This document shows positions 1 to 64,000 of a stretch of 64,000 nt of DNA, piece after piece. The DNA is from an uncultured Flavobacteriaceae bacterium (GTDB lineage: Bacteria > Bacteroidota > Bacteroidia > AKYH767-A > OLB10). Numbering within the stretch: position 1 is the stretch's first letter; each line of letters begins with the position of its first letter. The notes under the pieces are model-generated. The model searched no databases. It was not told the origin of the DNA and worked only from the letters and a program-made list of their open reading frames with translations. The DNA lies in the NCBI GenBank assembly GCA_964432885.1, contig CAYSPG010000012.1:25220-89219 (forward strand), read 5' to 3'. The translations under genes and the position numbers were made by a program.

Positions 1-84
1 TAATTCCATGCAGCGTTTGCAAGTCGCTTCGTTTGGTTTCAGGCTGACCGGCAATGTATGCCTTAAGCTGTTTTTGTATGTTCA
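1..84 (-). CDS. N-terminal fragment of a gene that continues past the window edge (MNIQKQLKAYIAGQPETKRSDLQTLHGI...); function not assignable
   Basis: ATG read as CAT at 82-84 on the + strand with an open frame to position 1; only 28 codons are visible. Confidence 0.3.
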
Positions 85-170
85 TATAAAACCAATTAAT
101 TAATCCTTAGCATACTTATATCCGTAGTGTGGGCTGCCCAATAAACTTAGCCCCTGCAGTTTACCAAAGG

Positions 171-3100
171 CTATTTTACTAAATTAACTCTTCCGTTATT
201 ACTATGCCTGCCGCCAAACTTATCAACGGTGGAAATAACATATACATAAACGCCCTGCGGCAACACGCTGCCTGTATTGTTTAAAGCGCCATTCCAAAAA
301 AATGGATATCCCTTTGACGAAAAAACCTGTTGCCCCCAGCGGTTATAAATGGCAATGTTTGCATCCACAATGTTGGTACCGTAAACTGTAAAGGTTTCGT
401 TTTTGCCATCGCCATCGGGGCTAAAGGCATTGGGGGCATAAAAGCTGTAATTATCCGTAACATTTATTTCGGCTATGGCCGAATCGTAGCAAAAGTTGTT
501 TGATGCCGTAAGCATTACCCTGCTTATTCCAATAGTGGCATAGGCATGCCATGGATTTTGCAGTTGCGAGGTGGAGCCATCGCCAAAGCTCCATCTGTAA
601 AGCCATGCATAGGTGCTTTGATTTTGAAATTCAACAAGGGCACTTAATATATTAGGGTCGGTTGGTGTAAATGTAAATTGTGCCTGTGGCTTTTCAAGCG
701 CCACCAGGGCACCAGACAACTGGTAAGTAGCGGCACATAACTGCGGGGCAGGTGTAGTTACCGTAAGGCTTACGTTGTATTGCCCGGCATGGGCGTACAC
801 ATTGCTAACAGCCGAATCGGTTGAAAAACTTCCGTTACCAAAACTCCATTGCCAAACAGAATTTGGCACGGTCAGTGTTTGGTTTGTAAAATCAACATCA
901 AATGGAACACACCCGCTATCCTGTGCAACTGTAAACATAACCTGTGGATTGGGGATTACGGCTACATTAAAACTATCGGAAGCCGATTGCGCACAGCCAT
1001 CCAAGGCAGTTAATACCAATACAGATGATGTATTAAACACAGCACTATAAACATGGTTTGAGCCAAACCCATTGCCCCAATTATATTGGTAAATGCCATT
1101 GCCACCTAATGCACTGGCAGTAAAGGCAACTCGGTTTCCTTGGCAAATGGTGGTATCGGCAATGGCAGCAACCGCCAAAGGTGGATAAACATAAACAGAA
1201 ACCGGTGCCGTATTTTTTGTACACCCATTAGCATCAGTAACTGTTAATGTATAGGATTGTGATGACAGAGGGTTAATAACAAGCGTCAGAGAATTGGCCC
1301 CTGTACTCCATAGATACGTGTATGGCATGGCACCTCCGTTAACTGTTGGCACCAGGGTTACGCTTTGATTTTTACACACTGTTTGTGTTGCAGGTGTTAC
1401 AATTTGAATGGCTGCAGGTTGACTAATTACAAATGAGGATGATACAGTGCAACCGGCACTATCTGTAACTGTTACAGAGTAGTTTCCGGGCGTTAGCGCA
1501 GTAGCCGTTGGCTGCGTTTGGCCATTACTCCACATATAAGAATAGGGAATAATGCCACCGGAAATATATACGCTGGCATCGCCATCATGGCCTCCATGGC
1601 ACAGCACATTATTAAATGATGAAGCCGAAACCACCACAGCAGTTGATGGCAGCACCACTGCATTTTGACTGGCCACACATCCATTGGCATCGGTAACAGT
1701 AACTGTATAATTTCCTGTTTGAATATTTTGTAACGATGCAGTAGTTGCTCCTCCTGTCCATGTATGCAAATAAGGAAATGTACCCCCGGTGGCAATTGCC
1801 GTTAAATTGCCATTTGCCAGTCCGCATGTTGTATGTACTATGTTTATGGATGCCACCAAAGGCACAGCAGGTTGCGAAATATAATAGGATTGGCTAACAC
1901 TGCAATTGTTTTGGTCAGAAACTACTACCGAATATGTTTTAGAAGTAAGGCCTGTAACATTGGCCGATGTTCCAACAGCAGGCGACCACTGGTAGTTTAA
2001 GCTGCCCATACCACCGGTAGTATTAAGGCTAAGACTGCCATTGCTGCCCCCAAAACAATTTACATTTTGTTGGGATATAAGATTAATTACCATTGCTGGA
2101 GGCGATGCAACAACATAATTAGCCTGTGTGGTGCATCCGGCATTGTCTGTTATGGTAATGCTATAACTACCTGCAGCAAGGTTACTTATAACATTGTTTG
2201 TGCTTCCTCCTGCCGACCAGTTGTATAAATAAGGCAAAACACCACCCGAAGCCAAAACCGAAATGCTTCCCGTTGACACTCCGGCACAAGTTAAATCCTG
2301 AACTGATGCATTTACAATATTCACAGCAGACGATGATGCAATATTGATGGAATGTACGGTGCTGCACAAATTGGCATCGGTAACAGTACATGTATAGGTT
2401 CCGGCTGCAAGTGAGTTAATGCTTGAACTCACATTTCCATTGCTCCACAAATAGCTGTAAGGCAATGTTCCACCGGATGTGCTTAATGATACGGATCCGT
2501 TTACATTGCCACATGTAGTGGCGCTGCTGCTGATTATTCCCTGCAAGGGCAAAGCGGGTTGAGATATTGTTACAGGCACCGTAGCCGAACATCCATTGGC
2601 ATCGGTAACAAGCACAGTATAGTTGTTTGCTGAAAGATTGTTTGCAATAGCGGCATTTCCGCCAACAGGGCTCCAGGTATATTGTAACAAACCGGTTCCG
2701 CCTGATGCGGCAATGACTGCGCTGCCGGTGGCCTGCCCAAAACATTTTACATGTTGAAAACTGCCAACAACGGCAGTAAGTTGAAGCGGTGTATTAATAG
2801 TTACCGGAACCGTTGCACTGCAGCCGGCATTGTCCAAAACCGTTACGGTATAATTACCGGCAGGCAAATTGTTTTTACTGCTTCCGGTTCCCATACCGCC
2901 TGTCCATGAATAGGCAATTGGCGCCACTCCCCCATTGGCATTTACAGTTGCACTACCATTTGCACTGCCATAGCAGGTAACCGTTTGTTGCAGATAATTT
3001 ACGGTAGGCTGCGGGCCTGTGGATGGGGCAATGTTAAAGTTTTGAATGTGTGTACAACTGTTTGCATCGGTAATGGTAACGGTATAAGTACCTGCCGAAA

Positions 3101-4802
3101 GCCCGGTGGCAGCTGCCCCGCTTGCACCCGTGCTCCACTGATAGGTATATACAGGTGTTCCACCACTGGCATTAATTATGCATGTGCCGTTTGCATTTCC
3201 GCACGATGTATTACCAAGGATAGGATTGGATGAAAGAGGCGCCACAGGTTCAATAACAACAATGTTGCTTAGGGTGATTACACAAGGTCCGTCAGTAACG
3301 GTTACAGTATAACTGCCACCAGGTAAGTTAGATGCAATGTTTGATACACTAACTCCTCCTGACCATTGGTATGTATAGCTACCCGAACCACCCGAAGGAT
3401 TGATGGCAAGCGAGCCGTTATTGCTACCAAAGCACGAAACATTTTGGATGGTACCCACTACAGCATTGAGCGTGTTTTGCGCTGTAACATTAAATGTTTG
3501 GCTCATTGTGCAACTGTTTGCATCGGTAACGGTAAGTGTGTAAACCCCCGCGTAAACATTGGTTATTGACTGTGTAAGAGCGCCATTTGACCATTGATAT
3601 GCATAAGGCGCAGTTCCACCACCTGCGGTAACATTAATAGCCCCTGTGGCTCCGCCACATACAGCCTGTATTACATTTTGATTTTGCAAGGCAACTGCAG
3701 CGGGTTGTGCCACTACAACAGTGGATGTTGCCGGACAACCCGAAGTGCCGGTTACAGTAACGGTGTAAGTGCCTGCAGCAAGGTTGGCAGCACTGTTGGT
3801 AGAACTTACATTAGGCATCCATTGGTACGAAAACGGGCTTGTGCCCCCTGTTACCTGTATGTTTACAGTACCTGTTAAGTCTCCATTGCATTGCACATCG
3901 GTGTGTGCCGGTGTAAGCGTTGGTGCCGATACAACCATTGGATAACTCACATTGGTGGCACTTGCATTGCCACATAAATCATTTACAGCATTTACAATGG
4001 TAAGTGTATAATTACCACCCACCAATATGGCAGGCGAAAAAGTGAGCGTAAATGTTTTATCATAAACACCTCCCAAAGCACATGCCGCTGCCGAAACACC
4101 TGTAATGGTATAGGGTCCGCCAGGACCGGTTAATGTAAAATCAGAAGGTTGCACCGATGAGCACGTTACGTTTTCATAAAATGTAACATCCACTGTACTG
4201 GTGCCGCAGGTAAGCGCGGGCAAAACACTTACCGAGGGTGGATAAATATCAAATATACTTCCTGTTGAAGATGTAAAATCAATGGAGTAACCAAATTGAG
4301 TTGAAGAAAAATTGCTTACGTTAATTACAAAAGTTTGCCCGGGAAGCACAGGAATTACAGGGCCGTTTTGCGCTCCGCAGGGGCCGGTGGTGTTTCCATT
4401 AGGGCCTGTGGTACCTCCACACCCTATGTTAGGCGAGTAATTGCACCCCACCTCAAGCGAAGGATTATTGTATATCTGCGAGCAGTTGGCATTGGTTAAA
4501 TTATACACTGCCCAGTCGTAATCATCATTGGGGTCGTTAGGGGTAATGGTAAAGCTAAGGTTACCTGCAAACTGCGTGGTAAATGTGTACCACACATCAT
4601 TTATCTCGCCCTGCAGCAGGCACGATGTACCCGGGTTAATTTCATTAGGAATATTTCCAATTCCTGAATACGAAACCACTGTTGAGTAAACCTGCTGGCA
4701 GATAGGAATTGCATTAGGACAGTCCTGGCTGGTAGGTGCCTGGCCTCTGCACAAAAAAATAAGTAAGGTAAATACCGATAGTAAAAATATCCGCACCCGC
4801 AA
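171..4802 (-). CDS. Very large secreted adhesin with PKD/Ig-like and SprB-type repeats and a T9SS type B (gliding motility-associated) C-terminal sorting domain
   Basis: 1543-aa ORF with an N-terminal signal peptide (MRVRIFLLSVFTLLIFLCRGQA). It carries more than 12 repeated ~75-90 aa modules with conserved C..G/Y.WS.G motifs typical of SprB repeats. The C-terminus (NAFSPDGDGKNETF...YNRWGQQVF...GVYVYV) matches the type B T9SS C-terminal domain. Confidence 0.8.
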   Translation of the reverse strand: MRVRIFLLSVFTLLIFLCRGQAPTSQDCPNAIPICQQVYSTVVSYSGIGNIPNEINPGTSCLLQGEINDVWYTFTTQFAGNLSFTITPNDPNDDYDWAVYNLTNANCSQIYNNPSLEVGCNYSPNIGCGGTTGPNGNTTGPCGAQNGPVIPVLPGQTFVINVSNFSSTQFGYSIDFTSSTGSIFDIYPPSVSVLPALTCGTSTVDVTFYENVTCSSVQPSDFTLTGPGGPYTITGVSAAACALGGVYDKTFTLTFSPAILVGGNYTLTIVNAVNDLCGNASATNVSYPMVVSAPTLTPAHTDVQCNGDLTGTVNIQVTGGTSPFSYQWMPNVSSTNSAANLAAGTYTVTVTGTSGCPATSTVVVAQPAAVALQNQNVIQAVCGGATGAINVTAGGGTAPYAYQWSNGALTQSITNVYAGVYTLTVTDANSCTMSQTFNVTAQNTLNAVVGTIQNVSCFGSNNGSLAINPSGGSGSYTYQWSGGVSVSNIASNLPGGSYTVTVTDGPCVITLSNIVVIEPVAPLSSNPILGNTSCGNANGTCIINASGGTPVYTYQWSTGASGAAATGLSAGTYTVTITDANSCTHIQNFNIAPSTGPQPTVNYLQQTVTCYGSANGSATVNANGGVAPIAYSWTGGMGTGSSKNNLPAGNYTVTVLDNAGCSATVPVTINTPLQLTAVVGSFQHVKCFGQATGSAVIAASGGTGLLQYTWSPVGGNAAIANNLSANNYTVLVTDANGCSATVPVTISQPALPLQGIISSSATTCGNVNGSVSLSTSGGTLPYSYLWSNGNVSSSINSLAAGTYTCTVTDANLCSTVHSINIASSSAVNIVNASVQDLTCAGVSTGSISVLASGGVLPYLYNWSAGGSTNNVISNLAAGSYSITITDNAGCTTQANYVVASPPAMVINLISQQNVNCFGGSNGSLSLNTTGGMGSLNYQWSPAVGTSANVTGLTSKTYSVVVSDQNNCSVSQSYYISQPAVPLVASINIVHTTCGLANGNLTAIATGGTFPYLHTWTGGATTASLQNIQTGNYTVTVTDANGCVASQNAVVLPSTAVVVSASSFNNVLCHGGHDGDASVYISGGIIPYSYMWSNGQTQPTATALTPGNYSVTVTDSAGCTVSSSFVISQPAAIQIVTPATQTVCKNQSVTLVPTVNGGAMPYTYLWSTGANSLTLVINPLSSQSYTLTVTDANGCTKNTAPVSVYVYPPLAVAAIADTTICQGNRVAFTASALGGNGIYQYNWGNGFGSNHVYSAVFNTSSVLVLTALDGCAQSASDSFNVAVIPNPQVMFTVAQDSGCVPFDVDFTNQTLTVPNSVWQWSFGNGSFSTDSAVSNVYAHAGQYNVSLTVTTPAPQLCAATYQLSGALVALEKPQAQFTFTPTDPNILSALVEFQNQSTYAWLYRWSFGDGSTSQLQNPWHAYATIGISRVMLTASNNFCYDSAIAEINVTDNYSFYAPNAFSPDGDGKNETFTVYGTNIVDANIAIYNRWGQQVFSSKGYPFFWNGALNNTGSVLPQGVYVYVISTVDKFGGRHSNNGRVNLVK

Positions 4803-4964
4803 TAAGTTTTAGATTCGTTGAGCAAATGTAAGGGTATGACATTTATCAGTCAATATGGTTTTATACCTATTGTTAGGCAAATACCATTTATTTTTTAACA
4901 ACGATTGTTAAAAACATCTCTTTTAATATTTTCGCCACCGCAAAATAAAAAACACACATATACA

Positions 4965-5906
4965 ATGAAAGTTACAGTAGTAGGCGCAGGCAATGTAGGA
5001 GCCACCTGTGCCAATGTTATCGCTGAGCGCGAACTGGCCAACGAAGTTATTTTACTGGATATTAAAGAAGGTATTGCTGAAGGCAAATCTCTTGACATGT
5101 GGCAAACCTCGCCCATTAATCTGTATGATACACGCATCAAAGGTTCTACCAATGATTATACAGCCACAGCAGGTTCGGATGTAGTGGTAATTACATCGGG
5201 GCTTCCGCGCAAACCGGGCATGAGCCGCGATGATTTGATAGCTACCAATGCCGGCATTGTTCGCTCGGTAACCGAAAACATTATCAAACATTCGCCCAAT
5301 ACAATAATAATTGTGGTAAGCAATCCGCTTGATGTAATGACATACTGCGCTTACCTTACCTCAGGTTTTGATTCTAAAAAAGTGTTTGGAATGGCTGGAA
5401 TTCTGGACACGGCCCGTTACCGTTCATTTTTAGCCGATGCATTAAACTGTTCGCCCAAAGATATTCAGGCAGTACTTATGGGCGGGCATGGCGACACCAT
5501 GGTGCCGCTGCCGCGATACACAACCGTATCAGGCATTCCTGTTACCGAACTTATTGCTAAAGATAAACTTGACGCCATTATACAACGCACAAAGGTTGGC
5601 GGTGGCGAGCTGGTTAACTTAATGGGCACATCAGCATGGTATGCACCCGGTGCCGCTGCTGCACAAATGGTTGAAGCCATTGTACGTGACCAAAAAAGAA
5701 TTTACCCTTGCTGCGCATGGCTGCAGGGCGAATATGGCTTAAAAGATATTTACCTTGGTGTGCCCGTTAAACTTGGCAAAGCCGGTATCGAAGAGATTAT
5801 TGAACTTAAACTTACTACCGATGAAAAAGATTTGCTTAGCAAGTCGGCCTTATCGGTAAAAGAAGTGATGGATGTACTTGATAAAATGCAACAACCGGTA
5901 AAATAA
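4965..5906 (+). CDS. mdh: Malate dehydrogenase
   Basis: MKVTVVGAGNVGATCA Rossmann motif and LDH/MDH family signature (GMSRDDL, catalytic region). Internal ATG chosen; the ORF-track start at 4905 adds a non-conserved 20-aa extension. Confidence 0.93.
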   Translation: MKVTVVGAGNVGATCANVIAERELANEVILLDIKEGIAEGKSLDMWQTSPINLYDTRIKGSTNDYTATAGSDVVVITSGLPRKPGMSRDDLIATNAGIVRSVTENIIKHSPNTIIIVVSNPLDVMTYCAYLTSGFDSKKVFGMAGILDTARYRSFLADALNCSPKDIQAVLMGGHGDTMVPLPRYTTVSGIPVTELIAKDKLDAIIQRTKVGGGELVNLMGTSAWYAPGAAAAQMVEAIVRDQKRIYPCCAWLQGEYGLKDIYLGVPVKLGKAGIEEIIELKLTTDEKDLLSKSALSVKEVMDVLDKMQQPVK

Positions 5907-5915
5907 TCTTCTGTT

Positions 5916-6743
5916 TTGTTCCTTTTTAATCTGATAAAAACAAAATGCTCTTTCATTACCGAAGGAGCATTTTGTTTTTTTATGCTGCCTTTATTGATTC
6001 AGGGCCAACCATGTAACTGCAATCTTAACAACAAAAATGGCGCTTTGTATTTTGCATACGGATACAACTTTGATTGGTTTAGCAAAAGCGACATTCATTT
6101 TAAAGGAAAAAACAACCAGTATGATTTCAGCATATACAATGCACGCGCAATTGACAGAGATGGAACCGACAACTTTTTTCATAACGACTTAACCATTCCC
6201 CAATATTCATTCAGGATAGGATATTTTTTTAACAACAAAAAAAACACAGGCATCGAACTTAATTACGACCATGTAAAATACGTGGTTGTGCAAAACCAGA
6301 GAGTACACATTAAAGGAAATGTAAATGGCACTTATGTGGATACCGATACCGTGCTAACCCGAAAGTTTATTGAATTTGAACACACCAATGGTGCAAATTT
6401 TTGCATTATAAACATGATGAAACGGCATACCCTTTTAAAATCAGAGAACAAACGATACTGGTTAAGTTACATAGTAAAAGGAGGAATTGGCTTTTTGTAC
6501 CCGCGCAGCGATGTTACTTTATTTGGCAAACGCAGAAACGATAAATACCATGTGGCAGGTTACGTAGCCGGTATTGACAGCGGATTAAGGTTTGACTTCT
6601 TAAAAAACTTTTTTGTTGAAACAAGTTTGAAAGGCTCCTTTGCAAACTACCTAAATGTACGGTTGCCGTATGGCGGAAAAGGGCATCATCATTTTTTTGC
6701 GCTTGAGTATATTGCCACACTGGGTTTACAGGTTGGCATGTAG
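5916..6743 (+). CDS. Hypothetical protein, possibly secreted or outer-membrane; start ambiguous (5916 or 5982)
   Basis: 275-aa ORF. The 5916 start gives a signal-peptide-like N-terminus (MFLFNLIKTKCSFITEGAFCFFMLPLL) but overlaps the mdh terminator hairpin. I do not recognise a family. Confidence 0.4.
   Translation: MFLFNLIKTKCSFITEGAFCFFMLPLLIQGQPCNCNLNNKNGALYFAYGYNFDWFSKSDIHFKGKNNQYDFSIYNARAIDRDGTDNFFHNDLTIPQYSFRIGYFFNNKKNTGIELNYDHVKYVVVQNQRVHIKGNVNGTYVDTDTVLTRKFIEFEHTNGANFCIINMMKRHTLLKSENKRYWLSYIVKGGIGFLYPRSDVTLFGKRRNDKYHVAGYVAGIDSGLRFDFLKNFFVETSLKGSFANYLNVRLPYGGKGHHHFFALEYIATLGLQVGM
5941..5981 (+). terminator. Rho-independent terminator of mdh
   Basis: Perfect 10-bp stem CAAAATGCTC / GAGCATTTTG with a 14-nt loop followed by T7. 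Confidence 0.7.
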
Positions 6744-6810
6744 CTTTAATACCCGTATTTTGCTGTACACCTTTTGCTTACTTTAGCGTCCCTTAATTTT
6801 TTTTAATTAC

Positions 6811-9072
6811 ATGAGCGATAAACAGGAAGCATTGGATTACCACTCACAAGGTCGTCCCGGAAAAATTGAAGTTATTCCATCCAAACCATATAACTCACAG
6901 CGCGATTTATCACTGGCATACTCACCCGGTGTTGCCGAGCCTTGCCTTGCTATAGATAAAAACAAAGAAGATGTTTACAAATACACAGCCAAAGGAAATT
7001 TGGTTGCCGTAATATCAAACGGAACCGCAGTGCTAGGGCTTGGAAACATTGGCCCCGAGGCTTCAAAACCCGTGATGGAAGGCAAAGGATTGCTGTTTAA
7101 AATATTTGCCGACATTGATGTGTTTGACATAGAAATTGACCAAACCAATGTAGATGACTTTGTAAAAACAGTAAAAGCTATTTCACCAACCTTTGGCGGA
7201 ATAAATTTAGAAGATATTAAAGCGCCTGAGTGTTTTGAAATTGAAAGACGCCTGAAAGAGGAATTAAGTATTCCTGTAATGCATGACGACCAGCATGGCA
7301 CTGCCATTATAACAGGTGCCGCATTAATAAATGCGCTTGAATTGGTTGATAAAAAAATTGACAAAATAAAAATTGTTGTAAACGGTGCGGGTGCATCAGC
7401 CATTTCGTGCACAAAAATTTTTGTTTCGCTTGGCGCTAAAACAGAAAACATTGTGATGCTCGACAGCACAGGTGTTATCCGCACCGACCGCGACAGCCTT
7501 GATGACAACAAAAAACTTTTTGCCACCACTCGCAAAATTGATACGCTTGAAGAAGCCATAAAAGATGCCGACTTGTTTATAGGCTTGTCAAAAGGAAATA
7601 TACTTACAAAAGAAATGTTGCAAACCATGGCAGCAAAGCCAATCGTATTTGCAATGGCCAATCCTGTTCCAGAAATTTCGTACGAAGATGCTGTTAGCGC
7701 CCGCAAAGATGTAATAATGGCAACAGGCCGCAGTGATTTTCCAAACCAGGTAAATAATGTTATCGGCTTCCCGTTTATTTTTAGGGGCGCACTGGATGTG
7801 CGAGCCACAAAAATTAACGAAGAAATGAAACTTGCAGCCGTACACTCTATTGCACAACTTGCCCGACAGCCCGTTCCTGAATTGGTAAACCTTGCTTACA
7901 ATCAAAAAAACATTCAGTTTGGTCCCGACTATATTATACCCAAGCCCCTTGACCCGCGTTTAATTTACACGGTGGCTCCGGCAGTTGCCCGTGCCGCTAT
8001 TGATTCAGGTGTTGCACAGCAAAAAATAATTAACTGGAGTGCGTATGTTGAAGATTTAAAAAAGAGATTAAATCTTGACAACAAGTTAATTCGAGTAATA
8101 GTAAACAAAGCAAAACAAAATCCTCAACGTGTAGTATTTGCCGAAGCCGATACGTACAAAATACTTAAAGCTGCATTGCAGGTAAAAGAAGAAGGTATTG
8201 CAAAACCTATATTGCTTGGGAACAAAAAACGCATTGCAAAAATTATTGAAGAAAATAATTTAAACATTGGTGATATACCTATACTTGACCCTCGCGAAGA
8301 AACCGAGACACTGAATAATTTTGGTGAATTGTTTTTTGAAAAAAGCAAACGCAAAGGATTTACGCTTTACGAGGCAAAAAAAATAATGCGCGAGCGCAAT
8401 TATTATGGAGCCATGATGGTGGAAACCGGGCAGGCCGATGCACTTATTTCAGGTTTAACCAGAAATTATGCCGATGCTATAAGGCCGGCATTAAGAATAA
8501 TTGGTGTACAGGAACATGCCACACGTGTTGCAGGCATGTATATAATGATAACCAAACAGGGTCCGCTTTTTTTTGCCGACACCACCATTAATGTAAATCC
8601 TACTACAGATGATTTGGTAGAAATAACATTACTTACAGCAAAAGCAGTTCAGCAGTTTAATATTAAACCGCGTATTTCTCTTTTGTCATTTTCAAATTTT
8701 GGAACTTCAAATGATGCCTCGGCAGTAAAGGTGCGCCAAGCTGTAGAAAAGCTTCACGAAAAATTTCCGGGCATGATAGTGGATGGTGAAATGCAGGCAA
8801 ACTTTGCCATGAACACGCAAATACTTCAAGACAATTATCCGTTTTGCGAATTGATAAACGGAGGAGTTAACACACTTATTTTTCCTAACCTTGATGCCGG
8901 AAACATTGCTTACAAACTTTTGCAGGAAATGGGAGCAGCCGAAGCCATTGGGCCTGTGCTGCTGGGAATGAATAAACCTGTACACGTATTGCAACTTGGA
9001 AGCAACGTGCGCGAAATTGTAAACATGGTTACCATTGCAGTGGTGGATGCGCAATCACGGAAGCAGAGTTGA
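6811..9072 (+). CDS. maeB: NADP-dependent malic enzyme (malic enzyme domain plus C-terminal phosphate acetyltransferase-like domain)
   Basis: 753 aa; N-terminal malic enzyme motifs (YSPGVAEPC, GLGNIGP) and a PTA-like C-terminal half. Confidence 0.93.
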   Translation: MSDKQEALDYHSQGRPGKIEVIPSKPYNSQRDLSLAYSPGVAEPCLAIDKNKEDVYKYTAKGNLVAVISNGTAVLGLGNIGPEASKPVMEGKGLLFKIFADIDVFDIEIDQTNVDDFVKTVKAISPTFGGINLEDIKAPECFEIERRLKEELSIPVMHDDQHGTAIITGAALINALELVDKKIDKIKIVVNGAGASAISCTKIFVSLGAKTENIVMLDSTGVIRTDRDSLDDNKKLFATTRKIDTLEEAIKDADLFIGLSKGNILTKEMLQTMAAKPIVFAMANPVPEISYEDAVSARKDVIMATGRSDFPNQVNNVIGFPFIFRGALDVRATKINEEMKLAAVHSIAQLARQPVPELVNLAYNQKNIQFGPDYIIPKPLDPRLIYTVAPAVARAAIDSGVAQQKIINWSAYVEDLKKRLNLDNKLIRVIVNKAKQNPQRVVFAEADTYKILKAALQVKEEGIAKPILLGNKKRIAKIIEENNLNIGDIPILDPREETETLNNFGELFFEKSKRKGFTLYEAKKIMRERNYYGAMMVETGQADALISGLTRNYADAIRPALRIIGVQEHATRVAGMYIMITKQGPLFFADTTINVNPTTDDLVEITLLTAKAVQQFNIKPRISLLSFSNFGTSNDASAVKVRQAVEKLHEKFPGMIVDGEMQANFAMNTQILQDNYPFCELINGGVNTLIFPNLDAGNIAYKLLQEMGAAEAIGPVLLGMNKPVHVLQLGSNVREIVNMVTIAVVDAQSRKQS

Positions 9073-9075
9073 TAT

Positions 9076-10596
9076 TTATTTTATCAAGACTTCTCCCGCC
9101 ATTTCATCCGGCACCTTTACTCCCAACAACGCAAGTATTGTAGGAGCCAAATCGGCAAGTTTTCCGTTTTTTATTTTGCGTTCTCCTTTGGGTTCGATTA
9201 AGAATAATGGAACAGGATTGGTTGTGTGCGCTGTGTTGGGTGTGCCGTCAGGATTTATCATCATGTCGGCATTGCCATGGTCGGAAGTTATTAAAAAGGT
9301 GTAGCCATTTTGCAAACCACACTCAACAATTTCTTTTACGCATGTGTCAACTGTTTCGGCTGCAATCATGGCTGCTTTAAAGTCACCGGTGTGGCCAACC
9401 ATATCTGTATTGGCAAAATTGAGGCATACAAAATCAACTTCCTGTTTTTTTAATTCAGGTATAAGAGCATCTTTTAATTCAAACGCACTCATAGTAGGTT
9501 GCAAATCATAGGTAGCCACTTTGGGTGAAGGAATTAAAATTCTTTTTTCGCCATCAAATTCTTTTTCGCGCCCGCCCGAAAAAAAGAAAGTAACGTGTGG
9601 ATATTTTTCAGTCTCTGCAATGCGAATTTGTTTTTTACCAACGTTTTGCAAAACTTCTCCTAACGTCATTGTTAAATTATCTTTTTGAAAAATGGTGTTT
9701 ACGTTTTTAAATTTTTCATCATACACAGTCATGGTTGTATAATGTAAATTTAATTTACGCATTTGCTGCTCAGGAAAATCAGTTTGCGTAAGCACTTGCG
9801 TAATTTCTCTGCATCGGTCAGTTCTGAAGTTGAAGCAAACTACGGCATCTCCATCTTCTATTGTCGCAACCGGTTTATTGTTTTCTGTAATGCAAATTGG
9901 TTTTATAAACTCATCGGTGACATTGTTTTTATACGAAGCTGCAATGGCATCAGCAGCATTTTCAAATTTTTCTCCTATGCCATTCACCAACAAATCATAG
10001 GCAAGCTTTACGCGCTCCCAACGTTTGTCTCGGTCCATTGCGTAGTATCTTCCAACAACTGATGCAAGTTTTCCATTGGTGGTTTTCAGATGTTCATCCA
10101 ATTCAGCAATAAAATTTTTTCCGCTGTGTGGGTCACAATCTCTGCCATCAGTAAATGCATGAACAAAAAAATTGCTCACATTATTTTTATTCGCAATGGT
10201 GCACAACGCTTTTAAGTGATTGATATGTGAGTGAACACCACCATCACTTACCAAACCAATGAAATGCAGCTTTTTATTATTCTTTTTCACATACTCAAAT
10301 GCATCAAGCAAAACGTTGTTGGTATCAATAGTGTGTTCGCGCACAGCCTTATGAATAAGTGCAAGTTCCTGATATACTACACGCCCTGCACCAATATTTA
10401 AATGCCCCACTTCAGAATTTCCCATTTGGCCATCTGGCAACCCAACATTTTCGCCCGAGGTGAGTAGTTGTGAGTGAGGATATTTTTTATAACACGAATC
10501 AATAAAAGGTGTGTTGGCTTGCGCAATAGCATTTGCAGAGGTGTTGGGAGCTTCGCCCCAACCGTCCATTATTATTAAAACTACTTTTCGATTCAT
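9076..10596 (-). CDS. gpmI: 2,3-bisphosphoglycerate-independent phosphoglycerate mutase
   Basis: 506 aa; MDGWGEAP...NSEVGHLNIGAGR metal-binding signature of iPGM. Confidence 0.93.
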   Translation of the reverse strand: MNRKVVLIIMDGWGEAPNTSANAIAQANTPFIDSCYKKYPHSQLLTSGENVGLPDGQMGNSEVGHLNIGAGRVVYQELALIHKAVREHTIDTNNVLLDAFEYVKKNNKKLHFIGLVSDGGVHSHINHLKALCTIANKNNVSNFFVHAFTDGRDCDPHSGKNFIAELDEHLKTTNGKLASVVGRYYAMDRDKRWERVKLAYDLLVNGIGEKFENAADAIAASYKNNVTDEFIKPICITENNKPVATIEDGDAVVCFNFRTDRCREITQVLTQTDFPEQQMRKLNLHYTTMTVYDEKFKNVNTIFQKDNLTMTLGEVLQNVGKKQIRIAETEKYPHVTFFFSGGREKEFDGEKRILIPSPKVATYDLQPTMSAFELKDALIPELKKQEVDFVCLNFANTDMVGHTGDFKAAMIAAETVDTCVKEIVECGLQNGYTFLITSDHGNADMMINPDGTPNTAHTTNPVPLFLIEPKGERKIKNGKLADLAPTILALLGVKVPDEMAGEVLIK

Positions 10597-10600
10597 AGAT

Positions 10601-10665
10601 TATTTTTTCTCCTGCCTCTTTTCTCTTTGTAAAATTTTCAACAAAGAGGCAAGAGAAAAGAGGAT
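10601..10665 (-). terminator. Imperfect stem-loop downstream of the histidine kinase gene (possible terminator)
   Basis: CCTGCCTCTTTTCTCTTTG ... CAAAGAGGCAAGAGAAAAGAGG arms in the 73-bp gap between the HK stop and the gpmI start. Confidence 0.35.
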
Positions 10666-10669
10666 TTAA

Positions 10670-11647
10670 CTAAACATTATTATTTTCCTTAGAAACCGGA
10701 AATACAACTTCAAAGATACTTCCTTTTGGCTGATTTTCTTTTACCGAAATTACCGCGCGGTGCTTTAATGCAATAAAACGGGAGATGTACAATCCCAATC
10801 CTGTACCTTTTGTGGTACGTGTTTCTTCGTTGCCTACACGATAAAACTTTTCAAATATTTTTCTTTTGTCAGCATCAGCAATACCAATGCCATTATCACT
10901 TACCTTTAAAATTGCCTGCTCATTTTTTTCAGCCAGACTTATTTTAATAGTTGATTTTTCTGGCGTATATTTTTCGGCATTCTCAAGCAAATTCATTACA
11001 AGCGATCCTATTGCCAGCGCATCGCCTTTAATGTAAATGCCATCTTCAATATGTATTTCAAGTTTTCGGTTTCCTGTTATTGTATCTTTTTTCATCCATG
11101 CATACGAGCTAATGCAATCCGACAAATTAAATTCAACCATATTAAAATCGAGATTGGCAGCTTCAATGCGTGTTGCCATTAAAATATTTTCAACAAGTAT
11201 GTTTATTCGGTCGGTTTCAAAAAGAGCGCGGCTTAAAATATTTTTTTGCTGTTGCTTTTCCACATCGCGTTTTAAAATTGTTTCAAGGCTTAACCGGATA
11301 GCAGCAATAGGCGATTTAAATTCATGCGTTATGCTCATCATAAAATTGCGTTGCTGCCGTGCCACCTGATATTCCTTGGCAAACGAATTTCTAACATACG
11401 TTACCCCTATTACAAGCAGCGTTAAAAAAACAATTCCTTCACCGGCCACCATCCACCAGCGTTCATATAATTTTTCTTCCAGCAATTTTCCTTCGGCAAT
11501 ATATTGTTCGTTTTGCGGCAATGCTTTCAGGTAATCAATTTTGGTTTGGTACATGTCGGTATTCAGGTTTACCAGCAGGTATGCCCACCAACCTAACTGA
11601 AGCATGATGTAAATAACAAGGATGTAAAATACAATGAGTGGTTTCAT
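10670..11647 (-). CDS. Sensor histidine kinase (HisKA plus HATPase_c), two N-terminal TM helices, no adjacent response regulator
   Basis: H-box ITHEFKSPIAAI, and N/G boxes (NLLENAEKYT, GTGLGLYISR); start taken at MKPLIV. Confidence 0.85.
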   Translation of the reverse strand: MKPLIVFYILVIYIMLQLGWWAYLLVNLNTDMYQTKIDYLKALPQNEQYIAEGKLLEEKLYERWWMVAGEGIVFLTLLVIGVTYVRNSFAKEYQVARQQRNFMMSITHEFKSPIAAIRLSLETILKRDVEKQQQKNILSRALFETDRINILVENILMATRIEAANLDFNMVEFNLSDCISSYAWMKKDTITGNRKLEIHIEDGIYIKGDALAIGSLVMNLLENAEKYTPEKSTIKISLAEKNEQAILKVSDNGIGIADADKRKIFEKFYRVGNEETRTTKGTGLGLYISRFIALKHRAVISVKENQPKGSIFEVVFPVSKENNNV

Positions 11648-11718
11648 GGGCACGGATAACAAATTTCTACGAATTTACGAATCCTGGTTCTATAATCTTT
11701 GCCGTCAAACAAATTTTA

Positions 11719-13521
11719 TTACGTATTAAAATGCTCATACACCATTTTCGCTTTTGCTTTTCCAATGGTTTCAGCAATTTCATCCAGCGAAAGCTCTTTA
11801 ATGCGTTTAACACTTTTGTGTTCAATAATCAATTTTTCCATCGTGCTTTGCCCCACTCCTTTTATATTTAATAATTCGGACTGCACAAAATTTTTGCTGC
11901 GCTTATTTCTATGATGTGTAATGCCAAAGCGGTGCACTTCATCGCGCAACTGCTGAATTATTTTTAATGTCTCGCTTTTTTTATCAAGATAAAGCGGAAC
12001 AGAATCGTTGGGATAATAAATCTCTTCTAATTTTTTTGCAATCCCAATGGTTTGAATTTTATTATGCAGTCCCAATTTTTTTAAACTTGTTAATGCCGCA
12101 CTTAATTGCCCCTTGCCTCCATCAATAATTATAAGCTGAGGCAAACTTTGTTTTTCATCCAACATGCGTTTGTATCTGCGAAAAACAACTTCTTCCATAC
12201 TGGCAAAGTCATTTGGCCCCTCAACCGTTTTAATATTAAAATGGCGGTAATCTTTTTTGGCTGGTTTGCCGTTTTTAAAAACACTCATTGCAGCTACGGC
12301 ATTTGTGCCCTGAAAATTTGAATTGTCAAAACACTCTATGTGCCTTGGTTCCTCTTTCATGCGCAAATCTTTTTTCATCAACTCCATCAGCCTATCAACT
12401 TTATGTTCGGGATTTAGCTTATCATACTGCTCAAGCTTTTCTTTCATAAAATAAAAAGCGTTTTTTAAAGAAAGGTCGAGTAGCTTTTTTTTGTCGCCAA
12501 TTTTTGGAACGATAAACTCTACGTCATGTATTTCAACATCAGGCATCACGTTTACCAAAACTTCTTTGGCATCACTGTTAAAACGTGACCGCATTTCGGT
12601 AACTGCCAATCCCAACAATGTTTCATGCGACTCATCTAACTTTTTTTTCAATTCAATGGTTTGTGCTTGCAGGATACTGCCGTTTATTACCTTCATAAAA
12701 TTTACGAACGCTGAATTGGTTTGGCTTACCACTGTAACAATATCCACATTGTGTATGGCAGTATTTACAATTACCGATTTGCTTTTATACTGTTCAAGTA
12801 TTTCAATTTTCTCCTTTATCTCATGCGCCTTTTCAAATTCATAAGTATCTGCAAATTTTTGCATCAAATCAGCAAGGTGATTGATTACTGAATTAATGTT
12901 GCCTTTTAAAATCTGCTTTATGTCGTTAATTGATTCGTTATAATTTTCCATAGATTGCAATCCCTCGCACGGGCCTTTGCAATTGCCTACATGATATTCT
13001 AAACAGACACGGAATTTTTTCTTTTCAATGTTCTCGTTAGATAAATGCAAATTGCAGTTGCGCAGTTTAAAAAGTTGAAAAATCATTTCAAGCAAGGTAC
13101 TAATCATTTTTACCGAAGCATATGGCCCAAAATATGTTGAGCCATCCTTTATGTAACGCCTTGTGTAAAATACACGTGGATAAAATTCTTTCTTTATGCA
13201 AATCCATGGATAGGTTTTATCATCCTTTAATTGCACATTGTAGCGTGGCTGGTGTTTTTTTATCAGATTATTTTCAAGCAGCAATGCATCCAGTTCGGTT
13301 TCGGTAATTATGTATTTGATATCCACAATTTGCCTAACCATGATGGCGGTTTTTGTGTTTTCAAAAATGTCTTTTGAGAAATAACTATAAACACGCTTCT
13401 TTAAATTTTTGGCTTTACCAACATAAATTAATTTTTCATCGGCATTAAAAAACTGGTAAATACCCGAATCGTCAGGCAAGCCGCTTAATATGGAATCAAT
13501 ATGCTCGCTACGCTTTGCCAT
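11719..13521 (-). CDS. uvrC: Excinuclease ABC subunit C
   Basis: 600 aa; N-terminal GIY-YIG motif (GIYQFFNADEKLIYVGKAKNLKKRVYSYF) and a C-terminal HhH region. Confidence 0.93.
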   Translation of the reverse strand: MAKRSEHIDSILSGLPDDSGIYQFFNADEKLIYVGKAKNLKKRVYSYFSKDIFENTKTAIMVRQIVDIKYIITETELDALLLENNLIKKHQPRYNVQLKDDKTYPWICIKKEFYPRVFYTRRYIKDGSTYFGPYASVKMISTLLEMIFQLFKLRNCNLHLSNENIEKKKFRVCLEYHVGNCKGPCEGLQSMENYNESINDIKQILKGNINSVINHLADLMQKFADTYEFEKAHEIKEKIEILEQYKSKSVIVNTAIHNVDIVTVVSQTNSAFVNFMKVINGSILQAQTIELKKKLDESHETLLGLAVTEMRSRFNSDAKEVLVNVMPDVEIHDVEFIVPKIGDKKKLLDLSLKNAFYFMKEKLEQYDKLNPEHKVDRLMELMKKDLRMKEEPRHIECFDNSNFQGTNAVAAMSVFKNGKPAKKDYRHFNIKTVEGPNDFASMEEVVFRRYKRMLDEKQSLPQLIIIDGGKGQLSAALTSLKKLGLHNKIQTIGIAKKLEEIYYPNDSVPLYLDKKSETLKIIQQLRDEVHRFGITHHRNKRSKNFVQSELLNIKGVGQSTMEKLIIEHKSVKRIKELSLDEIAETIGKAKAKMVYEHFNT

Positions 13522-14678
13522 TAGTTTTTTATAGGAGCTATTTTAGTTTTGGCAAATGCTGATTTAACCAATTCAACCAAAATCCAAACCCATGCAATAA
13601 TGGATGGCAAAACTTTTAAGCGATACGGCTTAATAAATTCTTCGCGTACAAATCGCGGAAACAAATCGGTTGACGAAAGTGAAGTAAGAATAAAAGCAGC
13701 AATTAAAAACCACATTACATTTTTATTTTTATAGGACAAGGAAAAATAAATTGCCATACCGGAAATTGCAATAATAAAAGTTGGCGACTCGGCTTTGTGA
13801 TTAAATATTACACACCATATTAAAAACAAAGCAAGATATGCAAGTTTTGTTTCGTAAACGGAATAAATATTTTTGTTTAACAGCGGCAGAAACAGCGAAA
13901 GCAATCCTAAAAAAAGAAAAACAGTATTGCTTAATTGAACTCCTGACATGGTTTGCATAAAAGTTTGAAATGAATAATTCAACTCATGCGATGCATCCGT
14001 CTTTAACAAATCATACCAACTTACATACTGAAAAAACAAACTGTCAATAGAAGTGAATAAAAGTGGCAGCAATAACAAAATCAAACACGAAACAAAAAAA
14101 TATAATAATGGTTTCCAGAATTTTTTTGTGTAAAACAAAAATGAAATGCAAAACAACACCGGAAATACTTTTATAAACGTTGCAATTGCTAATATAGATG
14201 CTGCTTTAAAATAATTTTGATTTTCAAGCAAAACAAATGTCCAGATTATTAAACCGGCAACCATAGGATTGCTTTGCGAATTTTGAATAGATGTGATTAA
14301 CTCAATTAAAATAAAAAGAAAAACAAAAACTCTTCTTTCGTCAGTAATATTTAAATTTTTTATTCCTGAAAATAAAAGCAATGCATTAAGCAAATTCCAC
14401 AATGGGTAGCCGATGCCATTGGGTAAAAAAGAAAATGGCGCCATTAAAACAGCAAATGTGGGGCTGTACTTAAACAAATCGAAATGTTGTGCCGGATGAA
14501 GGTCGTATAAAATTATTCCATCTACTAAGTTTTTGAAAGAGGTTGTAAAAATTAAATAGTTATTAAAATGTTCGGGGCCTAACAAATAACGATGTACCGA
14601 AGCAATTAATGTTATAGCAACATAAACCCAAAATAAAAAATTAAGGTTTGAGAGTTTAGCAAAAATCTTTTGCATCAT
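13521..14678 (-). CDS. Polytopic membrane protein, glycosyltransferase family 87 / DUF2029-like
   Basis: 385 aa with roughly 10 predicted TM helices. Its stop overlaps the uvrC start by 1 nt and its start overlaps the GT2 gene by 4 nt. The family call rests on architecture only. Confidence 0.4.
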   Translation of the reverse strand: MMQKIFAKLSNLNFLFWVYVAITLIASVHRYLLGPEHFNNYLIFTTSFKNLVDGIILYDLHPAQHFDLFKYSPTFAVLMAPFSFLPNGIGYPLWNLLNALLLFSGIKNLNITDERRVFVFLFILIELITSIQNSQSNPMVAGLIIWTFVLLENQNYFKAASILAIATFIKVFPVLFCISFLFYTKKFWKPLLYFFVSCLILLLLPLLFTSIDSLFFQYVSWYDLLKTDASHELNYSFQTFMQTMSGVQLSNTVFLFLGLLSLFLPLLNKNIYSVYETKLAYLALFLIWCVIFNHKAESPTFIIAISGMAIYFSLSYKNKNVMWFLIAAFILTSLSSTDLFPRFVREEFIKPYRLKVLPSIIAWVWILVELVKSAFAKTKIAPIKN

Positions 14679-15436
14679 TTTTTATGCTGACGGTGTAGCT
14701 TTTGCAGTTTTAAATATTTTAAATACGTTTCGTATGCGGCAATGCGGCAAATGGTAAAGCCCGATATACCGTCTAAAAATCCGAGCAGGATAAAATAATT
14801 GCGGATAAACTTTGCCACCGTCTTTACAAAAATATGCAGTGCACTGGTGTTTCTATTTTTTTTAAAAAGTTCGTTGGCTGCAATGGTCGAAAATTTATCG
14901 GCTTGCCGGTAATGCTCCTCAACAGTGTAATAGGTGTAATGCAAAATATCGCCCAATAAAAATTTTACGGTTGAGTTTTCATACATCATTATTTTATCGT
15001 GCGGATTTTGGCCGCCAAATTTTCCTTTGCTTTTGTTTATCAATCGTATTTTTTTATCGGGATACCAGCCACTATAATAAATCCACTTACCGCAGTAATT
15101 GCTAAGGCGGTTCATTTCATAGGCATCAAAATCAAAATGTTGTTTTACTGCAAGAATAGATTTTTTTAGTTCATCCGAAAGAGCTTCATCTGCATCTAAG
15201 GATAATATGTATGTGTTTTGACAAAGACTAATAGCTAAATTTTTTTGTTCGATATGGCCAAGAAATTTTTGTTTGTTAAATTTTACACCATACTCATTGC
15301 ATATCTTTTCGGTTGCATCGGTTGAAAGCGAATCAACCACAACAATTTCATCGGCAATATCTTTTACACTTTCAAGACATCGCCTGATGTTTTTTTCTTC
15401 GTTAAAAGTAATTATGCAAACGGATAGTTTTTCCAT
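14675..15436 (-). CDS. Family 2 glycosyltransferase
   Basis: N-terminal GT-A motif CIITFNEEKNI...VVVDSLSTD..LSLDADE (DxD). Confidence 0.8.
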   Translation of the reverse strand: MEKLSVCIITFNEEKNIRRCLESVKDIADEIVVVDSLSTDATEKICNEYGVKFNKQKFLGHIEQKNLAISLCQNTYILSLDADEALSDELKKSILAVKQHFDFDAYEMNRLSNYCGKWIYYSGWYPDKKIRLINKSKGKFGGQNPHDKIMMYENSTVKFLLGDILHYTYYTVEEHYRQADKFSTIAANELFKKNRNTSALHIFVKTVAKFIRNYFILLGFLDGISGFTICRIAAYETYLKYLKLQKLHRQHKK

Positions 15437-15506
15437 AAGTTATGGTGAGCAAAGTTATTGGTTGGCCCCCTAACCCCCAAAGATGGAATTAGTAATTTAG
15501 CACACG

Positions 15507-16385
15507 ATGAAAAACTTTGATTTGTCTGATACGCGAAATCTTGCCAAAGCCATTACCCTTGTTGAAAATGAGGAAAAGGGGTATGATACTTTTTTACAAT
15601 CGCTAAAAATAAATTATTCGGTTCCGGTAATTGGATTTACCGGCCCGCCTGGTGCCGGCAAAAGCACCTTGATAAATGCATTGCTTCAGCAACTTTCGGT
15701 TACAAAAAAAATTGCAGTGTTGGCGGTTGACCCCACTTCGCCCTTTTCGCACGGCAGTTTGCTTGGTGACAGGGTGCGCATGAACGAGCATTTTAAAAAT
15801 GCCAACGTATACATTCGCTCGCTTGCCACACGCGGTTCGCTGGGTGGCCTTTCGGCAAAAACAATTGAAATTACTGATGTATTGCGCTCGGCAAATTTTG
15901 ATTACATCTTTGTTGAAACTGTTGGTGTGGGGCAAAGCGAAGTTGAAGTTGCTTATTTAGCCGATACCACAGTACTGATTTTAAATCCAAATGCTGGTGA
16001 TGAGATTCAAACATTAAAATCGGGTATTTTGGAAATTGCCGATGTGTTTGTAATTAACAAAGCAGATAATACCAATGCCGATGTTTTAAAAAAGCAATTA
16101 ACCGGCATGTTGCATTTGCGAGCCAATAAAGAGTGGAATCCACCGGTGGTAAAAACCATTGCAGTAAGTGGCAAGGGTGTGCCTGAGCTTATATTGCAAA
16201 TTGAAAAACACATCAAACATCATAGCCAAGAAAAACGAATTGATTTGTTTGTTGAAAAAGCGTATCGAATTGTTGAGCAAAACAGGATGAGGAATTTTAA
16301 TAAAAAAGTATTTAAAATATCATTATCAAAAAAAATAAATCAACCTGATTTTAATTTGCACAGATTTATTGCCGAAAACTATTAG
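15507..16385 (+). CDS. meaB: Methylmalonyl-CoA mutase-associated GTPase MeaB/ArgK family
   Basis: P-loop GFTGPPGAGKST and the MeaB signature AVLAVDPTSPFSHGSLLGDRVRM. Confidence 0.85.
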   Translation: MKNFDLSDTRNLAKAITLVENEEKGYDTFLQSLKINYSVPVIGFTGPPGAGKSTLINALLQQLSVTKKIAVLAVDPTSPFSHGSLLGDRVRMNEHFKNANVYIRSLATRGSLGGLSAKTIEITDVLRSANFDYIFVETVGVGQSEVEVAYLADTTVLILNPNAGDEIQTLKSGILEIADVFVINKADNTNADVLKKQLTGMLHLRANKEWNPPVVKTIAVSGKGVPELILQIEKHIKHHSQEKRIDLFVEKAYRIVEQNRMRNFNKKVFKISLSKKINQPDFNLHRFIAENY

Positions 16386-16394
16386 TACAAACAC

Positions 16395-16895
16395 CTAACT
16401 ATATTTCTTTTTTAAATTGCACCGATTCATGGCTTTTTCCGCCTGCAAAATAATGTCGTCAGAAAGGGTTATCGAAATTGACTTTTTGTAAAACGCAATG
16501 GCATCTTCAAACTTGCCCTGCAGTTCGTACATCATTCCAAACAAAAAATTGGCTTTATCTTTTTTTACACCCGCAATTTCAAGCGATTTATTAAGAACAG
16601 CCAGTGCCTCGGTAAACCGCTCCTGCTGCAAAAGCATTTCGGCATAGGCCACGTACGAAGGCGCAAAATCAGGAGCAAGGCTTATGGCTTTTTTATAGTG
16701 CTTTTCGCCCGAAAGCAAATCATTAAAGTTTAGTGTAAAAATATTGCCCATAACAAAATACGCTTTGCCAAACTCAGGATAAATGCCTGTAAGCTCCAAT
16801 AAAATATCAAGCGCCTCGGAAACAAGACCCTGTGCCAGCTTTTCGTTGGCATTAAAAAGAATTTTTTCAGCTTCTGCTGTTGCAGATGAACTCAT
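16395..16895 (-). CDS. TPR-repeat protein
   Basis: 166 aa with 3-4 TPR-like helical repeats. Confidence 0.65.
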   Translation of the reverse strand: MSSSATAEAEKILFNANEKLAQGLVSEALDILLELTGIYPEFGKAYFVMGNIFTLNFNDLLSGEKHYKKAISLAPDFAPSYVAYAEMLLQQERFTEALAVLNKSLEIAGVKKDKANFLFGMMYELQGKFEDAIAFYKKSISITLSDDIILQAEKAMNRCNLKKKYS

Positions 16896-17070
16896 AAATG
16901 CGGGGCATTAATTGTGGTTATACGAAAGCAATGCCTATTGGTTACACTTTTTAGCTAAGCTACATATTAACCACTTAAAAATGGTAAGAAACCAATAAAG
17001 TACCATAATTTCAATCTTAATCTGTGTACTTTATTTTTAATTTTAATCTGCCAATCTGTGGCAAAAAAGG

Positions 17071-18369
17071 CTACAATACCTCAAAAACCTTTTCCATTTT
17101 GCTACCACGCGAACCCTTTATAAGAATAGTTGAATTTTGGATATTTAGGGTTTTTATATAATCAGCCGCTATTGAACTATCGGCAAAATGCATTGCCATG
17201 TTATTGGTATCGACCATAGCAAACCGTTTGCCTACAAGAAAAACGTTTTTAAAATTCAAATTTAAAATTTGGCTGAGGACATTTTTGTGTTCGTCAATTT
17301 CATGCTGGCCCAGTTCAAGCATTTCGCCAAGTATCAAAATTTTATTACCGCTATAGTTTTCATCCAGGTTTTTTATGGCAACACTCATGCTTGTTGGGTT
17401 TGCATTATATGCATCAATAATTATGGTATTTGATTTTTTTACAACCACCTGTGAGCGCTGGTTAGTGGGCACATAGTTTTTTATTGAAATGTTTATTAAA
17501 TCATCAGCAATGCCAAAGTATTTACCAATTGCAATGGCACCTAATACGTTTTCAAAATTATAGCCTCCGGTTAATTGGGTGGCTGCATGGTTTTTTGATT
17601 CCCTATTTTGGTTAAAAAACCAGTTGATTGAGAGAAAAGGGTTTACCTCTAAAACTTCTCCAGTAACTAAATTATTACCACTATCACCATAAAAAACAAC
17701 GTTAGAATAATCCTTGCAAAAAGGAGCAAGAAATTTATTGGCACTATTACAAAAAATTGTTCCTTTTTTATTTTTAAGAAAATGATACAACTCTGTTTTG
17801 CCTTTTATCACACCTTCAAAACCACCAAAGCCTTCGAGGTGTGCTTTGCCAACATTGGTAATTAATCCATGTGTGGGGTTTGCAATTTTGCATAACATAT
17901 CTATTTCGCCCTGGTGATTGGCTCCCATTTCTATCACTGCTATATTGTGATGCCTGCTTAATTTAAGTAATGTAAGCGGCACCCCAATGTGGTTATTTAA
18001 ATTACCTTCGGTAAAAAGCACATTGTATTTTGTTTTTAATACGGCTGCTGTAAGTTCTTTGGTGGTGGTTTTACCATTGCTGCCTGTTAATGCAATTACA
18101 GGTATATGCATGGTGTTGCGGTGGTGTGTAGCCAACTTCTGAAGTGTGGTTAACACATCATTTACTTTTATCAATCGCGCATCGTTACCACCTAAATCTT
18201 CATCCACCACTGCAAAAGCGGCTCCCATCTGAAGCGCTTGCAGTGCAAATGTGTTTGCATTAAAACTGGGCCCTTTTAATGCAAAAAAAATTGAACCTTT
18301 ATTTATTTTTCGAGAATCGGTGCAAACACCTGATGAGTTTAAAAATGCCTGGTAAATTCTTTCAATCAT
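17071..18369 (-). CDS. murF: UDP-N-acetylmuramoyl-tripeptide--D-alanyl-D-alanine ligase
   Basis: 432 aa; Mur ligase ATP-binding motif GSNGKTTTKE and N-terminal MurF domain. Confidence 0.9.
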   Translation of the reverse strand: MIERIYQAFLNSSGVCTDSRKINKGSIFFALKGPSFNANTFALQALQMGAAFAVVDEDLGGNDARLIKVNDVLTTLQKLATHHRNTMHIPVIALTGSNGKTTTKELTAAVLKTKYNVLFTEGNLNNHIGVPLTLLKLSRHHNIAVIEMGANHQGEIDMLCKIANPTHGLITNVGKAHLEGFGGFEGVIKGKTELYHFLKNKKGTIFCNSANKFLAPFCKDYSNVVFYGDSGNNLVTGEVLEVNPFLSINWFFNQNRESKNHAATQLTGGYNFENVLGAIAIGKYFGIADDLINISIKNYVPTNQRSQVVVKKSNTIIIDAYNANPTSMSVAIKNLDENYSGNKILILGEMLELGQHEIDEHKNVLSQILNLNFKNVFLVGKRFAMVDTNNMAMHFADSSIAADYIKTLNIQNSTILIKGSRGSKMEKVFEVL

Positions 18370-18431
18370 TGGTCAAAAATAAAAAACCCTTCCGCTTTTG
18401 ACAGAAGGGTTTGTATTAATACTAAATTTTA

Positions 18432-19880
18432 TTACCCTCTTCTTTTTTTCTTTCCAGAGAACCCGATGGGAGCTCCAACACGAATCATTGAGCAGCGAAA
18501 TCCAATCCAGTCGGTTGACTGTGATTGGTCTAAAAATCTGCGCGCACCGGGCGACATCCAATACGCTCTGTCTTTCCACGAACCGCCTTTTACCACGTGT
18601 GCATTGTCATCAATCAAGGTAGTTCCGCTAAACTTATATTCTATATTATCAGGCTCATCACCGTCTTCGTTATTAATATAATCGGCTTTGGTGTAATTAC
18701 GTCTGCCCTCGTTTTCTTTTTCATCCACTTCGCGCCATACCAACCGGCCTAAACTGTCTTTTTCATTGTATTGACCTTCTTCGTCAAGCAATTGAGTTAC
18801 AAAAACGTTTCCGCGATAAGGATTAAAATCATCCATATCCTCCATAGAAAGCGGACGGTAAACATCTTTTACCCACTCAGACACATTACCAGCCATGTTA
18901 AACAAACCATAATCATTAGGTACATAAGAAATTACTTCGTTAGGAATATCGGCCTGGTCATTTAACGCACCGGCTGTACCCATGTTATCACCGCGTCCGC
19001 GTTTAAAGTTTGCAAGCATTTCTCCTTTGTATTTTTCTTCAGAGTTACGCACAACGTGTCCATTCCATGGATAAATTTTTCTGTCAGTTACTCGCTCATA
19101 TACGGTGTTTCCAACCTGGGCAAGTGCAGCATACTCCCACTGTGCCTCGGTAGGCAATTCATACCGGGGAAGTAAAATGCCATCTTCCATTTTAACATTA
19201 CGCACATCGCGGTTTGGATTTAAATCGCGCAGCTTGCTTTTAACCAAACCTTCGTACTGGCCTGCAAGGTATGCATCGGTATTAAAGTTATCCTCGTTTA
19301 CCTGTGCGGGATTAACACGTAAAATACCTTCGCGTATTAATATCTGCTCGTTTACGCGGTCGGTACGCCATGCTGCAAAATCGTTTGCCTGAAGCCAGTT
19401 AACACCCACAACAGGATAGTACTGGTAAGCAGGATGACGCAGATACAACTCAACCATTGGCTCATTGTAACCAAGTTTACTTCTCCAAACAAGCGTATCA
19501 GGAAGTGCTTTTTTATAAACCTCAGGATAGTCTGTTCCAAAAACACGGTCAAGCCAATATAAATATTCAAGATAATGAACGTTGGCTATTTCAGTTTCGT
19601 CCATATAAAATGACGATACAGTAACCCTGCGGGGAATGTTATCCCAGTTATAGTTTATTTCCTGCTCATTGCGGCCCATGGAAAAGGTTCCCCCCTCAAC
19701 AAGAATTAAACCGGGACCGGTTTCTTGCTCGGTGTAAGGAGTTACTTCAAAGCCTCCGTTTTTTTCTTCGTTGTATTTCCATCCTGTAACCGATGAAGAT
19801 TCTTTTTTGTTACATGATGCCAGCACAAGCATTCCGGTGGTAAAGAGTGCTGTGTACTTAGTGATTGTTCTGATGTTCAT
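18432..19880 (-). CDS. gldJ: Gliding motility lipoprotein GldJ (FGE-sulfatase/SUMF1-like fold)
   Basis: Lipoprotein signal ...LVLASC, and the characteristic GldJ N-terminus (LILVEGGTFSMGR...). Synteny gldJ-murF matches the Flavobacterium johnsoniae arrangement. Confidence 0.85.
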   Translation of the reverse strand: MNIRTITKYTALFTTGMLVLASCNKKESSSVTGWKYNEEKNGGFEVTPYTEQETGPGLILVEGGTFSMGRNEQEINYNWDNIPRRVTVSSFYMDETEIANVHYLEYLYWLDRVFGTDYPEVYKKALPDTLVWRSKLGYNEPMVELYLRHPAYQYYPVVGVNWLQANDFAAWRTDRVNEQILIREGILRVNPAQVNEDNFNTDAYLAGQYEGLVKSKLRDLNPNRDVRNVKMEDGILLPRYELPTEAQWEYAALAQVGNTVYERVTDRKIYPWNGHVVRNSEEKYKGEMLANFKRGRGDNMGTAGALNDQADIPNEVISYVPNDYGLFNMAGNVSEWVKDVYRPLSMEDMDDFNPYRGNVFVTQLLDEEGQYNEKDSLGRLVWREVDEKENEGRRNYTKADYINNEDGDEPDNIEYKFSGTTLIDDNAHVVKGGSWKDRAYWMSPGARRFLDQSQSTDWIGFRCSMIRVGAPIGFSGKKKRRG

Positions 19881-19935
19881 GTTCAGAGTTTTATACAGAT
19901 TTTATAGTTGTATCAATTTTTAATTTAACCTATAA

Positions 19936-20937
19936 CTAAAATGTTGGGCAACTTATTGCTTTAAACCTCTTTTTTTTCGGACGGCATTCAAACTGCATTC
20001 CAAATGATATTTCGTGCGAACCTGCCGTTACGTTATTGCTCAATCGTGAAATGGTAACATCGTAAGAGTAGCCAAATTTAAATAATTCTTTTTGAATACC
20101 GATAAGAGCAATAAACGAGTCACCTGTGATAATTGACTTGCCGTTGAAATAACCGCGATACCACAAACCACCAACCAACGGTGTTTTTATTACATAAATT
20201 CCAAAGTTAAGCTGGTTAAACGCTTGCTGCTGCTGGTACAAGATGTTAGGCGAAATAAAAGTTCCTTCTAATCTTCCTTTATATGTTGATGAGCCTTTTG
20301 TTGGAATAAGTGCACCAACATGGGCTGTATATTTTCTTGGAAGCGGGCTTGATCCTTGCACAATAAAAGCCTGGTCGGGCTCTGTTAAGTGATGCACCGC
20401 AAAACCACCATAAATTTTTGAACTGTATGCAAGTATGCCTGCTGAAAAATCGGCAAACGAATGTTTTTCGTTGGGTCTTATTTCCTGGGTTGGATAAATG
20501 TATCCAAAGCGAGGGTCAATTTCATCTCCAAAGGTTAGTTTCTCCCAGTCAACTTTTTCTTGTACATAATTTGCCTGCAAGCCAGCACGAATGGTAAAGT
20601 TACGGCTAAGGTTTAGTGCATAAGCATACATGGCGCCAATGTCGGTTTTGGTAAGTGTTCCTTCACCGGCTTTATCGTTCATTAAAATTAATCCTAATCC
20701 GCCTGATATAGATTCAACATGCTGGTCGTAAGATGCGCTGTAGGTTATAAATGTTTTGTTAAGTGCAGGCCATTGGTTACGATAATTCATGGCAATGCGT
20801 GGGCAACGAACTGAGCCCGCAAAAGCAGGATTCAGATAAAGCGGGTTGGCATAGAACTGCGAAAATGCAGGGTCTTGTGCAAATGCAAAAACCGATTCTA
20901 TACAAATAGCTGCTGTTAAAAGTAATCTTTTTACCAT
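19936..20937 (-). CDS. Type IX secretion system membrane protein PorP/SprF family
   Basis: N-terminal signature AQDPAFSQFYANPLYLNPAFAG; about 333 aa, beta-barrel-like. Internal start chosen; the ORF-track extension to 21078 is non-conserved. Confidence 0.8.
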   Translation of the reverse strand: MVKRLLLTAAICIESVFAFAQDPAFSQFYANPLYLNPAFAGSVRCPRIAMNYRNQWPALNKTFITYSASYDQHVESISGGLGLILMNDKAGEGTLTKTDIGAMYAYALNLSRNFTIRAGLQANYVQEKVDWEKLTFGDEIDPRFGYIYPTQEIRPNEKHSFADFSAGILAYSSKIYGGFAVHHLTEPDQAFIVQGSSPLPRKYTAHVGALIPTKGSSTYKGRLEGTFISPNILYQQQQAFNQLNFGIYVIKTPLVGGLWYRGYFNGKSIITGDSFIALIGIQKELFKFGYSYDVTISRLSNNVTAGSHEISFGMQFECRPKKKRFKAISCPTF

Positions 20938-21141
20938 AGTTTCCTGACCGTAAGTCTTTATCCTTATACGTAAGCTGATTAATAAGTTACGTGCAAAACA
21001 AACAAAAATTGTGGTTGTTAAATATCTCTGACAAAGATATTGGAATAAATATTTAATATCAAACAAAATAAAATTCAATATTACAAGTTATATACACTGT
21101 TATTTGCACTAAAAACTAAATTTGACCTTTTATTTTTAATC

Positions 21142-24100
21142 ATGAAAAAAATAATTTCCTACTTAGCAATCCTGTTTTTTACCTCTGTAACATGCTTGGC
21201 TCAACAAAACCGTAATGCAATTACATCCATTAACTGGACGGAACCAATAACTGTTTTTAACAATCAAAAACTACATTTCACAGGTTCTTTTTACAAAAGT
21301 AACGATGGATTGCCCTGGTTTTCGTCAAGCATAGATATTCCTGATGACGGATTTAATTACTCTGTAAAAATCACAAACCCTGGTTTTTCACCATTATCTG
21401 AGTCTAATCTTATAAGCGATAATTCTTACCTTGAACCCTACATTAAAGTAACCTCTCAAATTTCATATCATAAAAAACAGGCTTCCCTATATTATGAATT
21501 TGTGCCGCTTATAAAAAACACAACAACAGGCCTTATTGAAAAGCTTGTTTCATATAAAATAGAATTGGTAAAGGAAAATGATAGGCGCAAAGCTAATGCA
21601 GCAAGGGTTTATGCTACTTCCTCTGTTTTATCAGCAGGCGATTGGTATAAGATTGGTGTTACCACTGAGGGCTTATATAAAATGACCTATGCCTTTTTAA
21701 AGTTTTATTTAAAAATGGATATTGATAACAGTTCGCCTGCCGATTTTAGATTATTTGGTAACGGTGGAGGAATGGTTCCGCAACTTAATTCGATTAGCAG
21801 AATTGATGATTTGGCAGAAAATGCAATTTATGTGTATGATGGAGGAGTTCTAGGAAAATTTGATTCGCCTGACTATGTTTTATTTTATGGCCAATCGCCA
21901 ACCAAGTGGGCCTTTAATGCTAACAGCTTAAAATATAAACATACAAACCACTTGTATTGCGACACTACGTTTTACTTTGCTACCGTTAGCCCCGTTGGAA
22001 GCGGTTTACCAAAACGAATAGCACAAAAAGCTTCTCTCTCCCAATCACCCACTTTTAATGTTAATACATTTGATGATTACCGGTTTCATGAACTTGATTT
22101 AAGAAACTTTGTAAAATCAGGTCGCGAGTTTTATGGCGAGTCGTTTGATATAACTCCAACTCAAACTTTTTCTTTTTCGTTTCCTAATATTACAACCGAC
22201 TCTGTTTATATTGTTTCTGCATTTGCTTCGCACTCGCCTGGTGTTACCAGCAACCTTAACGTTACTGCAAACGGACAAGCCTTGTATTCCGAATCCTTTT
22301 ACACAGGCCCTGCCTACAATGATGATTTTGCTGTTGAAAAAATTAAATCGCTGGCTATTTATCCGTCATCAAGCAACATAGATATTTCTTACTCATTTAA
22401 TGCTGCTTCAACCGTTTCGTCAGGCTTTTTAAACTATATTGAAATTAATGCAAGAAGAAATTTAATCTGGAATCAAAGTCAGGGAAGTGACCAATTCTTT
22501 TTTCGCGATTCAAAGTCTATTGGTTCAGGCAACATTGTTCAGTTTAATTTGTCTTCTCCCCCATCCAATCTTAAAATATGGAATATTACTGACCCAACAA
22601 ATGTTTATGAACAACTTAACAATGGACAAAGCGGAGTTTTTGTTGCCAATGCCGATAGCTTAAATCAATACGTTGCATTTAGCGGAAGCAATTATTTTAC
22701 ACCTTCCATATCAGGAAAAATCAGCAATCAAAATTTACATGCGCTATCACAGGTTGATATGCTCATTATTACGCATCCATTATTTGAAACGCAAGCAAAC
22801 AGGCTTGCTGATTTTCATCGCTCACACGACAATCTTTCTGTTCATGTTGTAAATGCACCTTTAATCTATAATGAGTATTCGTCAGGTGCTGTTGATGTAA
22901 GCGGGATAAGAGATTTTGTAAAAATGTTTTATGATCGGGCGCAATCACCTCAGCAATTGCCCAAATATCTTTTGATGTTTGGCGATGGATCGTACGATAA
23001 TAAATTTCGCAGGTCAAACAATACCAATTTTTTACCTGTATATGAATCGGCCAATTCGGTTTCATGGATTCAATCGTATGTTACTGATGACTTTTATGCA
23101 TTGATGGATGATAACGAAGGCAACTGCGAAAACAGTGAAAAAATTGACATTGGAGTTGGCAGGTTGGTAGTGCAAAATAACCAGGAAGCCAAAACTGTTG
23201 TTGACAAAATCATCTCTTATTCATTGCCCACCTCATCAACCGGCACGCTTTGTTCGGCTGATAATTCGAGCCTGGGCGACTGGCGAAATGTGCTTTGCTT
23301 TATTGCCGATGACGAAGACAATAATTTACATCTTAATCAATCAGACAGATTAGCTGACTATATGTTTAATGCAAACCGCAGTTATAATATTGATAAAATT
23401 TACATTGATGCTTTTAAACAGGTGGTTACCCCTGCAGGTCAAACCTATCCTGATGTAAACGATGCAATAAGCAAACGAATTGCCAAAGGAGCGTTACTTG
23501 TAAACTATGTGGGCCATGGCGGAGAGGTTGGCTGGGCGCAAGAAGGAATTCTTTATAATGATATGATTAACTCATGGACAAACATTAACCGATTGCCTGT
23601 ATTTATTACAGCAACATGTGAATTCAGCCGTTGGGACGACCCGGTACGAACTTCATCGGGTGAAAAAATATTGCTTAACCCTAATGGTGGCGGAATTGCA
23701 CTTTACTCTACCACGCGGCTTGTTTATGCTTCGCAAAACGAACTTGTAGATTGCGTACTTGTACGCAACATGTTTAATCCTGACAATGCTGCCCTTCGGC
23801 TTGGCGATTTGTACGTAATTACCAAAACAAGTCCGTGGAATCTTAATCAAAACACACGCAACTTTAGCCTGCTTGGCGACCCTGCTGTAAAAATAAATTA
23901 TCCCAATCACAAAATTGAAACAACCACTATTAACTCTCACCCTGTTATTCCTCTGGCTGATACCTTAAGCGCATTAAGCAAGGTTACCATTTCAGGAATT
24001 GTAAAAGACAATAACGGGCAAAAACTTACTTCGTTTAACGGATATCTTTATCCAACCGTATATGATAAAGCTGTAAATACTTCAACACTTGGCAACGATG

Positions 24101-24987
24101 GCTCCAACCTTATCAAGTCCTTTATGCTTCAAAAAAATGTTTTATACAAAGGCAAAGCATCTGTTACCAATGGCGACTGGTCGTTTACATTTATAGTTCC
24201 TAAAGATATTTCGTACCAGTTTGGACAAGGCAAGCTTAGCTTTTATGGCGAAAACGGAGAAACCGATGCAGCCGGTTTTTATGACAGCCTTATTATTGGC
24301 GGCTCATCAAACATTGTTATTAACGATGTGGACGGCCCTCAGATTAACCTTTATATGAACGATGATAAATTTGTTTTTGGCGGAACAACAAATGATGAAC
24401 CAAGCATTTATGCAGTAGTTGTTGACTCAACTGGAATAAACACTGTTGGCAATGGTGTTGGGCACGATATTACAGCAATACTCGACAGCAAAACGCAACC
24501 AGTATATGTACTTAACGATTATTATCAGGCAGACCTTGACAGTTACACCAGTGGCAAAATTGTTTACCCCCTTTCAAAATTACCTGATGGCCGTCATTCG
24601 CTCAAAGTAAAAGTGTGGGATATATTAAATAACTCAAACGAATCGTACACCGAATTTGTGGTTGCTTCTTCTTCTTCGATGGCACTCGACCATGTACTTA
24701 ATTATCCCAATCCGTTTACCACGCACACTACATTTTCTTTTGAGCACAACAAATGTTGTCAGTATTTAGATGCACAAATTCAAATTTATACAGTATCCGG
24801 AAGGTTAATAAAAACGCTTTATAAAAACATTTATAACACCGGAACCCGCAGTGATGATTTTGAATGGGACGGTCGTGATGACTTTGGCAACAGCATTGGT
24901 AAAGGTGTTTACATTTACCGTGTAAAAATTAGTTCGCCCGATGGATTATCGGCTTCAAAAACCGAAAAACTTGTAATCCTTAAATAG
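21142..24987 (+). CDS. porU: T9SS C-terminal signal peptidase / sortase PorU (C25 gingipain-like)
   Basis: 1281 aa; signal peptide; gingipain-type peptidase region (VDMLIITHPLF...ADFHRSH...YLLMFGDGSYD); adjacent to porV as in other Bacteroidota. Confidence 0.85.
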   Translation: MKKIISYLAILFFTSVTCLAQQNRNAITSINWTEPITVFNNQKLHFTGSFYKSNDGLPWFSSSIDIPDDGFNYSVKITNPGFSPLSESNLISDNSYLEPYIKVTSQISYHKKQASLYYEFVPLIKNTTTGLIEKLVSYKIELVKENDRRKANAARVYATSSVLSAGDWYKIGVTTEGLYKMTYAFLKFYLKMDIDNSSPADFRLFGNGGGMVPQLNSISRIDDLAENAIYVYDGGVLGKFDSPDYVLFYGQSPTKWAFNANSLKYKHTNHLYCDTTFYFATVSPVGSGLPKRIAQKASLSQSPTFNVNTFDDYRFHELDLRNFVKSGREFYGESFDITPTQTFSFSFPNITTDSVYIVSAFASHSPGVTSNLNVTANGQALYSESFYTGPAYNDDFAVEKIKSLAIYPSSSNIDISYSFNAASTVSSGFLNYIEINARRNLIWNQSQGSDQFFFRDSKSIGSGNIVQFNLSSPPSNLKIWNITDPTNVYEQLNNGQSGVFVANADSLNQYVAFSGSNYFTPSISGKISNQNLHALSQVDMLIITHPLFETQANRLADFHRSHDNLSVHVVNAPLIYNEYSSGAVDVSGIRDFVKMFYDRAQSPQQLPKYLLMFGDGSYDNKFRRSNNTNFLPVYESANSVSWIQSYVTDDFYALMDDNEGNCENSEKIDIGVGRLVVQNNQEAKTVVDKIISYSLPTSSTGTLCSADNSSLGDWRNVLCFIADDEDNNLHLNQSDRLADYMFNANRSYNIDKIYIDAFKQVVTPAGQTYPDVNDAISKRIAKGALLVNYVGHGGEVGWAQEGILYNDMINSWTNINRLPVFITATCEFSRWDDPVRTSSGEKILLNPNGGGIALYSTTRLVYASQNELVDCVLVRNMFNPDNAALRLGDLYVITKTSPWNLNQNTRNFSLLGDPAVKINYPNHKIETTTINSHPVIPLADTLSALSKVTISGIVKDNNGQKLTSFNGYLYPTVYDKAVNTSTLGNDGSNLIKSFMLQKNVLYKGKASVTNGDWSFTFIVPKDISYQFGQGKLSFYGENGETDAAGFYDSLIIGGSSNIVINDVDGPQINLYMNDDKFVFGGTTNDEPSIYAVVVDSTGINTVGNGVGHDITAILDSKTQPVYVLNDYYQADLDSYTSGKIVYPLSKLPDGRHSLKVKVWDILNNSNESYTEFVVASSSSMALDHVLNYPNPFTTHTTFSFEHNKCCQYLDAQIQIYTVSGRLIKTLYKNIYNTGTRSDDFEWDGRDDFGNSIGKGVYIYRVKISSPDGLSASKTEKLVILK

Positions 24988-25089
24988 CAACCTTTTTTTA
25001 TTTATATCGTTATATTTGTCGGCTCTTATTCCGCATTAACAATAAAAAGAACCAACTTACGTTTTAGCACTTTCTAAACTTACATTTTA

Positions 25090-26310
25090 ATGAAAAATAA
25101 AATTTCAAAAGCAATTGTTTTTTCGCTTGCGTTAATCATTGCTGTTTCGCCTAAGGCATTTTCGCAGCAAAGCACGGATAAAAGCAACTTGCTTGGCCAG
25201 ATAAATACAATTACTACGGCTGTTCCATTTTTAATGATTTCGCCTGACGCACGTGCCGGTGGCATGGGCGATGCAGGAGTTGCTTCATCTGCCGATGCTA
25301 ACAGCATTCATTGGAATCCATCAAAACTTGCTTTTGTTGACAAAAGTTTTGGTGTAGGAATATCTTACACCCCCTGGCTCAGAAAATTAGTTCCTGATAT
25401 TAATCTTGCTTATGTAGGCGGATATTATAAATTAAAAGGAGGTCAGCAAACACTTGGCGCTTCGTTGCGTTATTTTTCATTGGGTAATATTCAGTTTACC
25501 AATGAATCGGGCGATAACATTGGCGAGTACAACCCAAACGAATATTCATTTGATGTTGCCTATGCGCGTAAGTTGGGCGAAGATTTTGCGGGTGGTATTG
25601 CTCTGCGATACATCCACTCAAACCTAACTGGTGGAATTGGTGTTGGCGGCAACACAACCAAGGCAGGCAACTCAGTGGCTGCCGATATTTCAGTTATGTA
25701 TAAAAAAGAAATTGAACTTGGTGGCAAAGATGCCGACTTTGGTTTAGGCTTAGCAATTACAAACATTGGTTCTAAAATTACTTACTCTGAATCGGGTACC
25801 AAAGATTTTATCCCAATTAATTTACGACTTGGTCCATCGTTAAAAATTAAACTTAACGACTATAACGAACTTACTATTATAGCCGACATCAACAAACTTC
25901 TTGTACCTACTCCTCCTTATTATTCTGATTCGATTGAAGATGGTGAACAATTAATATTAGCCGGAAAAGATCCGGATGTGGGTGTAGCACAAGGAATATT
26001 TCAATCGTTTGGCGATGCACCGGGTGGTGGTAAAGAAGAGTTGCGCGAAATAAATTATTGTGGTGGATTGGAATATTGGTACGACAAACAATTTGCTTTT
26101 CGTGCCGGTTATTTTTACGAACACAAAACAAAAGGGAACCGTAAGTATTTTACACTGGGCATAGGCGCACGTTTTAATGTATTTGGATTAGATGTTGCAT
26201 ACCTTATCCCTACAGAACAGCGCAACCCGTTAGAAAATACTTTGCGCATTTCATTGTCCTTTAACTTCGACTCGCTTAAAGGCGGTGGAGACAGCAACAA
26301 CGATGAATAA
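25090..26310 (+). CDS. porV: T9SS outer-membrane shuttle/porin PorV (LptO)
   Basis: 406 aa; signal peptide; conserved N-terminus TAVPFLMISPDARAGGMGDAGVA; FadL-like beta-barrel. Confidence 0.85.
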   Translation: MKNKISKAIVFSLALIIAVSPKAFSQQSTDKSNLLGQINTITTAVPFLMISPDARAGGMGDAGVASSADANSIHWNPSKLAFVDKSFGVGISYTPWLRKLVPDINLAYVGGYYKLKGGQQTLGASLRYFSLGNIQFTNESGDNIGEYNPNEYSFDVAYARKLGEDFAGGIALRYIHSNLTGGIGVGGNTTKAGNSVAADISVMYKKEIELGGKDADFGLGLAITNIGSKITYSESGTKDFIPINLRLGPSLKIKLNDYNELTIIADINKLLVPTPPYYSDSIEDGEQLILAGKDPDVGVAQGIFQSFGDAPGGGKEELREINYCGGLEYWYDKQFAFRAGYFYEHKTKGNRKYFTLGIGARFNVFGLDVAYLIPTEQRNPLENTLRISLSFNFDSLKGGGDSNNDE

Positions 26311-26322
26311 TTTTTTCAGCGT

Positions 26323-26802
26323 TTGAAATTTCGTATCGGTTTTGGTTTTGATGTGCACCAGCTACATGCTGGTATTCCGTTTTTTTTGGGGGGGATAAAA
26401 ATTGATCATTCTAAAGGAGCCAAGGGCCACTCGGATGCCGATGTAATTATACATGCCATGTGTGATGCTCTTTTAGGAGCCGCAAATCTGGGTGATATCG
26501 GAAAACATTTTCCTGATACATCAGAAAAATTTAAAGGCATTGATTCTAAAATATTACTGTCCGAAGTAAACAAATTGCTCAGGTCAAATAATTTTTCAAT
26601 TGGCAATATTGATATAACGCTGGTTTTAGAAAAACCCAAAATCAAAGACTACATTGCCCAAATGCAAACTACACTTGCCAGCGTGCTGCAAGTTTCAGCA
26701 GACGATATTTCGATAAAAGCAACCACCAATGAAAAAATGGGATTTATTGGCCGCGAAGAAGGTGTGGCCGCTTATGCGGTAGCGTTGGTTTTCAAAAATT
26801 AA
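26323..26802 (+). CDS. ispF: 2-C-methyl-D-erythritol 2,4-cyclodiphosphate synthase
   Basis: FRIGFGFDVHQL...GHSDADV...H metal-binding motifs. Confidence 0.9.
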   Translation: MKFRIGFGFDVHQLHAGIPFFLGGIKIDHSKGAKGHSDADVIIHAMCDALLGAANLGDIGKHFPDTSEKFKGIDSKILLSEVNKLLRSNNFSIGNIDITLVLEKPKIKDYIAQMQTTLASVLQVSADDISIKATTNEKMGFIGREEGVAAYAVALVFKN

Positions 26803-26824
26803 ATGCGTTTTTTCTGAATATTAA

Positions 26825-27217
26825 TTAAAACATTTCGTCAAAATCTTTTGCCTGGTAGGTAAAGTTACGCTCGGTATAATAGGTGCTACCACTTGATTTT
26901 TTTAATTGCAGGGAATCTGTTTTTTTAAACACCTTGCTAATCAGCGAAAGCGGAAAAAGAAACAAATAAAAAATTGCCCCTAGCAACACTTTTGACATAA
27001 TGCCCCCCATAATGTGCGCAATTTTCATCCACAACCAGTGTATTTTTTCTGACAGGTAATTTGAGAATAATCCTATTGCACAAATAAGTATTGATACAGG
27101 CACAAGCCATTCTGTTCCGTTTAAAGGGGAAAAATTTTTACGCTGTGTAAAATAAAATATTACCAACAGGCCAAGTGTTATGGCCACTATTGTTTCAAGA
27201 ACTTTGTTTCGTTGCAT
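26825..27217 (-). CDS. SxtJ-like small membrane protein
   Basis: 130 aa with 3-4 TM helices, last gene of a carbamoyltransferase operon. The family call is from architecture and context. Confidence 0.55.
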   Translation of the reverse strand: MQRNKVLETIVAITLGLLVIFYFTQRKNFSPLNGTEWLVPVSILICAIGLFSNYLSEKIHWLWMKIAHIMGGIMSKVLLGAIFYLFLFPLSLISKVFKKTDSLQLKKSSGSTYYTERNFTYQAKDFDEMF

Positions 27218-27299
27218 AAAAAATGGTTTACAGTTAATGATTTATATAAGCAAAGTATAAGCCTGCATTTTGCACTTGCAAGTTTATACAATGGATATA

Positions 27300-27449
27300 T
27301 TAAAACAATGTATAAATAAATGGCGCTAAAGCAGAGCCTCCGCCAACAACAAGCAGTATGCCAAGCAATAACAAAACAATAATTAGTGGAGCAAGCCAGA
27401 ATTTTTTTCGCTGGCCCATAAATTTTAGCAGGTCTTTTAAAAAATCCAT
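27300..27449 (-). CDS. Small (49 aa) single-TM protein, DUF5989 / SxtK-like; below the size cutoff of the ORF track
   Basis: MDFLKDLLKFMGQRKKFWLAPLIIVLLLLGILLVVGGGSALAPFIYTLF, read from ATG at 27449; lies between the carbamoyltransferase and the SxtJ-like gene. Confidence 0.5.
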   Translation of the reverse strand: MDFLKDLLKFMGQRKKFWLAPLIIVLLLLGILLVVGGGSALAPFIYTLF

Positions 27450-27502
27450 TTTTGATTTATTGAGTTTATGAAACCCCGGTTTTTATCGGGAATATTTATT
27501 GT

Positions 27503-29365
27503 TTAATCAAGTACAAATTCCTTTTTCCAATCGCCCACATCTTTAAACTCGGGCTGGTCGGTTTTAGCAAACAAGTAATTATTTACAACCAAATAATCCA
27601 TTTCAGTTCGCATAAAGCACCGGTACGAATCTTCGGGAGTGCACACTATTGGCTCGCCACGAACATTAAAGCTTGTATTTACCACAACACCATAGCCTGT
27701 AAGTTTTTTAAACTCATTAATCAATGTCCAGTATTTGGGATTGGTTTCTTTATGTACGGTTTGTATGCGTGCGCTAAAATCCAAATGCGTAATGCTTTGC
27801 ATATCGCTTCGCGGTGTGTAAAGTCTTTCCATCAATGGCAAATCAAAATAATTTGCTGGCAATGGCTTTTGTCTTTCCTTCTTCACATCGGCAACTATAA
27901 GCATGTAAGGCGATGTGGCATCATGGTCAAATAAATTTGAACATTCTTCGGCCATAACCGAAGGGGCAAATGGTCTGAAACTTTCGCGGTACTTAATTTT
28001 AAGATTTAATTTTTTTTGCATTTCGGTGTTGCGTGCATCACCCAATATGCTTCGCCCGCCAAGTGCTCGTGGACCAAATTCCATACGGCCCTGATGCCAG
28101 CCAATTACATTTCCATCGGCAATTAGTTTAGCAACCTTTGCTGCAAGTTCATCAAAATTTTGGTAATAATTGTAAACAGCTTTCTTTTTTCGTGCCATCA
28201 GTTCCACTTCCATATCGCTGTTTTCTGGCCCCAAATAAGAGCCACTCATTTCGTCCATTGCCCCACTCAATTTTCTTTCGTTACCAAAATAAATATAGTG
28301 TGCAGCTTGTGCAGCTCCCAAGGCGCCACCGGCATCACCTGCAGCAGGTTGAATAAAAATGTTTTTGAATATTTTTTTCCGATATAACTTTCCGTTTGCA
28401 ACACAATTTAGTGCAACACCACCTGCCATGCACAAATTATCACTACCCGTTAACCGCTTAGCCTCTTCGGCCATTTTATAAACCACATCTTCGGTAACCA
28501 TTTGTATGGCCAATCCTAAATCGCAATGCTGCTGTTCAAGATTTGATTCGCCTTCGCGAACAGCAAAGCCAAATAACTCCTTCCACTTGCTATCATTGGC
28601 CATGCGCAAGCCGGCAGCGTAATTAAAATATTCCTGATTAAGCCAAATTGAGCCATCGGCTTTTATATCAATAAGCTTATTGCAAATTATATCGTAATAC
28701 TTTTTTACATTCTCTGAGTTGGGATTTCCATAAGGTGCAAGTCCCATAAGTTTGTATTCGCCTGAGTTAACTTTAAAACCAAGATAATAGGTAAATGCTG
28801 AATAAAGCAATCCAAGAGAATGTGGAAAATGCAACTCTTTTATATTGGTAATTTTATTGCCTTTGCCATGACAAATACTTGCTGTTGCCCACTCCCCTAC
28901 TCCATCAATTGTAAGTATAGCAGCTTCCTGGTAAGGCGATGGGTAAAAAGCACTGGCGGCATGAGAAAGGTGGTGTTCAGGAAATAAAAGTTTTAATTTT
29001 TTTCCATCGTATTTTGAAATCTTTTCCAGTTCCTCCCTAATCAATCGTTTCAAAAACATTTTTTCCTTTAACCAAACAGGTATGGCCATTGAAAAGGATT
29101 GTATTCCCTTAGGGGCAAAGCCATAATAAGTTTCAAGCAACCGCTCAAATTTTAAAAGTGGCTTGTCATAAAAAACCACCGCATCTAACTCATCAATGGT
29201 AAGGCCAGCAAAATCAAGGCAATACTTGGTTGCACTGGCAGGAAAACCCGGGTCATGTTTTTTACGTGTAAACCGCTCTTCCTGTGCTGCCGCAATAATT
29301 TTTCCGTCTTGTAAAACTGCCGCTGCCGAATCGTGATAAAATGCTGATATGCCAAGTATATTCAA
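27503..29365 (-). CDS. Carbamoyltransferase (NodU/CmcH/SxtI family)
   Basis: 620 aa; N-terminal MNILGISAFYHDSAAAVL (Kae1/YgjD-like fold) plus a C-terminal carbamoyltransferase domain. Confidence 0.9.
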   Translation of the reverse strand: MNILGISAFYHDSAAAVLQDGKIIAAAQEERFTRKKHDPGFPASATKYCLDFAGLTIDELDAVVFYDKPLLKFERLLETYYGFAPKGIQSFSMAIPVWLKEKMFLKRLIREELEKISKYDGKKLKLLFPEHHLSHAASAFYPSPYQEAAILTIDGVGEWATASICHGKGNKITNIKELHFPHSLGLLYSAFTYYLGFKVNSGEYKLMGLAPYGNPNSENVKKYYDIICNKLIDIKADGSIWLNQEYFNYAAGLRMANDSKWKELFGFAVREGESNLEQQHCDLGLAIQMVTEDVVYKMAEEAKRLTGSDNLCMAGGVALNCVANGKLYRKKIFKNIFIQPAAGDAGGALGAAQAAHYIYFGNERKLSGAMDEMSGSYLGPENSDMEVELMARKKKAVYNYYQNFDELAAKVAKLIADGNVIGWHQGRMEFGPRALGGRSILGDARNTEMQKKLNLKIKYRESFRPFAPSVMAEECSNLFDHDATSPYMLIVADVKKERQKPLPANYFDLPLMERLYTPRSDMQSITHLDFSARIQTVHKETNPKYWTLINEFKKLTGYGVVVNTSFNVRGEPIVCTPEDSYRCFMRTEMDYLVVNNYLFAKTDQPEFKDVGDWKKEFVLD

Positions 29366-29524
29366 AGCTTATTTTATTTAAAAGTCGGCCAAAAGTAAGG
29401 AAATTGAAGATGTAAAAAGTCTGTTTGCTGTTTTCGGTTTTCGGTTTTAAATGCAAATCCAAACATTCTTCTTTGACCATATTATACTGGAGCTAATCTG
29501 TAATTTATTTAATGCCTCCATTAA

Positions 29525-30415
29525 CTATTTGGCCTTGGGTTTATAATTGATAAGATAAATGCCCGCAATAATTACCATCAGTGCAAAAAGATAAAACAGA
29601 TTAAACGTTTCGCCATCATGCAAACCCCACAGCACTGCAACAAACGGAATAAGATATGTAACCGAAGAAGCATACAATGCCGAAGACACTTTTATAAGCT
29701 GGTTAAAAATTACGGTTGACAATGCCGTGCCAAACACAGCCAGTATAATCACACAAACAAACGATGGAATAGCACCATCAACTGTTGACAGGCGTTGCAC
29801 AAAGTCGGTGGTAAATAAATAAATGCCCGAAGGAATACCCACGGCCACTAGCACTGCTCCCGAAAGCAAAATAGAATCAATTGTATTTAATTTGTTGCGC
29901 AAAATATTTACACTGCATGCGTAACAAATGGTGGCTATCAAAACATAAATGCCTTTCCACGGCTCGGCACTTTTTTCATCATCGGCACTCAGGTAAATTA
30001 AAAACGCGGCACCTGCCAATCCAAGAAACACACCGGCCACCTGTCTTGTTTTAAACTGTGTTTTAAAAAAAATAAAGCCTACCACAAGTGTAAATACTGA
30101 TGTAAGAGAGTTTAACATGCCCGCCATGCTGCTGCTAATTCCTGTTTCGGCATGGGTAAAAAGATAAGCCGGAATTCCATTGCCTAGCATACCTGCCCAA
30201 AAAACATATTTGTATTTTTCTTTTGGTATGGATTTTAATTTTGAAAACACAAACGGAAACAACACAATAAATGAGACAAGCATACGCAAAGCAGCTACCT
30301 GGTTGGGAGAAAAAACTTCAATACCGCGCTTCATCAGTATAAATGAACTGCCCCATATAACTGCAAGCAATGCAAGATAAATCCATTTTAAAATTCTATT
30401 TTTTGCGATGGCCAT
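29525..30415 (-). CDS. DMT-superfamily (EamA) transporter
   Basis: 10 TM helices in two EamA repeats; start taken at MAIAKNR to avoid a 120-nt overlap with the helicase gene. Confidence 0.8.
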   Translation of the reverse strand: MAIAKNRILKWIYLALLAVIWGSSFILMKRGIEVFSPNQVAALRMLVSFIVLFPFVFSKLKSIPKEKYKYVFWAGMLGNGIPAYLFTHAETGISSSMAGMLNSLTSVFTLVVGFIFFKTQFKTRQVAGVFLGLAGAAFLIYLSADDEKSAEPWKGIYVLIATICYACSVNILRNKLNTIDSILLSGAVLVAVGIPSGIYLFTTDFVQRLSTVDGAIPSFVCVIILAVFGTALSTVIFNQLIKVSSALYASSVTYLIPFVAVLWGLHDGETFNLFYLFALMVIIAGIYLINYKPKAK

Positions 30416-31670
30416 CTTTATTGCGGTTAAATTTTTTTTCGTGAAAAGCTCCTTTAAAATCGGGATTGTCTTTGCGCTTTTGCCTGTCAATTTCCATGGC
30501 TTGTTCCTGCTGCTCGGCAAATGTTGTTTTTTCTATTGCAATTTCAGCAGGCAATTCTTTTACAGGAATTTTTAATCCAATAAGTTTTTGAATTTTTTTT
30601 ATGTGCCATTCATCGGCCGGTGTGCAAAACGTTATGCAGGTACCGGTATTAAATGCGCGGGCTGTGCGGCCTGTGCGGTGCACATAATCTTCGTACACAA
30701 TCGGAACATCAAAATTTATTACATGCGAAACTGCCGATACATCAATGCCGCGTGCAGTAACATCGGTAGTTATCAAAATGGTAATGGCGCTTTCGCGAAA
30801 AGTGTTTAACGTGTTGGTGCGTGTTTGCTGTGCTTTATCGCCATGTAAAATATTTACTCCGCTTTCTTCAAACTCAAATTTTAAATTTTCGAAAACAGCA
30901 TTGGCAATTTTTTTTGATTTACAAAACACAATTACTTTTTTAAAAACCTCTTTTTGATTTAGCAGGTGCCTGAGAAAATTTATTTTGGTACCAAAGTTTG
31001 GTGTTTTATAAAGTTCTTGTTCAACTGTTGCCACTGTTTTTATTTCAGGAACAATGTTTATCACAATTGGGAACTCCATAAAGTCATCAGCAATTTTTTT
31101 TACCCTATCCGAAAATGTTGCCGAAAACAAAATGTTTTGCCGCTTGCGCGGAAGCACTTCAAGCAGTTTATGCAATTGTGGTGTAAATCCAAAATCCATC
31201 AGCCGCTCGGCTTCGTCAAGTACAAAGTGTTTTACTTTTTTTAAGATTAAAAAATTAGACAGGTACAGTTCCATTAATTGTGCCGGAGTACCTACTACGA
31301 CATCACAGCCGTCTGATAATTTTTTTTTCTGGTCGGTAAATCCTTTGCCGCCATAAACAGCAACTATTCTTACATCCGTATTTTTTCCCAACTGGTTAAA
31401 TACCGATGTTATTTGCAAAACAAGTTCACGGGTAGGAGCCACCACAACAAGGCGAGGCTCGTTTTCCTGAGCGTAATTTAAAATGCGCAACAGCGGCAAT
31501 ACATAGGCGGCAGTTTTACCAGTGCCTGTCTGTGCAATTCCAATTATATGCTGTCCACCAAGTATAATGGGAATGGCTTTGCTTTGAATCTCAGTAGGTG
31601 TAACAAATCCTGCATCGGCAACAGCAGTAAGCAACTGCTTGTTTAAGCGCAATTCTGAAAACGATGTCAT
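30396..31670 (-). CDS. DEAD-box ATP-dependent RNA helicase
   Basis: Q-motif (FVTPTEIQ), Walker A AQTGTGKT, DEAD box (VLDEAE), SAT, and HRTGRTAR motif VI. Confidence 0.92.
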   Translation of the reverse strand: MTSFSELRLNKQLLTAVADAGFVTPTEIQSKAIPIILGGQHIIGIAQTGTGKTAAYVLPLLRILNYAQENEPRLVVVAPTRELVLQITSVFNQLGKNTDVRIVAVYGGKGFTDQKKKLSDGCDVVVGTPAQLMELYLSNFLILKKVKHFVLDEAERLMDFGFTPQLHKLLEVLPRKRQNILFSATFSDRVKKIADDFMEFPIVINIVPEIKTVATVEQELYKTPNFGTKINFLRHLLNQKEVFKKVIVFCKSKKIANAVFENLKFEFEESGVNILHGDKAQQTRTNTLNTFRESAITILITTDVTARGIDVSAVSHVINFDVPIVYEDYVHRTGRTARAFNTGTCITFCTPADEWHIKKIQKLIGLKIPVKELPAEIAIEKTTFAEQQEQAMEIDRQKRKDNPDFKGAFHEKKFNRNKDGHRKK

Positions 31671-31712
31671 GCTGTTTGTGGTTTGAGGTTTGTAGTTTGA
31701 AGTTTGAGGTTG
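31671..31712 (-). promoter_or_regulatory. 5' leader made of five tandem heptads NNCAAAC ending 3 nt before the helicase AUG
   Basis: mRNA sense reads CCTCAAACTTCAAACTACAAACCTCAAACCACAAACAGC-AUG, with CAAAC recurring at an exact 7-nt period. Confidence 0.5.
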
Positions 31713-31770
31713 GGTTTCTCTTTATGTTATTTATACTTCAAACCTAAAACTTCAAACCATGAACCTTAAC

Positions 31771-32508
31771 CTACTTAACCCCTTTTTTAAGATGCACATT
31801 GCGAAGTCTGATGTTAAGTAACTCAACAAGCAACGAAAATGCAAGAGCGGTGTAGATATAACTTTTGTCTAAATGCAAATGCAATGATTCAACAAGTAGT
31901 ACCACACCTATTACAACTAAAAATGCAAGGGCCAGCATTTTAAGTGTTGGGTATTTTTCAATAAACGTGCTAACATACGGTGCAAAGGCCAGCATCACAA
32001 GCATTGAAATTACAACAGCAATAACCATAATAATTATTTGGTTACTCAAACCTACTGCTGTTATTATACTATCAAAAGAAAACACAATATCAATAAGCGT
32101 AATTTGCAATATGGCCTGTGTCATTGTCATTTGTCTTGACTTTGAGGTTTCTTCGTGGTCAGCAATTTTAAATTTGTGGTAAATTTCTTTTATGGTTTTT
32201 ATAATCAGGAAAACTCCACCCGAAAATAAAATCAAATCGCGGCCGCTAACGCCAAAATCAACAATGTAAAAAAGCGGGTTTACCAATCGGGCAATCCATG
32301 AAATGGTAAACAGCAAACAAATGCGAATTACCAAAGCCATCATTAAGCCAAGTGTACGCGCTGTTTTTTGGTCTTTTTTATTGGATACGTATCCGCAGAT
32401 AATGGCAATAAAAATTATGTTGTCAATACCCAATACAATTTCCATCAGTATTAGTGTTACTAGGCTGATGATTCCTTCGGGTGTCATTAAGGGGGCGAGA
32501 ATGTCCAT
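31771..32508 (-). CDS. TerC/Alx family integral membrane protein
   Basis: 245 aa, 7 TM helices, N-terminus LILMEIVLGIDNIIFIAI typical of TerC. Confidence 0.85.
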   Translation of the reverse strand: MDILAPLMTPEGIISLVTLILMEIVLGIDNIIFIAIICGYVSNKKDQKTARTLGLMMALVIRICLLFTISWIARLVNPLFYIVDFGVSGRDLILFSGGVFLIIKTIKEIYHKFKIADHEETSKSRQMTMTQAILQITLIDIVFSFDSIITAVGLSNQIIIMVIAVVISMLVMLAFAPYVSTFIEKYPTLKMLALAFLVVIGVVLLVESLHLHLDKSYIYTALAFSLLVELLNIRLRNVHLKKGVK

Positions 32509-32552
32509 ATACGGTTTAAAGTTTGAAGTTTACGGTTTGAAGTTTGAAGGGT
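32509..32552 (-). promoter_or_regulatory. 5' leader made of tandem heptads (Y)NN(C/T/A)AAAC ending 5 nt before the TerC AUG
   Basis: mRNA sense reads CCTTCAAACTTCAAACCGTAAACTTCAAACTTTAAACCGTAT-AUG. Confidence 0.5.
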
Positions 32553-32740
32553 GTTAGTAGGGCAAACAAGTAATTTGTTATCTTTAATCTGACATTCGAT
32601 GGTTTCAGATAACTGAAAACGGCAAACTGCAAACCGTTTTCGGCCGCAAATGTAACACAACAGCCTAAACCAAAATATTATTTTTACCTTAGGCAACGTT
32701 TGGCCTCATTTTGTAGTCTATGTATTTATAACTAACCTAA

Positions 32741-35401
32741 ATGAAAGAAAAGAAGTGTTTATTGGCATCCATTTTTTTTATGGTTTACCTGCCATCTGCT
32801 ATGGCACAAAATGGTCTAACGGTTTATGGTATGCCTTCGGGCTACACTTTAAATCAGGTGCGATACAAGAACTGTATAACAACAGATGTTAACAATAATG
32901 TTTACGTTGGATTCAGAGATATAGGTTTAGGAAAATTTACTCCTTCAACATCCACATGGGTAATGTATGATACGGTTAATTCAGTAATTCCATCAAACAA
33001 AATACTATCGCTTGACATTGATAATGCAGGAAACGTGTGGGCAGGTACAACAAAAGGTCTTGCAAAATACGATGGCAGTAACTGGACTGTTTACAACACG
33101 CAAAACTCAAATCTTATAAACGATAGTGTACAAAGTTTATTTATAGTTGGAACCAATATTTGGTTGGGCACTCCACAAGGTGTTTCGGTTTTTAATGGAA
33201 GCTTTACAAATTACACCACATCAAACTCATCATTAGTAAACAACAACATTACCTGCTTTGATGTTGATAGTGCCGGAAAAATTTTGATTGGTACTACAGG
33301 AGGGATTTCAATTTTTGATGGAAGCACCTGGACAAATTACACAACTGCCAACAGCGGTTTAATTTCAAACCAGATAAGACAGGTAAAATATGTTTCATCA
33401 AAAGCTACTTGGATTTCGACTGTTGCGGGAATTTGCAAATTGCAAAACGGCACCATTATAAATTACAACTGTGACTACACCTATTTATTTAATTTTTTTA
33501 TGGCTTCATACACAATTGCTAAAAAAAGTGATGAACTTTATGTTTTCCAGTATAATTTAACAAGGTTTAATGAGGATGATAATATTGACAGTATTGGGGT
33601 AAACGTAAGAGCAATGGGTAGCGTTGCGTTAATACAGTTTACCCACTTTGCATTCGACCATAACGGATTGCTTTGGACAGCTTATGGTGCCAACTCTACC
33701 ACAGCCGGGCTTTCAGCGTTTGACGAAACTCAATCATCAGGATTTGTCAATGTTACCCATGTTTCAAGCGAAAAGCATATTGACATTAACAATGTTGGGG
33801 CGCTGATAAGAAACAGAGGCGAAATGTTTTGGGATGGAGTTGGTGCTCCGCAGTATGAAGTACCTAAGTGCAGCGGTAAACACGCAAATTTTGCAGCTGC
33901 ACTTTGGATTGGTGGTTATGACCAAAATGGTTTATTGCACACCGCAGCACAAACATACAGGCAAGGTGGCAGAAATGATTTTTTACCAGGCCCACTGGAT
34001 ACCACCAATGCAACCATGGATTCGCTTATAACTATGGCTCCTTACGATAATATTTGGAGAACTAACCGCAATACCATTGATGCATTTAAAATAAATTTTT
34101 TAAACGGAAATGTGACCAATGGAACTTACCCTGTGCCAAACGAAATTTTAAGTTATCCCGCCAACGGTAGCGGTAACATAACACGCAACCTTGCTCCTTA
34201 TGTTGATTACAACGGAGATGGAAACTACAACCCTTATGATGGCGATTATCCAAAAATAAAAGGCGACCAGCAACTGTACTGGATTTTTAACGACCAAACT
34301 TTACACACCGAAACTGGTGGGCCTGCGTTTGGTTTTGAAATACATGCTTATGCATATGCATATAGTTGTAACCAAATTAACTTAGGCGATAGCAATGCAG
34401 TAATTGACTACACAACTTTTTATAAATATGAAATAATTAACCGAAGTATAAATACTTACGATAGTGTGTTTATAGGTTTGATGACTGACAGTGATCTAGG
34501 AGATGGATGGGATGATTATTTAGGCTGTGATTCTGTTTTAAATGCAGCCTTTACCTATAATGGAGATAATGATGATGGCACTGGATTTCCAAATGGATAT
34601 GGATTAAATCCACCTATGATTAATTGTCAGGTATTAAAGGGTCCTGAACCAGTACCTAATGATGGCATAGACAACGACCATGATGGAATCATAGATGAAT
34701 CAGGGGAGTTGAATATGATGACTGTATTCCATCCTTATACTGGAGGAGGCTCGATAACTGGCTACCCAGTTGCCACTGATGATTACTATCAATTTTTAAT
34801 TTCCAGATGGAGAGATGGCTCATTCGTAACGAATGATGGATTAAATGGTACAAACCAAAATTCTCCACCGACAAATTACCTCTATTCAGGAGTCCCATAT
34901 TCTGGAAATGGCTGGACTGAAGGTAGTGCTGGTAACGTTCCTTCTGACAGACGATTCGTTCTTTCTTCAGGCCCTTTTACAATTGCACCCAATGAAACAC
35001 GCACCATTGACTTTGCGTATGTATTTACATGGGATAGCACAGCGGTTAACGGATTAAATACTTCCATTGCGCGCAACACTGCCGATTTGCAACGGGTTAA
35101 GTATTGGTTTGACAACAATAATTTTCCATCATGCCTTAATACAGGAATAGAACATGCATCAACAAAAATTCCTGAAATAAAAATTTTCCCAAACCCGTCA
35201 ACCGATTTTATTACAGTAAGATGCTCTGATGTTTCAAGCCCCGTAAAAGTTGATATGTATGATGTAACAGGAAGAAAAATACTAAGCCGCAAAATAATTT
35301 CAGAAGGACAAGTAAATGTTTCCAGGCTCAGTCCTTCGGTATATTTTTTGCGCGCTGTGGTTAATGGAAATGCAGTTACTAAAAAGTTTGTGAAAAATTA
35401 A
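32741..35401 (+). CDS. Secreted protein with N-terminal two-component-regulator-propeller (Y_Y_Y-type) repeats and a T9SS type A C-terminal sorting domain
   Basis: Signal peptide; repeated motifs NVWAGTTKGLAKYDGSNWTVY...; C-terminus KIFPNPSTDFITV...VYFLRAVVNG matches the Por_Secre_tail type A domain. Confidence 0.75.
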   Translation: MKEKKCLLASIFFMVYLPSAMAQNGLTVYGMPSGYTLNQVRYKNCITTDVNNNVYVGFRDIGLGKFTPSTSTWVMYDTVNSVIPSNKILSLDIDNAGNVWAGTTKGLAKYDGSNWTVYNTQNSNLINDSVQSLFIVGTNIWLGTPQGVSVFNGSFTNYTTSNSSLVNNNITCFDVDSAGKILIGTTGGISIFDGSTWTNYTTANSGLISNQIRQVKYVSSKATWISTVAGICKLQNGTIINYNCDYTYLFNFFMASYTIAKKSDELYVFQYNLTRFNEDDNIDSIGVNVRAMGSVALIQFTHFAFDHNGLLWTAYGANSTTAGLSAFDETQSSGFVNVTHVSSEKHIDINNVGALIRNRGEMFWDGVGAPQYEVPKCSGKHANFAAALWIGGYDQNGLLHTAAQTYRQGGRNDFLPGPLDTTNATMDSLITMAPYDNIWRTNRNTIDAFKINFLNGNVTNGTYPVPNEILSYPANGSGNITRNLAPYVDYNGDGNYNPYDGDYPKIKGDQQLYWIFNDQTLHTETGGPAFGFEIHAYAYAYSCNQINLGDSNAVIDYTTFYKYEIINRSINTYDSVFIGLMTDSDLGDGWDDYLGCDSVLNAAFTYNGDNDDGTGFPNGYGLNPPMINCQVLKGPEPVPNDGIDNDHDGIIDESGELNMMTVFHPYTGGGSITGYPVATDDYYQFLISRWRDGSFVTNDGLNGTNQNSPPTNYLYSGVPYSGNGWTEGSAGNVPSDRRFVLSSGPFTIAPNETRTIDFAYVFTWDSTAVNGLNTSIARNTADLQRVKYWFDNNNFPSCLNTGIEHASTKIPEIKIFPNPSTDFITVRCSDVSSPVKVDMYDVTGRKILSRKIISEGQVNVSRLSPSVYFLRAVVNGNAVTKKFVKN

Positions 35402-35494
35402 TTGTTCAATTTTATTGGCTTTAGAATTTTGATTTTGCCTTACTAACCTTTTATAGTCACAGATTCACAGATTAAAATTATTATAGAAAAAAAT

Positions 35495-35535
35495 AAAGCA
35501 TTCAGATTTACTTTAATCTGAGTGCTTTATTTTTC
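35495..35535 (+). terminator. Rho-independent terminator after the T9SS cargo gene
   Basis: 14-bp stem AAAGCATTCAGATT / AATCTGAGTGCTTT (1 mismatch) with a 6-nt loop, followed by ATTTTTC. Confidence 0.65.
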
Positions 35536-35626
35536 AATCCTAATCTGTGAAACAAAGTTTATGAACACCATAATTTATAAAATAGCAAGTGAATAATCCG
35601 TGCCTATAAACCATTTTAGTTAAATC

Positions 35627-36700
35627 TTATACACCAAAAAGCACCTTAACTTTTTTGTTCAGCGGCTCTTCAATGCATTTAAAAAGCAAAACCGAAATGA
35701 TGGTTGAAGTAAACAATTCAATAAAAAAATAATTTCCAATATACTTTACAAACACAGTGTGCAAAATACCAAGATGAATAAGATAAAAGCAATAACTGCT
35801 TTTGCCCAGCAACTGAAACAGTTTTGTTGAAAGCATTTTTTCAACTGCTGTGCTTTCGGTAATTAATCCATAAATAAGCATTACGATGAAAACAGGCAGC
35901 ACAAAATTGTTAAGTGCAATTCCCCATCCTGTATGCAGCCCGTATTTTTCATCCACTCTTAAAAGAGAAAGCACTATTGTAATAAGCAAAACAGATAGTG
36001 CGCCCAAATATGTAAAAGAGAAAATTGTTTTTTTTGTTTTTCCGTTTTCTTTTAGCCAAAGTGCAAGTTGAATGCCTGCAAAAAATTCAAAGCACCTTCC
36101 AAAAAAAGTGTAAAGCAAAGTGAAACGGTACGAACCAAAAAATCCATCTGCAGTTTTTATATCATTAAAATAAACGGTAAGTAAAATTCCAATAGTTAAA
36201 ATGGCAAGAGGCATCATCCATAAATTTATTTTTCGGTGCAGTAAAAAAATAACCGGAGCGCATACATAAAAAACTTCTTCAACCGTTAACGACCACCCTT
36301 GCGCAATACCCGTTTGAAAGTACTGCTCAAAAAAGCCACGCAAAAAAGTTATGTTGAGCAAATAAATTTTTAATCCTTCGTTATAAAATAAAAAGGCAAC
36401 GGTGGTTATAATAAAATATACCGGGTAAATTCGCGCAATGCGGTTTACCATATATTTTTTAAACCAGTTTTTTTCAGAAGCAAACAAATGGTAATAGCGA
36501 TGGCAGATTAAAAAACCACTGAGCACAAAAAAAATGGTAACACCCACATGCCACTCCTGCAACACATCATAAACAAAAACCGGCAAACTAAGCGGAGTAA
36601 AGTGGTGTACAAAAACCAACAAAGCTGCCACATAACGCAGGCCGGTAAGAGCAGGAAAAATGTTTGCTGTTTTCAGTTCAATGAATTTAACTTTTGCCAA
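35627..36700 (-). CDS. Acyltransferase family 3 (OafA/YrhL-like) membrane protein
   Basis: 357 aa, 10 TM helices, N-terminal LRYVAALLVFVHHF motif. Confidence 0.85.
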   Translation of the reverse strand: MAKVKFIELKTANIFPALTGLRYVAALLVFVHHFTPLSLPVFVYDVLQEWHVGVTIFFVLSGFLICHRYYHLFASEKNWFKKYMVNRIARIYPVYFIITTVAFLFYNEGLKIYLLNITFLRGFFEQYFQTGIAQGWSLTVEEVFYVCAPVIFLLHRKINLWMMPLAILTIGILLTVYFNDIKTADGFFGSYRFTLLYTFFGRCFEFFAGIQLALWLKENGKTKKTIFSFTYLGALSVLLITIVLSLLRVDEKYGLHTGWGIALNNFVLPVFIVMLIYGLITESTAVEKMLSTKLFQLLGKSSYCFYLIHLGILHTVFVKYIGNYFFIELFTSTIISVLLFKCIEEPLNKKVKVLFGV

Positions 36701-36742
36701 AAGTAAAAGAATATAAAAACTGAATATGGAAAAAATCTCCCC

Positions 36743-37624
36743 CTATTTTCTTGCTTCTATGTACATGGTAACTTTGGGTGTTGTAAAATCAAAAAAAATC
36801 AGGTCACGCATTACAGGGCAAAAACTTTGCCCATAAGCCGAACGGTAAATTGTTTTAAATCCGGCTTTGGTAAGCATGGTAAAAATTTTTTTCTGGTTAA
36901 ACCAATTGATATGATTACCCGGATTTTGACGCTGTATTTCTATGCTGCAAAGAGAGGTGCAATAGTTCATAGCATCTTCAAACGACCTGGTGGCAAATAA
37001 ATCTTTAAGCTCCATATCGCTAATTCTTTTTACAGCACCATGCAATGGAATTTCAGAAGCCTGTGATGCAAAGTTTTCTAAAAAAACCTGTGCTGTTGTT
37101 TCCTGATTTAATGGTTTTCGAAGATTAACTCGTTTAAAATCTTTTTCAGAGCTATAATAGTCAATCCAATAAAAATAATCGCGATCGTTTTCTACGTATG
37201 CACGGTATTCAATATCAATATCAGGAGTTGCAATGCGAAAAAATCCTCCCGACTTTAGCATCCTGCAGGCTTCGTTAAAAAGATTTTGAACAGCTTCATC
37301 ATTAACATGCTCAATGGTATGGCTTGTATAAACCACCTCGGCACTGCCCGTTTCCACAGGTATAGGCTGACACGAAAACAAATCATAATTAATTCCGCCA
37401 AGGGTATTTTTTGTATTATCATTATACCATTCGCTAACAAAATCCACATTTGTCCAGCATGAATGATTAAATGCACCCGCGCCAACATTATAAAATCGTT
37501 TGTTGCGTACGCTGTCTTCTGAATAAATACGGTTATACATTTCTAAATTCTCATTTTTAACAGCCTTGCGTGAAATTTGCAATCCTGCCAAATCGAAAAT
37601 TTTTTTTAATGCATGTGTTATCAT
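36743..37624 (-). CDS. Hypothetical protein, probably a SAM-dependent (FkbM/class I-like) methyltransferase
   Basis: YNVGAGAFNH and LKSGGFFRIATPD motifs resemble MTase motifs I and post-I; sits in an operon with the acyltransferase-3 gene. Confidence 0.4.
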   Translation of the reverse strand: MITHALKKIFDLAGLQISRKAVKNENLEMYNRIYSEDSVRNKRFYNVGAGAFNHSCWTNVDFVSEWYNDNTKNTLGGINYDLFSCQPIPVETGSAEVVYTSHTIEHVNDEAVQNLFNEACRMLKSGGFFRIATPDIDIEYRAYVENDRDYFYWIDYYSSEKDFKRVNLRKPLNQETTAQVFLENFASQASEIPLHGAVKRISDMELKDLFATRSFEDAMNYCTSLCSIEIQRQNPGNHINWFNQKKIFTMLTKAGFKTIYRSAYGQSFCPVMRDLIFFDFTTPKVTMYIEARK

Positions 37625-37645
37625 CTTAAAAATATTTTTACAAAT

Positions 37646-37682
37646 AAAACTAAAAAGCCCCTCCGCTGTGCAAAGGGGCTTT
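37646..37682 (-). terminator. Rho-independent terminator of the T9SS cargo gene 37699..40449
   Basis: Perfect 9-bp stem AAAGCCCCT / AGGGGCTTT with an 11-nt loop; on the minus strand it is followed by TTTTTAGTTTTATTT. Confidence 0.7.
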
Positions 37683-37698
37683 AGTTAGGATTAAATTA

Positions 37699-40449
37699 TT
37701 ATCTGACTTCTAACTTTAGTTTCTCATTTGATGAGGCACTGCTAAGCGACACTATGTAAACACCTTTTGATAAGGCATGAATATTAATTTCGTGTTGGTT
37801 GGCTCCGCGTTTTGAAATTCCACCTTCGGCAATTACTTGTTTCCCTAATATATCAAACACTTTAATCGAATAGGATTCATCGCTATCGGTATTAAACATT
37901 AATGCAACTTTTTCTTTTGCCGGATTTGGATACAAAATTGTTTTAACATGTTCGTCCTCTGCAATCTCATTGTTTCCGTTACGGCATGGCATAACCACAG
38001 CCAGAACACTTGAACCGCTACTGCCACAGGCATTGCTACCAGAACATGTAACATTTCCATTTTGCGCTCCCATATTAACTGTTATTGAAGTAGTACCCTG
38101 ACCTGATACAATAGACGAGCCTGAAGGAACTATCCAGTTATCAATGGTACCGGCAACAGGATTAGCCGGAATAGTAAACACAACACCCGCCTGATTTTTG
38201 CAAAACGAAGATGGGTTAGCAGTAATAGCTCCTGGTGTTTGAGGAAATCCTTTTAACGGTATGCAACGAGGAGCACTGGTGCGACAATAATTTACACCCG
38301 ATACACACAAGTTTGAATTACCGGGATTACCAAAAGAAATATCAACTGTATTGGTTCCTGCACCGGCACCAATGGTTGCGTTGGGAGGAAGTGTCCAGGA
38401 ATAACTAGTTGCACTGTTTGACGTGCCTGCTGCATAAGTAAGAGTGGTATTGCATGCACTATAAATTTGACCTGTAAGTGTAGTCGGAATGCCAGGCATA
38501 TCAATAGATGTTGCAAAAATTTTATTAGTAGATGTATAACAATGGGTTGATGCATTCACCAGAATATTTCCTCCATTATAGGTAGGACCAAAATCAATCA
38601 CTACTGAATTTGTTCCCTGCCCACTTGCAATAGTTGCTCCGGCAGGCGGTGTCCAGTTATATGTACTTGCACCGGCTACATTTTGTGTTGCATAGGTTAT
38701 GTTTGGCAGGTTATTACAAACCTTTGCAGGTCCCGTTACTATGGCTGGTGTCGAAACTGAATAGCGAGTCCAAACATGGCTTGAGTCATCACTAGTTCCA
38801 CATTCGTTAAGTGCGCGAACGTTTATGTAATATCCTGTATTGTTCATTGAGCTAAAGTCCACAAGCACAACCTCACTGCCTTGTCCGCTGGCAATTGATA
38901 CTCCATCACTACCAAACCAGTCGTAACCAAATGCATCAGGCTGTAATGGAATACTGTACTGGACTCCCGTTGTTCCGGGACAGGTTACCTGCGAACCACC
39001 TGTTATTGCACCCGGAGTTACAGGCTTGTATTTAATGGTAAGAGGTGCCACAGAAGAAACTTTATTAGGATTGCAAGAGTTTGTAACTTTTACATCATAA
39101 TTTCCTGCATAAGAAATATCTGCTTGATTAATGGTAAGTGTATTTGTGGTTGCTCCCGAAACATTAGGTCCATCAACCAAATTAACACCGTTTAATCTCC
39201 ATTGGTAATTTAAATTTAATCCTATTGCAGAAACGGTAAACATTGCAGATGTACTATCACATACTTCAGTAGCAGTTGGCTGCACCGGAATGTCAATTAC
39301 TTTGGTTAACTGCAAACAGCGAGGCAGGCCTGTGCCACAAGCATTGGTAGATGTTACACACACACGTCCTGTATTATAATTTTGAAGAAAGTTAATATCT
39401 ACCTGTGGTGTATTTTGACCTGCAATAATTGATGCTGGCGCAAGTGTTGTCCAATTGTATCCGGTAACACCCGGTAATACCGGAACTGAATATTGTGCCA
39501 CGCCATTGCAAAGTCCAGCAGCAATGCCTGTAATGGAAGCTGGCGCATTAGGAGCCGAGCGAATCTGCAAAACTTTTTCTTTGCTAACTCCACATCCGTT
39601 GTTTGCTTTAACGCCAACATTACCTACTGTAAAGCCGGCAGGCATGGTTATAGTTACCGTATTGGTTCCCTGCCCGGTAATAGTAGCTCCGATAGGTGCC
39701 GACCATGTATAAGATGTTACGTTAGCTACCTGCTGTACACTAAACACTCCGCTTTGTCCGGCACAAACTGTAGTCGGACCTGAAATAGTTCCAGGTGTAA
39801 GTGGTTTATCAACATAAATGGTTGCGAGCTGGCTCGGACTGGTTCCGCATCCGTTTGATACATTTACACTCAACGTTCCATTGTTTACAAATCCAGCGTT
39901 AAATTGAACCGTAATTTGATTGGTACCCTGCCCGCTTAAAATGCTTGCGCCTGTTGGAACAGACCATGTAAAAATTCGTTGAGCAATATTAGTTACACTA
40001 TATGTATTGGTGGTTCCGGGACAGGCAAAAAAGTTTCCGCTTATACTTGAGGCACCACCAGGCACACCGGCCGAAGTAATGGTTTTGGTTAGCGGCCCGG
40101 TTGTAAAACAGGCATTGCTGGCATAAACGCTTATATTTCCTGGTGGCACAAAGAAAGGGCCGAAATTAACCGTAACTGTTGTTGAAGATGAAGTATATGG
40201 ATTTTGGCCATTAATATTACATCCCGAAGGCAGATACCAAGTGTAATCGGTGGCATTAGTTACGGCAGTAACGGTATATGTGTTTGATAAACCCGGACAA
40301 CTTTGTAAAGGACCCGTAACGCCACCAATACTACCAAGTTGCGGGCATTGTGCATTAATAAAATTAACTGACAATGCAAGAGCAACAGCTAGTGAAACCC
40401 GGTCAAAAGTTGTTTTTACAAAACGCAATAATTGTACATTCTTTTTCAT
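37699..40449 (-). CDS. Large secreted protein of repeated PKD/Ig-like modules with a T9SS type A C-terminal sorting domain
   Basis: 916 aa; signal peptide; about 8 repeats containing P.GA.I.SGQGTN.V; C-terminus ILYPNPAKEKV...GVYIVSL matches the Por_Secre_tail. Confidence 0.8.
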   Translation of the reverse strand: MKKNVQLLRFVKTTFDRVSLAVALALSVNFINAQCPQLGSIGGVTGPLQSCPGLSNTYTVTAVTNATDYTWYLPSGCNINGQNPYTSSSTTVTVNFGPFFVPPGNISVYASNACFTTGPLTKTITSAGVPGGASSISGNFFACPGTTNTYSVTNIAQRIFTWSVPTGASILSGQGTNQITVQFNAGFVNNGTLSVNVSNGCGTSPSQLATIYVDKPLTPGTISGPTTVCAGQSGVFSVQQVANVTSYTWSAPIGATITGQGTNTVTITMPAGFTVGNVGVKANNGCGVSKEKVLQIRSAPNAPASITGIAAGLCNGVAQYSVPVLPGVTGYNWTTLAPASIIAGQNTPQVDINFLQNYNTGRVCVTSTNACGTGLPRCLQLTKVIDIPVQPTATEVCDSTSAMFTVSAIGLNLNYQWRLNGVNLVDGPNVSGATTNTLTINQADISYAGNYDVKVTNSCNPNKVSSVAPLTIKYKPVTPGAITGGSQVTCPGTTGVQYSIPLQPDAFGYDWFGSDGVSIASGQGSEVVLVDFSSMNNTGYYINVRALNECGTSDDSSHVWTRYSVSTPAIVTGPAKVCNNLPNITYATQNVAGASTYNWTPPAGATIASGQGTNSVVIDFGPTYNGGNILVNASTHCYTSTNKIFATSIDMPGIPTTLTGQIYSACNTTLTYAAGTSNSATSYSWTLPPNATIGAGAGTNTVDISFGNPGNSNLCVSGVNYCRTSAPRCIPLKGFPQTPGAITANPSSFCKNQAGVVFTIPANPVAGTIDNWIVPSGSSIVSGQGTTSITVNMGAQNGNVTCSGSNACGSSGSSVLAVVMPCRNGNNEIAEDEHVKTILYPNPAKEKVALMFNTDSDESYSIKVFDILGKQVIAEGGISKRGANQHEINIHALSKGVYIVSLSSASSNEKLKLEVR

Positions 40450-40604
40450 GATACTCTGGAATTAAATTTATTGAATATTATACTCTACATAAGACCTGAG
40501 GGTTTCCTTATTATAGATATATATCAAAACAAAGCTTTACAAAAAGGGTGTAATTCTTACACTTTTGCAAAGTAAAAAACAATAAAAAAGTAAGGGTTTT
40601 AAAA

Positions 40605-41573
40605 TCAGAGAAGTGCAGCAATAATCTTCTCAACCGAAATACCATCGGCTTCGGCTTTGTAATTGCGAACAATGCGATGGCGTAAAATAGGTGTGGCAAC
40701 TGCTTTTACATCCTCTATATCAGGAGAAAATTTTCCGTTGATGGCTGCATGGCACTTTGCTCCCACCACCAAAAACTGGGATGCACGAGGGCCTGCTCCC
40801 CAGGCAACATACTCATTTACCATTTGAATGGAACTAACTGTATTAGGCCTTGTTTTAGCAGTAAGCGAAACAGCGTAATTCAAAACATTGTCGGGAACAG
40901 GAATTTTTCGAATTAAACCCTGGTAAAACAGTATTTCGTCAGCCGAAATAACTTTTGATGCCGATGACATGTTTTCGGCAGTGGTGTTTTTTACAATGGT
41001 AAGCTCTTCGGCTTGTGATGGGTAATCTAAAAACACATTAAACATAAACCTGTCGAGCTGCGCTTCGGGCAGCGGGTAGGTTCCCTCCTGCTCAATGGGG
41101 TTTTGTGTAGCCAGTACAAAAAACGGGTTACCTAGTTCAAAGCGCTTGCCGGCTACAGTAACCGAGCGCTCCTGCATTGCTTCTAATAAGGCGGCTTGTG
41201 TTTTGGGTGGGGTACGGTTTATTTCATCGGCCAGCACAATGTTGGCAAACACGGGGCCTTTTATAAAACGAAAGTGCCTGTTCTCGTCTAATATTTCTAT
41301 TCCGGTTATGTCACTCGGCATTAAATCGGGGGTAAACTGTATGCGGTTAAACGTTACACCCAGCGCCTGGGAAATGGTATTTACCAAAAGTGTTTTGGCC
41401 AAACCCGGTACACCCACCAGCAGGCAATGCCCTTTGCTGAATATTGAAATTAATACATCGCGCACCACCTCATCCTGCCCTACTATTACTTTTCCTATTT
41501 CGGCACGAAGTTTTTTATAGTTGTCAACTAAACTTTTTATTGCTTCAACGTCTGATGAAAATTGTTTGTCCAT
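40605..41573 (-). CDS. MoxR-family AAA+ ATPase
   Basis: Walker A GVPGLAKT, Walker B ILLADEINR, and MoxR-specific C-terminal region. Confidence 0.9.
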   Translation of the reverse strand: MDKQFSSDVEAIKSLVDNYKKLRAEIGKVIVGQDEVVRDVLISIFSKGHCLLVGVPGLAKTLLVNTISQALGVTFNRIQFTPDLMPSDITGIEILDENRHFRFIKGPVFANIVLADEINRTPPKTQAALLEAMQERSVTVAGKRFELGNPFFVLATQNPIEQEGTYPLPEAQLDRFMFNVFLDYPSQAEELTIVKNTTAENMSSASKVISADEILFYQGLIRKIPVPDNVLNYAVSLTAKTRPNTVSSIQMVNEYVAWGAGPRASQFLVVGAKCHAAINGKFSPDIEDVKAVATPILRHRIVRNYKAEADGISVEKIIAALL

Positions 41574-41630
41574 ACCAAAGGAGGTTTGCAGTTTACTTTT
41601 TGTGGTTTGCAGATTATGGTTTGCGGCTAA
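41574..41630 (-). promoter_or_regulatory. 5' leader with GCAAACC heptad-lattice repeats abutting the MoxR AUG
   Basis: mRNA sense reads GCCGCAAACCATAATCTGCAAACCACAAAAAGTAAACTGCAAACCTCCTTTGGT-AUG; GCAAACC at offsets 0, 14 and 35 (multiples of 7). Confidence 0.4.
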
Positions 41631-41667
41631 TTAAATTTAAACTACAAACGTTACATCTTAAACCATT

Positions 41668-43047
41668 TTAATTAATCCACTTTTTTAAATCATCGCAAAG
41701 TACAAAGTCTTTGCTTAGTTGTATATAAGTTGTTTTCTTTTTTCGGGTTACCCATTCGTCAAGCAAACGGTTTTGTTTTGTTTGCATGGCTGCTGTTTGT
41801 ATTCGCTGATAATCATCTACCAGGTTCGCAACGTGAGGTGTGGTTCGTTTTTTAAGATAAAATATTTTATACGACTGTGTTCCGTCTTTTTCGGTAATAA
41901 GTGCCGGGGTTGAAATTTCGCCTTCTTTAAGTTTATCAAGTTGAAAAAACACCATGGCATCTACCTGGCTTGTTTCAAACCGGGTGTTGCCCGATTGTGG
42001 ATTAACCACATTGCCGCCATTAAGTTTTGTTTGCTCATCAGCCGAATATTTTATGGCAGCATCATCAAATGTAATTTCGCCAGCACGTATTTTATAGGCA
42101 ATACTATCTGCTTGAGTTTTGGATTTTAATAAATCTTCGCTGCCAACAACAGGTTTTAATAAGATGTGACGTACATTAATCTGTTCGCCTCTTCTATCAA
42201 TCATTTGTATGATGTGGTAACCAAACTTTGTTTCAACAATTTCTGAGAGTTCGCCTTTTTTTAGTTTAAAAGCTGCAGCTTCAAACTCGGGTACGTATTG
42301 CCCGCGGGGTACAAATCCTAATTCGCCACCATCCTTGGCTGTACCCTTATCATCCGAATACAATACCGCAAGGGTTGCAAACTCCTCGCCTTTCAAAATT
42401 CTTTGACGCAATTCGGTTAAGCGATTGCGCACCGCTTGCTTCTCTTCATTGCTTATGTTTATTTTACTTGCAATTTCAGCATACTCAATTTCTGAGTTTA
42501 TAAACGGTAAACTGTCTTTGGGTATGCTGTTATAAAACTCCTTAACCTCGGCAGGTGAGGCTGTGGCTTTGCCAGTAATCTTTTGCTGCATGGCCTGTGC
42601 CTGCATTTGTTCTTTTATCAGGGGTTTAAATTCGTCTTTAATTTCGGGAATTGATTTTTGGTAGTACTCTTCCAACTTTTCAGTTTGGCCGCCAAATTGC
42701 TCAACAAAATAATTAATGCGCTTGTCAAGTTCACTTTCAACCTGTGCATCGCTTACCTCTACACTGTCAAGTATTGCGTAATGAACCAATAGTTTTGAAA
42801 GCAATAATTGGTCAAGCACATCGCAGCGCACTGCATTGCTGCCGTAATTGCCCTGGCCAAGGTACTGTTGGTACTGCTGCTCTAAGTCCGACAGCATTAC
42901 AATGTTATTACCCACAACTCCCACCACTTGATCAATTACATTTTGCGGTTGTGCTAAAGCAGGTATGCTTATCGTTAAAAATAAACTGGCTGTAAAAATT
43001 TTATTTTGAATACACTTCAAAGTCATTGTTTTTTTGTGCTTGTTCAA
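41668..43047 (-). CDS. Periplasmic parvulin-type peptidyl-prolyl isomerase / chaperone (SurA-like)
   Basis: Signal peptide; SurA_N-like region; two rotamase motifs (GYHIIQ.., HILLKP). Confidence 0.8.
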   Translation of the reverse strand: MNKHKKTMTLKCIQNKIFTASLFLTISIPALAQPQNVIDQVVGVVGNNIVMLSDLEQQYQQYLGQGNYGSNAVRCDVLDQLLLSKLLVHYAILDSVEVSDAQVESELDKRINYFVEQFGGQTEKLEEYYQKSIPEIKDEFKPLIKEQMQAQAMQQKITGKATASPAEVKEFYNSIPKDSLPFINSEIEYAEIASKINISNEEKQAVRNRLTELRQRILKGEEFATLAVLYSDDKGTAKDGGELGFVPRGQYVPEFEAAAFKLKKGELSEIVETKFGYHIIQMIDRRGEQINVRHILLKPVVGSEDLLKSKTQADSIAYKIRAGEITFDDAAIKYSADEQTKLNGGNVVNPQSGNTRFETSQVDAMVFFQLDKLKEGEISTPALITEKDGTQSYKIFYLKKRTTPHVANLVDDYQRIQTAAMQTKQNRLLDEWVTRKKKTTYIQLSKDFVLCDDLKKWIN

Positions 43048-43825
43048 AAGCTGCCTGCTGCATTTGCTGTATCAGTTCAAGCTTTCGTTTATTAATAATA
43101 AGGGCTTTAATGTTTTCTCTTTCAAAATCAAGTGGCGACATGGTTTCTTTAATCTGAAAGTCGGCAATGTTAACAAAATAAACATTTGCCGAATCGGTAA
43201 TTTCTATAAAGCGGTTGTTCTGTAAAAAGGCTTCTTTATCATACGTTTTTATAGGAACTTTTTTAAGTAAATCGTCAAACAGCATCCAGTTGCTGTGATC
43301 AAGCAGGTAATCAATGCAGTACTGGTGGCAATATTCCTCAAGCTGCCGCTTGTCTTTATCAGCATTTGACCGCATCCATTTTTTTGCCTTTTCAATTTTA
43401 GGCGCTTTATTATTTACTTTTAAAAATGTTGCTTTAATGATGTTGTCTTTCAGTAAAAAATTTTTTTGATGTTCGGTATAGTATTTTCCTATTTCGTTTT
43501 CGGTAACTGTGGTATCAAGCCGCTGCCGCACCAACTCTTTTTCATAAATAAATGTGATTAACGAATTGCGGTACTCCTTTAATTGCTGCTCAACATTTTT
43601 CTGCTCTTCAACCAGGTTTACTTCAGCTTTATGCAAAACCACATTTTGCTTTATCCAGTCTTCAATAAAGTTTTTTACTATCATCATGCTATCCTGTTTA
43701 GACGCATTTTTTGGAACCAAACTTGCAAGTTCGTGTTTGTATAAGTACTTATCGTAAGCGCGGGCTACGGCATTTTGCTTTTCGGTGTCAGATGAAGGAA
43801 AATATTTGCACGATGCCATTACCAT
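43001..43825 (-). CDS. Hypothetical periplasmic or lipoprotein of the SurA-N-like chaperone neighbourhood; start ambiguous (43825, 43819 or 43930)
   Basis: Lys/Glu-rich helical protein without a rotamase domain. The 43930 start would read through a perfect 22-bp palindrome, so an internal start is preferred. Confidence 0.45.
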   Translation of the reverse strand: MVMASCKYFPSSDTEKQNAVARAYDKYLYKHELASLVPKNASKQDSMMIVKNFIEDWIKQNVVLHKAEVNLVEEQKNVEQQLKEYRNSLITFIYEKELVRQRLDTTVTENEIGKYYTEHQKNFLLKDNIIKATFLKVNNKAPKIEKAKKWMRSNADKDKRQLEEYCHQYCIDYLLDHSNWMLFDDLLKKVPIKTYDKEAFLQNNRFIEITDSANVYFVNIADFQIKETMSPLDFERENIKALIINKRKLELIQQMQQAAFEQAQKNNDFEVYSK

Positions 43826-43853
43826 AAATAACACATGGATATAAAAAAGTTTT

Positions 43854-43909
43854 GCGTTTAGTGTTTTAAGTTTAGGTTGGGCTAACACTAAACTTAAAAC
43901 ACTAAACGC
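43854..43909 (-). terminator. Very stable hairpin (22-bp perfect stem plus 3 further pairs) between two chaperone genes; terminator or attenuator
   Basis: GCGTTTAGTGTTTTAAGTTTAG-gttgggctaaca-CTAAACTTAAAACACTAAACGC; on the minus strand it is followed by AAAACTTTTTTAT. Confidence 0.55.
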
Positions 43910-43933
43910 AGAACTCAATAACTGCAACACGAA

Positions 43934-45883
43934 TTATTTATAAACTGTTTTTAAAACGGCTTCGTCAACACTTACCGGATACTTTTTGCGCAACTCATCA
44001 ATCCATGATTTTTCAAGATATGTTTGATAGTCGGCTGTAATTAATCCCTTGGCTTCGTCAAGCGATTTGGGTGCCGGAGCCAGTTTGGTGCGAACGTTTA
44101 TAAAAATGGTTTGATTGTTTTTGTTCATATCGGCAGTTATGCCGGGTGTCCATTCAATGCCATCAATGATATCGTTATCGCCTTTGCTAAACAGCGCTGT
44201 TTTTATGTTTACATTTAATGATGAATCTTTATTTATCTCAGCGGCTATGTCAGCATCTTTATTTCCTTTTTTAACCATTTTGCGCACCTTGGTTGCTATG
44301 CCTGTATTGGCACACGAATAGATGGTGGCATCCAAACGATCGCCCCACATATAGTTGCCTTTATTCTTATCATAAAACGCTGCCAATCCTGCCGAGTCTT
44401 TTACGGCTTTGCTCCACACCATTTTATCGGTAAGATCAAACAGCAAAATACCATCACGGTACTCCTGCATTAATGATTTAAACTCGGGGTACTTTTTATC
44501 CAGCATTGATTCTTCAAGGGCAATACACGATTCTTCTACAAACTGATTGTACTGTGTATATGCAACCGCTTGCGAGTTTGAGTTATTGTGTTTTACCTGG
44601 TGTTTCATCAAAAAGGTAGCAAAATCTTTTTGCGTATATGTTTTTGAGCCAAGTGTAAACAGCGGTTTGGTCATGCCCATAGCGCTGCTGTCATTATAGG
44701 TTCCGTTTACAAGCGAACTGTCAAGCGATTTGATAAAAGCGTCTTTGTTCAGGGGTGTTTCTTTAAACCCGTTTTCTTTTTTTATTCGGTTTACCAATGA
44801 TGTTTTTCCTATTTCGGAACGGCTGTCGCGGGTAATAGCTGCTTTAAGTTCGGCTTTCTTTTCTTCAAAAGAGGGCAATGCACGTTTTTCCAATCGCTTA
44901 ATGATGTGCCATCCATAAGCCGACTTAATGGGTTCAGAAATATCGCCATCATTTTTTAATGCAAATGCGGCCTTTTCAAATTCGGGAACCATGCGGCCTG
45001 TTCCAAACCAGGGCAATGCTCCGCCTGTTTTTGCCGAGCCTTTATCTTCTGTATATTGTGCTACCAGGTCGTCCCACTTTTCGCCTGCTTTAACTTTAGC
45101 ATATATATCGTCAATTCTTCGTTTTGCTTCCAACTCAACTGAGTCGGCATCGTTGGCTGTTGATTTTATCATGATATGTGCGGCATGAATTTCGCCAACT
45201 GCAGGGCGCACATCTTCAACGCGTATTATATGATAACCAAAGCGTGTGCGCACAGGCATCGAAATTTGTCCGGGCTTGGTATTAAAGGCAACCGTTTCAA
45301 ACGGATAAACCATTTGCATGCCGGTAAAGTAGCCCAAATCGCCACTGTTTTCTTTTGCCGAGGGGTCATCGCTACTGTCTTTTGCCATCTTGTAAAAATC
45401 GGCACCTTTTACAAGTTTCTCGCGAATGCGAATGGCTTTGTTATAAGCAGCAAGCGTATCTTTGGGCAATGCGTCCTGCGCTACTTTTATAAGTACATGG
45501 GTGGCTCTAACATCTTTCTGTAAGCGGTCATACGCTTCTTTAACTAAGTTTTCGTTTACATCCTTATCGGTAAGGTATGGCTGTGCCAACTGTTTGCGGT
45601 AGCCGGTAAGTTCGGTAACAAATGCTTCGGAAGTATCCATCTTTAAGGCTTCGGCCTCTTTTACCTTTAGCTTATAGTTTATGTAAAGTTCAAGATACTC
45701 GCGTACCGACTTTTGGTCGTTGCTGTTTTCTTTGTTATTGTTTTTGTAAAATACCCGTTCAAATTCAGTTTTCGAAATTTTATCACCGGCAACCGTAAGC
45801 AGGGTTTGCTCCTGGGCGTTTACGGTAACGGCAAAAGCTGTGGCTAACAGGCAGGCGTTTAGTTTTTTGTAAAACATGTTCAT
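43934..45883 (-). CDS. Parvulin-type peptidyl-prolyl isomerase (PpiD/SurA-like)
   Basis: Signal peptide MNMFYKKLNACLLATAFAVTVNAQ; two rotamase domains (ATHVLIK.., GYHIIRVE.., AAHIMIK.., GWHIIKRLE); ORF-track N-terminal extension rejected. Confidence 0.8.
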   Translation of the reverse strand: MNMFYKKLNACLLATAFAVTVNAQEQTLLTVAGDKISKTEFERVFYKNNNKENSNDQKSVREYLELYINYKLKVKEAEALKMDTSEAFVTELTGYRKQLAQPYLTDKDVNENLVKEAYDRLQKDVRATHVLIKVAQDALPKDTLAAYNKAIRIREKLVKGADFYKMAKDSSDDPSAKENSGDLGYFTGMQMVYPFETVAFNTKPGQISMPVRTRFGYHIIRVEDVRPAVGEIHAAHIMIKSTANDADSVELEAKRRIDDIYAKVKAGEKWDDLVAQYTEDKGSAKTGGALPWFGTGRMVPEFEKAAFALKNDGDISEPIKSAYGWHIIKRLEKRALPSFEEKKAELKAAITRDSRSEIGKTSLVNRIKKENGFKETPLNKDAFIKSLDSSLVNGTYNDSSAMGMTKPLFTLGSKTYTQKDFATFLMKHQVKHNNSNSQAVAYTQYNQFVEESCIALEESMLDKKYPEFKSLMQEYRDGILLFDLTDKMVWSKAVKDSAGLAAFYDKNKGNYMWGDRLDATIYSCANTGIATKVRKMVKKGNKDADIAAEINKDSSLNVNIKTALFSKGDNDIIDGIEWTPGITADMNKNNQTIFINVRTKLAPAPKSLDEAKGLITADYQTYLEKSWIDELRKKYPVSVDEAVLKTVYK

Positions 45884-46089
45884 AATTAGTGTATGATTTT
45901 TTTTAGGGATGGCAAATGTATGGAAAAGTTTGTGGTTTAAGCTTGGCATTTTTTTGTGGATTATACCATTGAAATGGCCCGGATGCCTAAGCATCTTTTG
46001 CAATTGGCCGGGCGAATGTAAAAAGCCCTGTGTGAATGAGAAATGAAAAGGAAACAAACCCTGCAAGCCTTAAAAAAAATGTTTTTTTG

Positions 46090-46370
46090 CTTGAATAATG
46101 AGTATAAGGACTGACAGAATTTTTTTTAAAGGACAAAATGCGTTGTTTTTGTGACAGAATCATTTGTTTTTGTGATAGAGCGAGATGTTTTATTATAGAA
46201 TAATGTTATACCACCATTCCATGATTTCGCTTTATGGCAGAATTATTTGCTGCCACCATAAAAACACATGCTTTTGCCACAGCAAGATGTGCTGCCGATA
46301 TTTCATGATTTTACATTAAGACAGAGTCATGTGCTGCTGTTGTCAAAATAAATCCATCTAATATTAAAAA
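46090..46370. repeat. Field of degenerate ~21-bp tandem repeats (core TTTTTGTGACAGAAT..TG)
   Basis: About 7 units, e.g. TTTTTGTGACAGAATCATTTG / TTTTTGTGATAGAGCGAGATG / ..TATGGCAGAATTATTTG.. / ..GCCACAGCAAGATGTG.. / ..AAGACAGAGTCATGTG.. Confidence 0.5.
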
Positions 46371-46433
46371 ATAGCTACTCAAGCTAATGTCGCCACTGCC
46401 AACCTGATATATTGACTTTACTACCTTAGCCGC

Positions 46434-47087
46434 GTGAGCATTATACTTAAAGGCATTTATAAAAACTACGGCACCCTGCAGGTGTTAAAAGGAATAGATT
46501 TGGAAATAAGTCCATCAGAGGTGGTTGCGATAGTGGGGCCATCGGGGGCGGGTAAGTCAACGCTGCTGCATATTTTAGGAACTATTGACGAACCCGACCA
46601 AGGCCACATTACCATTAACAACACCGATGTGCAAAAGCTATCAGCAAAAAAACTTGCGGCATTTCGTAATCAAAATATTGGTTTTGTTTTTCAGTTTCAT
46701 CATTTGCTTGCTGAATTTACGGCATTAGAAAACACCATGATTCCGGCATTTATAGCCGGCAAGCCAAAAAAAGAAACCATAGAAAAGGCAAAAGAGTTGC
46801 TTACTTACTTAAAACTTGAACATCGCCTGCATCATAAACCGGCCGAGCTATCGGGTGGCGAGCAGCAGCGGGTGGCTGTGGCGCGTGCGCTGATAAACAA
46901 TCCGCCTTTTATCTTGGCCGATGAACCATCGGGCAACCTTGACAGCGGCAATGCAACCGATTTACACCATCTATTTTTTGAACTACGCAACAGGTTTAAA
47001 CATACCTTTGTAATAGTAACACATAACCCTGAACTGGCTCAAATGGCCGACAGAAAAATTACCATGCGCGATGGCAGGCTGGTGTAG
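46434..47087 (+). CDS. ABC transporter ATP-binding protein, LolD/FtsE-like
   Basis: Walker [10 protein letters not shown], signature [15 protein letters not shown], Walker [12 protein letters not shown]. Confidence 0.85.
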
Positions 47088-47106
47088 GTTTTAAAGGCTG
47101 GCGCTT

Positions 47107-48234
47107 TTATTTTTTAAAGTATGTGGCATTTACTTCATCCCATGTGGGAAAATCATTATGATGCCACATGTTTATTACCGTACCTTTTTTAAGAAGCAGC
47201 AAACCCGGGTTTGAGCGCACAATGGTTTTTAAGGCAGTGCCATCGCAAAAATAATAGTCAAACATGTTTTGATTCTCATGACGGAACAAATCGGTTTCAT
47301 TTGGTGCTGTAGAGGTAATACCAAAAAACTGAATTTTGTTTTTATCACATTGCGCTACAAGCTCGTTAATTTTTTTCTGCACACCACTGTTTGTTTTCTT
47401 TAAATCATAGGCCACCAGCATAAAGGAGTAGTTGGGGTTGGTTAAAAAATCTTCGGTATAGTCCGAGCCCGCTGCATCTACAATGGCAAAGTCATGTATT
47501 TTGGGTTTATCGCCTTCACGTACAATTTTATCAATACGGTCAACGTATTCGTAATCGTCTAAATTTTCGGGCAGGCCATCTACAGTAAACTCTTTTATGG
47601 TGCCATCTTTTTTGTCTTTGTATTTAAACATAATCACGACACTATCGGTAACAGCACCGGGGGGCAACGTCATACCCTGCTGTATGTTGTTGCCAATGGC
47701 ATAGGGTCTAAAGTCAATGTACGGTAAGTGAGCATACGTTTTATAGGTAAACAGCACCGATGCCACCACCGATGCGTAAACAGTTATGCGCGCAAATTTT
47801 AGCGAGATTAGTGGTTGAATTTTATTGCGCCACATAAATATGGGTAATATCAAAACAAGCAATGCAATATCTTTGCCAAACGACTCCCATGGTTTCAGGT
47901 GCAATGCATCGCCAAAGCATCCGCAGTCTTTTACCACATCAAAGTAAGCCGAGTAAAAAGTAAGAAATGTAAAAAACACAATCATAAGCAGCAGAAGCCA
48001 GGTAACCATGTTCATCCTCCACCCCACCAATGTGGCAAAGCCCAGCACAATTTCCAGCACACAAATAAATTGTGCCAACGCCACCGATACGGCACTCATA
48101 AACGGAATGCCAAACACCATAAAGTATTCATCCAGTTTATAACTAAACCCAAGTGTATCGTTGGCTTTTATAAAGCCCGATATGATAAATAAAACACCTA
48201 CTAAGATGCGGCAAAGAATTACAATGTATTTCAT
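47107..48234 (-). CDS. Fusion membrane protein: N-terminal DoxX/MauE-like domain (DCGCFG motif) plus C-terminal thioredoxin-like domain
   Basis: 4 TM helices with a VKDCGCFGD motif, then a ~200-aa soluble domain with an alpha/beta pattern; the family name is from memory. Confidence 0.45.
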   Translation of the reverse strand: MKYIVILCRILVGVLFIISGFIKANDTLGFSYKLDEYFMVFGIPFMSAVSVALAQFICVLEIVLGFATLVGWRMNMVTWLLLLMIVFFTFLTFYSAYFDVVKDCGCFGDALHLKPWESFGKDIALLVLILPIFMWRNKIQPLISLKFARITVYASVVASVLFTYKTYAHLPYIDFRPYAIGNNIQQGMTLPPGAVTDSVVIMFKYKDKKDGTIKEFTVDGLPENLDDYEYVDRIDKIVREGDKPKIHDFAIVDAAGSDYTEDFLTNPNYSFMLVAYDLKKTNSGVQKKINELVAQCDKNKIQFFGITSTAPNETDLFRHENQNMFDYYFCDGTALKTIVRSNPGLLLLKKGTVINMWHHNDFPTWDEVNATYFKK

Positions 48235-48246
48235 TATGATAATTAT

Positions 48247-48789
48247 TTACGATTTCTCATCTATTCGTATTAAAGCAAACATGGCATAGTTAATCATGTC
48301 GTAATAGTTTGCTTCGAGCCCTTCAGAAATGATGGTTTGTCCTTTGTTATCTTCAATTTGTTTGATGCGTAAAATTTTCATCATAATTAAATCGGTAATG
48401 GAACTTACACGCATCTGCCTCCACGCCTCGTCATAATCATGATTTTTATTTTCCATCAGTTTTTTTGCAATAACAATGTGTTTGTCAAAATGTTTTTTGC
48501 CTTCGTCAAGCGATAAATGCAAATTGCCCTGCAAGCTAAGCTCAAGTTGCGTAAGCGCAATTACTGCATAATTTATAATGCCGATAAACTCATCGCGTAC
48601 ACCGTCTTCTACCATCTGTGTGCCTTTTTCTTCAATGCTGCGTATGCGTTGTGTTTTTATAAAAATTTGGTCGGTAATTGAACTGGGCCTTAACACCCGC
48701 CACGCACTGCCATAATCTTTCATCTTATTGATAAAAATATCTTTGCAGGCAGTAACTGCCGTATCGTATTGCTTTGCTGTTTGGGTCAT
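48247..48789 (-). CDS. DUF1599 domain protein (two tandem DUF1599 repeats)
   Basis: Internal duplication (YGSAWRVLRPSSITDQIFIKTQRIRSIEE / YDEAWRQMRVSSITDLIMMKILRIKQIED); divergent from folP as commonly seen in Bacteroidota. Confidence 0.75.
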   Translation of the reverse strand: MTQTAKQYDTAVTACKDIFINKMKDYGSAWRVLRPSSITDQIFIKTQRIRSIEEKGTQMVEDGVRDEFIGIINYAVIALTQLELSLQGNLHLSLDEGKKHFDKHIVIAKKLMENKNHDYDEAWRQMRVSSITDLIMMKILRIKQIEDNKGQTIISEGLEANYYDMINYAMFALIRIDEKS

Positions 48790-48826
48790 TGAAGAAGGTT
48801 CAAGGTTTGAGGTTTAAAGTTTGTGT
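48790..48826 (-). promoter_or_regulatory. 5' leader with four tandem heptads abutting the DUF1599 AUG
   Basis: mRNA sense reads CACAAACTTTAAACCTCAAACCTTGAACCTTCTTCA-AUG. Confidence 0.45.
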
Positions 48827-48837
48827 AACTCAATAGC

Positions 48838-48876
48838 ATCACATTATCAAATTATCATATCATCACATTATCAAAT
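48838..48876. repeat. Direct repeat ATCACATTATCAAAT x2 (24-bp spacing) in the DUF1599/folP divergent promoter region
   Basis: Copies at 48838-48852 and 48862-48876, flanked by ATCAT/ATCAC iterations. Confidence 0.6.
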
Positions 48877-48894
48877 CACCACATCATCACTCCA

Positions 48895-49707
48895 ATGCAA
48901 TTAAACTGCCGAGGCACATTACTTGATTTATCATTACCCAAAGTAATGGGCATTTTAAATATTACACCCGATAGTTTTTTTGACGGTGGCAAATATATTG
49001 ATGAGGAATCAATTTTACGGCAGGTGCAATTAATGTTAAATGAAGGAGCCGGTATTATTGATATTGGCGCAGCATCTTCAAGGCCGGGCGCTGCAGAAGT
49101 TACTGCTGAGCAAGAGTTAGAAAGATTGATGCCGGCTTTGCAGGCTATTGTAAAAAATTTTCCTCATGCAATTATTTCGGTTGATACATATAGGGCAAGT
49201 GTGGCCGAAAAAGTTTTACAAGCAGGGGCTCACATTATTAATGACATTACATCAGGCAGCGATAAAAAAATGCTTGATGTGGTATCAGCATACAAAGCGC
49301 CTTATGTATTAATGCACATGCAGGGCACACCACAAACCATGCAGCAAAATCCTGCCTATGTAAATGTTGTTAAAGAAGTTCTTGCCTTTTTTGTTTCTAA
49401 AATTGAAACTACAAAACAAGCAGGAATTACCGATGTGATTTTAGATGTTGGTTTTGGATTTGGAAAAACTGTTGAGCATAACTTTGAATTGCTAAAACAT
49501 CTTGATGTATTTAAAATTACCGGCATGCCTATGCTTGCAGGCTTATCGCGCAAAAGCATGATTTGCAAAACGCTTAACATAAAACCTGCCGATGCGCTTA
49601 ACGGAACCACAGCGCTTAACATGGTTGCATTAATGCATGGCGCTAAAATTTTGCGTGTACACGATGTAAAGGCGGCCGTGGAATGTTGCAGGCTGCATAA
49701 TTTCTAA
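48895..49707 (+). CDS. folP: Dihydropteroate synthase
   Basis: N-terminus MQLNCRGTLLDLSLPKVMGILNITPDSFFDGG is collinear with E. coli FolP (MKLFAQGTSLDLSHPHVMGILNVTPDSFSDGG); pterin-binding motifs present. Confidence 0.92.
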   Translation: MQLNCRGTLLDLSLPKVMGILNITPDSFFDGGKYIDEESILRQVQLMLNEGAGIIDIGAASSRPGAAEVTAEQELERLMPALQAIVKNFPHAIISVDTYRASVAEKVLQAGAHIINDITSGSDKKMLDVVSAYKAPYVLMHMQGTPQTMQQNPAYVNVVKEVLAFFVSKIETTKQAGITDVILDVGFGFGKTVEHNFELLKHLDVFKITGMPMLAGLSRKSMICKTLNIKPADALNGTTALNMVALMHGAKILRVHDVKAAVECCRLHNF

Positions 49708-49739
49708 TCCTAAAAACATTTTTATTCATTTTTATTAAG

Positions 49740-49765
49740 CCGGCAGCAGTACTGCCTTTTTTTTA
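49740..49765 (+). terminator. Rho-independent terminator of folP
   Basis: GGCAG-cagta-CTGCC followed by T8. Confidence 0.6.
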
Positions 49766-49926
49766 TTTCAACTACTTCGATAACATGTGTTAACCAAATC
49801 AATATTCCCCGCCCAAAAAAACATAAGTAAAAATATTACAGACTAATAGTTTAAAATTTTTATCCCCTCAGCAAAATCGTTTGCTAAACACATCTCACTA
49901 TCTTTGCCATCTCATTTCTAAATTAA

Positions 49927-50277
49927 ATGGCCGAATTTCCTCCCTGTCCCAATTGCAAAGAAGATTATACCTACCTCAATAATGGAATGCTCGTTTGCCC
50001 AATGTGTTTTCACGAATGGAATTCTGATACAACATCCGAACCTGAAAAGGAAGAAATAACTGAGGCACCTGTTAAAGATGCTAACGGAAACATTCTCACC
50101 AATGGCGACACCGTAATAATTATAAAAGATCTTCCTGTAAAAGGAGCTTCAAAAGCTGTAAAGGCGGGCACAAAGGTTAAAAATATTCGCCTTACCGATG
50201 GCGATCATAATATTGACTGCAAAATTGATGGCTTTGGAGCCATGGCTTTAAAATCAGAATTTGTGCGGAAGGCATAG
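49927..50277 (+). CDS. phnA: PhnA/YjdC-family zinc-ribbon protein
   Basis: N-terminal CPNC...CPMC zinc ribbon and a conserved C-terminal PhnA beta domain ([14 protein letters not shown]...NIRL). Confidence 0.8.
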
Positions 50278-50658
50278 TAATTTGTTCAGCCCTTAAGTAT
50301 GCCGACCTCCATAAACAGGTAGCAAATTCGCTATACGTTAGCGTATTACACTTGTAAAATAATTAATACCTGAATATTATGAGGTTGAGTTTGAATTGCC
50401 CGGGTTTGAAAAAGTTGCGAAACAAAATAAAGACATGAGCCCTGGTGACAAAGAAAAATTGATTAATGAAATTGTTCCGGTGAGTTAATTGAAAATTGTT
50501 TTGAAAAGAGAAATGTCTGTAAAAAAATTACAGGAATTTTTATTTCTCAGAAACCCAGAATAAATGTGGCCTGATGGGAATGCAGAAGATAAGTATGCCT
50601 CGGTTTTTGTTTGAGTAATTGGAAAGGAACCTATTTTATATAACCGTACAACTAAGAG

Positions 50659-52500
50659 TCACCTCTTAATCACCTTCTCTGTCAACACCTGCCCCGACTT
50701 ACTTCCCGTAACTTTTAAAAAATAAATTCCTGCATTAAGTTTATTCAGCGCAAACGAAAACTCGTTTTCTCCTTTTACCAAACTACCGTTATACAATTTA
50801 TGAACAAGCTGATTTTGGGCATTGTACAATTCAAAACACAAAACCTGGTTTTGAGGATTGGTAAATGCTACCGTAATATTTTCGTCAGCAGGATTTGGAA
50901 AAACATTAGCTGACTCACTTTTAGCAGGCAATATATTAATATCTGTAATTCCATTACCCGATAGTTCAGCAATCCATGTGCGTGTGGTGTGGTTGCCAAA
51001 TGAGTATGTACCGCTTACCCAAACTATACCGGGTTGATTATATTTTACCTGGCAACCGGAATAATCACCCCACCGTTCGGTACCGGATATCATACTAATG
51101 TAGGAAACTCCGCTACGTACATTTAGTATAGGCGAGTATTGAGTGTATCCATCAAACAGCACAGCTCCCATGCCCGGATTAACAGTGGCCGATGATTTTA
51201 AAAAACCAATAATGGAACTGTCGTTGGTTAGGTGGTTGCTTACCGGTGCAAGGTTGGCATAAGCTAAATCCATTGCCGTGTCGGCAAGGGTGGATGCTGT
51301 AACAGTATAAGTTGGCCCCACAGGATGAATCATCCCATGATATATTCCTACATTTCCTGTTGCTGTATCGGTAGTGTTACCCACAAATTGAATATCTAAT
51401 CCGTTGCTAAATGCGCCAAGTATGCGCGCATCGTTGGTAGCAAGTTTGTCGGTAAAAGGCTGGTCGGCATCTACCGGCATGCGGTATTGATGGTTTGATT
51501 GCAAAGCCTGCACGGCAACCACCTGGCCGGGGGCAAAGGCCGTGTCGGATACAGTAACTAAAAAAATAGTGTCGTTGCCGGTGCTAAAATTTCGGTTCGA
51601 AAGAAATGTCATGCCCGGTGAGTTTAATTGCCACCCTGCCCGCACGGGGCATAGGTTACGAAGTGGTGCTCCGTTATGTAATATGTTATTGTGCAATTGC
51701 GCATTTAGCGTGTTGCCATTGTAGCCGTCATACTTATTCATTTGCCAAATAAGGCTTTCGTTAAAACCGGTTTGCCAACTGCTGTCGTTATACAAAAGGT
51801 TTACGGTAATAAACAAATCATTTCCTGATAAAGAAAGCATTGGAAAATCTGTCCACAAACTATTGTTAAGCGGATTGCCGGGCAGCGCGTAAAAATTCCA
51901 AGCACCATTGGTAGTATCGCTTTGAGAAAAACCAATAATTACATTGCTGGTTGAATCGGTAAATCCATTAAGGCAAACAAAAACAAAACGATTGCTAACG
52001 TGGTCGTAAATTATTTTAGGATCAAATTCCTCCTGCTGCAAACCAAGTACCGATGTGATGGTGTGCAGATTGTAAGTACCAAAAATTTGATTGGTGATAA
52101 TGTTTTTTGTCCAAATGGTGGTGTTGGTTACCGAGCACACACGGTCGTTATTCCCAATGGCCATGTCATTATCATTTGGCACGTAGCCATTAAAAGCATT
52201 GCCAATAAAATTGCGAAGCATTGCAGGAGGATTAATTACATTTAACTTTCGCTCGTCATAAGCTGCGTATTTTTTTGGATAACGATTAGCAATTTCTTTT
52301 TTCGCTTTTTCTTTTTCAATATCATCAGCACCATGGTCGGGTTTTGGCAGATGGCGGTTTTTTACCTGCGGGTTAAAATCGTTTTGTTCATCGCTAAGCA
52401 CAAGCGTTGCTTTTTTGTGTATCACAAATTTTTGTGATGATTGGCAAAATGCCTGTGAAATACACAAGCAAATAATTAGCGGAAGCGAAATGTGTTTCAT
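50659..52500 (-). CDS. Hypothetical secreted protein with a T9SS type A C-terminal sorting domain
   Basis: Signal peptide MKHISLPLIICLCISQAFCQ; C-terminus NVFPNPADENITV...GIYFLKV matches the Por_Secre_tail. Confidence 0.75.
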   Translation of the reverse strand: MKHISLPLIICLCISQAFCQSSQKFVIHKKATLVLSDEQNDFNPQVKNRHLPKPDHGADDIEKEKAKKEIANRYPKKYAAYDERKLNVINPPAMLRNFIGNAFNGYVPNDNDMAIGNNDRVCSVTNTTIWTKNIITNQIFGTYNLHTITSVLGLQQEEFDPKIIYDHVSNRFVFVCLNGFTDSTSNVIIGFSQSDTTNGAWNFYALPGNPLNNSLWTDFPMLSLSGNDLFITVNLLYNDSSWQTGFNESLIWQMNKYDGYNGNTLNAQLHNNILHNGAPLRNLCPVRAGWQLNSPGMTFLSNRNFSTGNDTIFLVTVSDTAFAPGQVVAVQALQSNHQYRMPVDADQPFTDKLATNDARILGAFSNGLDIQFVGNTTDTATGNVGIYHGMIHPVGPTYTVTASTLADTAMDLAYANLAPVSNHLTNDSSIIGFLKSSATVNPGMGAVLFDGYTQYSPILNVRSGVSYISMISGTERWGDYSGCQVKYNQPGIVWVSGTYSFGNHTTRTWIAELSGNGITDINILPAKSESANVFPNPADENITVAFTNPQNQVLCFELYNAQNQLVHKLYNGSLVKGENEFSFALNKLNAGIYFLKVTGSKSGQVLTEKVIKR

Positions 52501-52543
52501 ACAAATGCAGTTTAGTGGTTAGAGTAATTATTAACTAAAAAAG

Positions 52544-52935
52544 TGGAGCCGGTGGGAGTTGAACCCACGTCCAGACACGGAATCAATGTGCTTTCTTCAT
52601 GCTTAGCATTTGCTTAATTGTAGGGATAATGTGTGGCGAAATGCTTACCGTCATTATCCTTAGCTCTTTTATCTTATTGCTGTGGCAGAGCAACACAGCA
52701 ACCAGCCTGTATTTTCGATGCCTCTGAACTTACCTCTACAAGCGTAAGGTAAGAGAGACAGCTTGTTCGGGTACTATCGTACCGGAATTAAGCTAACCCA
52801 CATAGTGGATTAGGCAGCAAGCGCGTAGTCGTTTTCGCCATTTAGACGAGTGAGAATCGGGATTAACGGGTGGTATTCACAGCACCCGGCATGCTTACAC
52901 ACCTATTGCACATGCTGTCGATTCCTTTCGGCCCC
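52544..52935 (-). ncRNA. ssrA: tmRNA (SsrA), encoding tag peptide GENDYALAA
   Basis: 5' end GGGGCCGAAAGGAATCGACAGCA; 3' tRNA-like end GGACGTGGGTTCAACTCCCACCGGCTCCA (T-arm plus acceptor); internal tag ORF GGC GAA AAC GAC TAC GCG CTT GCT GCC TAA on the minus strand at 52810-52839. Confidence 0.85.
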
Positions 52936-53127
52936 AAAGTCAAAGAACTTTATTGCAAAGGTAACTCTAATAGTATTTAAAAATGATAAATTTTATCTTG
53001 AAAAAATACAATAAGCATCCATCAATAATTTTTAAAAACTTCTGTTGTCGTTCAAAATCAATCACTCCATGCTGATGTGGTTGACCAACTCTTCTATTCC
53101 AAACTGTTTTTATCCTATTTTCGCAGC

Positions 53128-53173
53128 CGTTTCAAACAACAAACCTTAACCTTTGTTATTTAATGGTTTGAAA
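53128..53173 (+). promoter_or_regulatory. Nested stem-loop in the leader of the KAS III-like gene
   Basis: GTTTCAAAC-AACAAA-ccttaacc-TTTGTT-atttaatg-GTTTGAAAC; contains CAAAC at a 7-nt spacing. Confidence 0.4.
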
Positions 53174-53197
53174 CAAAAATTGTGAGTTAATATTTTA

Positions 53198-54340
53198 ATG
53201 AGTCAGGAAGTTTACATAACCAAAGCGGCCAAATTTTTACCCAATAAACCCATTGCCAATGATGAAATGGAATTGTTTTTGGGGCTGATAAATGGCAAAC
53301 CATCAAAATCAAGGGGAATAGTATTGCGGAACAATGGTATTAAGTGCCGCTATTATGCCATGGATAAAAATGGCAATGCAACGCATACCAACTCTCAAAT
53401 GGCTGCACTTGCAGTAAAGCAACTTTTTAATAATAACGCAAAAGAAATCAGTTCAATAGATTTATTATCCTGCGGCACTTCTTCTCCCGACCAGTTAATG
53501 CCATCACATGGTGTAATGGTGCATGGCTGGTTGCCCGAAACAAATGAAATTGAAGTAGTATCTCCAAGTGGAAATTGCTGCTCGGGTATGCATGCGTTAA
53601 AGTATGCATGGATGAGTGTAAAACTTGGTCAGGCAAAAAATGCTGTAGTAACAGGGTCGGAACGTTTATCGCGCATAATGCGTGCCGATAGTTTTGAAGA
53701 AGAGGCATCAAAACTGTCGTTGCTTGATGAAAACCCATACATATCATTTGATAAAGAATTTTTGCGCTGGATGCTTAGCGATGGCGCAGCAGCAGTTAAA
53801 CTAAACAATGCCAAAAGCGAAAGTGGTACAAGTTTGCGCATTGACGCTATCGAAGGCTTTTCGTTTGCTCATAAAACCGAACCTTGTATGTATCAGGCAA
53901 GTGATAAAGTAAATGGTGAGCTAAAAGGATATTCGGACTTTTCGCAAAAAGAGATTATGTCAAAATCGGTTTTCAGCATTAAGCAGGATGTAAAACTACT
54001 AAGCGAAAACATTGTAACTCTTGGAATACCTGCACTTAAAAAAGTGCTTGAAAACAACCATGTTAAACCAACAGAGATTGATTACTTTATTCCTCACCTG
54101 TCAAGCGAATTTTTTAGAAATAAAATTGCCGAACAGATGGAAGCTGCAAACATTATGATACCCAAAGAAAAATGGTTTACCAACTTATCTGAGATAGGCA
54201 ATGTAGGCTCAGCATCGGTGTATATGATGCTTGAAGAATTATTAAACACCGGCAACTTAAAAACCGGTGAAAAAATATTTCTTCTTGTTCCAGAAAGTGC
54301 ACGGTTTAGTTATGTTTTTGCACTACTTACGGTTGCGTAA
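53198..54340 (+). CDS. FabH-like beta-ketoacyl-ACP synthase III family enzyme (DarB-like condensing enzyme)
   Basis: 380 aa; thiolase fold with Cys (GNCCSGMHAL), His (IPHLSSEF) and Asn (IGNVGSASV) catalytic positions; longer than a canonical FabH. Confidence 0.75.
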   Translation: MSQEVYITKAAKFLPNKPIANDEMELFLGLINGKPSKSRGIVLRNNGIKCRYYAMDKNGNATHTNSQMAALAVKQLFNNNAKEISSIDLLSCGTSSPDQLMPSHGVMVHGWLPETNEIEVVSPSGNCCSGMHALKYAWMSVKLGQAKNAVVTGSERLSRIMRADSFEEEASKLSLLDENPYISFDKEFLRWMLSDGAAAVKLNNAKSESGTSLRIDAIEGFSFAHKTEPCMYQASDKVNGELKGYSDFSQKEIMSKSVFSIKQDVKLLSENIVTLGIPALKKVLENNHVKPTEIDYFIPHLSSEFFRNKIAEQMEAANIMIPKEKWFTNLSEIGNVGSASVYMMLEELLNTGNLKTGEKIFLLVPESARFSYVFALLTVA

Positions 54341-54365
54341 GTGAATAAAATAAGCATATAGCGTT

Positions 54366-54773
54366 TTGAAAAAAAAAGATTTACCCCAGGACCCAAGTGC
54401 GCTTGACAATGTTACACGCGATGTTGTGTATGTTACCGATGATAAAGGCAATTACACTGCCGAACTTAGCCGGGGGTGGGAAGTAAAAGCCACAGCACTT
54501 ACTATTGCCTGGCAGGATATTGAACAACGGATAAAAGAAGCAAAACTAAAAGTTGACAGTGGCCAGGCCAGCCCGGTTTTATTTTTTATGGAATTAAAAC
54601 TGATGGATATACCTACACTTGCCGGTTACACAGGCCTTTGGCAATGGCAGATAAAACGACACATTAAGCCTTCGGTTTTTAAAACCCTTTCGGCAAAAAA
54701 AATTGCAAAGTATGCCGAAGTATTTGAAGTAAGCGTTGATGACTTTAAAAACTGTATCGTACATGCAGGTTAA
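54366..54773 (+). CDS. Hypothetical 135-aa protein with a possible degenerate HTH-like C-terminus
   Basis: Overlaps the next gene by 11 nt (translational coupling); the C-terminal LAGYTGLWQWQIKRHIKP...LSAKKIAKYAEVFEVSVDDF resembles an XRE-type HTH only loosely. Confidence 0.4.
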   Translation: MKKKDLPQDPSALDNVTRDVVYVTDDKGNYTAELSRGWEVKATALTIAWQDIEQRIKEAKLKVDSGQASPVLFFMELKLMDIPTLAGYTGLWQWQIKRHIKPSVFKTLSAKKIAKYAEVFEVSVDDFKNCIVHAG

Positions 54774-55776
54774 CTTTAAACATACACAAGCAGCTCATTG
54801 CGAAAATGGTGTAACAGTAAATCTTTTGCGTCATATTGGAGTGGAAAAAATTACCGAGCCACTGGCATTTGGCATTGGGTCAGGATTATTTTTTATTTAT
54901 ATACCGCTTTTAAAAGTAAACAATGGCCCTGCGTTTTCGTACCGAACCATGCCCGGTCTTATTTTTAAACGCACGTGCAATTCACTTGGCATTCCGGTAA
55001 CGCGAAAAAAATTTTCATCACCTGAAAAAGCACAGCGCGCACTTGACGAATGCCTTAGTAACAACCAGCCTGCCGGTTGCCAGGTAGGTGTTTACTTCCT
55101 CCCCTATTTTCCAAAAGAATACCGTTTTCATTTTAACGCCCATAACCTTGTTGTATTTGGCAAAGAAGGCGACAATTACCTGGTAAGCGACCCCGTAATG
55201 GAAACCACAAATGTACTTTCAGCTTATGAGTTAGAGCGTGTGCGCTTTGCCAAAGGCCCGCTTGCACCCCGAGGCCAATTGTATTATCCCCAATCGAAAA
55301 CAGAAGTAACCGATGATATGATGCGCAAAGCCATAGTGCAGGGCATTAAGAGAAATGTGCGCGATATGCTTCGCATACCAGGCCCGGTGGCCGGTGTTAG
55401 CGGCATTAGATATACGGCAAAGAAAATTAGCCGCTGGCGCGATAAACTCGGCATAAAAACTGCCGGGCTTTATCTTGCACAACTGGTTCGCATGCAAGAG
55501 GAGATTGGAACAGGCGGTGGTGGATTCAGGTTTATTTATGCTGCATTTTTACAGCAGGCACATGCGTACTTTAAAAACGATGAGTTAATTCGCATTTCTG
55601 AACAGTTTACCAAATCAGGCGACCTATGGCGCTCATCAGCAGTTCAGGCTGCCGGAATTTTTAAAGGCCGAATTACTGCTCAGTCTGACTTTGACGACAT
55701 GGCCGGTTACCTTTATAAAATAGCCGATATTGAAAAAGAAGCTTTTGTTTCGTTATCAAAAATAAAATGGAACTAA
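54763..55776 (+). CDS. BtrH_N-domain (papain-like fold) protein, candidate DarA-type partner of the KAS III enzyme
   Basis: N-terminal HTQAAHCENGVTVNLL with a conserved Cys; about 337 aa; start taken at MQVNFKH. Confidence 0.55.
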   Translation: MQVNFKHTQAAHCENGVTVNLLRHIGVEKITEPLAFGIGSGLFFIYIPLLKVNNGPAFSYRTMPGLIFKRTCNSLGIPVTRKKFSSPEKAQRALDECLSNNQPAGCQVGVYFLPYFPKEYRFHFNAHNLVVFGKEGDNYLVSDPVMETTNVLSAYELERVRFAKGPLAPRGQLYYPQSKTEVTDDMMRKAIVQGIKRNVRDMLRIPGPVAGVSGIRYTAKKISRWRDKLGIKTAGLYLAQLVRMQEEIGTGGGGFRFIYAAFLQQAHAYFKNDELIRISEQFTKSGDLWRSSAVQAAGIFKGRITAQSDFDDMAGYLYKIADIEKEAFVSLSKIKWN

Positions 55777-56517
55777 ATGGATGCCGCCATTTCTGTTTCA
55801 AGCCTTCATTTTAAGTATCCCGGGCAAAAAAAAAATTGCCTTCAAAACATCAATCTTACCATTTTAAAAGGCGAGCGGTTTGGACTATTTGGGCCTAACG
55901 GGGCAGGTAAAACCACACTGATGAGCATTATGACAGGCCTGATAAAACCTGCAACCGGTGCTGCTCATATTTTTGGTTCCAAAATTTTTGGAAGCAATTC
56001 AATAAAAAAAACATTTGGTTATGTACCTCAGGATTTCGCATTCTATCCTGAGCTAACTCCTGTTGAAAATTTGCAGTTTTTTGGTGCCTGGGCCGGCTTG
56101 GATAACACAACCACTAAAAAGCGAACAGATGAATTGCTTGAGGTTTTGGGCCTTACCGATTTTAGAAACAAACAGGTAAAAACTTTTTCGGGAGGCATGA
56201 AAAGAAGAATAAATATTGCAATAAGTGCTATACATAATCCCCAAATTTTATTTCTTGACGAGCCTACTGTTGGTGTGGATGTTCAAACACGTGCAGCAAT
56301 AATTGATTATTTAAAACAGCTAAATGCCTGCGGAACTACTCTTGTTTACACATCACATCACTTGCAGGAAGCGCAACAACTTTGCAATCATATTGCATTA
56401 ATTGATGATGGAAAAATAATAGTTGACGGAAACCTTGAAAAAATATTGTCTGAGCATAACCAAAAACGATTGGAAGATTTGTTTTTGCAACTTACCGGAC
56501 ATGCTTACCGCGATTAA
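55777..56517 (+). CDS. ABC transporter ATP-binding protein (ABC-2 type exporter)
   Basis: Walker A GPNGAGKTT, signature FSGGMKRRINIA, Walker B LFLDEPTVGVD. Confidence 0.9.
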   Translation: MDAAISVSSLHFKYPGQKKNCLQNINLTILKGERFGLFGPNGAGKTTLMSIMTGLIKPATGAAHIFGSKIFGSNSIKKTFGYVPQDFAFYPELTPVENLQFFGAWAGLDNTTTKKRTDELLEVLGLTDFRNKQVKTFSGGMKRRINIAISAIHNPQILFLDEPTVGVDVQTRAAIIDYLKQLNACGTTLVYTSHHLQEAQQLCNHIALIDDGKIIVDGNLEKILSEHNQKRLEDLFLQLTGHAYRD

Positions 56518-56524
56518 ATAATTT

Positions 56525-57802
56525 ATGACAAAATTATTTTCAGCTTTGCTTAAAGAATTCAGGTTGCTTGTTCGCGACAGGGTTGGGCTTGCGCTTATGT
56601 TTATTATGCCGGTAATTTTGGTAATTGTTATTACCAGCGTTCAAAACAGCACGTTTGAGATGGTAAACGACAATAAGATAAAATTGCTTGTTTCCAATAA
56701 TGATTCAGGAAAAATTTCAAAACAATTTATTGGGGGCATAGCCAAACTTGGAATGTTTGAAGTAATTACAGGCAAAAGCAATAAAACTTCTGACGGCATT
56801 TCGGAGCTAATGAAAATGCATGACGCGCTTGTTGGATTGGTGCTTCCAGAAAATTTTTCAATTCAATTGCAGCAAAAAGCCAAACACAGTACTGCAAAAG
56901 CCCTCACCGAATTTGGAATGACAGGTGATACTGGCATTCCACACCCGGCAGTAATATCACCTGAACTGTATTTTCATCCGGTGCTTCAAAAATCGTACAG
57001 ATACTCTATCAATGGAGCTTTGCAAAGTGTAATGCAGGTAACCGAAAACAAACTGATGATAGAGCAATTGTACAAAACCATTAACGATAAAGAAATGCCT
57101 GATGGTTTTGAAAATGATTTGATGCAAAACAAAATTGTGTTTACCGAAAAATTTGCAACCGTAAGTGGAAACAAAACAATACCTAATGCAACACAGCATA
57201 ACATACCAGCATGGACCGTGTTTGCCATGTTTTTTATTGTAATAAGTTTGGGCGGCAATGTGGTTAAAGAAAAACTGAGTGGTAGTTTTATCAGGCTTCG
57301 CACAATGCCTACGAGTTATTTGCTCAATTTGGCTGCCAAACAAATTTTATATGTTAATGTAGTGCTGCTTCAGGTAGTGGTGATATTTGGTATTGGGGCT
57401 TTGGTATTTCCAAAATTAGGATTGCCCGTTCTTAATATACCTACCGATATTTTTTTACTGGTGCTTGTAACAATAATTTGTGGCTGGTGTGCCATAAGTT
57501 ATGCCATGTGCATTGGTGTGTTTGCTAATACACAAGAGCAGGCCAATGGATTTGGAGCCGTATCTGTTGTTTTGTTTGCTGCCATAGGCGGTGTGTTTGT
57601 GCCTGCCTTTGCCATGCCTCAATCCTTTAAAATTATCATGAACATATCTCCCCTTCACTGGTGCGTTGAATCCTATTATGATTTATTTTTAACGGGAGGC
57701 AGTTTTAAAAACATTGCTGGCAATGTTTTACCTTTGCTTGCTGCAACAGCAATTTTTCAGTTGCTTATATTTATTGGTTTAAAACGAAAGAATTTAATTT
57801 AA
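56525..57802 (+). CDS. ABC-2 family transporter permease
   Basis: 425 aa; N-terminal TM helix, large extracytoplasmic loop, C-terminal 5-TM ABC-2 domain. Confidence 0.8.
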   Translation: MTKLFSALLKEFRLLVRDRVGLALMFIMPVILVIVITSVQNSTFEMVNDNKIKLLVSNNDSGKISKQFIGGIAKLGMFEVITGKSNKTSDGISELMKMHDALVGLVLPENFSIQLQQKAKHSTAKALTEFGMTGDTGIPHPAVISPELYFHPVLQKSYRYSINGALQSVMQVTENKLMIEQLYKTINDKEMPDGFENDLMQNKIVFTEKFATVSGNKTIPNATQHNIPAWTVFAMFFIVISLGGNVVKEKLSGSFIRLRTMPTSYLLNLAAKQILYVNVVLLQVVVIFGIGALVFPKLGLPVLNIPTDIFLLVLVTIICGWCAISYAMCIGVFANTQEQANGFGAVSVVLFAAIGGVFVPAFAMPQSFKIIMNISPLHWCVESYYDLFLTGGSFKNIAGNVLPLLAATAIFQLLIFIGLKRKNLI

Positions 57803-58074
57803 TGGAAAGAGAACAACTTACGCTCGAATTAAAACAACACATTATTAAATACCTTAATCTGCTTGAAAAAACTCCTGCAGACATTGCAAACGACCAGCCC
57901 CTTTTTGGTGATGGACTTGGATTAGATTCCATTGACTCCATTGAGTTGGTTGTAATGATGGAACGCGAGTACGGTATTAAAATTAACGATCCAAAAGAAG
58001 GCCGAAAAATTTTTGTAACCATCAATACCATTGTTGATTTTATTTTGCAGCATCAAAACAAAATTACTTCGTAA
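57802..58074 (+). CDS. Acyl carrier protein
   Basis: 90 aa; phosphopantetheine attachment motif GLDSIDSIELV. Confidence 0.8.
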   Translation: MEREQLTLELKQHIIKYLNLLEKTPADIANDQPLFGDGLGLDSIDSIELVVMMEREYGIKINDPKEGRKIFVTINTIVDFILQHQNKITS

Positions 58075-58077
58075 AAA

Positions 58078-59265
58078 GTGAGCCGCATTGTAGTAACAGG
58101 ATTGGGTGTAATAAGCCCACTTGGAAACTCAGTAAGCGAAAATCACCGGGCACTTACCCAAAGCACCTGCGGCATTTCATCACTCGAGCTTTTTAAAACA
58201 AAATATGCAGCCACACTTCGCTTTGGTGAAATTAAAACCGAAAACGCTAAACTAAAAGAAGACCTTGCGGCTAATGAAGAAAGCGTAACGCGAACAAGTT
58301 TGCTTGCATTGCACGCTTTTAATCAGGCTGTTTCGTCAAGCAAACTAATGCCCTCACAGGTTTCATCACCTGATTGTGCACTTGTGGTTGCAAGTACCGT
58401 TGGCGGCATGTGTTTAACCGATGAGTTGTATAGCGACTCAAACAGCCATTCAAAAGGCTCTTCTTTTCTTTCATCATACGATTGCGCTTCTGCTGCCATG
58501 TATCTTCAGCACCGGTATCAAATCAAAGGTGTGGTTAATACCATTAACACCGCTTGTTCTTCGGGTGCCAATGCAATTATGTTTGGCGCACGCCTGATAA
58601 AAAACGGATTTGCAAAACGGGCAATTGTTGGTGGAACCGACAGCCTTGCAAAATTCACCATCAATGGTTTTAACTCCCTTAACATTCTTGCTCCACAAAA
58701 TTGCAGGCCTTTTGATAAGGAGAGAAACGGATTAAATCTGGGCGAAGGCGCGGGTTTTATAGTTCTTGAAAGAGAAGAAGATTGTGAAAACAAAAAAATA
58801 TATGCTTCGCTTACCGGCTATGCCAATACAAACGATGCATTTCACCCATCATCCATTTCAGAAAATGGCGAAGGGCCTTTTCTTGCTATGAGCAAAGCGC
58901 TTTTGCTTGCCGGCCTTGAGCCTGAAAAAATCAACTACATTAATACACATGGCACCGGCACAGAAAACAATGATGAAACAGAAAGTAAAGCGATGATTCG
59001 TATTTTTAAAATCGTTCCTCCTTTTGCTTCTTCAAAATCAAAAATAGGGCACACACTTGGTGCTGCTTCAGCTATAGAATCGGTGTTTAGCATTCTTGCG
59101 CTTTCAAATAGTGAATTGTACCCAAGTTTAAATTTTGTTAATCCTATCGAATCCACTTTGCTTTGTCCGGTTACTAACTATCAAAAAATGAACATACAAA
59201 ACGTTATGTGCAACTCGTTTGGTTTTGGTGGAAATTGCAGTTCGCTTATTTTTTCAAAAAGCTAA
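58078..59265 (+). CDS. Beta-ketoacyl-ACP synthase (FabF/FabB-like KAS I/II), GTG start
   Basis: VVTGLGVISPLGN N-terminus, active-site Cys (TACSSGANAI), His motifs (NTHGTGT, KSKIGHTLGAAS). Confidence 0.85.
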   Translation: MSRIVVTGLGVISPLGNSVSENHRALTQSTCGISSLELFKTKYAATLRFGEIKTENAKLKEDLAANEESVTRTSLLALHAFNQAVSSSKLMPSQVSSPDCALVVASTVGGMCLTDELYSDSNSHSKGSSFLSSYDCASAAMYLQHRYQIKGVVNTINTACSSGANAIMFGARLIKNGFAKRAIVGGTDSLAKFTINGFNSLNILAPQNCRPFDKERNGLNLGEGAGFIVLEREEDCENKKIYASLTGYANTNDAFHPSSISENGEGPFLAMSKALLLAGLEPEKINYINTHGTGTENNDETESKAMIRIFKIVPPFASSKSKIGHTLGAASAIESVFSILALSNSELYPSLNFVNPIESTLLCPVTNYQKMNIQNVMCNSFGFGGNCSSLIFSKS

Positions 59266-59293
59266 GAAATCAACATCAAGGATACTGTTACTT

Positions 59294-59572
59294 TTAATCC
59301 TCAATGCTTGCCGTAAGGCCACGCTCAATAAGTGCCTGGCACATTGGGCGCAAATATTTTACAGTTCCGTTTTTTACATCACACCTGCCTTTGTTATGTA
59401 CAATTACCGAACACTGCTCGGCTTGTTCCCGCTCATGGCTGCATATGTCAATAAGCGAATCAATAACATAATCAAAAGAGTTTACGTCATCGTTGTACAA
59501 AATCAGGTTGCTTTCTTTGGCTGCCTTTTTGTGTGAAGCAGGACTTTGAGATACAGATGGCTTGCGGCTCAT
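59294..59572 (-). CDS. clpS: ATP-dependent Clp protease adaptor ClpS
   Basis: Conserved core YKVILYNDDVNSFDYVIDSL...AEQCSVIVHNKG; start taken at MSRKPS. Confidence 0.85.
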   Translation of the reverse strand: MSRKPSVSQSPASHKKAAKESNLILYNDDVNSFDYVIDSLIDICSHEREQAEQCSVIVHNKGRCDVKNGTVKYLRPMCQALIERGLTASIED

Positions 59573-59653
59573 GTGTTTTGAATTTGATGCACAAGTATAA
59601 AAAGCATTTTTCAAATTCAAAAATACCCAACAAAATGTTTTAAACAGTAAATA

Positions 59654-62600
59654 TTAAGGTTTTAAACCGTTAGATGAACTTTTGCCCTCAAGCAAAACAT
59701 TTACCTGAGCATCGGGCTTGTTCTCAAAAATTTTAAGATTACGTCTTATACTAACCGCATATCGCTCTTTATAGTCAGATGTTTTTGCACGTTTTAATTT
59801 AGCAATTACCGCATCGTCTTCAGAAGGTTGGCTTGCTGTTTTTAACTCAGTTTCAGTTTCTGCAATTGTTGTGGGTTGGCTAATTGCAACAGGCTGTTTG
59901 GGAAGTTCCTGTGTCTTTGGCACTGAAGTAATTTTTTCTTCTACAATATTTTTAGTAAGCGTTGCAACTGAAATATTCTTTTGTTGTGACGATTTAACGA
60001 CAGTTTGTTTTGCAGGCTTGCTGTCAACCTTGGTTGATTCGATAGTTGTTGCAAGTTTTATTTCTTCAGTTGGCTTGCGCTCGGTAACTGCTGGTGCTGG
60101 TTCAACTACTCCTTTGGTAATTTCTTTTACAGTAATATTTTTTTGCTGATCGGCTTTAACTGCATTTTGCTTTACGGGTTTGCTGTTAACCTTAACTGGT
60201 TCAATGGCTGATGCAAGTTTTATTTCTTCAATAGGTTTACGTTCAACAACTGTAGATGCTGGTTCGATTACTCTCTTTGTAATTTCGTTTACAGCAATAT
60301 TTTTTTGTTGCTCAGCCTTAACCGCATTTTGTTTTGCAGGCTTGCTGTCAACCTGGATTGGCTCAATGGCTGTTGCAAGTTTCATTTCATTTAAACTCTT
60401 TGCCTCGGTTAGTCCCTTCTGTTCTGATACTTCCTTCTTTCTTTGTGCTTCAACATAACCACTAAACTCTGCTTCTTTTAATTCGTTAGATTGTGGTTCC
60501 ATTTTTTTTGTTTCTGGTGTGGTTTCAGCAGTCGCTTCACTTATGTTGTTTGTAATTTGTTTTACTGAAATATTTTTTTGCTGATCGGCTTTAACTGCAG
60601 TTTGTTTTACAGCCTTGCTTTCAACTTTTGTAGGCTCAATGGTTGTTGCAAATTTTATTTCTTCAACTGGTTTGCGTTCTTCTGCAACGGGCACAGTTGG
60701 TTTTGCAACTTCGGCAACTGGCTCAACCACACCTTTTGTAATTTCTTTTACAGTAATATTTTTTTGTTGATCAGCTTTAACTGCAGTTTGTTTTACAGCC
60801 TTGCTTTCAACTTTTGTAGGCTCAATGGTTGTTGCAAATTTTATTTCTTCAACTGGTTTGCGTTCTTCTGCAACGGGCACAGTTGGTTTTGCAACTTCGG
60901 CAACTGGCTCAACCACACCTTTTGTAATTTCTTTTACAGTAATATTTTTTTGTTGATCAGCTTTAACTGCAGTTTGTTTTACAGCCTTGCTTTCAACTTT
61001 TGTAGGCTCAATGGTTGTTGCAAATTTTATTTCTTCAACTGGTTTGTGTTCTTCTGCAACGGGCTCAGTTGGTTTTGCAACTTCGGCAACAGGTTCAACC
61101 ACACCTTTGGTAATTTCTTTTGCAACTGGCGTTTCAGCAATTTTATTTTCGTCACCCTTTGTTTGACTAGTTTTTTCAACTTTTGATTTTTCAGGTTTAG
61201 CAATGTTGGTTTTGCTTTGCTCTTTTTGCAAATCTTCAAAATTCAATTCGTCCAAACTAAACGATTGGGCAAGTTGCTGATTTTGTTTAGTAATCGAATC
61301 CTGCTTTTGCTTTAAAGCAATCTCATCCTTTTTATCCTTCTGGTTAAGTTTATCTTTAGCAATTTGTTCCATTTCAGCATCCTGCTTTGGTTTTAGCTGC
61401 TGCGCGTATTTTGTGCGCTCTGCCTTCCAATTGCACAATTGCTTTATTTTAGTTTCAGCAACTGTGTAAGCAATTACCGGAGTTAACTTAATACCCATAT
61501 CCTCAACATATCCTGCTCTTTTAATTTCGGCTTGCTTTTGTTCAACAGGTTTTTGTTCAGCAGGGTTTTTTGTGCTTACATGAGTATTGGCTGCAATTGG
61601 TTTTGTTGCTTGTTGCAAAGATGATGGTGCAGAAGGTGAACTGTTAGATGCTGCAGTTTTATTATTGGTGGCTTGTGCTGCATTTTGTTTTGCAGCTTTT
61701 GATGCTGCCAGCATTTGTTCAATCGTTTGCGGTTGATTGCTTGGTTTATCGGGCGCATTAGGATACTTTATGTTGATAGCAACAGTTTCTTTACCCGAAT
61801 TATTTTTCGAAAGAATTACTTCCTGTTCAACTGCAGTATATCCGTCTTCTATAAAAAATTCGCCCATTAGAAATGTAAAGCCCGGCTTATCAATCTTGCA
61901 AGCGTATTTTTTTGCCTTAGGCAATTTTATTTCGTAACCACCAGTTTTTGTATCTACCTGTATTTGCGACAGCAGCTTATACGATTCGCCATCATAAAAC
62001 ATAAGTGTTGCCTGTAAATCTTCGGGACGGTATGTGTTTGAAAAATTTCCTTTGATATAAATTTTACCCTCATCCTTAGTTATCAAACTAATTTTAAATT
62101 TCTGTACTTTTCCTAAATCACAATCACGATTGCTTAAAAATTTGGCTGATTTATTTCCACTATCTGGCAAAAACAAATAATCATCATACGGGCTGTTTAC
62201 GGGCATTCCTAAGTTTTCGGGCACACCCCAGTTACTTGTTGTTTCATTCCATGTACATTTAAACACATCATAACCGCCCATGCTCTGCTCATTGTTTGCA
62301 CTAAAATAAAGTACGGTACCATTTTGAGCTGTGGTAGGATAAATTTCATCGGCAATTGTATTTACAGGCGATTGCAACCTTACAGGTTTATCATATTTTT
62401 CGGCACCTTTTTTATTTGCATAAAAAATATCGGCATGGTACGAACCATCCGTTCCTTTGCTTGAATAATAAACACGGTTTCCATTTGCTTCTAAAAATAA
62501 AAACTGTGGTTCGTTTAATTTTTTATCATAATTGGATTGAAAAGCCTCTGTTATTTTTAGCAATTTTCCATTTTCAGAAAAATAATTTCCGGCCACGTTT

Positions 62601-63094
62601 ACCAGCTCTTCATTTGCCTTTTCATTAATTGGGTATTTATCTCCAAGTTGCTTTATTCTTAATCCTGATTTGCACTGTTGGATGCGTGTGTCCACTTTCC
62701 ATTCGGTAAGCAATTCCTGCCCTGTATATTTTTTAAAAATCTGATACGACCGCATGCTTTGATCGAAATCATACGTAAGCTGATAAGCCAATCCTAAATA
62801 ATAATATACATCCTTGGGTGTGTTTGCACTCATGGAGGCTTTTTCAAGATGCTTAATGGCATCAACAACATTTACTCCTGAAAGCACGCGGCTTACACCA
62901 TACAAGTATTGATACCGAACATCGGCCGGATGATTGCTTACCAATTGTGCATACTGCCATGATGCCTGCCGATATTGTTTTGTTTTAAAATAATTATCGG
63001 CACTAATGGCAAGTTCCTTGTCCTGTGCATGCAAACATGCAATGCTCATTACAAAAAGTGCCAACAGTATATAAAATTTATTTGCTTTAGTCAT
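59654..63094 (-). CDS. Large exported protein: N-terminal TPR plus PD40/TolB-like region (as in Bacteroidota OmpA-family proteins), with the C-terminal half a Lys/Glu/Pro-rich tandem 62-aa repeat array and no recognisable OmpA domain
   Basis: Signal peptide MTKANKFYILLALFVMSIACLHAQ; TPR-like helices at residues ~30-130; WD/PD40-like region at ~200-330; repeats ITKGVVEPVAEVAKPTVPVAEERKPVEEIKFATTIEPTKVESKAVKQTAVKADQQKNITVKE x3 near-identical plus about 4 diverged copies. Confidence 0.7.
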   Translation of the reverse strand: MTKANKFYILLALFVMSIACLHAQDKELAISADNYFKTKQYRQASWQYAQLVSNHPADVRYQYLYGVSRVLSGVNVVDAIKHLEKASMSANTPKDVYYYLGLAYQLTYDFDQSMRSYQIFKKYTGQELLTEWKVDTRIQQCKSGLRIKQLGDKYPINEKANEELVNVAGNYFSENGKLLKITEAFQSNYDKKLNEPQFLFLEANGNRVYYSSKGTDGSYHADIFYANKKGAEKYDKPVRLQSPVNTIADEIYPTTAQNGTVLYFSANNEQSMGGYDVFKCTWNETTSNWGVPENLGMPVNSPYDDYLFLPDSGNKSAKFLSNRDCDLGKVQKFKISLITKDEGKIYIKGNFSNTYRPEDLQATLMFYDGESYKLLSQIQVDTKTGGYEIKLPKAKKYACKIDKPGFTFLMGEFFIEDGYTAVEQEVILSKNNSGKETVAINIKYPNAPDKPSNQPQTIEQMLAASKAAKQNAAQATNNKTAASNSSPSAPSSLQQATKPIAANTHVSTKNPAEQKPVEQKQAEIKRAGYVEDMGIKLTPVIAYTVAETKIKQLCNWKAERTKYAQQLKPKQDAEMEQIAKDKLNQKDKKDEIALKQKQDSITKQNQQLAQSFSLDELNFEDLQKEQSKTNIAKPEKSKVEKTSQTKGDENKIAETPVAKEITKGVVEPVAEVAKPTEPVAEEHKPVEEIKFATTIEPTKVESKAVKQTAVKADQQKNITVKEITKGVVEPVAEVAKPTVPVAEERKPVEEIKFATTIEPTKVESKAVKQTAVKADQQKNITVKEITKGVVEPVAEVAKPTVPVAEERKPVEEIKFATTIEPTKVESKAVKQTAVKADQQKNISVKQITNNISEATAETTPETKKMEPQSNELKEAEFSGYVEAQRKKEVSEQKGLTEAKSLNEMKLATAIEPIQVDSKPAKQNAVKAEQQKNIAVNEITKRVIEPASTVVERKPIEEIKLASAIEPVKVNSKPVKQNAVKADQQKNITVKEITKGVVEPAPAVTERKPTEEIKLATTIESTKVDSKPAKQTVVKSSQQKNISVATLTKNIVEEKITSVPKTQELPKQPVAISQPTTIAETETELKTASQPSEDDAVIAKLKRAKTSDYKERYAVSIRRNLKIFENKPDAQVNVLLEGKSSSNGLKP
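59900..61150. repeat. Intragenic tandem repeat array; 186-bp unit with 3 near-identical copies at ~60583-61140 and diverged ~160-186-bp copies at ~59900-60580
   Basis: The DNA-level identity of three consecutive 186-bp units is also visible as a three-fold repeated antisense ORF (60578..61186 in the track). Confidence 0.85.
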
Positions 63095-63203
63095 GCGGAT
63101 ATTTTATTCCGTCAATAACTGTTATACTGCGATTTGCCTAATTGGTTACGATTAATAAAGGTTTTGGACTTTAAGATAACGATGCAAAAACAAAACTCCG
63201 GTT

Positions 63204-63848
63204 TTATTCCTCTTTTTTGCGATTGCCAAAAAGGTTGGCTTTGCTTTCGGAACCACGCAGTAAGCGTTCAATGTTACGCTGGTGGGTAACCAATACAAGA
63301 ATGCAAACTGCCATAGAAAAAACGTTCATGCTTCTAACGGTTTCGTTAAAAATAAGCATGACAATAAAAGGAAATGAAATGGCGGCTGTCATTGAAGCAA
63401 GCGAAACATAATTTGTTGTAATTAAAATTACGGTAAAAACGCCAAGGCAGATTAAGGCAGCCGGAGGGTTTACTCCCCACAAAATACCCAACAAAGTGGC
63501 CACCCCTTTACCACCCCTGAAGCCTGCAAAAACCGGAAAAATATGACCAAGCAATGCAGCTACACCAAGCACAAGTTTAAAATTAATAAACTGTTGTGTG
63601 GCGGGCATATAGTCGCCAAAAAAAGTTGCCAATTGCACGGCAAGCCAGCCTTTGGCTATATCTAAAATCAACACAGGAATTCCTGCCTTAGGGCCAAGAA
63701 CCCTAAACGTGTTGGTGGCACCGGCATTACCGCTGCCGTACTCGCGCACATCAATGCCCCAAAATATTTTTCCAACCCACACAGCCGATGGCAACGAGCC
63801 TAATAGATAGGCAACAAAAAAAAGTAAAATGTTTTCTGCGTTAATCAT
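63204..63848 (-). CDS. plsY: Glycerol-3-phosphate acyltransferase PlsY
   Basis: 214 aa, 5 TM helices, conserved GSGNAGATN and FKGGKGVAT motifs. Confidence 0.9.
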   Translation of the reverse strand: MINAENILLFFVAYLLGSLPSAVWVGKIFWGIDVREYGSGNAGATNTFRVLGPKAGIPVLILDIAKGWLAVQLATFFGDYMPATQQFINFKLVLGVAALLGHIFPVFAGFRGGKGVATLLGILWGVNPPAALICLGVFTVILITTNYVSLASMTAAISFPFIVMLIFNETVRSMNVFSMAVCILVLVTHQRNIERLLRGSESKANLFGNRKKEE

Positions 63849-64000
63849 GCGCAGCAGTAAGCCTTGTGGTTTAAGTGTTGCGCAAATTTATTTTTTTAAA
63901 CATAACTTAAAACTAATTGGGTTTTTAATAATAAACACCAAGCGTGTCAAAAGAATCTACTCAATGCCTTTGGCTGAAGTATATTTTTTCCACCTGTCAA

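Follow-up and report, generated by a model that had tools for sequence, protein, structure and literature searches.

In Azoarcus sp. BH72, the dialkylresorcinol part of arcuflavin is encoded by the dar cluster azo0283–azo0293, in which darB, darD (hypothetical), darE (BtrH-like), darF (ABC ATPase), darI (permease), darC (ACP) and darJ (KS) have darA upstream and darK downstream, with an inserted Phd/PIN toxin–antitoxin pair; the cluster sits apart from the polyene (arc) genes (PMC3949708). The dar genes of Chitinophaga pinensis (Cpin_6850/6851) lie far from the flx polyene cluster, and both in this species and in Flavobacterium johnsoniae a flexirubin-type DarB is encoded next to darA; heterologous expression of darAB gives the flexirubin resorcinol (PMC3992019). 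The darABC genes of Pseudomonas aurantiaca and StlC/StlD/StlE of Photorhabdus are three-gene units, which combine a homologous ring-forming ketosynthase and a dedicated ACP, as found here, with an aromatase (DarA/StlC), but lack DarG, DarH, an ABC-2 exporter and an extra KS. DarB itself yields carboxy-cyclohexanediones (carboxy-CHDs), a resorcinol appearing only if a DarA homologue is present (PMC6836626).

The locus analysed here lies in a 64-kb window (64,000 nt in full) of an uncultured member of the Bacteroidota, the source data being an unannotated 93.7-kb NCBI contig and Logan contigs. The preliminary description had placed a seven-gene cassette here, in which an ABC-2 exporter accompanies a KS and a dedicated ACP, flanked by ssrA and clpS. 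The ORFs and their Pfam domains were found as described, and both flanking genes were confirmed (Table 1). The seven genes are co-directional and tightly packed, with gaps of 25, −11, 0, 7, −1 and 3 nt in order, a spacing which fits one operon. The clpS gene is convergent with the KS gene, 28 nt beyond it. The operon is now placed among housekeeping genes. For darH, the gene caller chose the ATG start; the first TTG, at 54736, would give a protein of 346 aa.

Table 1. Features of the cassette (53198–59265) and its borders, in window coordinates
Feature	Coordinates	Strand	Details
ssrA (tmRNA), boundary, outside module	52541-52935	-	ARAGORN, tag GENDYALAA; Rfam RF00023, 150 bits
Inverted repeat, darB leader	53129-53174	+	GTTTCAAAC-AACAAA ... 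TTTGTT ... GTTTGAAAC
darB	53198-54340	+	380 aa; Pfam ACP_syn_III_C/KAS III
darG (NCBIfam; Azoarcus name darD)	54366-54773	+	135 aa; without Pfam family
darH (NCBIfam; Azoarcus name darE)	54763-55776	+	337 aa; Pfam BtrH_N + DUF4872
ABC transporter ATPase, DrrA-like subfamily	55777-56517	+	246 aa; ABC_tran
ABC-2 type permease, ATPase partner	56525-57802	+	425 aa; ABC2_membrane
Dedicated acyl carrier protein (positional counterpart of Azoarcus darC)	57802-58074	+	90 aa; PP-binding
FabF-like beta-ketoacyl synthase (positional counterpart of Azoarcus darJ)	58078-59265	+	395 aa; ketoacyl-synt N + C
clpS, boundary, outside module	59294-59620	-	PF02617 E=8e-16

The cassette represents a known entity, namely the core of the dialkylresorcinol (‘dar’) module that Bacteroidota employ for flexirubin-type pigments. 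Its gene arrangement is the one published for the betaproteobacterium Azoarcus BH72 (PMC3949708), where, as in the window, polyene genes are not nearby. A dar locus far from its polyene cluster was likewise already known from C. pinensis (PMC3992019), and the pathway could also be split here. In contrast to Azoarcus, however, the window holds neither darA nor an equivalent of darK/CLF (chain length factor), and, unlike in C. pinensis and F. johnsoniae, there is no darA next to darB and no flx gene in the 64 kb. The gene order is shared by the majority of ~80 related loci. One of these, L034, is an 85%-identical relative with the same seven-gene layout, and in the canonical modules of uncultured relatives (e.g. 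L003, L035 and L087) the proteins are 60–83% identical to those of the window. The canonical modules differ in their flanks: a ~160-aa gene, F8, often precedes darA, which in 71 of 73 related loci is the gene immediately 5′ of darB, and a CLF gene usually follows the KS (25/31). With both flanks absent here, the cassette is not the self-contained unit it had been taken for.

The first gene encodes a true DarB, a member of the StlD/DarB family of head-to-head condensing ketosynthases, which would form a cyclohexanedione ring. The proposal that this KAS III protein is of DarB type and not an ordinary FabH was borne out: it scores 594.4 bits against the NCBIfam DarB model NF053539 (cut-off 550) and 551.6 bits against NF005293 (cut-off 450), whereas FabH models, whose cut-offs lie at 249–437, give it 64–97 bits, and it matches the sequence of the StlD structure 5gk0 across residues 1–379 with E=4.9e-106, the best FabH structure giving E=1.1e-16. 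The triad of Cys127, His300 and Asn335 is present and aligns with the StlD positions, its residues being conserved in 93% or more of 32 sequences. In the tree, the protein is placed among flexirubin-type DarBs from DarA-linked loci, with an ordinary branch length and no rate acceleration, and its dN/dS relative to L034 is 0.076.

The roles of the next two proteins had been left unresolved in a way that suggested novelty, but both belong to curated NCBIfam families, DarG and DarH. The darG gene sits directly after darB, and its product scores 185 bits against NF053545 (cut-off 170) and 175.6 bits against NF053536 (cut-off 70), and passes the flexirubin-specific equivalog model (flexirubin_DarG, NCBIfam). 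It comprises a β-hairpin, a long helix and a C-terminal XRE-type helix-turn-helix (HTH) domain with the five helices of the cro/C1-type fold. Two enzymes, HppE and HEPD, have HTH-like domains with equally good scores, so that the fold alone is no proof of DNA binding.

DarH (469 bits against NF053550, cut-off 300) has a two-domain fold, papain-like at the N-terminus and helical at the C-terminus, with the Cys/His/Asp triad of the CtaG/BtrH type. It is a papain-like protein of that type and a predicted carrier-protein-dependent Cys transacylase. Known members of this group of carrier-protein-dependent ligases (CtaG, BtrH and AsbE) build amide bonds on amine acceptors (PMC12865890), whereas DarH would be expected to act on a hydroxyl, either phenolic or enolic, and so to form an ester. 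DarH is the most constrained of the seven genes (dN/dS 0.016 relative to L034) and is 77–83% identical to DarH from DarA-containing loci, which argues that its substrate is unchanged. The preliminary description had looked to this BtrH_N protein for similarity to DarA-type proteins, and named the lack of it as grounds for abandoning its reading; BLASTP against DarA gave E=8.6, and the protein is ruled out as DarA, the real DarA being a ~300-aa flavodoxin-like family.

The ATPase matches PF00005 (E=1e-33) and scores 229 bits on TIGR01188, under its cut-off; it keeps the same position in most related loci, and its dN/dS relative to L034 is 0.042. The permease matches PF12698 and PF01061 and is conserved in synteny (dN/dS 0.11). 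The ACP matches PF00550, scores 67.3 bits as a PRK09184-type ACP (cut-off 70) and conserves the Asp42-Ser43 phosphopantetheine site (dN/dS 0.03). The KS matches PF00109 and PF02801, with scores of 301 bits for PRK09185 and 290 bits for FabF, both under cut-off; its Cys160, His291 and His325 are conserved (dN/dS 0.10), and it has no chain-length-factor partner in the cassette.

The flanking genes were sought with tblastn and with profiles F1 and F9, which are DarA and chain length factor by their source names. For DarA in the 64-kb window, tblastn gave no match and the F1 profile reached at best E=1 against the six-frame translation, and the darB leader contains no remnant of a DarA C-terminus; the best match to F9 in the window had E=0.15. 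None of DarA, F8 and CLF was found in the window or in the ~4 kb to its right, the absence of DarA thus covering ~68 kb of an incomplete genome. Three DarA matches were spot-checked, and none came from the same sequencing runs as the cassette. The ‘DarB/DarA/DarC logic’ attributed to the cassette is therefore represented in the window by DarB and the ACP only and, with the F8–DarA flank absent, this copy is without the aromatase step.

The cassette had also been described as lying outside any aryl-polyene or flexirubin cluster, and this holds across the whole window. The Pfam scan of the other large ORFs returned housekeeping and T9SS genes only, with four ORFs unmatched, and the window contains no gene for the FlxA tyrosine ammonia-lyase, the FlxB reductase, a polyene KS/DH or LolA/MMPL export. 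A tblastn search with all ORFs of 32 related loci (FlxA, FlxB, MMPL-acyltransferase, CLF, thioesterase and LpxL-like proteins included) gave no flexirubin match in the window, its matches being limited to a MeaB gene, an unrelated ABC ATPase and the cassette itself. The nearest relatives, in contrast, are embedded in flexirubin clusters (FlxA 779 bits, cut-off 700; FlxB 400 bits, cut-off 340). Flexirubin genes adjoin the module in L002, L003, L035 and L038, and the clusters of the closest relatives hold FlxA, FlxB, an MMPL-acyltransferase and a halogenase.

Strong purifying selection acts on each of the seven genes, with dN/dS of 0.016–0.11 relative to L034 at dS>1.2, where synonymous sites are saturated. 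Catalytic residues are intact, and neither composition nor codon usage sets the cassette apart from the host contig; it thus appears to be functional and native. Both junctions, a leader lacking DarA and a KS followed by clpS without CLF, are common to the window and L034. Upstream of darB, the inverted repeat of the leader, seen in these two only, is also kept in L034, with 21 identical nucleotides and one compensatory pair despite the saturation of synonymous sites in the genes. On folding it gives weak z-scores (−2.1 and −0.8), and it is a candidate operator or 5′-UTR hairpin.

In our judgement, the best explanation, to which we give an even chance, is that this is a conserved dar core operon which has been split from F8, darA and CLF, with DarA supplied in trans. 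The gene for DarA most probably lies in another part of the genome. Supply in trans is favoured by the split dar/flx loci of C. pinensis and Azoarcus, by the mobility of the ACP–KS–CLF part, which is relocated in other genomes (L013, L028, L029, L032 and L085), and by the seemingly unchanged substrate of DarH. Counting against it are the absence of DarA, F8 and CLF from the window and the ~4 kb to its right and the outcome of the three spot checks. Moreover, DarA–DarB adjacency is near-universal elsewhere, so that a darA moved away from darB would be uncommon in its own right.

Under supply in trans, the KS and ACP, aided by housekeeping fatty-acid enzymes, would provide β-ketoacyl-ACP. DarB would join a β-ketoacyl thioester to an α,β-unsaturated acyl thioester by Michael addition and Claisen condensation, giving a carboxy-2,5-dialkylcyclohexane-1,3-dione; the reaction has been established for other members of the family, and is assigned here by family membership. 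DarA from elsewhere in the genome would then aromatise and decarboxylate the ring to a dialkylresorcinol, which is the weakest step. From its fold and triad, DarH may load an ACP-bound acyl group, in flexirubin producers the aryl-polyenoyl chain, onto its catalytic Cys and pass it to a ring hydroxyl, after which the ABC-2 pump would export the lipid from the inner membrane. DarG, with its HTH fold and translational coupling to DarH, may either regulate the operon or serve DarH as a partner subunit.

A DarA-independent pathway is possible but rather less probable. Here, the lineage of the window and L034 would have lost F8–darA and CLF, and the operon would stop at the cyclohexanedione stage. 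Its products would be 2,5-dialkylcyclohexane-1,3-diones, which DarH might acylate and the ABC-2 pump would export, to serve as membrane lipids or signals. The shared junctions, in two lineages with saturated synonymous sites, and the purifying selection on every gene are consistent with this. F8, darA and CLF are all missing in L034, whilst the nearest outgroups (L087 and L002/L003) and the sister clade L010/L043, which also lacks CLF, keep DarA, so that loss of DarA would be a derived, stable state. In addition, CHDs are isolable intermediates, to which PauR responds as signals in Photorhabdus asymbiotica (PMC4414361), and DarB homologues without an adjacent aromatase exist in cyanobacteria (PMC6836626). 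However, those enzymes form distant clades with suspected different chemistry, unlike the window DarB, which groups with the flexirubin type. The lack of sequence drift in DarB and DarH relative to DarA-containing loci and the match of DarG to a flexirubin-specific model also argue against a DarA-independent pathway, as does the incompleteness of the genome over which DarA is absent.

It is improbable that the cassette is a decaying remnant of a flexirubin cluster, left without a product after a deletion: three normally linked genes are indeed missing, but seven ORFs with conserved catalytic residues are intact, the dN/dS values are low at saturated dS, and L034 shares the layout, with the operon spacing still tight. 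A mobile island inserted at ssrA is more improbable still. The cassette does adjoin a tmRNA gene, and the L034 contig ends near both cassette borders; however, it is the 5′ end of ssrA which points toward the cassette, whereas integrases target the 3′ end, no integrase, duplicated ssrA 3′ end or att-like direct repeats were found, nothing in GC content, codon usage or tetranucleotide composition is foreign, and the downstream edge of L034 enters clpS as in the window. Nor is adjacency to ssrA conserved, since no tmRNA was found in 68 related loci (0/68). Least probable of all, an ordinary locus with a FabH-type initiator, FabF and ACP for branched-chain fatty acids, suggested by the weak FabH and FabF model matches, is refuted by the curated model scores, as well as by the StlD match, the position of the protein within the DarB tree from dar loci and the linkage to DarG and DarH.

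The module supplies flexirubin-type pigments with their resorcinol half, and in this lineage its core stands apart from F8, from darA, the gene for the flavodoxin-like aromatase, and from the CLF gene. The sole unusual point is that this copy and that of L034 are without an adjacent darA, and yet have been kept intact by selection.

The seven genes of the cassette, which encode DarB, DarG, DarH, an ABC ATPase, an ABC-2 permease, an ACP and a FabF-like ketosynthase (KS), are separated by only 25, −11, 0, 7, −1 and 3 nt, and are thus best treated as a single, tightly coupled operon. The ORF coordinates of the preliminary description stand, as does its placement of the cassette between ssrA and clpS, and its domains agree with Pfam. 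Three of the seven proteins pass curated NCBIfam cut-offs, so that the 135-aa and BtrH_N proteins, previously listed as unknowns, both fall within curated families. For DarB the assignment to the dialkylresorcinol type is correct: its model score is accompanied by a full-length match to the sequence of the StlD crystal structure (E=4.9e-106), whereas matches to FabH structures reach E≤1e-16 at most, and together these rule out an ordinary FabH. The catalytic residues of DarB (Cys127/His300/Asn335) and the KS (Cys160/His291/His325), and the Asp42-Ser43 site of the ACP, are intact in the window and conserved across each family.

Features of the window and curated model scores of cassette proteins
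Feature	Coordinates	Strand	Basis	Score (bits)	Cut-off (bits)
T9SS set: PorP/SprF, C25 PorU-like peptidase, PorV	19936-26310, plus 171-4802, 32741-35401, 37699-40449, 50659-52500
tmRNA gene (ssrA), upstream of cassette	52541-52935	-	ARAGORN, tag GENDYALAA; Rfam	150
Inverted repeat in darB leader	53129-53174
Seven cassette ORFs	53198-59265	+	ORF map
380-aa protein, DarB			NF053539	594	550
135-aa protein, flexirubin biosynthesis protein DarG	54366-54773	+	NF053545	185	170
BtrH_N/DUF4872 protein, BtrH-related acyltransferase DarH	54763-55776	+	NF053550	469	300
clpS, downstream of KS, convergent, 28 nt away	59294-59620	-
1146-aa secreted protein	59654-63094	-

The cassette is a dar module of the kind already described, rather than a new kind of lipid pathway. 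In Azoarcus sp. BH72 the order is darA (aromatase), darB, darD (hypothetical), darE (BtrH-like), darF (ABC ATPase), darI (permease), darC (ACP), darJ (KS) and darK (Schoener et al. 2014, PMC3949708). The order in the window is identical, except that it begins without darA and ends without darK. The names require care, as the NCBIfam ‘DarG’ and ‘DarH’ (NF053545/NF053550) are the Azoarcus darD and darE, while the Azoarcus darG and darH are a Phd/PIN toxin–antitoxin pair inserted in the dar cluster (PMC3949708); DarG is also the name of the antitoxin in DarTG systems. A small antitoxin-like ORF and an ORF that looks PIN-like by eye lie just upstream of darB in one related locus (L036, 283-890), resembling the inserted Azoarcus pair.

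We compared the cassette with 32 related loci from a DarB scan of reference genomes and 48 from a metagenome scan. The closest reference match comes from an uncultured MAG and reaches only 68% identity, so no close relative of the organism has been sequenced. On tblastn maps the seven-gene order is present in most of these loci, which span Bacteroidota classes and include one Neomarinimicrobiota MAG. Clustering of all their ORFs gave a longer canonical module: F8 (a family of ∼160 aa), F1 (∼300 aa), DarB, DarG, DarH, ABC ATPase, ABC permease, ACP, KS and F9 (∼350 aa). Exact-sequence look-ups returned ‘Dialkylresorcinol condensing enzyme DarA’ or ‘flavodoxin family protein’ for F1 and ‘beta-ketoacyl synthase chain length factor’ (CLF) for F9, which also matches PF13723; F8 has no Pfam or NCBIfam model. 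DarA has none either, despite more than 4400 homologues; its members (e.g. L003 9096-9995) begin with a flavodoxin-like motif and close with a hydrophobic stretch, conserved and transmembrane-like, and then a basic tail. Some genomes carry F8-DarA-DarB-DarG-DarH without the ABC genes; in L085/L086 the ACP-KS-CLF genes are upstream of F8, and in L084 they were not seen within the stretch fetched. Because composition and order vary in this way, the tightly linked core is DarA-DarB-DarG-DarH. Outside the Bacteroidota, the Candidatus Neomarinimicrobiota MAG (L030) has a complete module of DarA, DarB, DarG, DarH, ABC transporter, thioesterase, KS, ACP, KS and CLF.

Measured against this module the cassette is not self-contained, contrary to the earlier claim, since F8, DarA and CLF are all missing. 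Among related loci with at least 300 nt of upstream sequence, DarA is immediately 5′ of darB in 71 of 73, the exceptions being L036, a short contig with the PIN/antitoxin insertion, and L075, whose darB is 5′-truncated. F8 precedes DarA in 30 of 64 loci, and 25 of 31 have CLF after the ACP-KS pair. A tblastn search with all related-locus ORFs found none of the three in the 64-kb window, and the best hits of their profiles in its six-frame translation (hmmsearch --max) had E-values of 0.15 to 1. Nor does the 262-nt darB leader hold any remnant of a DarA C-terminus, although L006, L045 and L070, with only short stubs, show such remnants readily. Three DarA matches that we spot-checked belonged to canonical loci in other samples. 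The earlier mapping onto DarB/DarA/DarC had been made conditional, beforehand, on similarity of the BtrH_N protein to DarA; the two are unrelated (BLASTP E=8.6), DarA being a separate flavodoxin-like family, which refutes the mapping. What is new is a DarA-less, CLF-less variant, maintained by selection, in an uncultured Bacteroidota lineage.

The evidence for selection comes from a second copy. L034 (CXWJ01006575.1, 6246 nt) has all seven genes of the cassette, at 78–91% protein identity to the window. Its 79 nt upstream of darB align to the non-coding leader and contain no DarA C-terminus, and its final ∼50 nt align to the segment of clpS, on the opposite strand, that encodes the C-terminus, so both unusual junctions are common to the two. 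All seven genes give dN/dS values of 0.016–0.11 (dS >1.2), and neither DarB shows rate acceleration relative to ten outgroups. A neighbour-joining tree places the pair, with ordinary branch lengths, as sister to the CLF-less L010/L043 clade. In the nearest outgroup by DarH identity (L087, 83%), DarA overlaps the start of darB and matches the F1 profile with E=1e-142. The simplest history is that CLF was lost in the larger clade, F8-DarA was then lost or relocated in the lineage of the window and L034, and the remaining operon stayed functional.

The leaders of both copies contain an inverted repeat, GTTTCAAAC-AACAAA...TTTGTT...GTTTGAAAC (L034 8-53), in which 21 nt are identical and one pair is compensatory, even though the genes have diverged to saturation at synonymous sites. 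None of the other 79 loci contains it, which excludes a general dar operator. Folding z-scores are weak (−2.1 and −0.8), and the only known RNA that Rfam finds is the tmRNA, with no riboswitch in the leader. The repeat could serve as an operator, to which the HTH-fold DarG might bind, or form a hairpin in the 5′-UTR.

DarB condenses a β-ketoacyl thioester with an α,β-unsaturated acyl thioester to a carboxy-cyclohexanedione; carboxy-cyclohexanediones are the substrates of DarA, and resorcinol was seen to form only with a DarA homologue present (PMC6836626). Cyclohexanediones can be isolated, and are sensed by PauR in Photorhabdus (PMC4414361). With no DarA in cis, either DarA is encoded elsewhere in the genome or the pathway stops at the cyclohexanedione. 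We favour DarA acting in trans, at about an even chance, because split or rearranged dar/flx loci are common and neither DarH nor DarB shows any sign of a changed substrate. A pathway ending at the cyclohexanedione we consider less likely; in its favour are the near-universal linkage of DarA and DarB elsewhere and the conservation of both trimmed junctions in two diverged lineages. A shade more doubtful is the full proposal that the lineage of the window and L034 has turned a flexirubin dar module into a DarA- and CLF-independent operon, exporting a 2,5-dialkylcyclohexane-1,3-dione or a DarH-made ester of it in place of a resorcinol.

Searches of the PDB with the DarG and DarH sequences gave no matches, so structure prediction was needed. 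The AF2 model of DarH (337 aa; pLDDT 84, pTM 0.85) and its invariant Cys13, His123/His127 and Asp143 match the CtaG/BtrH/AsbE group. CtaG, a papain-like ligase that depends on a carrier protein, has the triad Cys11/His128/Asp144 and works by a ping-pong mechanism; BtrH and AsbE share its architecture, using carrier-protein-bound donors and free acceptors (PMC12865890). DarH is therefore best read, at the level of the predicted fold, as an ACP-dependent transacylase of the CtaG/BtrH type. In flexirubin producers the attachment of the polyenoyl chain to the resorcinol hydroxyl would be a natural role for it, making it a good candidate for the polyene-acid-esterifying enzyme that has long been sought; the ligase-like FlxW was proposed instead for this step (PMC3992019, 2014). 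The DarG model (135 aa, 54 homologues, pLDDT 87) has a β-hairpin, a long helix and a C-terminal five-helix domain; the fold is of the XRE-type HTH kind, with an unusually aromatic ‘recognition helix’ (conserved W92, W94 and H99). AziU3, one of the top structural matches of DarH, was crystallised in complex with a second protein, AziU2. Together with the aromatic helix and the 11-nt overlap of the darG stop with the darH start, which couples the two genes in translation, this hints that DarG may be a partner of DarH rather than a regulator. These fold-level comparisons give both accessory proteins testable roles.

As first described, the cassette lies outside any flexirubin cluster, the other large ORFs of the window being housekeeping and T9SS genes only (Pfam scans; four ORFs had no match). 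In the ∼4 kb past the right end of the window are plsY and msrA, with genes for a pseudouridine synthase, a PASTA protein and a GT2 glycosyltransferase. Several large T9SS cargo proteins, a 1543-aa SprB-repeat adhesin and an 8× PKD-like protein among them, have a sorting domain of the Por_Secre_tail or CHU_C type. A T9SS sorting domain and the T9SS genes assign the organism to the Bacteroidota. The 1146-aa protein beside clpS matches no Pfam family and contains a ∼162-nt (54-aa) unit, rich in K, E, P and V, in at least three tandem copies; a Logan contig of the same region breaks within its gene. Unlike the window, the closest relatives (L002, L003, L035 and L038) hold the module within true flexirubin clusters, with FlxA tyrosine ammonia-lyase (779 bits, cut-off 700), FlxB reductase (400 bits, cut-off 340), an FlxJ-like methyltransferase, an MMPL-acyltransferase-methyltransferase fusion and a halogenase. 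In a subclade of the closest relatives, genes for an FAD-dependent halogenase-like protein of 563 aa and for a DUF1702 protein are inserted between darB and darG (L002 11198-13776, L004, L035, L037, L083 8127-10721), which suggests halogenated resorcinol variants. A location outside the flexirubin cluster is not itself new: in Chitinophaga pinensis, dar (Cpin_6850/6851) is far from the polyene genes Cpin_1853-1877 (PMC3992019), and in the L010-type sister clade the module, DarA included, has arginase-family, radical-SAM, aroQ and obg genes as its neighbours. The absence of DarA is new.

The neighbourhood with ssrA does not recur, as no tmRNA was found in any of 68 related loci scanned. A mobile island at ssrA can be dismissed: the cassette faces the 5′ end of ssrA and integrases use the 3′ end, flanking att-like repeats and a nearby integrase are both lacking, and its composition is native (GC 39.6%, rest of the window 38.8%; codon-usage r = 0.958, control 0.961; tetranucleotide r = 0.974, inside the control range).

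The main value of the analysis is that it corrects the record on this cassette. The lineage can be regarded as a natural ‘darA deletion’ that selection maintains. Should DarA be truly absent from the genome, the DarB-DarG-DarH-exporter core would have its own function, making cyclohexanediones, and the lineage would be a convenient system for sorting out the role of each accessory gene. Such a pathway would provide a cyclohexanedione lipid or signal in the Bacteroidota.

Follow-up and report, generated by a model that had tools for sequence, protein, structure and literature searches.

The stretch of DNA analyzed here (64 kb; hereafter the window) contains, at positions 59654..63094, an ORF with an ATG start that encodes 1146 aa plus a stop codon; like the neighboring genes and all protein features described below, it lies on the reverse strand. 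The ORF is real, and an identical 1146-aa protein is present in an NCBI record, encoded on a 93,663-nt contig. The gene is flanked downstream by clpS (59294..59572; Pfam ClpS) and upstream by plsY (63204..63848; G3P_acyltransf), giving the order rluD-like, plsY, repeat-protein gene, clpS. The same order recurs in locus L019, in which the third gene encodes a 222-aa protein; in L005, plsY is followed by a 166-aa ORF, the gene for the 2006-aa protein P0026 with three SPOR-like domains, and clpS; and in L006, P0031 is followed by clpS. The position of plsY is kept in L005 and L019, while clpS adjoins the counterpart gene in L005, L006, L007, L008, L011, and L019. plsY-X-clpS is a conserved slot, and the repeat-protein gene, which has clpS immediately downstream and plsY on its other side (compare L019, L008, and L005), is its X. 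The window also carries genes of a type IX secretion system (T9SS) set: those for a PorU-like C25 peptidase, a SprB/CHU_C protein, and Por_Secre_tail cargo proteins.

The product starts with a predicted signal peptide (aa 1–23; 63026..63094) that, read from the sequence, would be cleaved by signal peptidase I at LHA↓QD, a site of the Bacteroidetes Q-rule type (PMC5837995). This region reads ..SIAC20LHA↓Q24; Cys20 is not conserved among homologs, and [AGS]-Q follows a hydrophobic N-terminus in 57 of the 65 aligned sequences (the repeat protein and 56 homologs), a pattern that favors cleavage by signal peptidase I.

The N-terminal part (aa 1–444; the head proper being aa 24–444) is modeled by AlphaFold2 from a 65-sequence alignment at a pLDDT of 92.4 and comprises TPR helices (aa ~24–152; 62639..63025), a PD40 (TolB-like) region of β blades (aa ~153–340; 62075..62638) with an invariant GG.D motif (G273, G274, D276), and a β-sandwich (aa ~341–444; 61763..62074; modeled strands at 344–443) in the position that the carboxypeptidase-regulatory-like domain (CRD) occupies in PorE (PMC5053529). 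Pfam TPR_6 and PD40 match the head below their cut-offs, and a Foldseek search finds β-propeller proteins. Residues 202–432, in the PD40 and sandwich regions, match the NCBIfam models CHU_0125_OmpA (2.7e-20) and T9SS_PorE (6.4e-17), both starting at aa 202 and the former reaching aa 432. These matches and the model bear out the initial annotation, which had assigned the N-terminus to the TPR/PD40 type of OmpA-family proteins. The head is homologous to those of CHU_0125 and PorE, yet it scores far below both family cut-offs: against NF053607 (CHU_0125 family; cut-off 620 bits), the full protein scores 58.6 bits and the head alone 72.4 bits, with the match confined to model positions 282–510 of 639; against NF052230 (PorE; cut-off 600 bits), the head alone scores 61.1 bits over aa 202–328, and the model is not listed for the full protein at E ≤ 1.

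Behind the head, six clear repeat units of three different lengths occupy aa 659–1043. The three 62-aa (186-bp) units are near-identical (aa 659–844; 60563..61120) and correspond to 60935–61120 (unit 1; aa 659–720), 60749–60934 (unit 2; aa 721–782), and 60563–60748 (unit 3; aa 783–844); they are followed by the degenerate 91-aa unit 4 (aa 845–935; 60290..60562; 97.6 bits with the unit HMM) and by two older 54-aa (162-bp) units (aa 936–989 and 990–1043; 59966..60289). Tandem Repeats Finder detects two periods, one of 186 bp (3.1 copies at 60549–61121, 97% matches, score 1076) and one of 162 bp (2.4 copies at 59993–60388, 79% matches), and the unit HMM scores all six units at 91–115 bits. A possible relic of a seventh lies upstream (aa 457–479; 61658–61726), with 70% nucleotide identity over 44 nt and 11.2 bits from the unit HMM on the isolated segment, a score that only one in 1000 shuffled versions of it attains; the earlier count of about seven copies is fair because the HMM finds six units and this weak relic. 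The residue composition of the array, in %, is K16 E14 V14 A11 T10 I7 P7, and 21 of 62 columns of the unit alignment are invariant. The unit also occurs in another species, at 56–62% amino acid and 78% nucleotide identity; it is not a strain-level novelty, since the relative that carries it has a ClpS 71% identical to that encoded here. In L008, from another species, the order is unit, tail, clpS.

The C-terminal half had been described as a repeat array, but the array accounts for 385 aa (34% of the protein), the remainder being a linker, a helical module, and a tail; nor is this half merely repeats, as module and tail are common to other species. The linker (aa 445–526; 61517..61762) is of low complexity and rich in A, Q, P, K, and S, and it holds the possible relic unit. 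The module (aa ~527–625; 61220..61516; motif SLDELNFEDLQK) contains a predicted 73-residue helix (aa 539–611; pLDDT 64–89 in single-sequence AlphaFold2); it is 41.6% identical over 101 aa (E 5e-16, BLASTP) to the secreted protein of 222 aa that occupies this slot in L019 and 28% identical to 251-aa proteins of L011 and L014. Its pattern ..PDAEM.Q....KQ..I......L..L...DLQK accompanies 18 invariant columns in alignment A3. The tail covers 103 aa (aa 1044–1146; 59657..59965), the last 56 of which (59657–59824) form a conserved motif, ..IAKLKRA...DYKERYAVSIRRNLKIFENKPDAQ...GLKP., or, as a pattern, KLK..YAVSIRRN.KIFEN..GLKP. It is 45–65% identical to partial orthologs in L007, L008/L009, L010, and L018, with 17 invariant columns among the four sequences of alignment A4 (three species and the protein studied here), carries a net charge of +3, and has a helical hydrophobic moment of 0.47, compared with a protein mean of 0.20. 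Module, unit, and tail have no match in Pfam, NCBIfam, or PDB sequences, and aa 432–1146 are poorly modeled from the single sequence (pLDDT 43.7). The module and the VSIRR core of the tail are also found together in small stand-alone secreted proteins in the plsY-X-clpS slot.

How did the array arise? Pairwise, the three 62-aa units differ at 4–9 nt per 186 nt; they stand head to tail and in frame at ≥95% nucleotide identity, more than chance, as in a recently expanded array. Unit 2 equals unit 3 over nt 0–160 and unit 1 over nt 74–185, with zero private changes; such a mosaic is the expected product of a single unequal crossover or slippage event on a two-unit array, and the three 186-bp units are very young, as the initial annotation had proposed. 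Its broader phrase, "recently homogenised," applies only to this triplet, because the older units tell of selection: the 54-aa units differ from the others at dS 0.70–1.25 with dN/dS of 0.11–0.20 (about 32 synonymous sites per comparison), and the unit peptide is therefore under selection. If the assembly is right, the array has at least three age tiers: the old units come first (dS about 0.7–1.2), then the 62-aa pair (dS about 0.2), and last a unit that was added by one unequal crossover or slippage event and has not mutated since.

The only source of the join across the array is a metagenome assembly. The window matches two runs, SRR14932608, which a paper lists among its metagenome-derived datasets, and SRR14932609. 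An exact 273-nt direct repeat with an offset of 186 (60588–60860 = 60774–61046; overall 60588..61046) lies within the triplet; apart from it, the only 31-mer repeated in the window is one common to 60134–60164 and 60569–60599. Independent k = 31 assemblies of the two runs break off at 61061 and 60163, in either case on one of these sites or no more than about 15 nt away; they are Logan contigs, which are built so that every 31-mer is present once (PMC12424806). Every ortholog contig ends at or before the array, and the contigs of all relatives, MEGAHIT and JGI assemblies included, likewise begin inside or just after the gene. Since unit 2 has no private variant, two- and three-unit arrays consist of identical k-mers; an array of units 1 and 3 gives exactly the k-mers of units 1–3. 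Thus, the earlier warning of assembly collapse was justified, and the copy number cannot be trusted from short-read metagenome assembly. That the count of three is in fact an assembly outcome, the real array having two units, or four or more, is nonetheless somewhat unlikely; read pairs or coverage depth may have been available to the assembler. That at least five units exist is robust, given 9 differing positions between units 1 and 3 and a divergence of 60–80% in units 4–6. In its extreme form, this explanation would have the flanks wrongly joined through a repeat common to two genes; however, both flanks bear one otherwise unseen unit family in a single continuous frame, and a chimeric join is unlikely because L008 has unit, tail, and clpS in that order.

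If the head belongs with OmpA-family proteins, where is the anchoring domain? OmpA (PF00691) is found neither in the whole protein at E ≤ 1 nor in the tail at E ≤ 10, in agreement with its absence from the C-terminus noted before. The T9SS sorting domains Por_Secre_tail (PF18962) and CHU_C (PF13585), both detected in other proteins of the window, likewise give no match in the protein (E ≤ 1) or the tail (E ≤ 10). A cryptic SPOR domain (PF05036), named beforehand as the finding that would overturn the first interpretation, was sought in three ways: an HMM built from the homologs' SPOR-like domains finds no match in the protein (--max, E ≤ 10) or in six frames of the window, and an hhalign comparison of the tail and SPOR-like profiles yields a probability of 0.25%. 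By contrast, one to three SPOR-like domains are present in 54 of 120 head homologs (phmmer). The view that the array stands in place of an OmpA domain needs amending: the closest single-head relatives and the slot counterparts end in one to three SPOR-like domains, and the OmpA-type proteins are more distant relatives than the SPOR-ended ones. The best single-head matches, P0026 (2006 aa) and P0031 (1717 aa), at E 1e-53 and 2e-48, are 32% identical over the head. Relatives of this type share with the repeat protein the slot immediately before clpS (which in L005 also follows plsY), A↓Q signal peptides, and a long stalk, K/A/E/T/N-rich and often with tandem repeats of its own, of unrelated sequence (P0026, P0028, P0030, P0064). 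They differ in ending in SPOR-like domains and in lacking the aa 527–625 module, the 54–62-aa unit, and the VSIRR tail.

What might such a protein do? The most likely function, we infer, is that of a periplasmic tether with a repeat-built stalk. The product would be a Sec-exported, non-lipoprotein, periplasmic envelope protein of a T9SS-bearing Bacteroidota bacterium, whose head probably contacts other proteins at the outer membrane. Among more distant Bacteroidia, the slot encodes this same head, continued by a long low-complexity stalk and then by three SPOR-like peptidoglycan-binding domains; in the present clade, the linker, the ~100-aa helical module, K/E/V/A/T-rich units of 54–91 aa, and the 56-aa cationic tail take the place of that end. 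The combination of head, long stalk, and conserved end suggests a tether or spacer, in which stalk length would vary by gain or loss of units and the tail would stand in for SPOR or OmpA as a second attachment point. This best explanation, a secreted periplasmic mosaic of a known head and a clade-specific repeat-bearing end, with an array in age tiers and a role as tether or spacer, has about an even chance of being correct. Two considerations pull in other directions. Head and tail part may act independently because L019, a fairly close relative with a PlsY 82% identical to that encoded here, has in the slot a 222-aa protein without head and array. Also, a protein without a peptidoglycan-binding domain may act quite differently because that domain is essential in PorE (PMC12773672).

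Alternatively, the 54–62-aa unit could be a new small folded domain that binds, for example, peptidoglycan or a protein partner, the array being a multivalent replacement for SPOR or OmpA and not a spacer. The low dN/dS between old units (0.11–0.20), the 21 of 62 invariant columns, and the retention of the unit in another species fit this proposal, as do a weak strand pattern repeated in each unit core (single-sequence AlphaFold2), the β-type hydrophobic moment of the IKFATTI segment, and the SPOR-like domains, one to three in tandem, that relatives carry at the corresponding end. But a unit pLDDT of about 40–50, a polyampholyte composition with only five aromatics among 385 aa, and the lack of a match in Pfam or PDB sequences speak against it, and the small slot proteins of L019 and L011, which have module and VSIRR core and no unit, make the unit dispensable for the role of the conserved ends; a folded domain is therefore improbable, if to be taken seriously. 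The protein could instead be a decaying remnant, a SPOR-type protein minus its peptidoglycan-binding end with a C-terminal half of junk that drifts and expands by slippage. No recognized anchoring domain was found, the C-terminal half has no full-length relative in the protein databases searched, and two scans of JGI metagenomes were negative. Decay is very unlikely even so, given a frame intact across 3.4 kb, purifying selection on unit cores, and a module and tail 42–65% conserved in several species; the orphan look is largely an artefact because products cut at contig ends are absent from the databases searched, and even this gene's own fragments in the run assemblies are not returned by a protein database search.

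Near-identical in-frame repeats are typical of Gram-positive repeat surface proteins, and their presence here, in an organism with a T9SS and many T9SS cargo proteins, raises the prospect of a surface-exposed adhesin or antigen of variable copy number. This is the least credible of the alternatives: searches at E ≤ 1 over the protein and E ≤ 10 over the tail detect no T9SS C-terminal domain of either kind (Por_Secre_tail, CHU_C); the predicted signal peptide, with its A↓Q site, fits signal peptidase I better than a lipoprotein signal with an export motif; and PorE, whose head is homologous to this one, has it in the periplasm (PMC5053529). A periplasmic tether remains the preferred reading. 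An extension of it, bold and quite unlikely as a whole, is that module, unit, and KLK..YAVSIRRN.KIFEN tail together make up an undescribed envelope-anchoring system. In one Bacteroidia clade, this system would have taken over from the SPOR-like domains in a tether of the PorE/CHU_0125 type; it would also work alone as a small secreted protein beside clpS, and the number of units would serve as a genetically adjustable ruler for the periplasm span.

Bacteroidota TPR-PD40 envelope proteins such as PorE and CHU_0125 are thought to tie outer-membrane complexes to peptidoglycan. Here, one head in one slot comes with two ends, SPOR-like domains or an unrelated, conserved, repeat-bearing one, which suggests an exchangeable anchoring end and the existence of an as yet undescribed attachment motif. 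The free small secreted protein, with module and VSIRR, offers a simple system for testing binding. The locus also carries a caution: short-read assemblies cut genes with near-identical tandem repeats at contig ends, such genes look orphan though relatives exist because the cut products are missing from the databases searched, and repeat counts taken from a metagenome-assembled genome should be left uninterpreted.

How does this protein compare with known systems? Periplasm-spanning linkers are found in TolA (domain II), TonB (the Pro-rich spacer), and SPOR proteins of the FtsN/DedD type, and identical repeats in surface proteins of the streptococcal alpha C/Rib family. The likeness is one of design, a charged, low-aromatic, extended stretch between functional ends and a unit number variable by recombination; none of these proteins is known to be related in sequence to the repeat protein or to have its head. 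CHU_0125 of Cytophaga hutchinsonii, the loss of which impairs outer-membrane integrity (PMC5891637), is also a Bacteroidota envelope protein with a TPR and PD40 head, but the protein studied here lacks OmpA_C, exceeds it in length by 490 aa, and continues into an unrelated C-terminal half. PorE, a T9SS scaffold, is a periplasmic, outer-membrane-associated protein composed of TPR, propeller, CRD, and OmpA_C domains, of which OmpA_C is essential and the WD40 domain contacts PorP (PMC5053529, PMC12773672; see also PMC7192894). The order TPR, β-propeller, β-sandwich (CRD) of PorE/PG1058 is common to the modeled head, and the organism has a T9SS; of the four domains, however, only the first three are modeled and OmpA_C is absent, and whereas PorE is a lipoprotein, the repeat protein has a predicted A↓Q signal peptidase I site. 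In its C-terminal part, the closest counterparts are the 222–251-aa slot proteins (L019, 3402–4070; L011 and L014, 9141–9896): they are without the TPR/PD40 head and the array, and their tails differ past the VSIRR core, but they share with the repeat protein the module (41.6% and 28% identity), the C-terminal VSIRR core, the type of signal peptide, and the slot itself.

The gene is a 1146-aa ORF with an ATG start on the minus strand (59654-63094). The initial annotation had its C-terminal half consist of about seven repeat copies; the repeats are present, but the array makes up a third of the protein, and other elements fill the rest of that half. Tandem Repeats Finder reports a 186-bp period (3.1 copies, 60549-61121, 97% matches, score 1076) and a 162-bp period (2.4 copies, 59993-60388, 79%), which a gapless repeat finder groups as one family of six copies plus a weak seventh at 61680-61723. 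Read in frame, these are three near-identical units of 62 aa (units 1-3; aa 659-720, 721-782 and 783-844), a degenerate unit 4 of 91 aa (aa 845-935), and units 5 and 6 of 54 aa each (aa 936-989 and 990-1043). All six score 91-115 bits with an HMM of the unit; a relic unit at aa 457-479 reaches 11.2 bits on the isolated segment, a score equalled in 1 of 1000 shuffles of that segment. An antisense ORF of 202 aa with F/N/C/L-rich repeats (60578-61186, plus strand) is a by-product of the array, not a gene: it stays open because this frame of the unit lacks a stop codon. A scan for promoters and terminators found sites no more numerous than in shuffled sequence.

The history of the triplet can be read from a handful of substitutions. 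Unit 1 departs from unit 2 at five positions (nt 11, 26, 29, 55 and 73) and no others, unit 3 at just four (nt 161, 167, 180 and 182). Unit 2 is therefore unit 3 on its 5′ side and unit 1 on its 3′ side, without a change of its own; a two-unit array that went through a single unequal crossover or slippage somewhere in nt 74-160 would be expected to give this product. The “very recent expansion” proposed at the outset is thus borne out. How many units are there? An exact repeat of 273 nt, offset by 186 (60588-60860 = 60774-61046), makes the k-mer content the same whether such units number two, three or more, so they can be counted only from read pairs, from coverage depth or from reads above about 275 nt in length. 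All three units have an 87-nt core in common (60588-60674, 60774-60860 and 60960-61046). Logan assemblies of SRR14932608, a run that PMC13403791 lists with its metagenome-derived data, and of SRR14932609 match the window at 100% identity. Their contigs stop at 61061 and 60163; these ends coincide with, or fall no more than about 15 nt from, the only 31-mers that occur more than once in the window. Since any 31-mer is represented a single time in Logan contigs (PMC12424806), such breaks have to occur; the contigs confirm both flanks and carry no information on unit count. The array is real, the count of three is unverified, and this assembly cannot reveal the copy number, just as the early caution about assembly collapse had warned. 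That three copies reflect the choice of an assembler is a doubtful yet serious possibility, and one compatible with the main picture of the protein developed below.

Why did the gene look like an orphan? An exhaustive phmmer search with aa 659-1146 against 1.84 billion representative proteins returned zero matches and did not return the protein itself either; two scans of JGI metagenomes, one using the protein and one the unit alignment, gave no confirmed relative. An exact look-up of the full protein in a contig index found no record, and the pieces of the gene itself that lie on Logan contigs (678 and 169 aa) were likewise not returned by the whole-protein search. Products cut at contig ends are evidently missing from the searched collections, and since near-identical repeats always get cut, repeat-bearing genes look unique. 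The orphan reading is therefore rejected: it is partly explained by the absence of cut genes from databases, and orthologous fragments exist. They were reached through ClpS: close relatives were found by a ClpS search (identity 78% for contig L007, 76% for L016-L018 and 71% for L008-L010) and their contigs fetched. The closest relatives' contigs are short and start inside the gene upstream of clpS. The cut product of L008 (119 aa) is 44% identical to aa 1016-1146 (E 1e-27), that of L007 is 45% identical to aa 1069-1146, and that of L018 65% identical to aa 1099-1146; all three are orthologous. The first 37 residues of the L008 product match the unit cores at 56-62% amino acid and 78% nucleotide identity, and the tail alignment has 17 invariant columns at the extreme C-terminus, with the motif KLK.A....Y...YAVS.R...K.FEN...G.KP. 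The tail (aa 1044-1146) is thus a conserved element, and the repeat unit is older than the divergence of two species or more.

L008 also shares with the window the entire downstream cluster (KAS, ACP, ABC transporter). This cluster (53198-59265, plus strand) comprises ACP_syn_III, a 135-aa ORF, BtrH_N/DUF4872, an ABC ATPase, an ABC-2 permease, an acyl carrier protein and a ketoacyl synthase, is kept gene for gene in L008, and probably encodes a pathway for a lipid or polyketide-like product together with a dedicated exporter. A full-length tmRNA gene lies nearby (52541-52935, minus strand; Rfam RF00023, 150 bits).

The N-terminal head gives only sub-threshold TPR_6 and PD40 matches in Pfam. 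Searched alone, it matches the NCBIfam models CHU_0125_OmpA (aa 202-432, E 2.7e-20, 72 bits against a cut-off of 620) and T9SS_PorE (aa 202-328, E 6.4e-17, 61 bits against a cut-off of 600), which shows homology with both families and membership of neither. Foldseek comparison of the head model with the PDB yields partial TPR and propeller matches and no whole-head template. The N-terminus (..SIACLHA|QDKE) and its alignment, in which [AGS]-Q follows the hydrophobic stretch in 57 of 65 sequences and Cys is not conserved, are consistent with the Bacteroidetes Q-rule for signal peptidase I substrates (PMC5837995); because the pattern fits this rule, the protein is likely exported to the periplasm as a non-lipoprotein.

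To which branch of the TPR-PD40 proteins does this head belong? A word-indexed search with the whole protein retrieves the identical NCBI protein, which forms a singleton cluster and lies on a contig of 93,663 nt; all other matches are to the head only, the leading ones at no more than 35% identity. The top scorers have two heads: P0002-P0024 are Bacteroidia proteins of about 980 aa with two tandem TPR+PD40 heads, each preceded by a β-sandwich-like region, and finish abruptly in ..DD.Y[FY].E, likewise with no anchoring domain. Among matches with one head, the best are proteins of great length (1300-2000 aa), the complete ones finishing in three SPOR-like domains; OmpA-type proteins appear only lower in the list (E at least 1e-23). 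The gene lies between plsY, preceded by an rluD-like gene, and clpS; among the single-head homologues, P0026 is also placed between plsY and clpS, and P0031 lies directly upstream of clpS. Since they occupy the same clpS-adjoining slot, the protein is the positional counterpart of SPOR-type, not OmpA-type, proteins. The initial statement that the repeats stand “in place of an OmpA domain” thus holds insofar as the head is of the PorE/CHU_0125 type and OmpA_C is missing, but not for the slot counterparts, which are SPOR-type. Beside P0026, an ORF of 166 aa whose start resembles that of a lipoprotein (..LSLGAC) separates it from plsY (contig L005, 1749-2249) and gives only weak Lipocalin_3/LptM-like hints in Pfam. 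UvrC of the window has relatives at 77% identity, and the lineage is therefore not isolated; a GTDB genome scan found a single distant Cytophagales head match (L001) and no ortholog. Several long relatives carry unrelated tandem repeats of their own in the stalk (periods of 12, 15/30, 26/52 and 140 aa in an offset-identity scan), and for that reason a repeat-prone stalk is a family trait.

The anchoring domains of these relatives are absent from the protein. Pfam finds no OmpA_C, SPOR or T9SS C-terminal domain in the whole protein at E≤1 or in the tail at E≤10, in agreement with the early remark that no OmpA domain is present at the C-terminus. Because many head homologues carry SPOR-like ends, a SPOR-like HMM was built from their own domains; it finds one to three copies in 54 of 120 head homologues from the seed phmmer search and none in the protein, with filters off, at E≤10. 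Searches of all six frames of the 64-kb window (tblastn, hmmsearch) found no SPOR-like domain, and hhalign gives a profile of the tail and its orthologs a probability of 0.25% against the SPOR-like profile. A cryptic SPOR domain, suggested by the resemblance of YAVSI to the SPOR β1 motif Y.VQ.G, is rejected on these searches, and OmpA_C or a T9SS C-terminal domain in the tail on the Pfam result; a hidden OmpA or SPOR domain in the tail had been named as what would overturn the initial view.

In related Bacteroidia, secreted proteins of 222-251 aa directly upstream of clpS have a helical module and a VSIRR motif in common with the protein. In L019, whose PlsY is 82% identical, the slot holds a 222-aa secreted protein (3402-4070) that matches aa 532-624 (41.6% identity over 101 aa, E 5e-16) and has VSIRR close to its end; in L011-L015, a 251-aa protein upstream of clpS (9141-9896) is 28% identical to aa 519-700 and finishes ..NERIPVSIRRE... 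Neither has a Pfam or NCBIfam match, and the unit, the module (aa 527-625) and the tail have nothing credible there; the small slot proteins appear to form an undescribed family. Because they match both the module and the VSIRR end, the protein is a mosaic, a SPOR-type head joined to the module and end of a small protein, with the array between. The mosaic may have arisen by fusion, or the small proteins by head loss.

Of the 702 residues of the C-terminal half (aa 445-1146) only 14 are aromatic, compared with 57 of the 421 in the head; this half is dominated by K (15%), E (12%), A (11%), V and T (9% each), Q (8%) and P (7%). Single-sequence AlphaFold2 gives aa 432-1146 a pLDDT of 43.7, too low for a fold search, and predicts a long helix at aa 539-611 (pLDDT 64-89), a weak strand pattern that recurs in every unit core, and a weak helix at aa 1108-1125. 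The latter, with a hydrophobic moment of 0.47 (protein mean 0.20, sd 0.10), a net charge of +3 and similar values in orthologs, could be a cationic amphipathic helix, which is only a lead. With the recurrent strand pattern as its cue and a best E of 0.06, noise, for the unit profile against PDB sequences, the idea that the unit is a new folded binding domain is unlikely. By Nei-Gojobori on 49-aa unit cores, with about 32 synonymous sites per comparison, dN/dS is 0.11-0.20 for units 5 and 6 against units 1-3 and each other (dS 0.70-1.25, dN 0.11-0.17) and 0.30-0.48 for unit 4 against the others (dS 0.59-0.88, dN 0.23-0.29). Because these ratios are low, purifying selection has acted on the unit peptide since the old duplications, within the limits of so few sites. 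Beside them, a decaying remnant is a highly improbable reading of the gene, anchorless as its product is, and a surface adhesin, for a protein with no detectable T9SS C-terminal domain, is the least probable of all.

The window does encode a gliding-motility-type adhesin, judging by its domains: a 1543-aa protein (171-4802, minus strand) with 10 SprB repeats, PKD domains and a CHU_C type-B T9SS signal. A 1281-aa Peptidase_C25 protein (21142-24987, plus strand; E 4e-105) resembles the T9SS sortase PorU, and a 406-aa ORF next to it (25090-26310, plus strand) could be PorV. Three proteins have a Por_Secre_tail (32741-35401, plus strand; 37699-40449 and 50659-52500, minus strand), one of them with eight PKD_6 domains. 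From the PorU-like peptidase, the SprB/CHU_C protein and these three, it follows that the organism has a T9SS.

The protein is one of the TPR-PD40 envelope proteins of Bacteroidota, its C-terminal part exchanged for one specific to its clade; what had been observed in the sequence was confirmed, and its interpretation is supported in part. A young tandem repeat is ordinary by itself. More is gained by correcting the family context to SPOR-type proteins and a plsY-X-clpS slot, by the conserved tail motif and by the recognition that copy number is unreadable from the assembly. The protein is secreted, its head is of the PorE/CHU_0125 type, its module, unit and tail are conserved, and it has no known anchoring domain; it may act as a periplasmic tether: the head would touch an outer-membrane partner, the tail would attach elsewhere, and, given a repeat-prone stalk and a very recent unit gain, gain and loss of units would alter stalk length. 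The chances of this overall picture are about even; those of any specific tail target are far lower. PorE is built of TPR, β-propeller, CRD and OmpA_C domains (PMC5053529), and CHU_0125 of TPR, PD40 and OmpA_C (PMC5891637); the order here is alike, minus the last domain, OmpA_C. In PorE, the WD40 domain contacts PorP and OmpA_C is essential (PMC12773672). In the protein described here, the conserved cationic tail would supply the second attachment.
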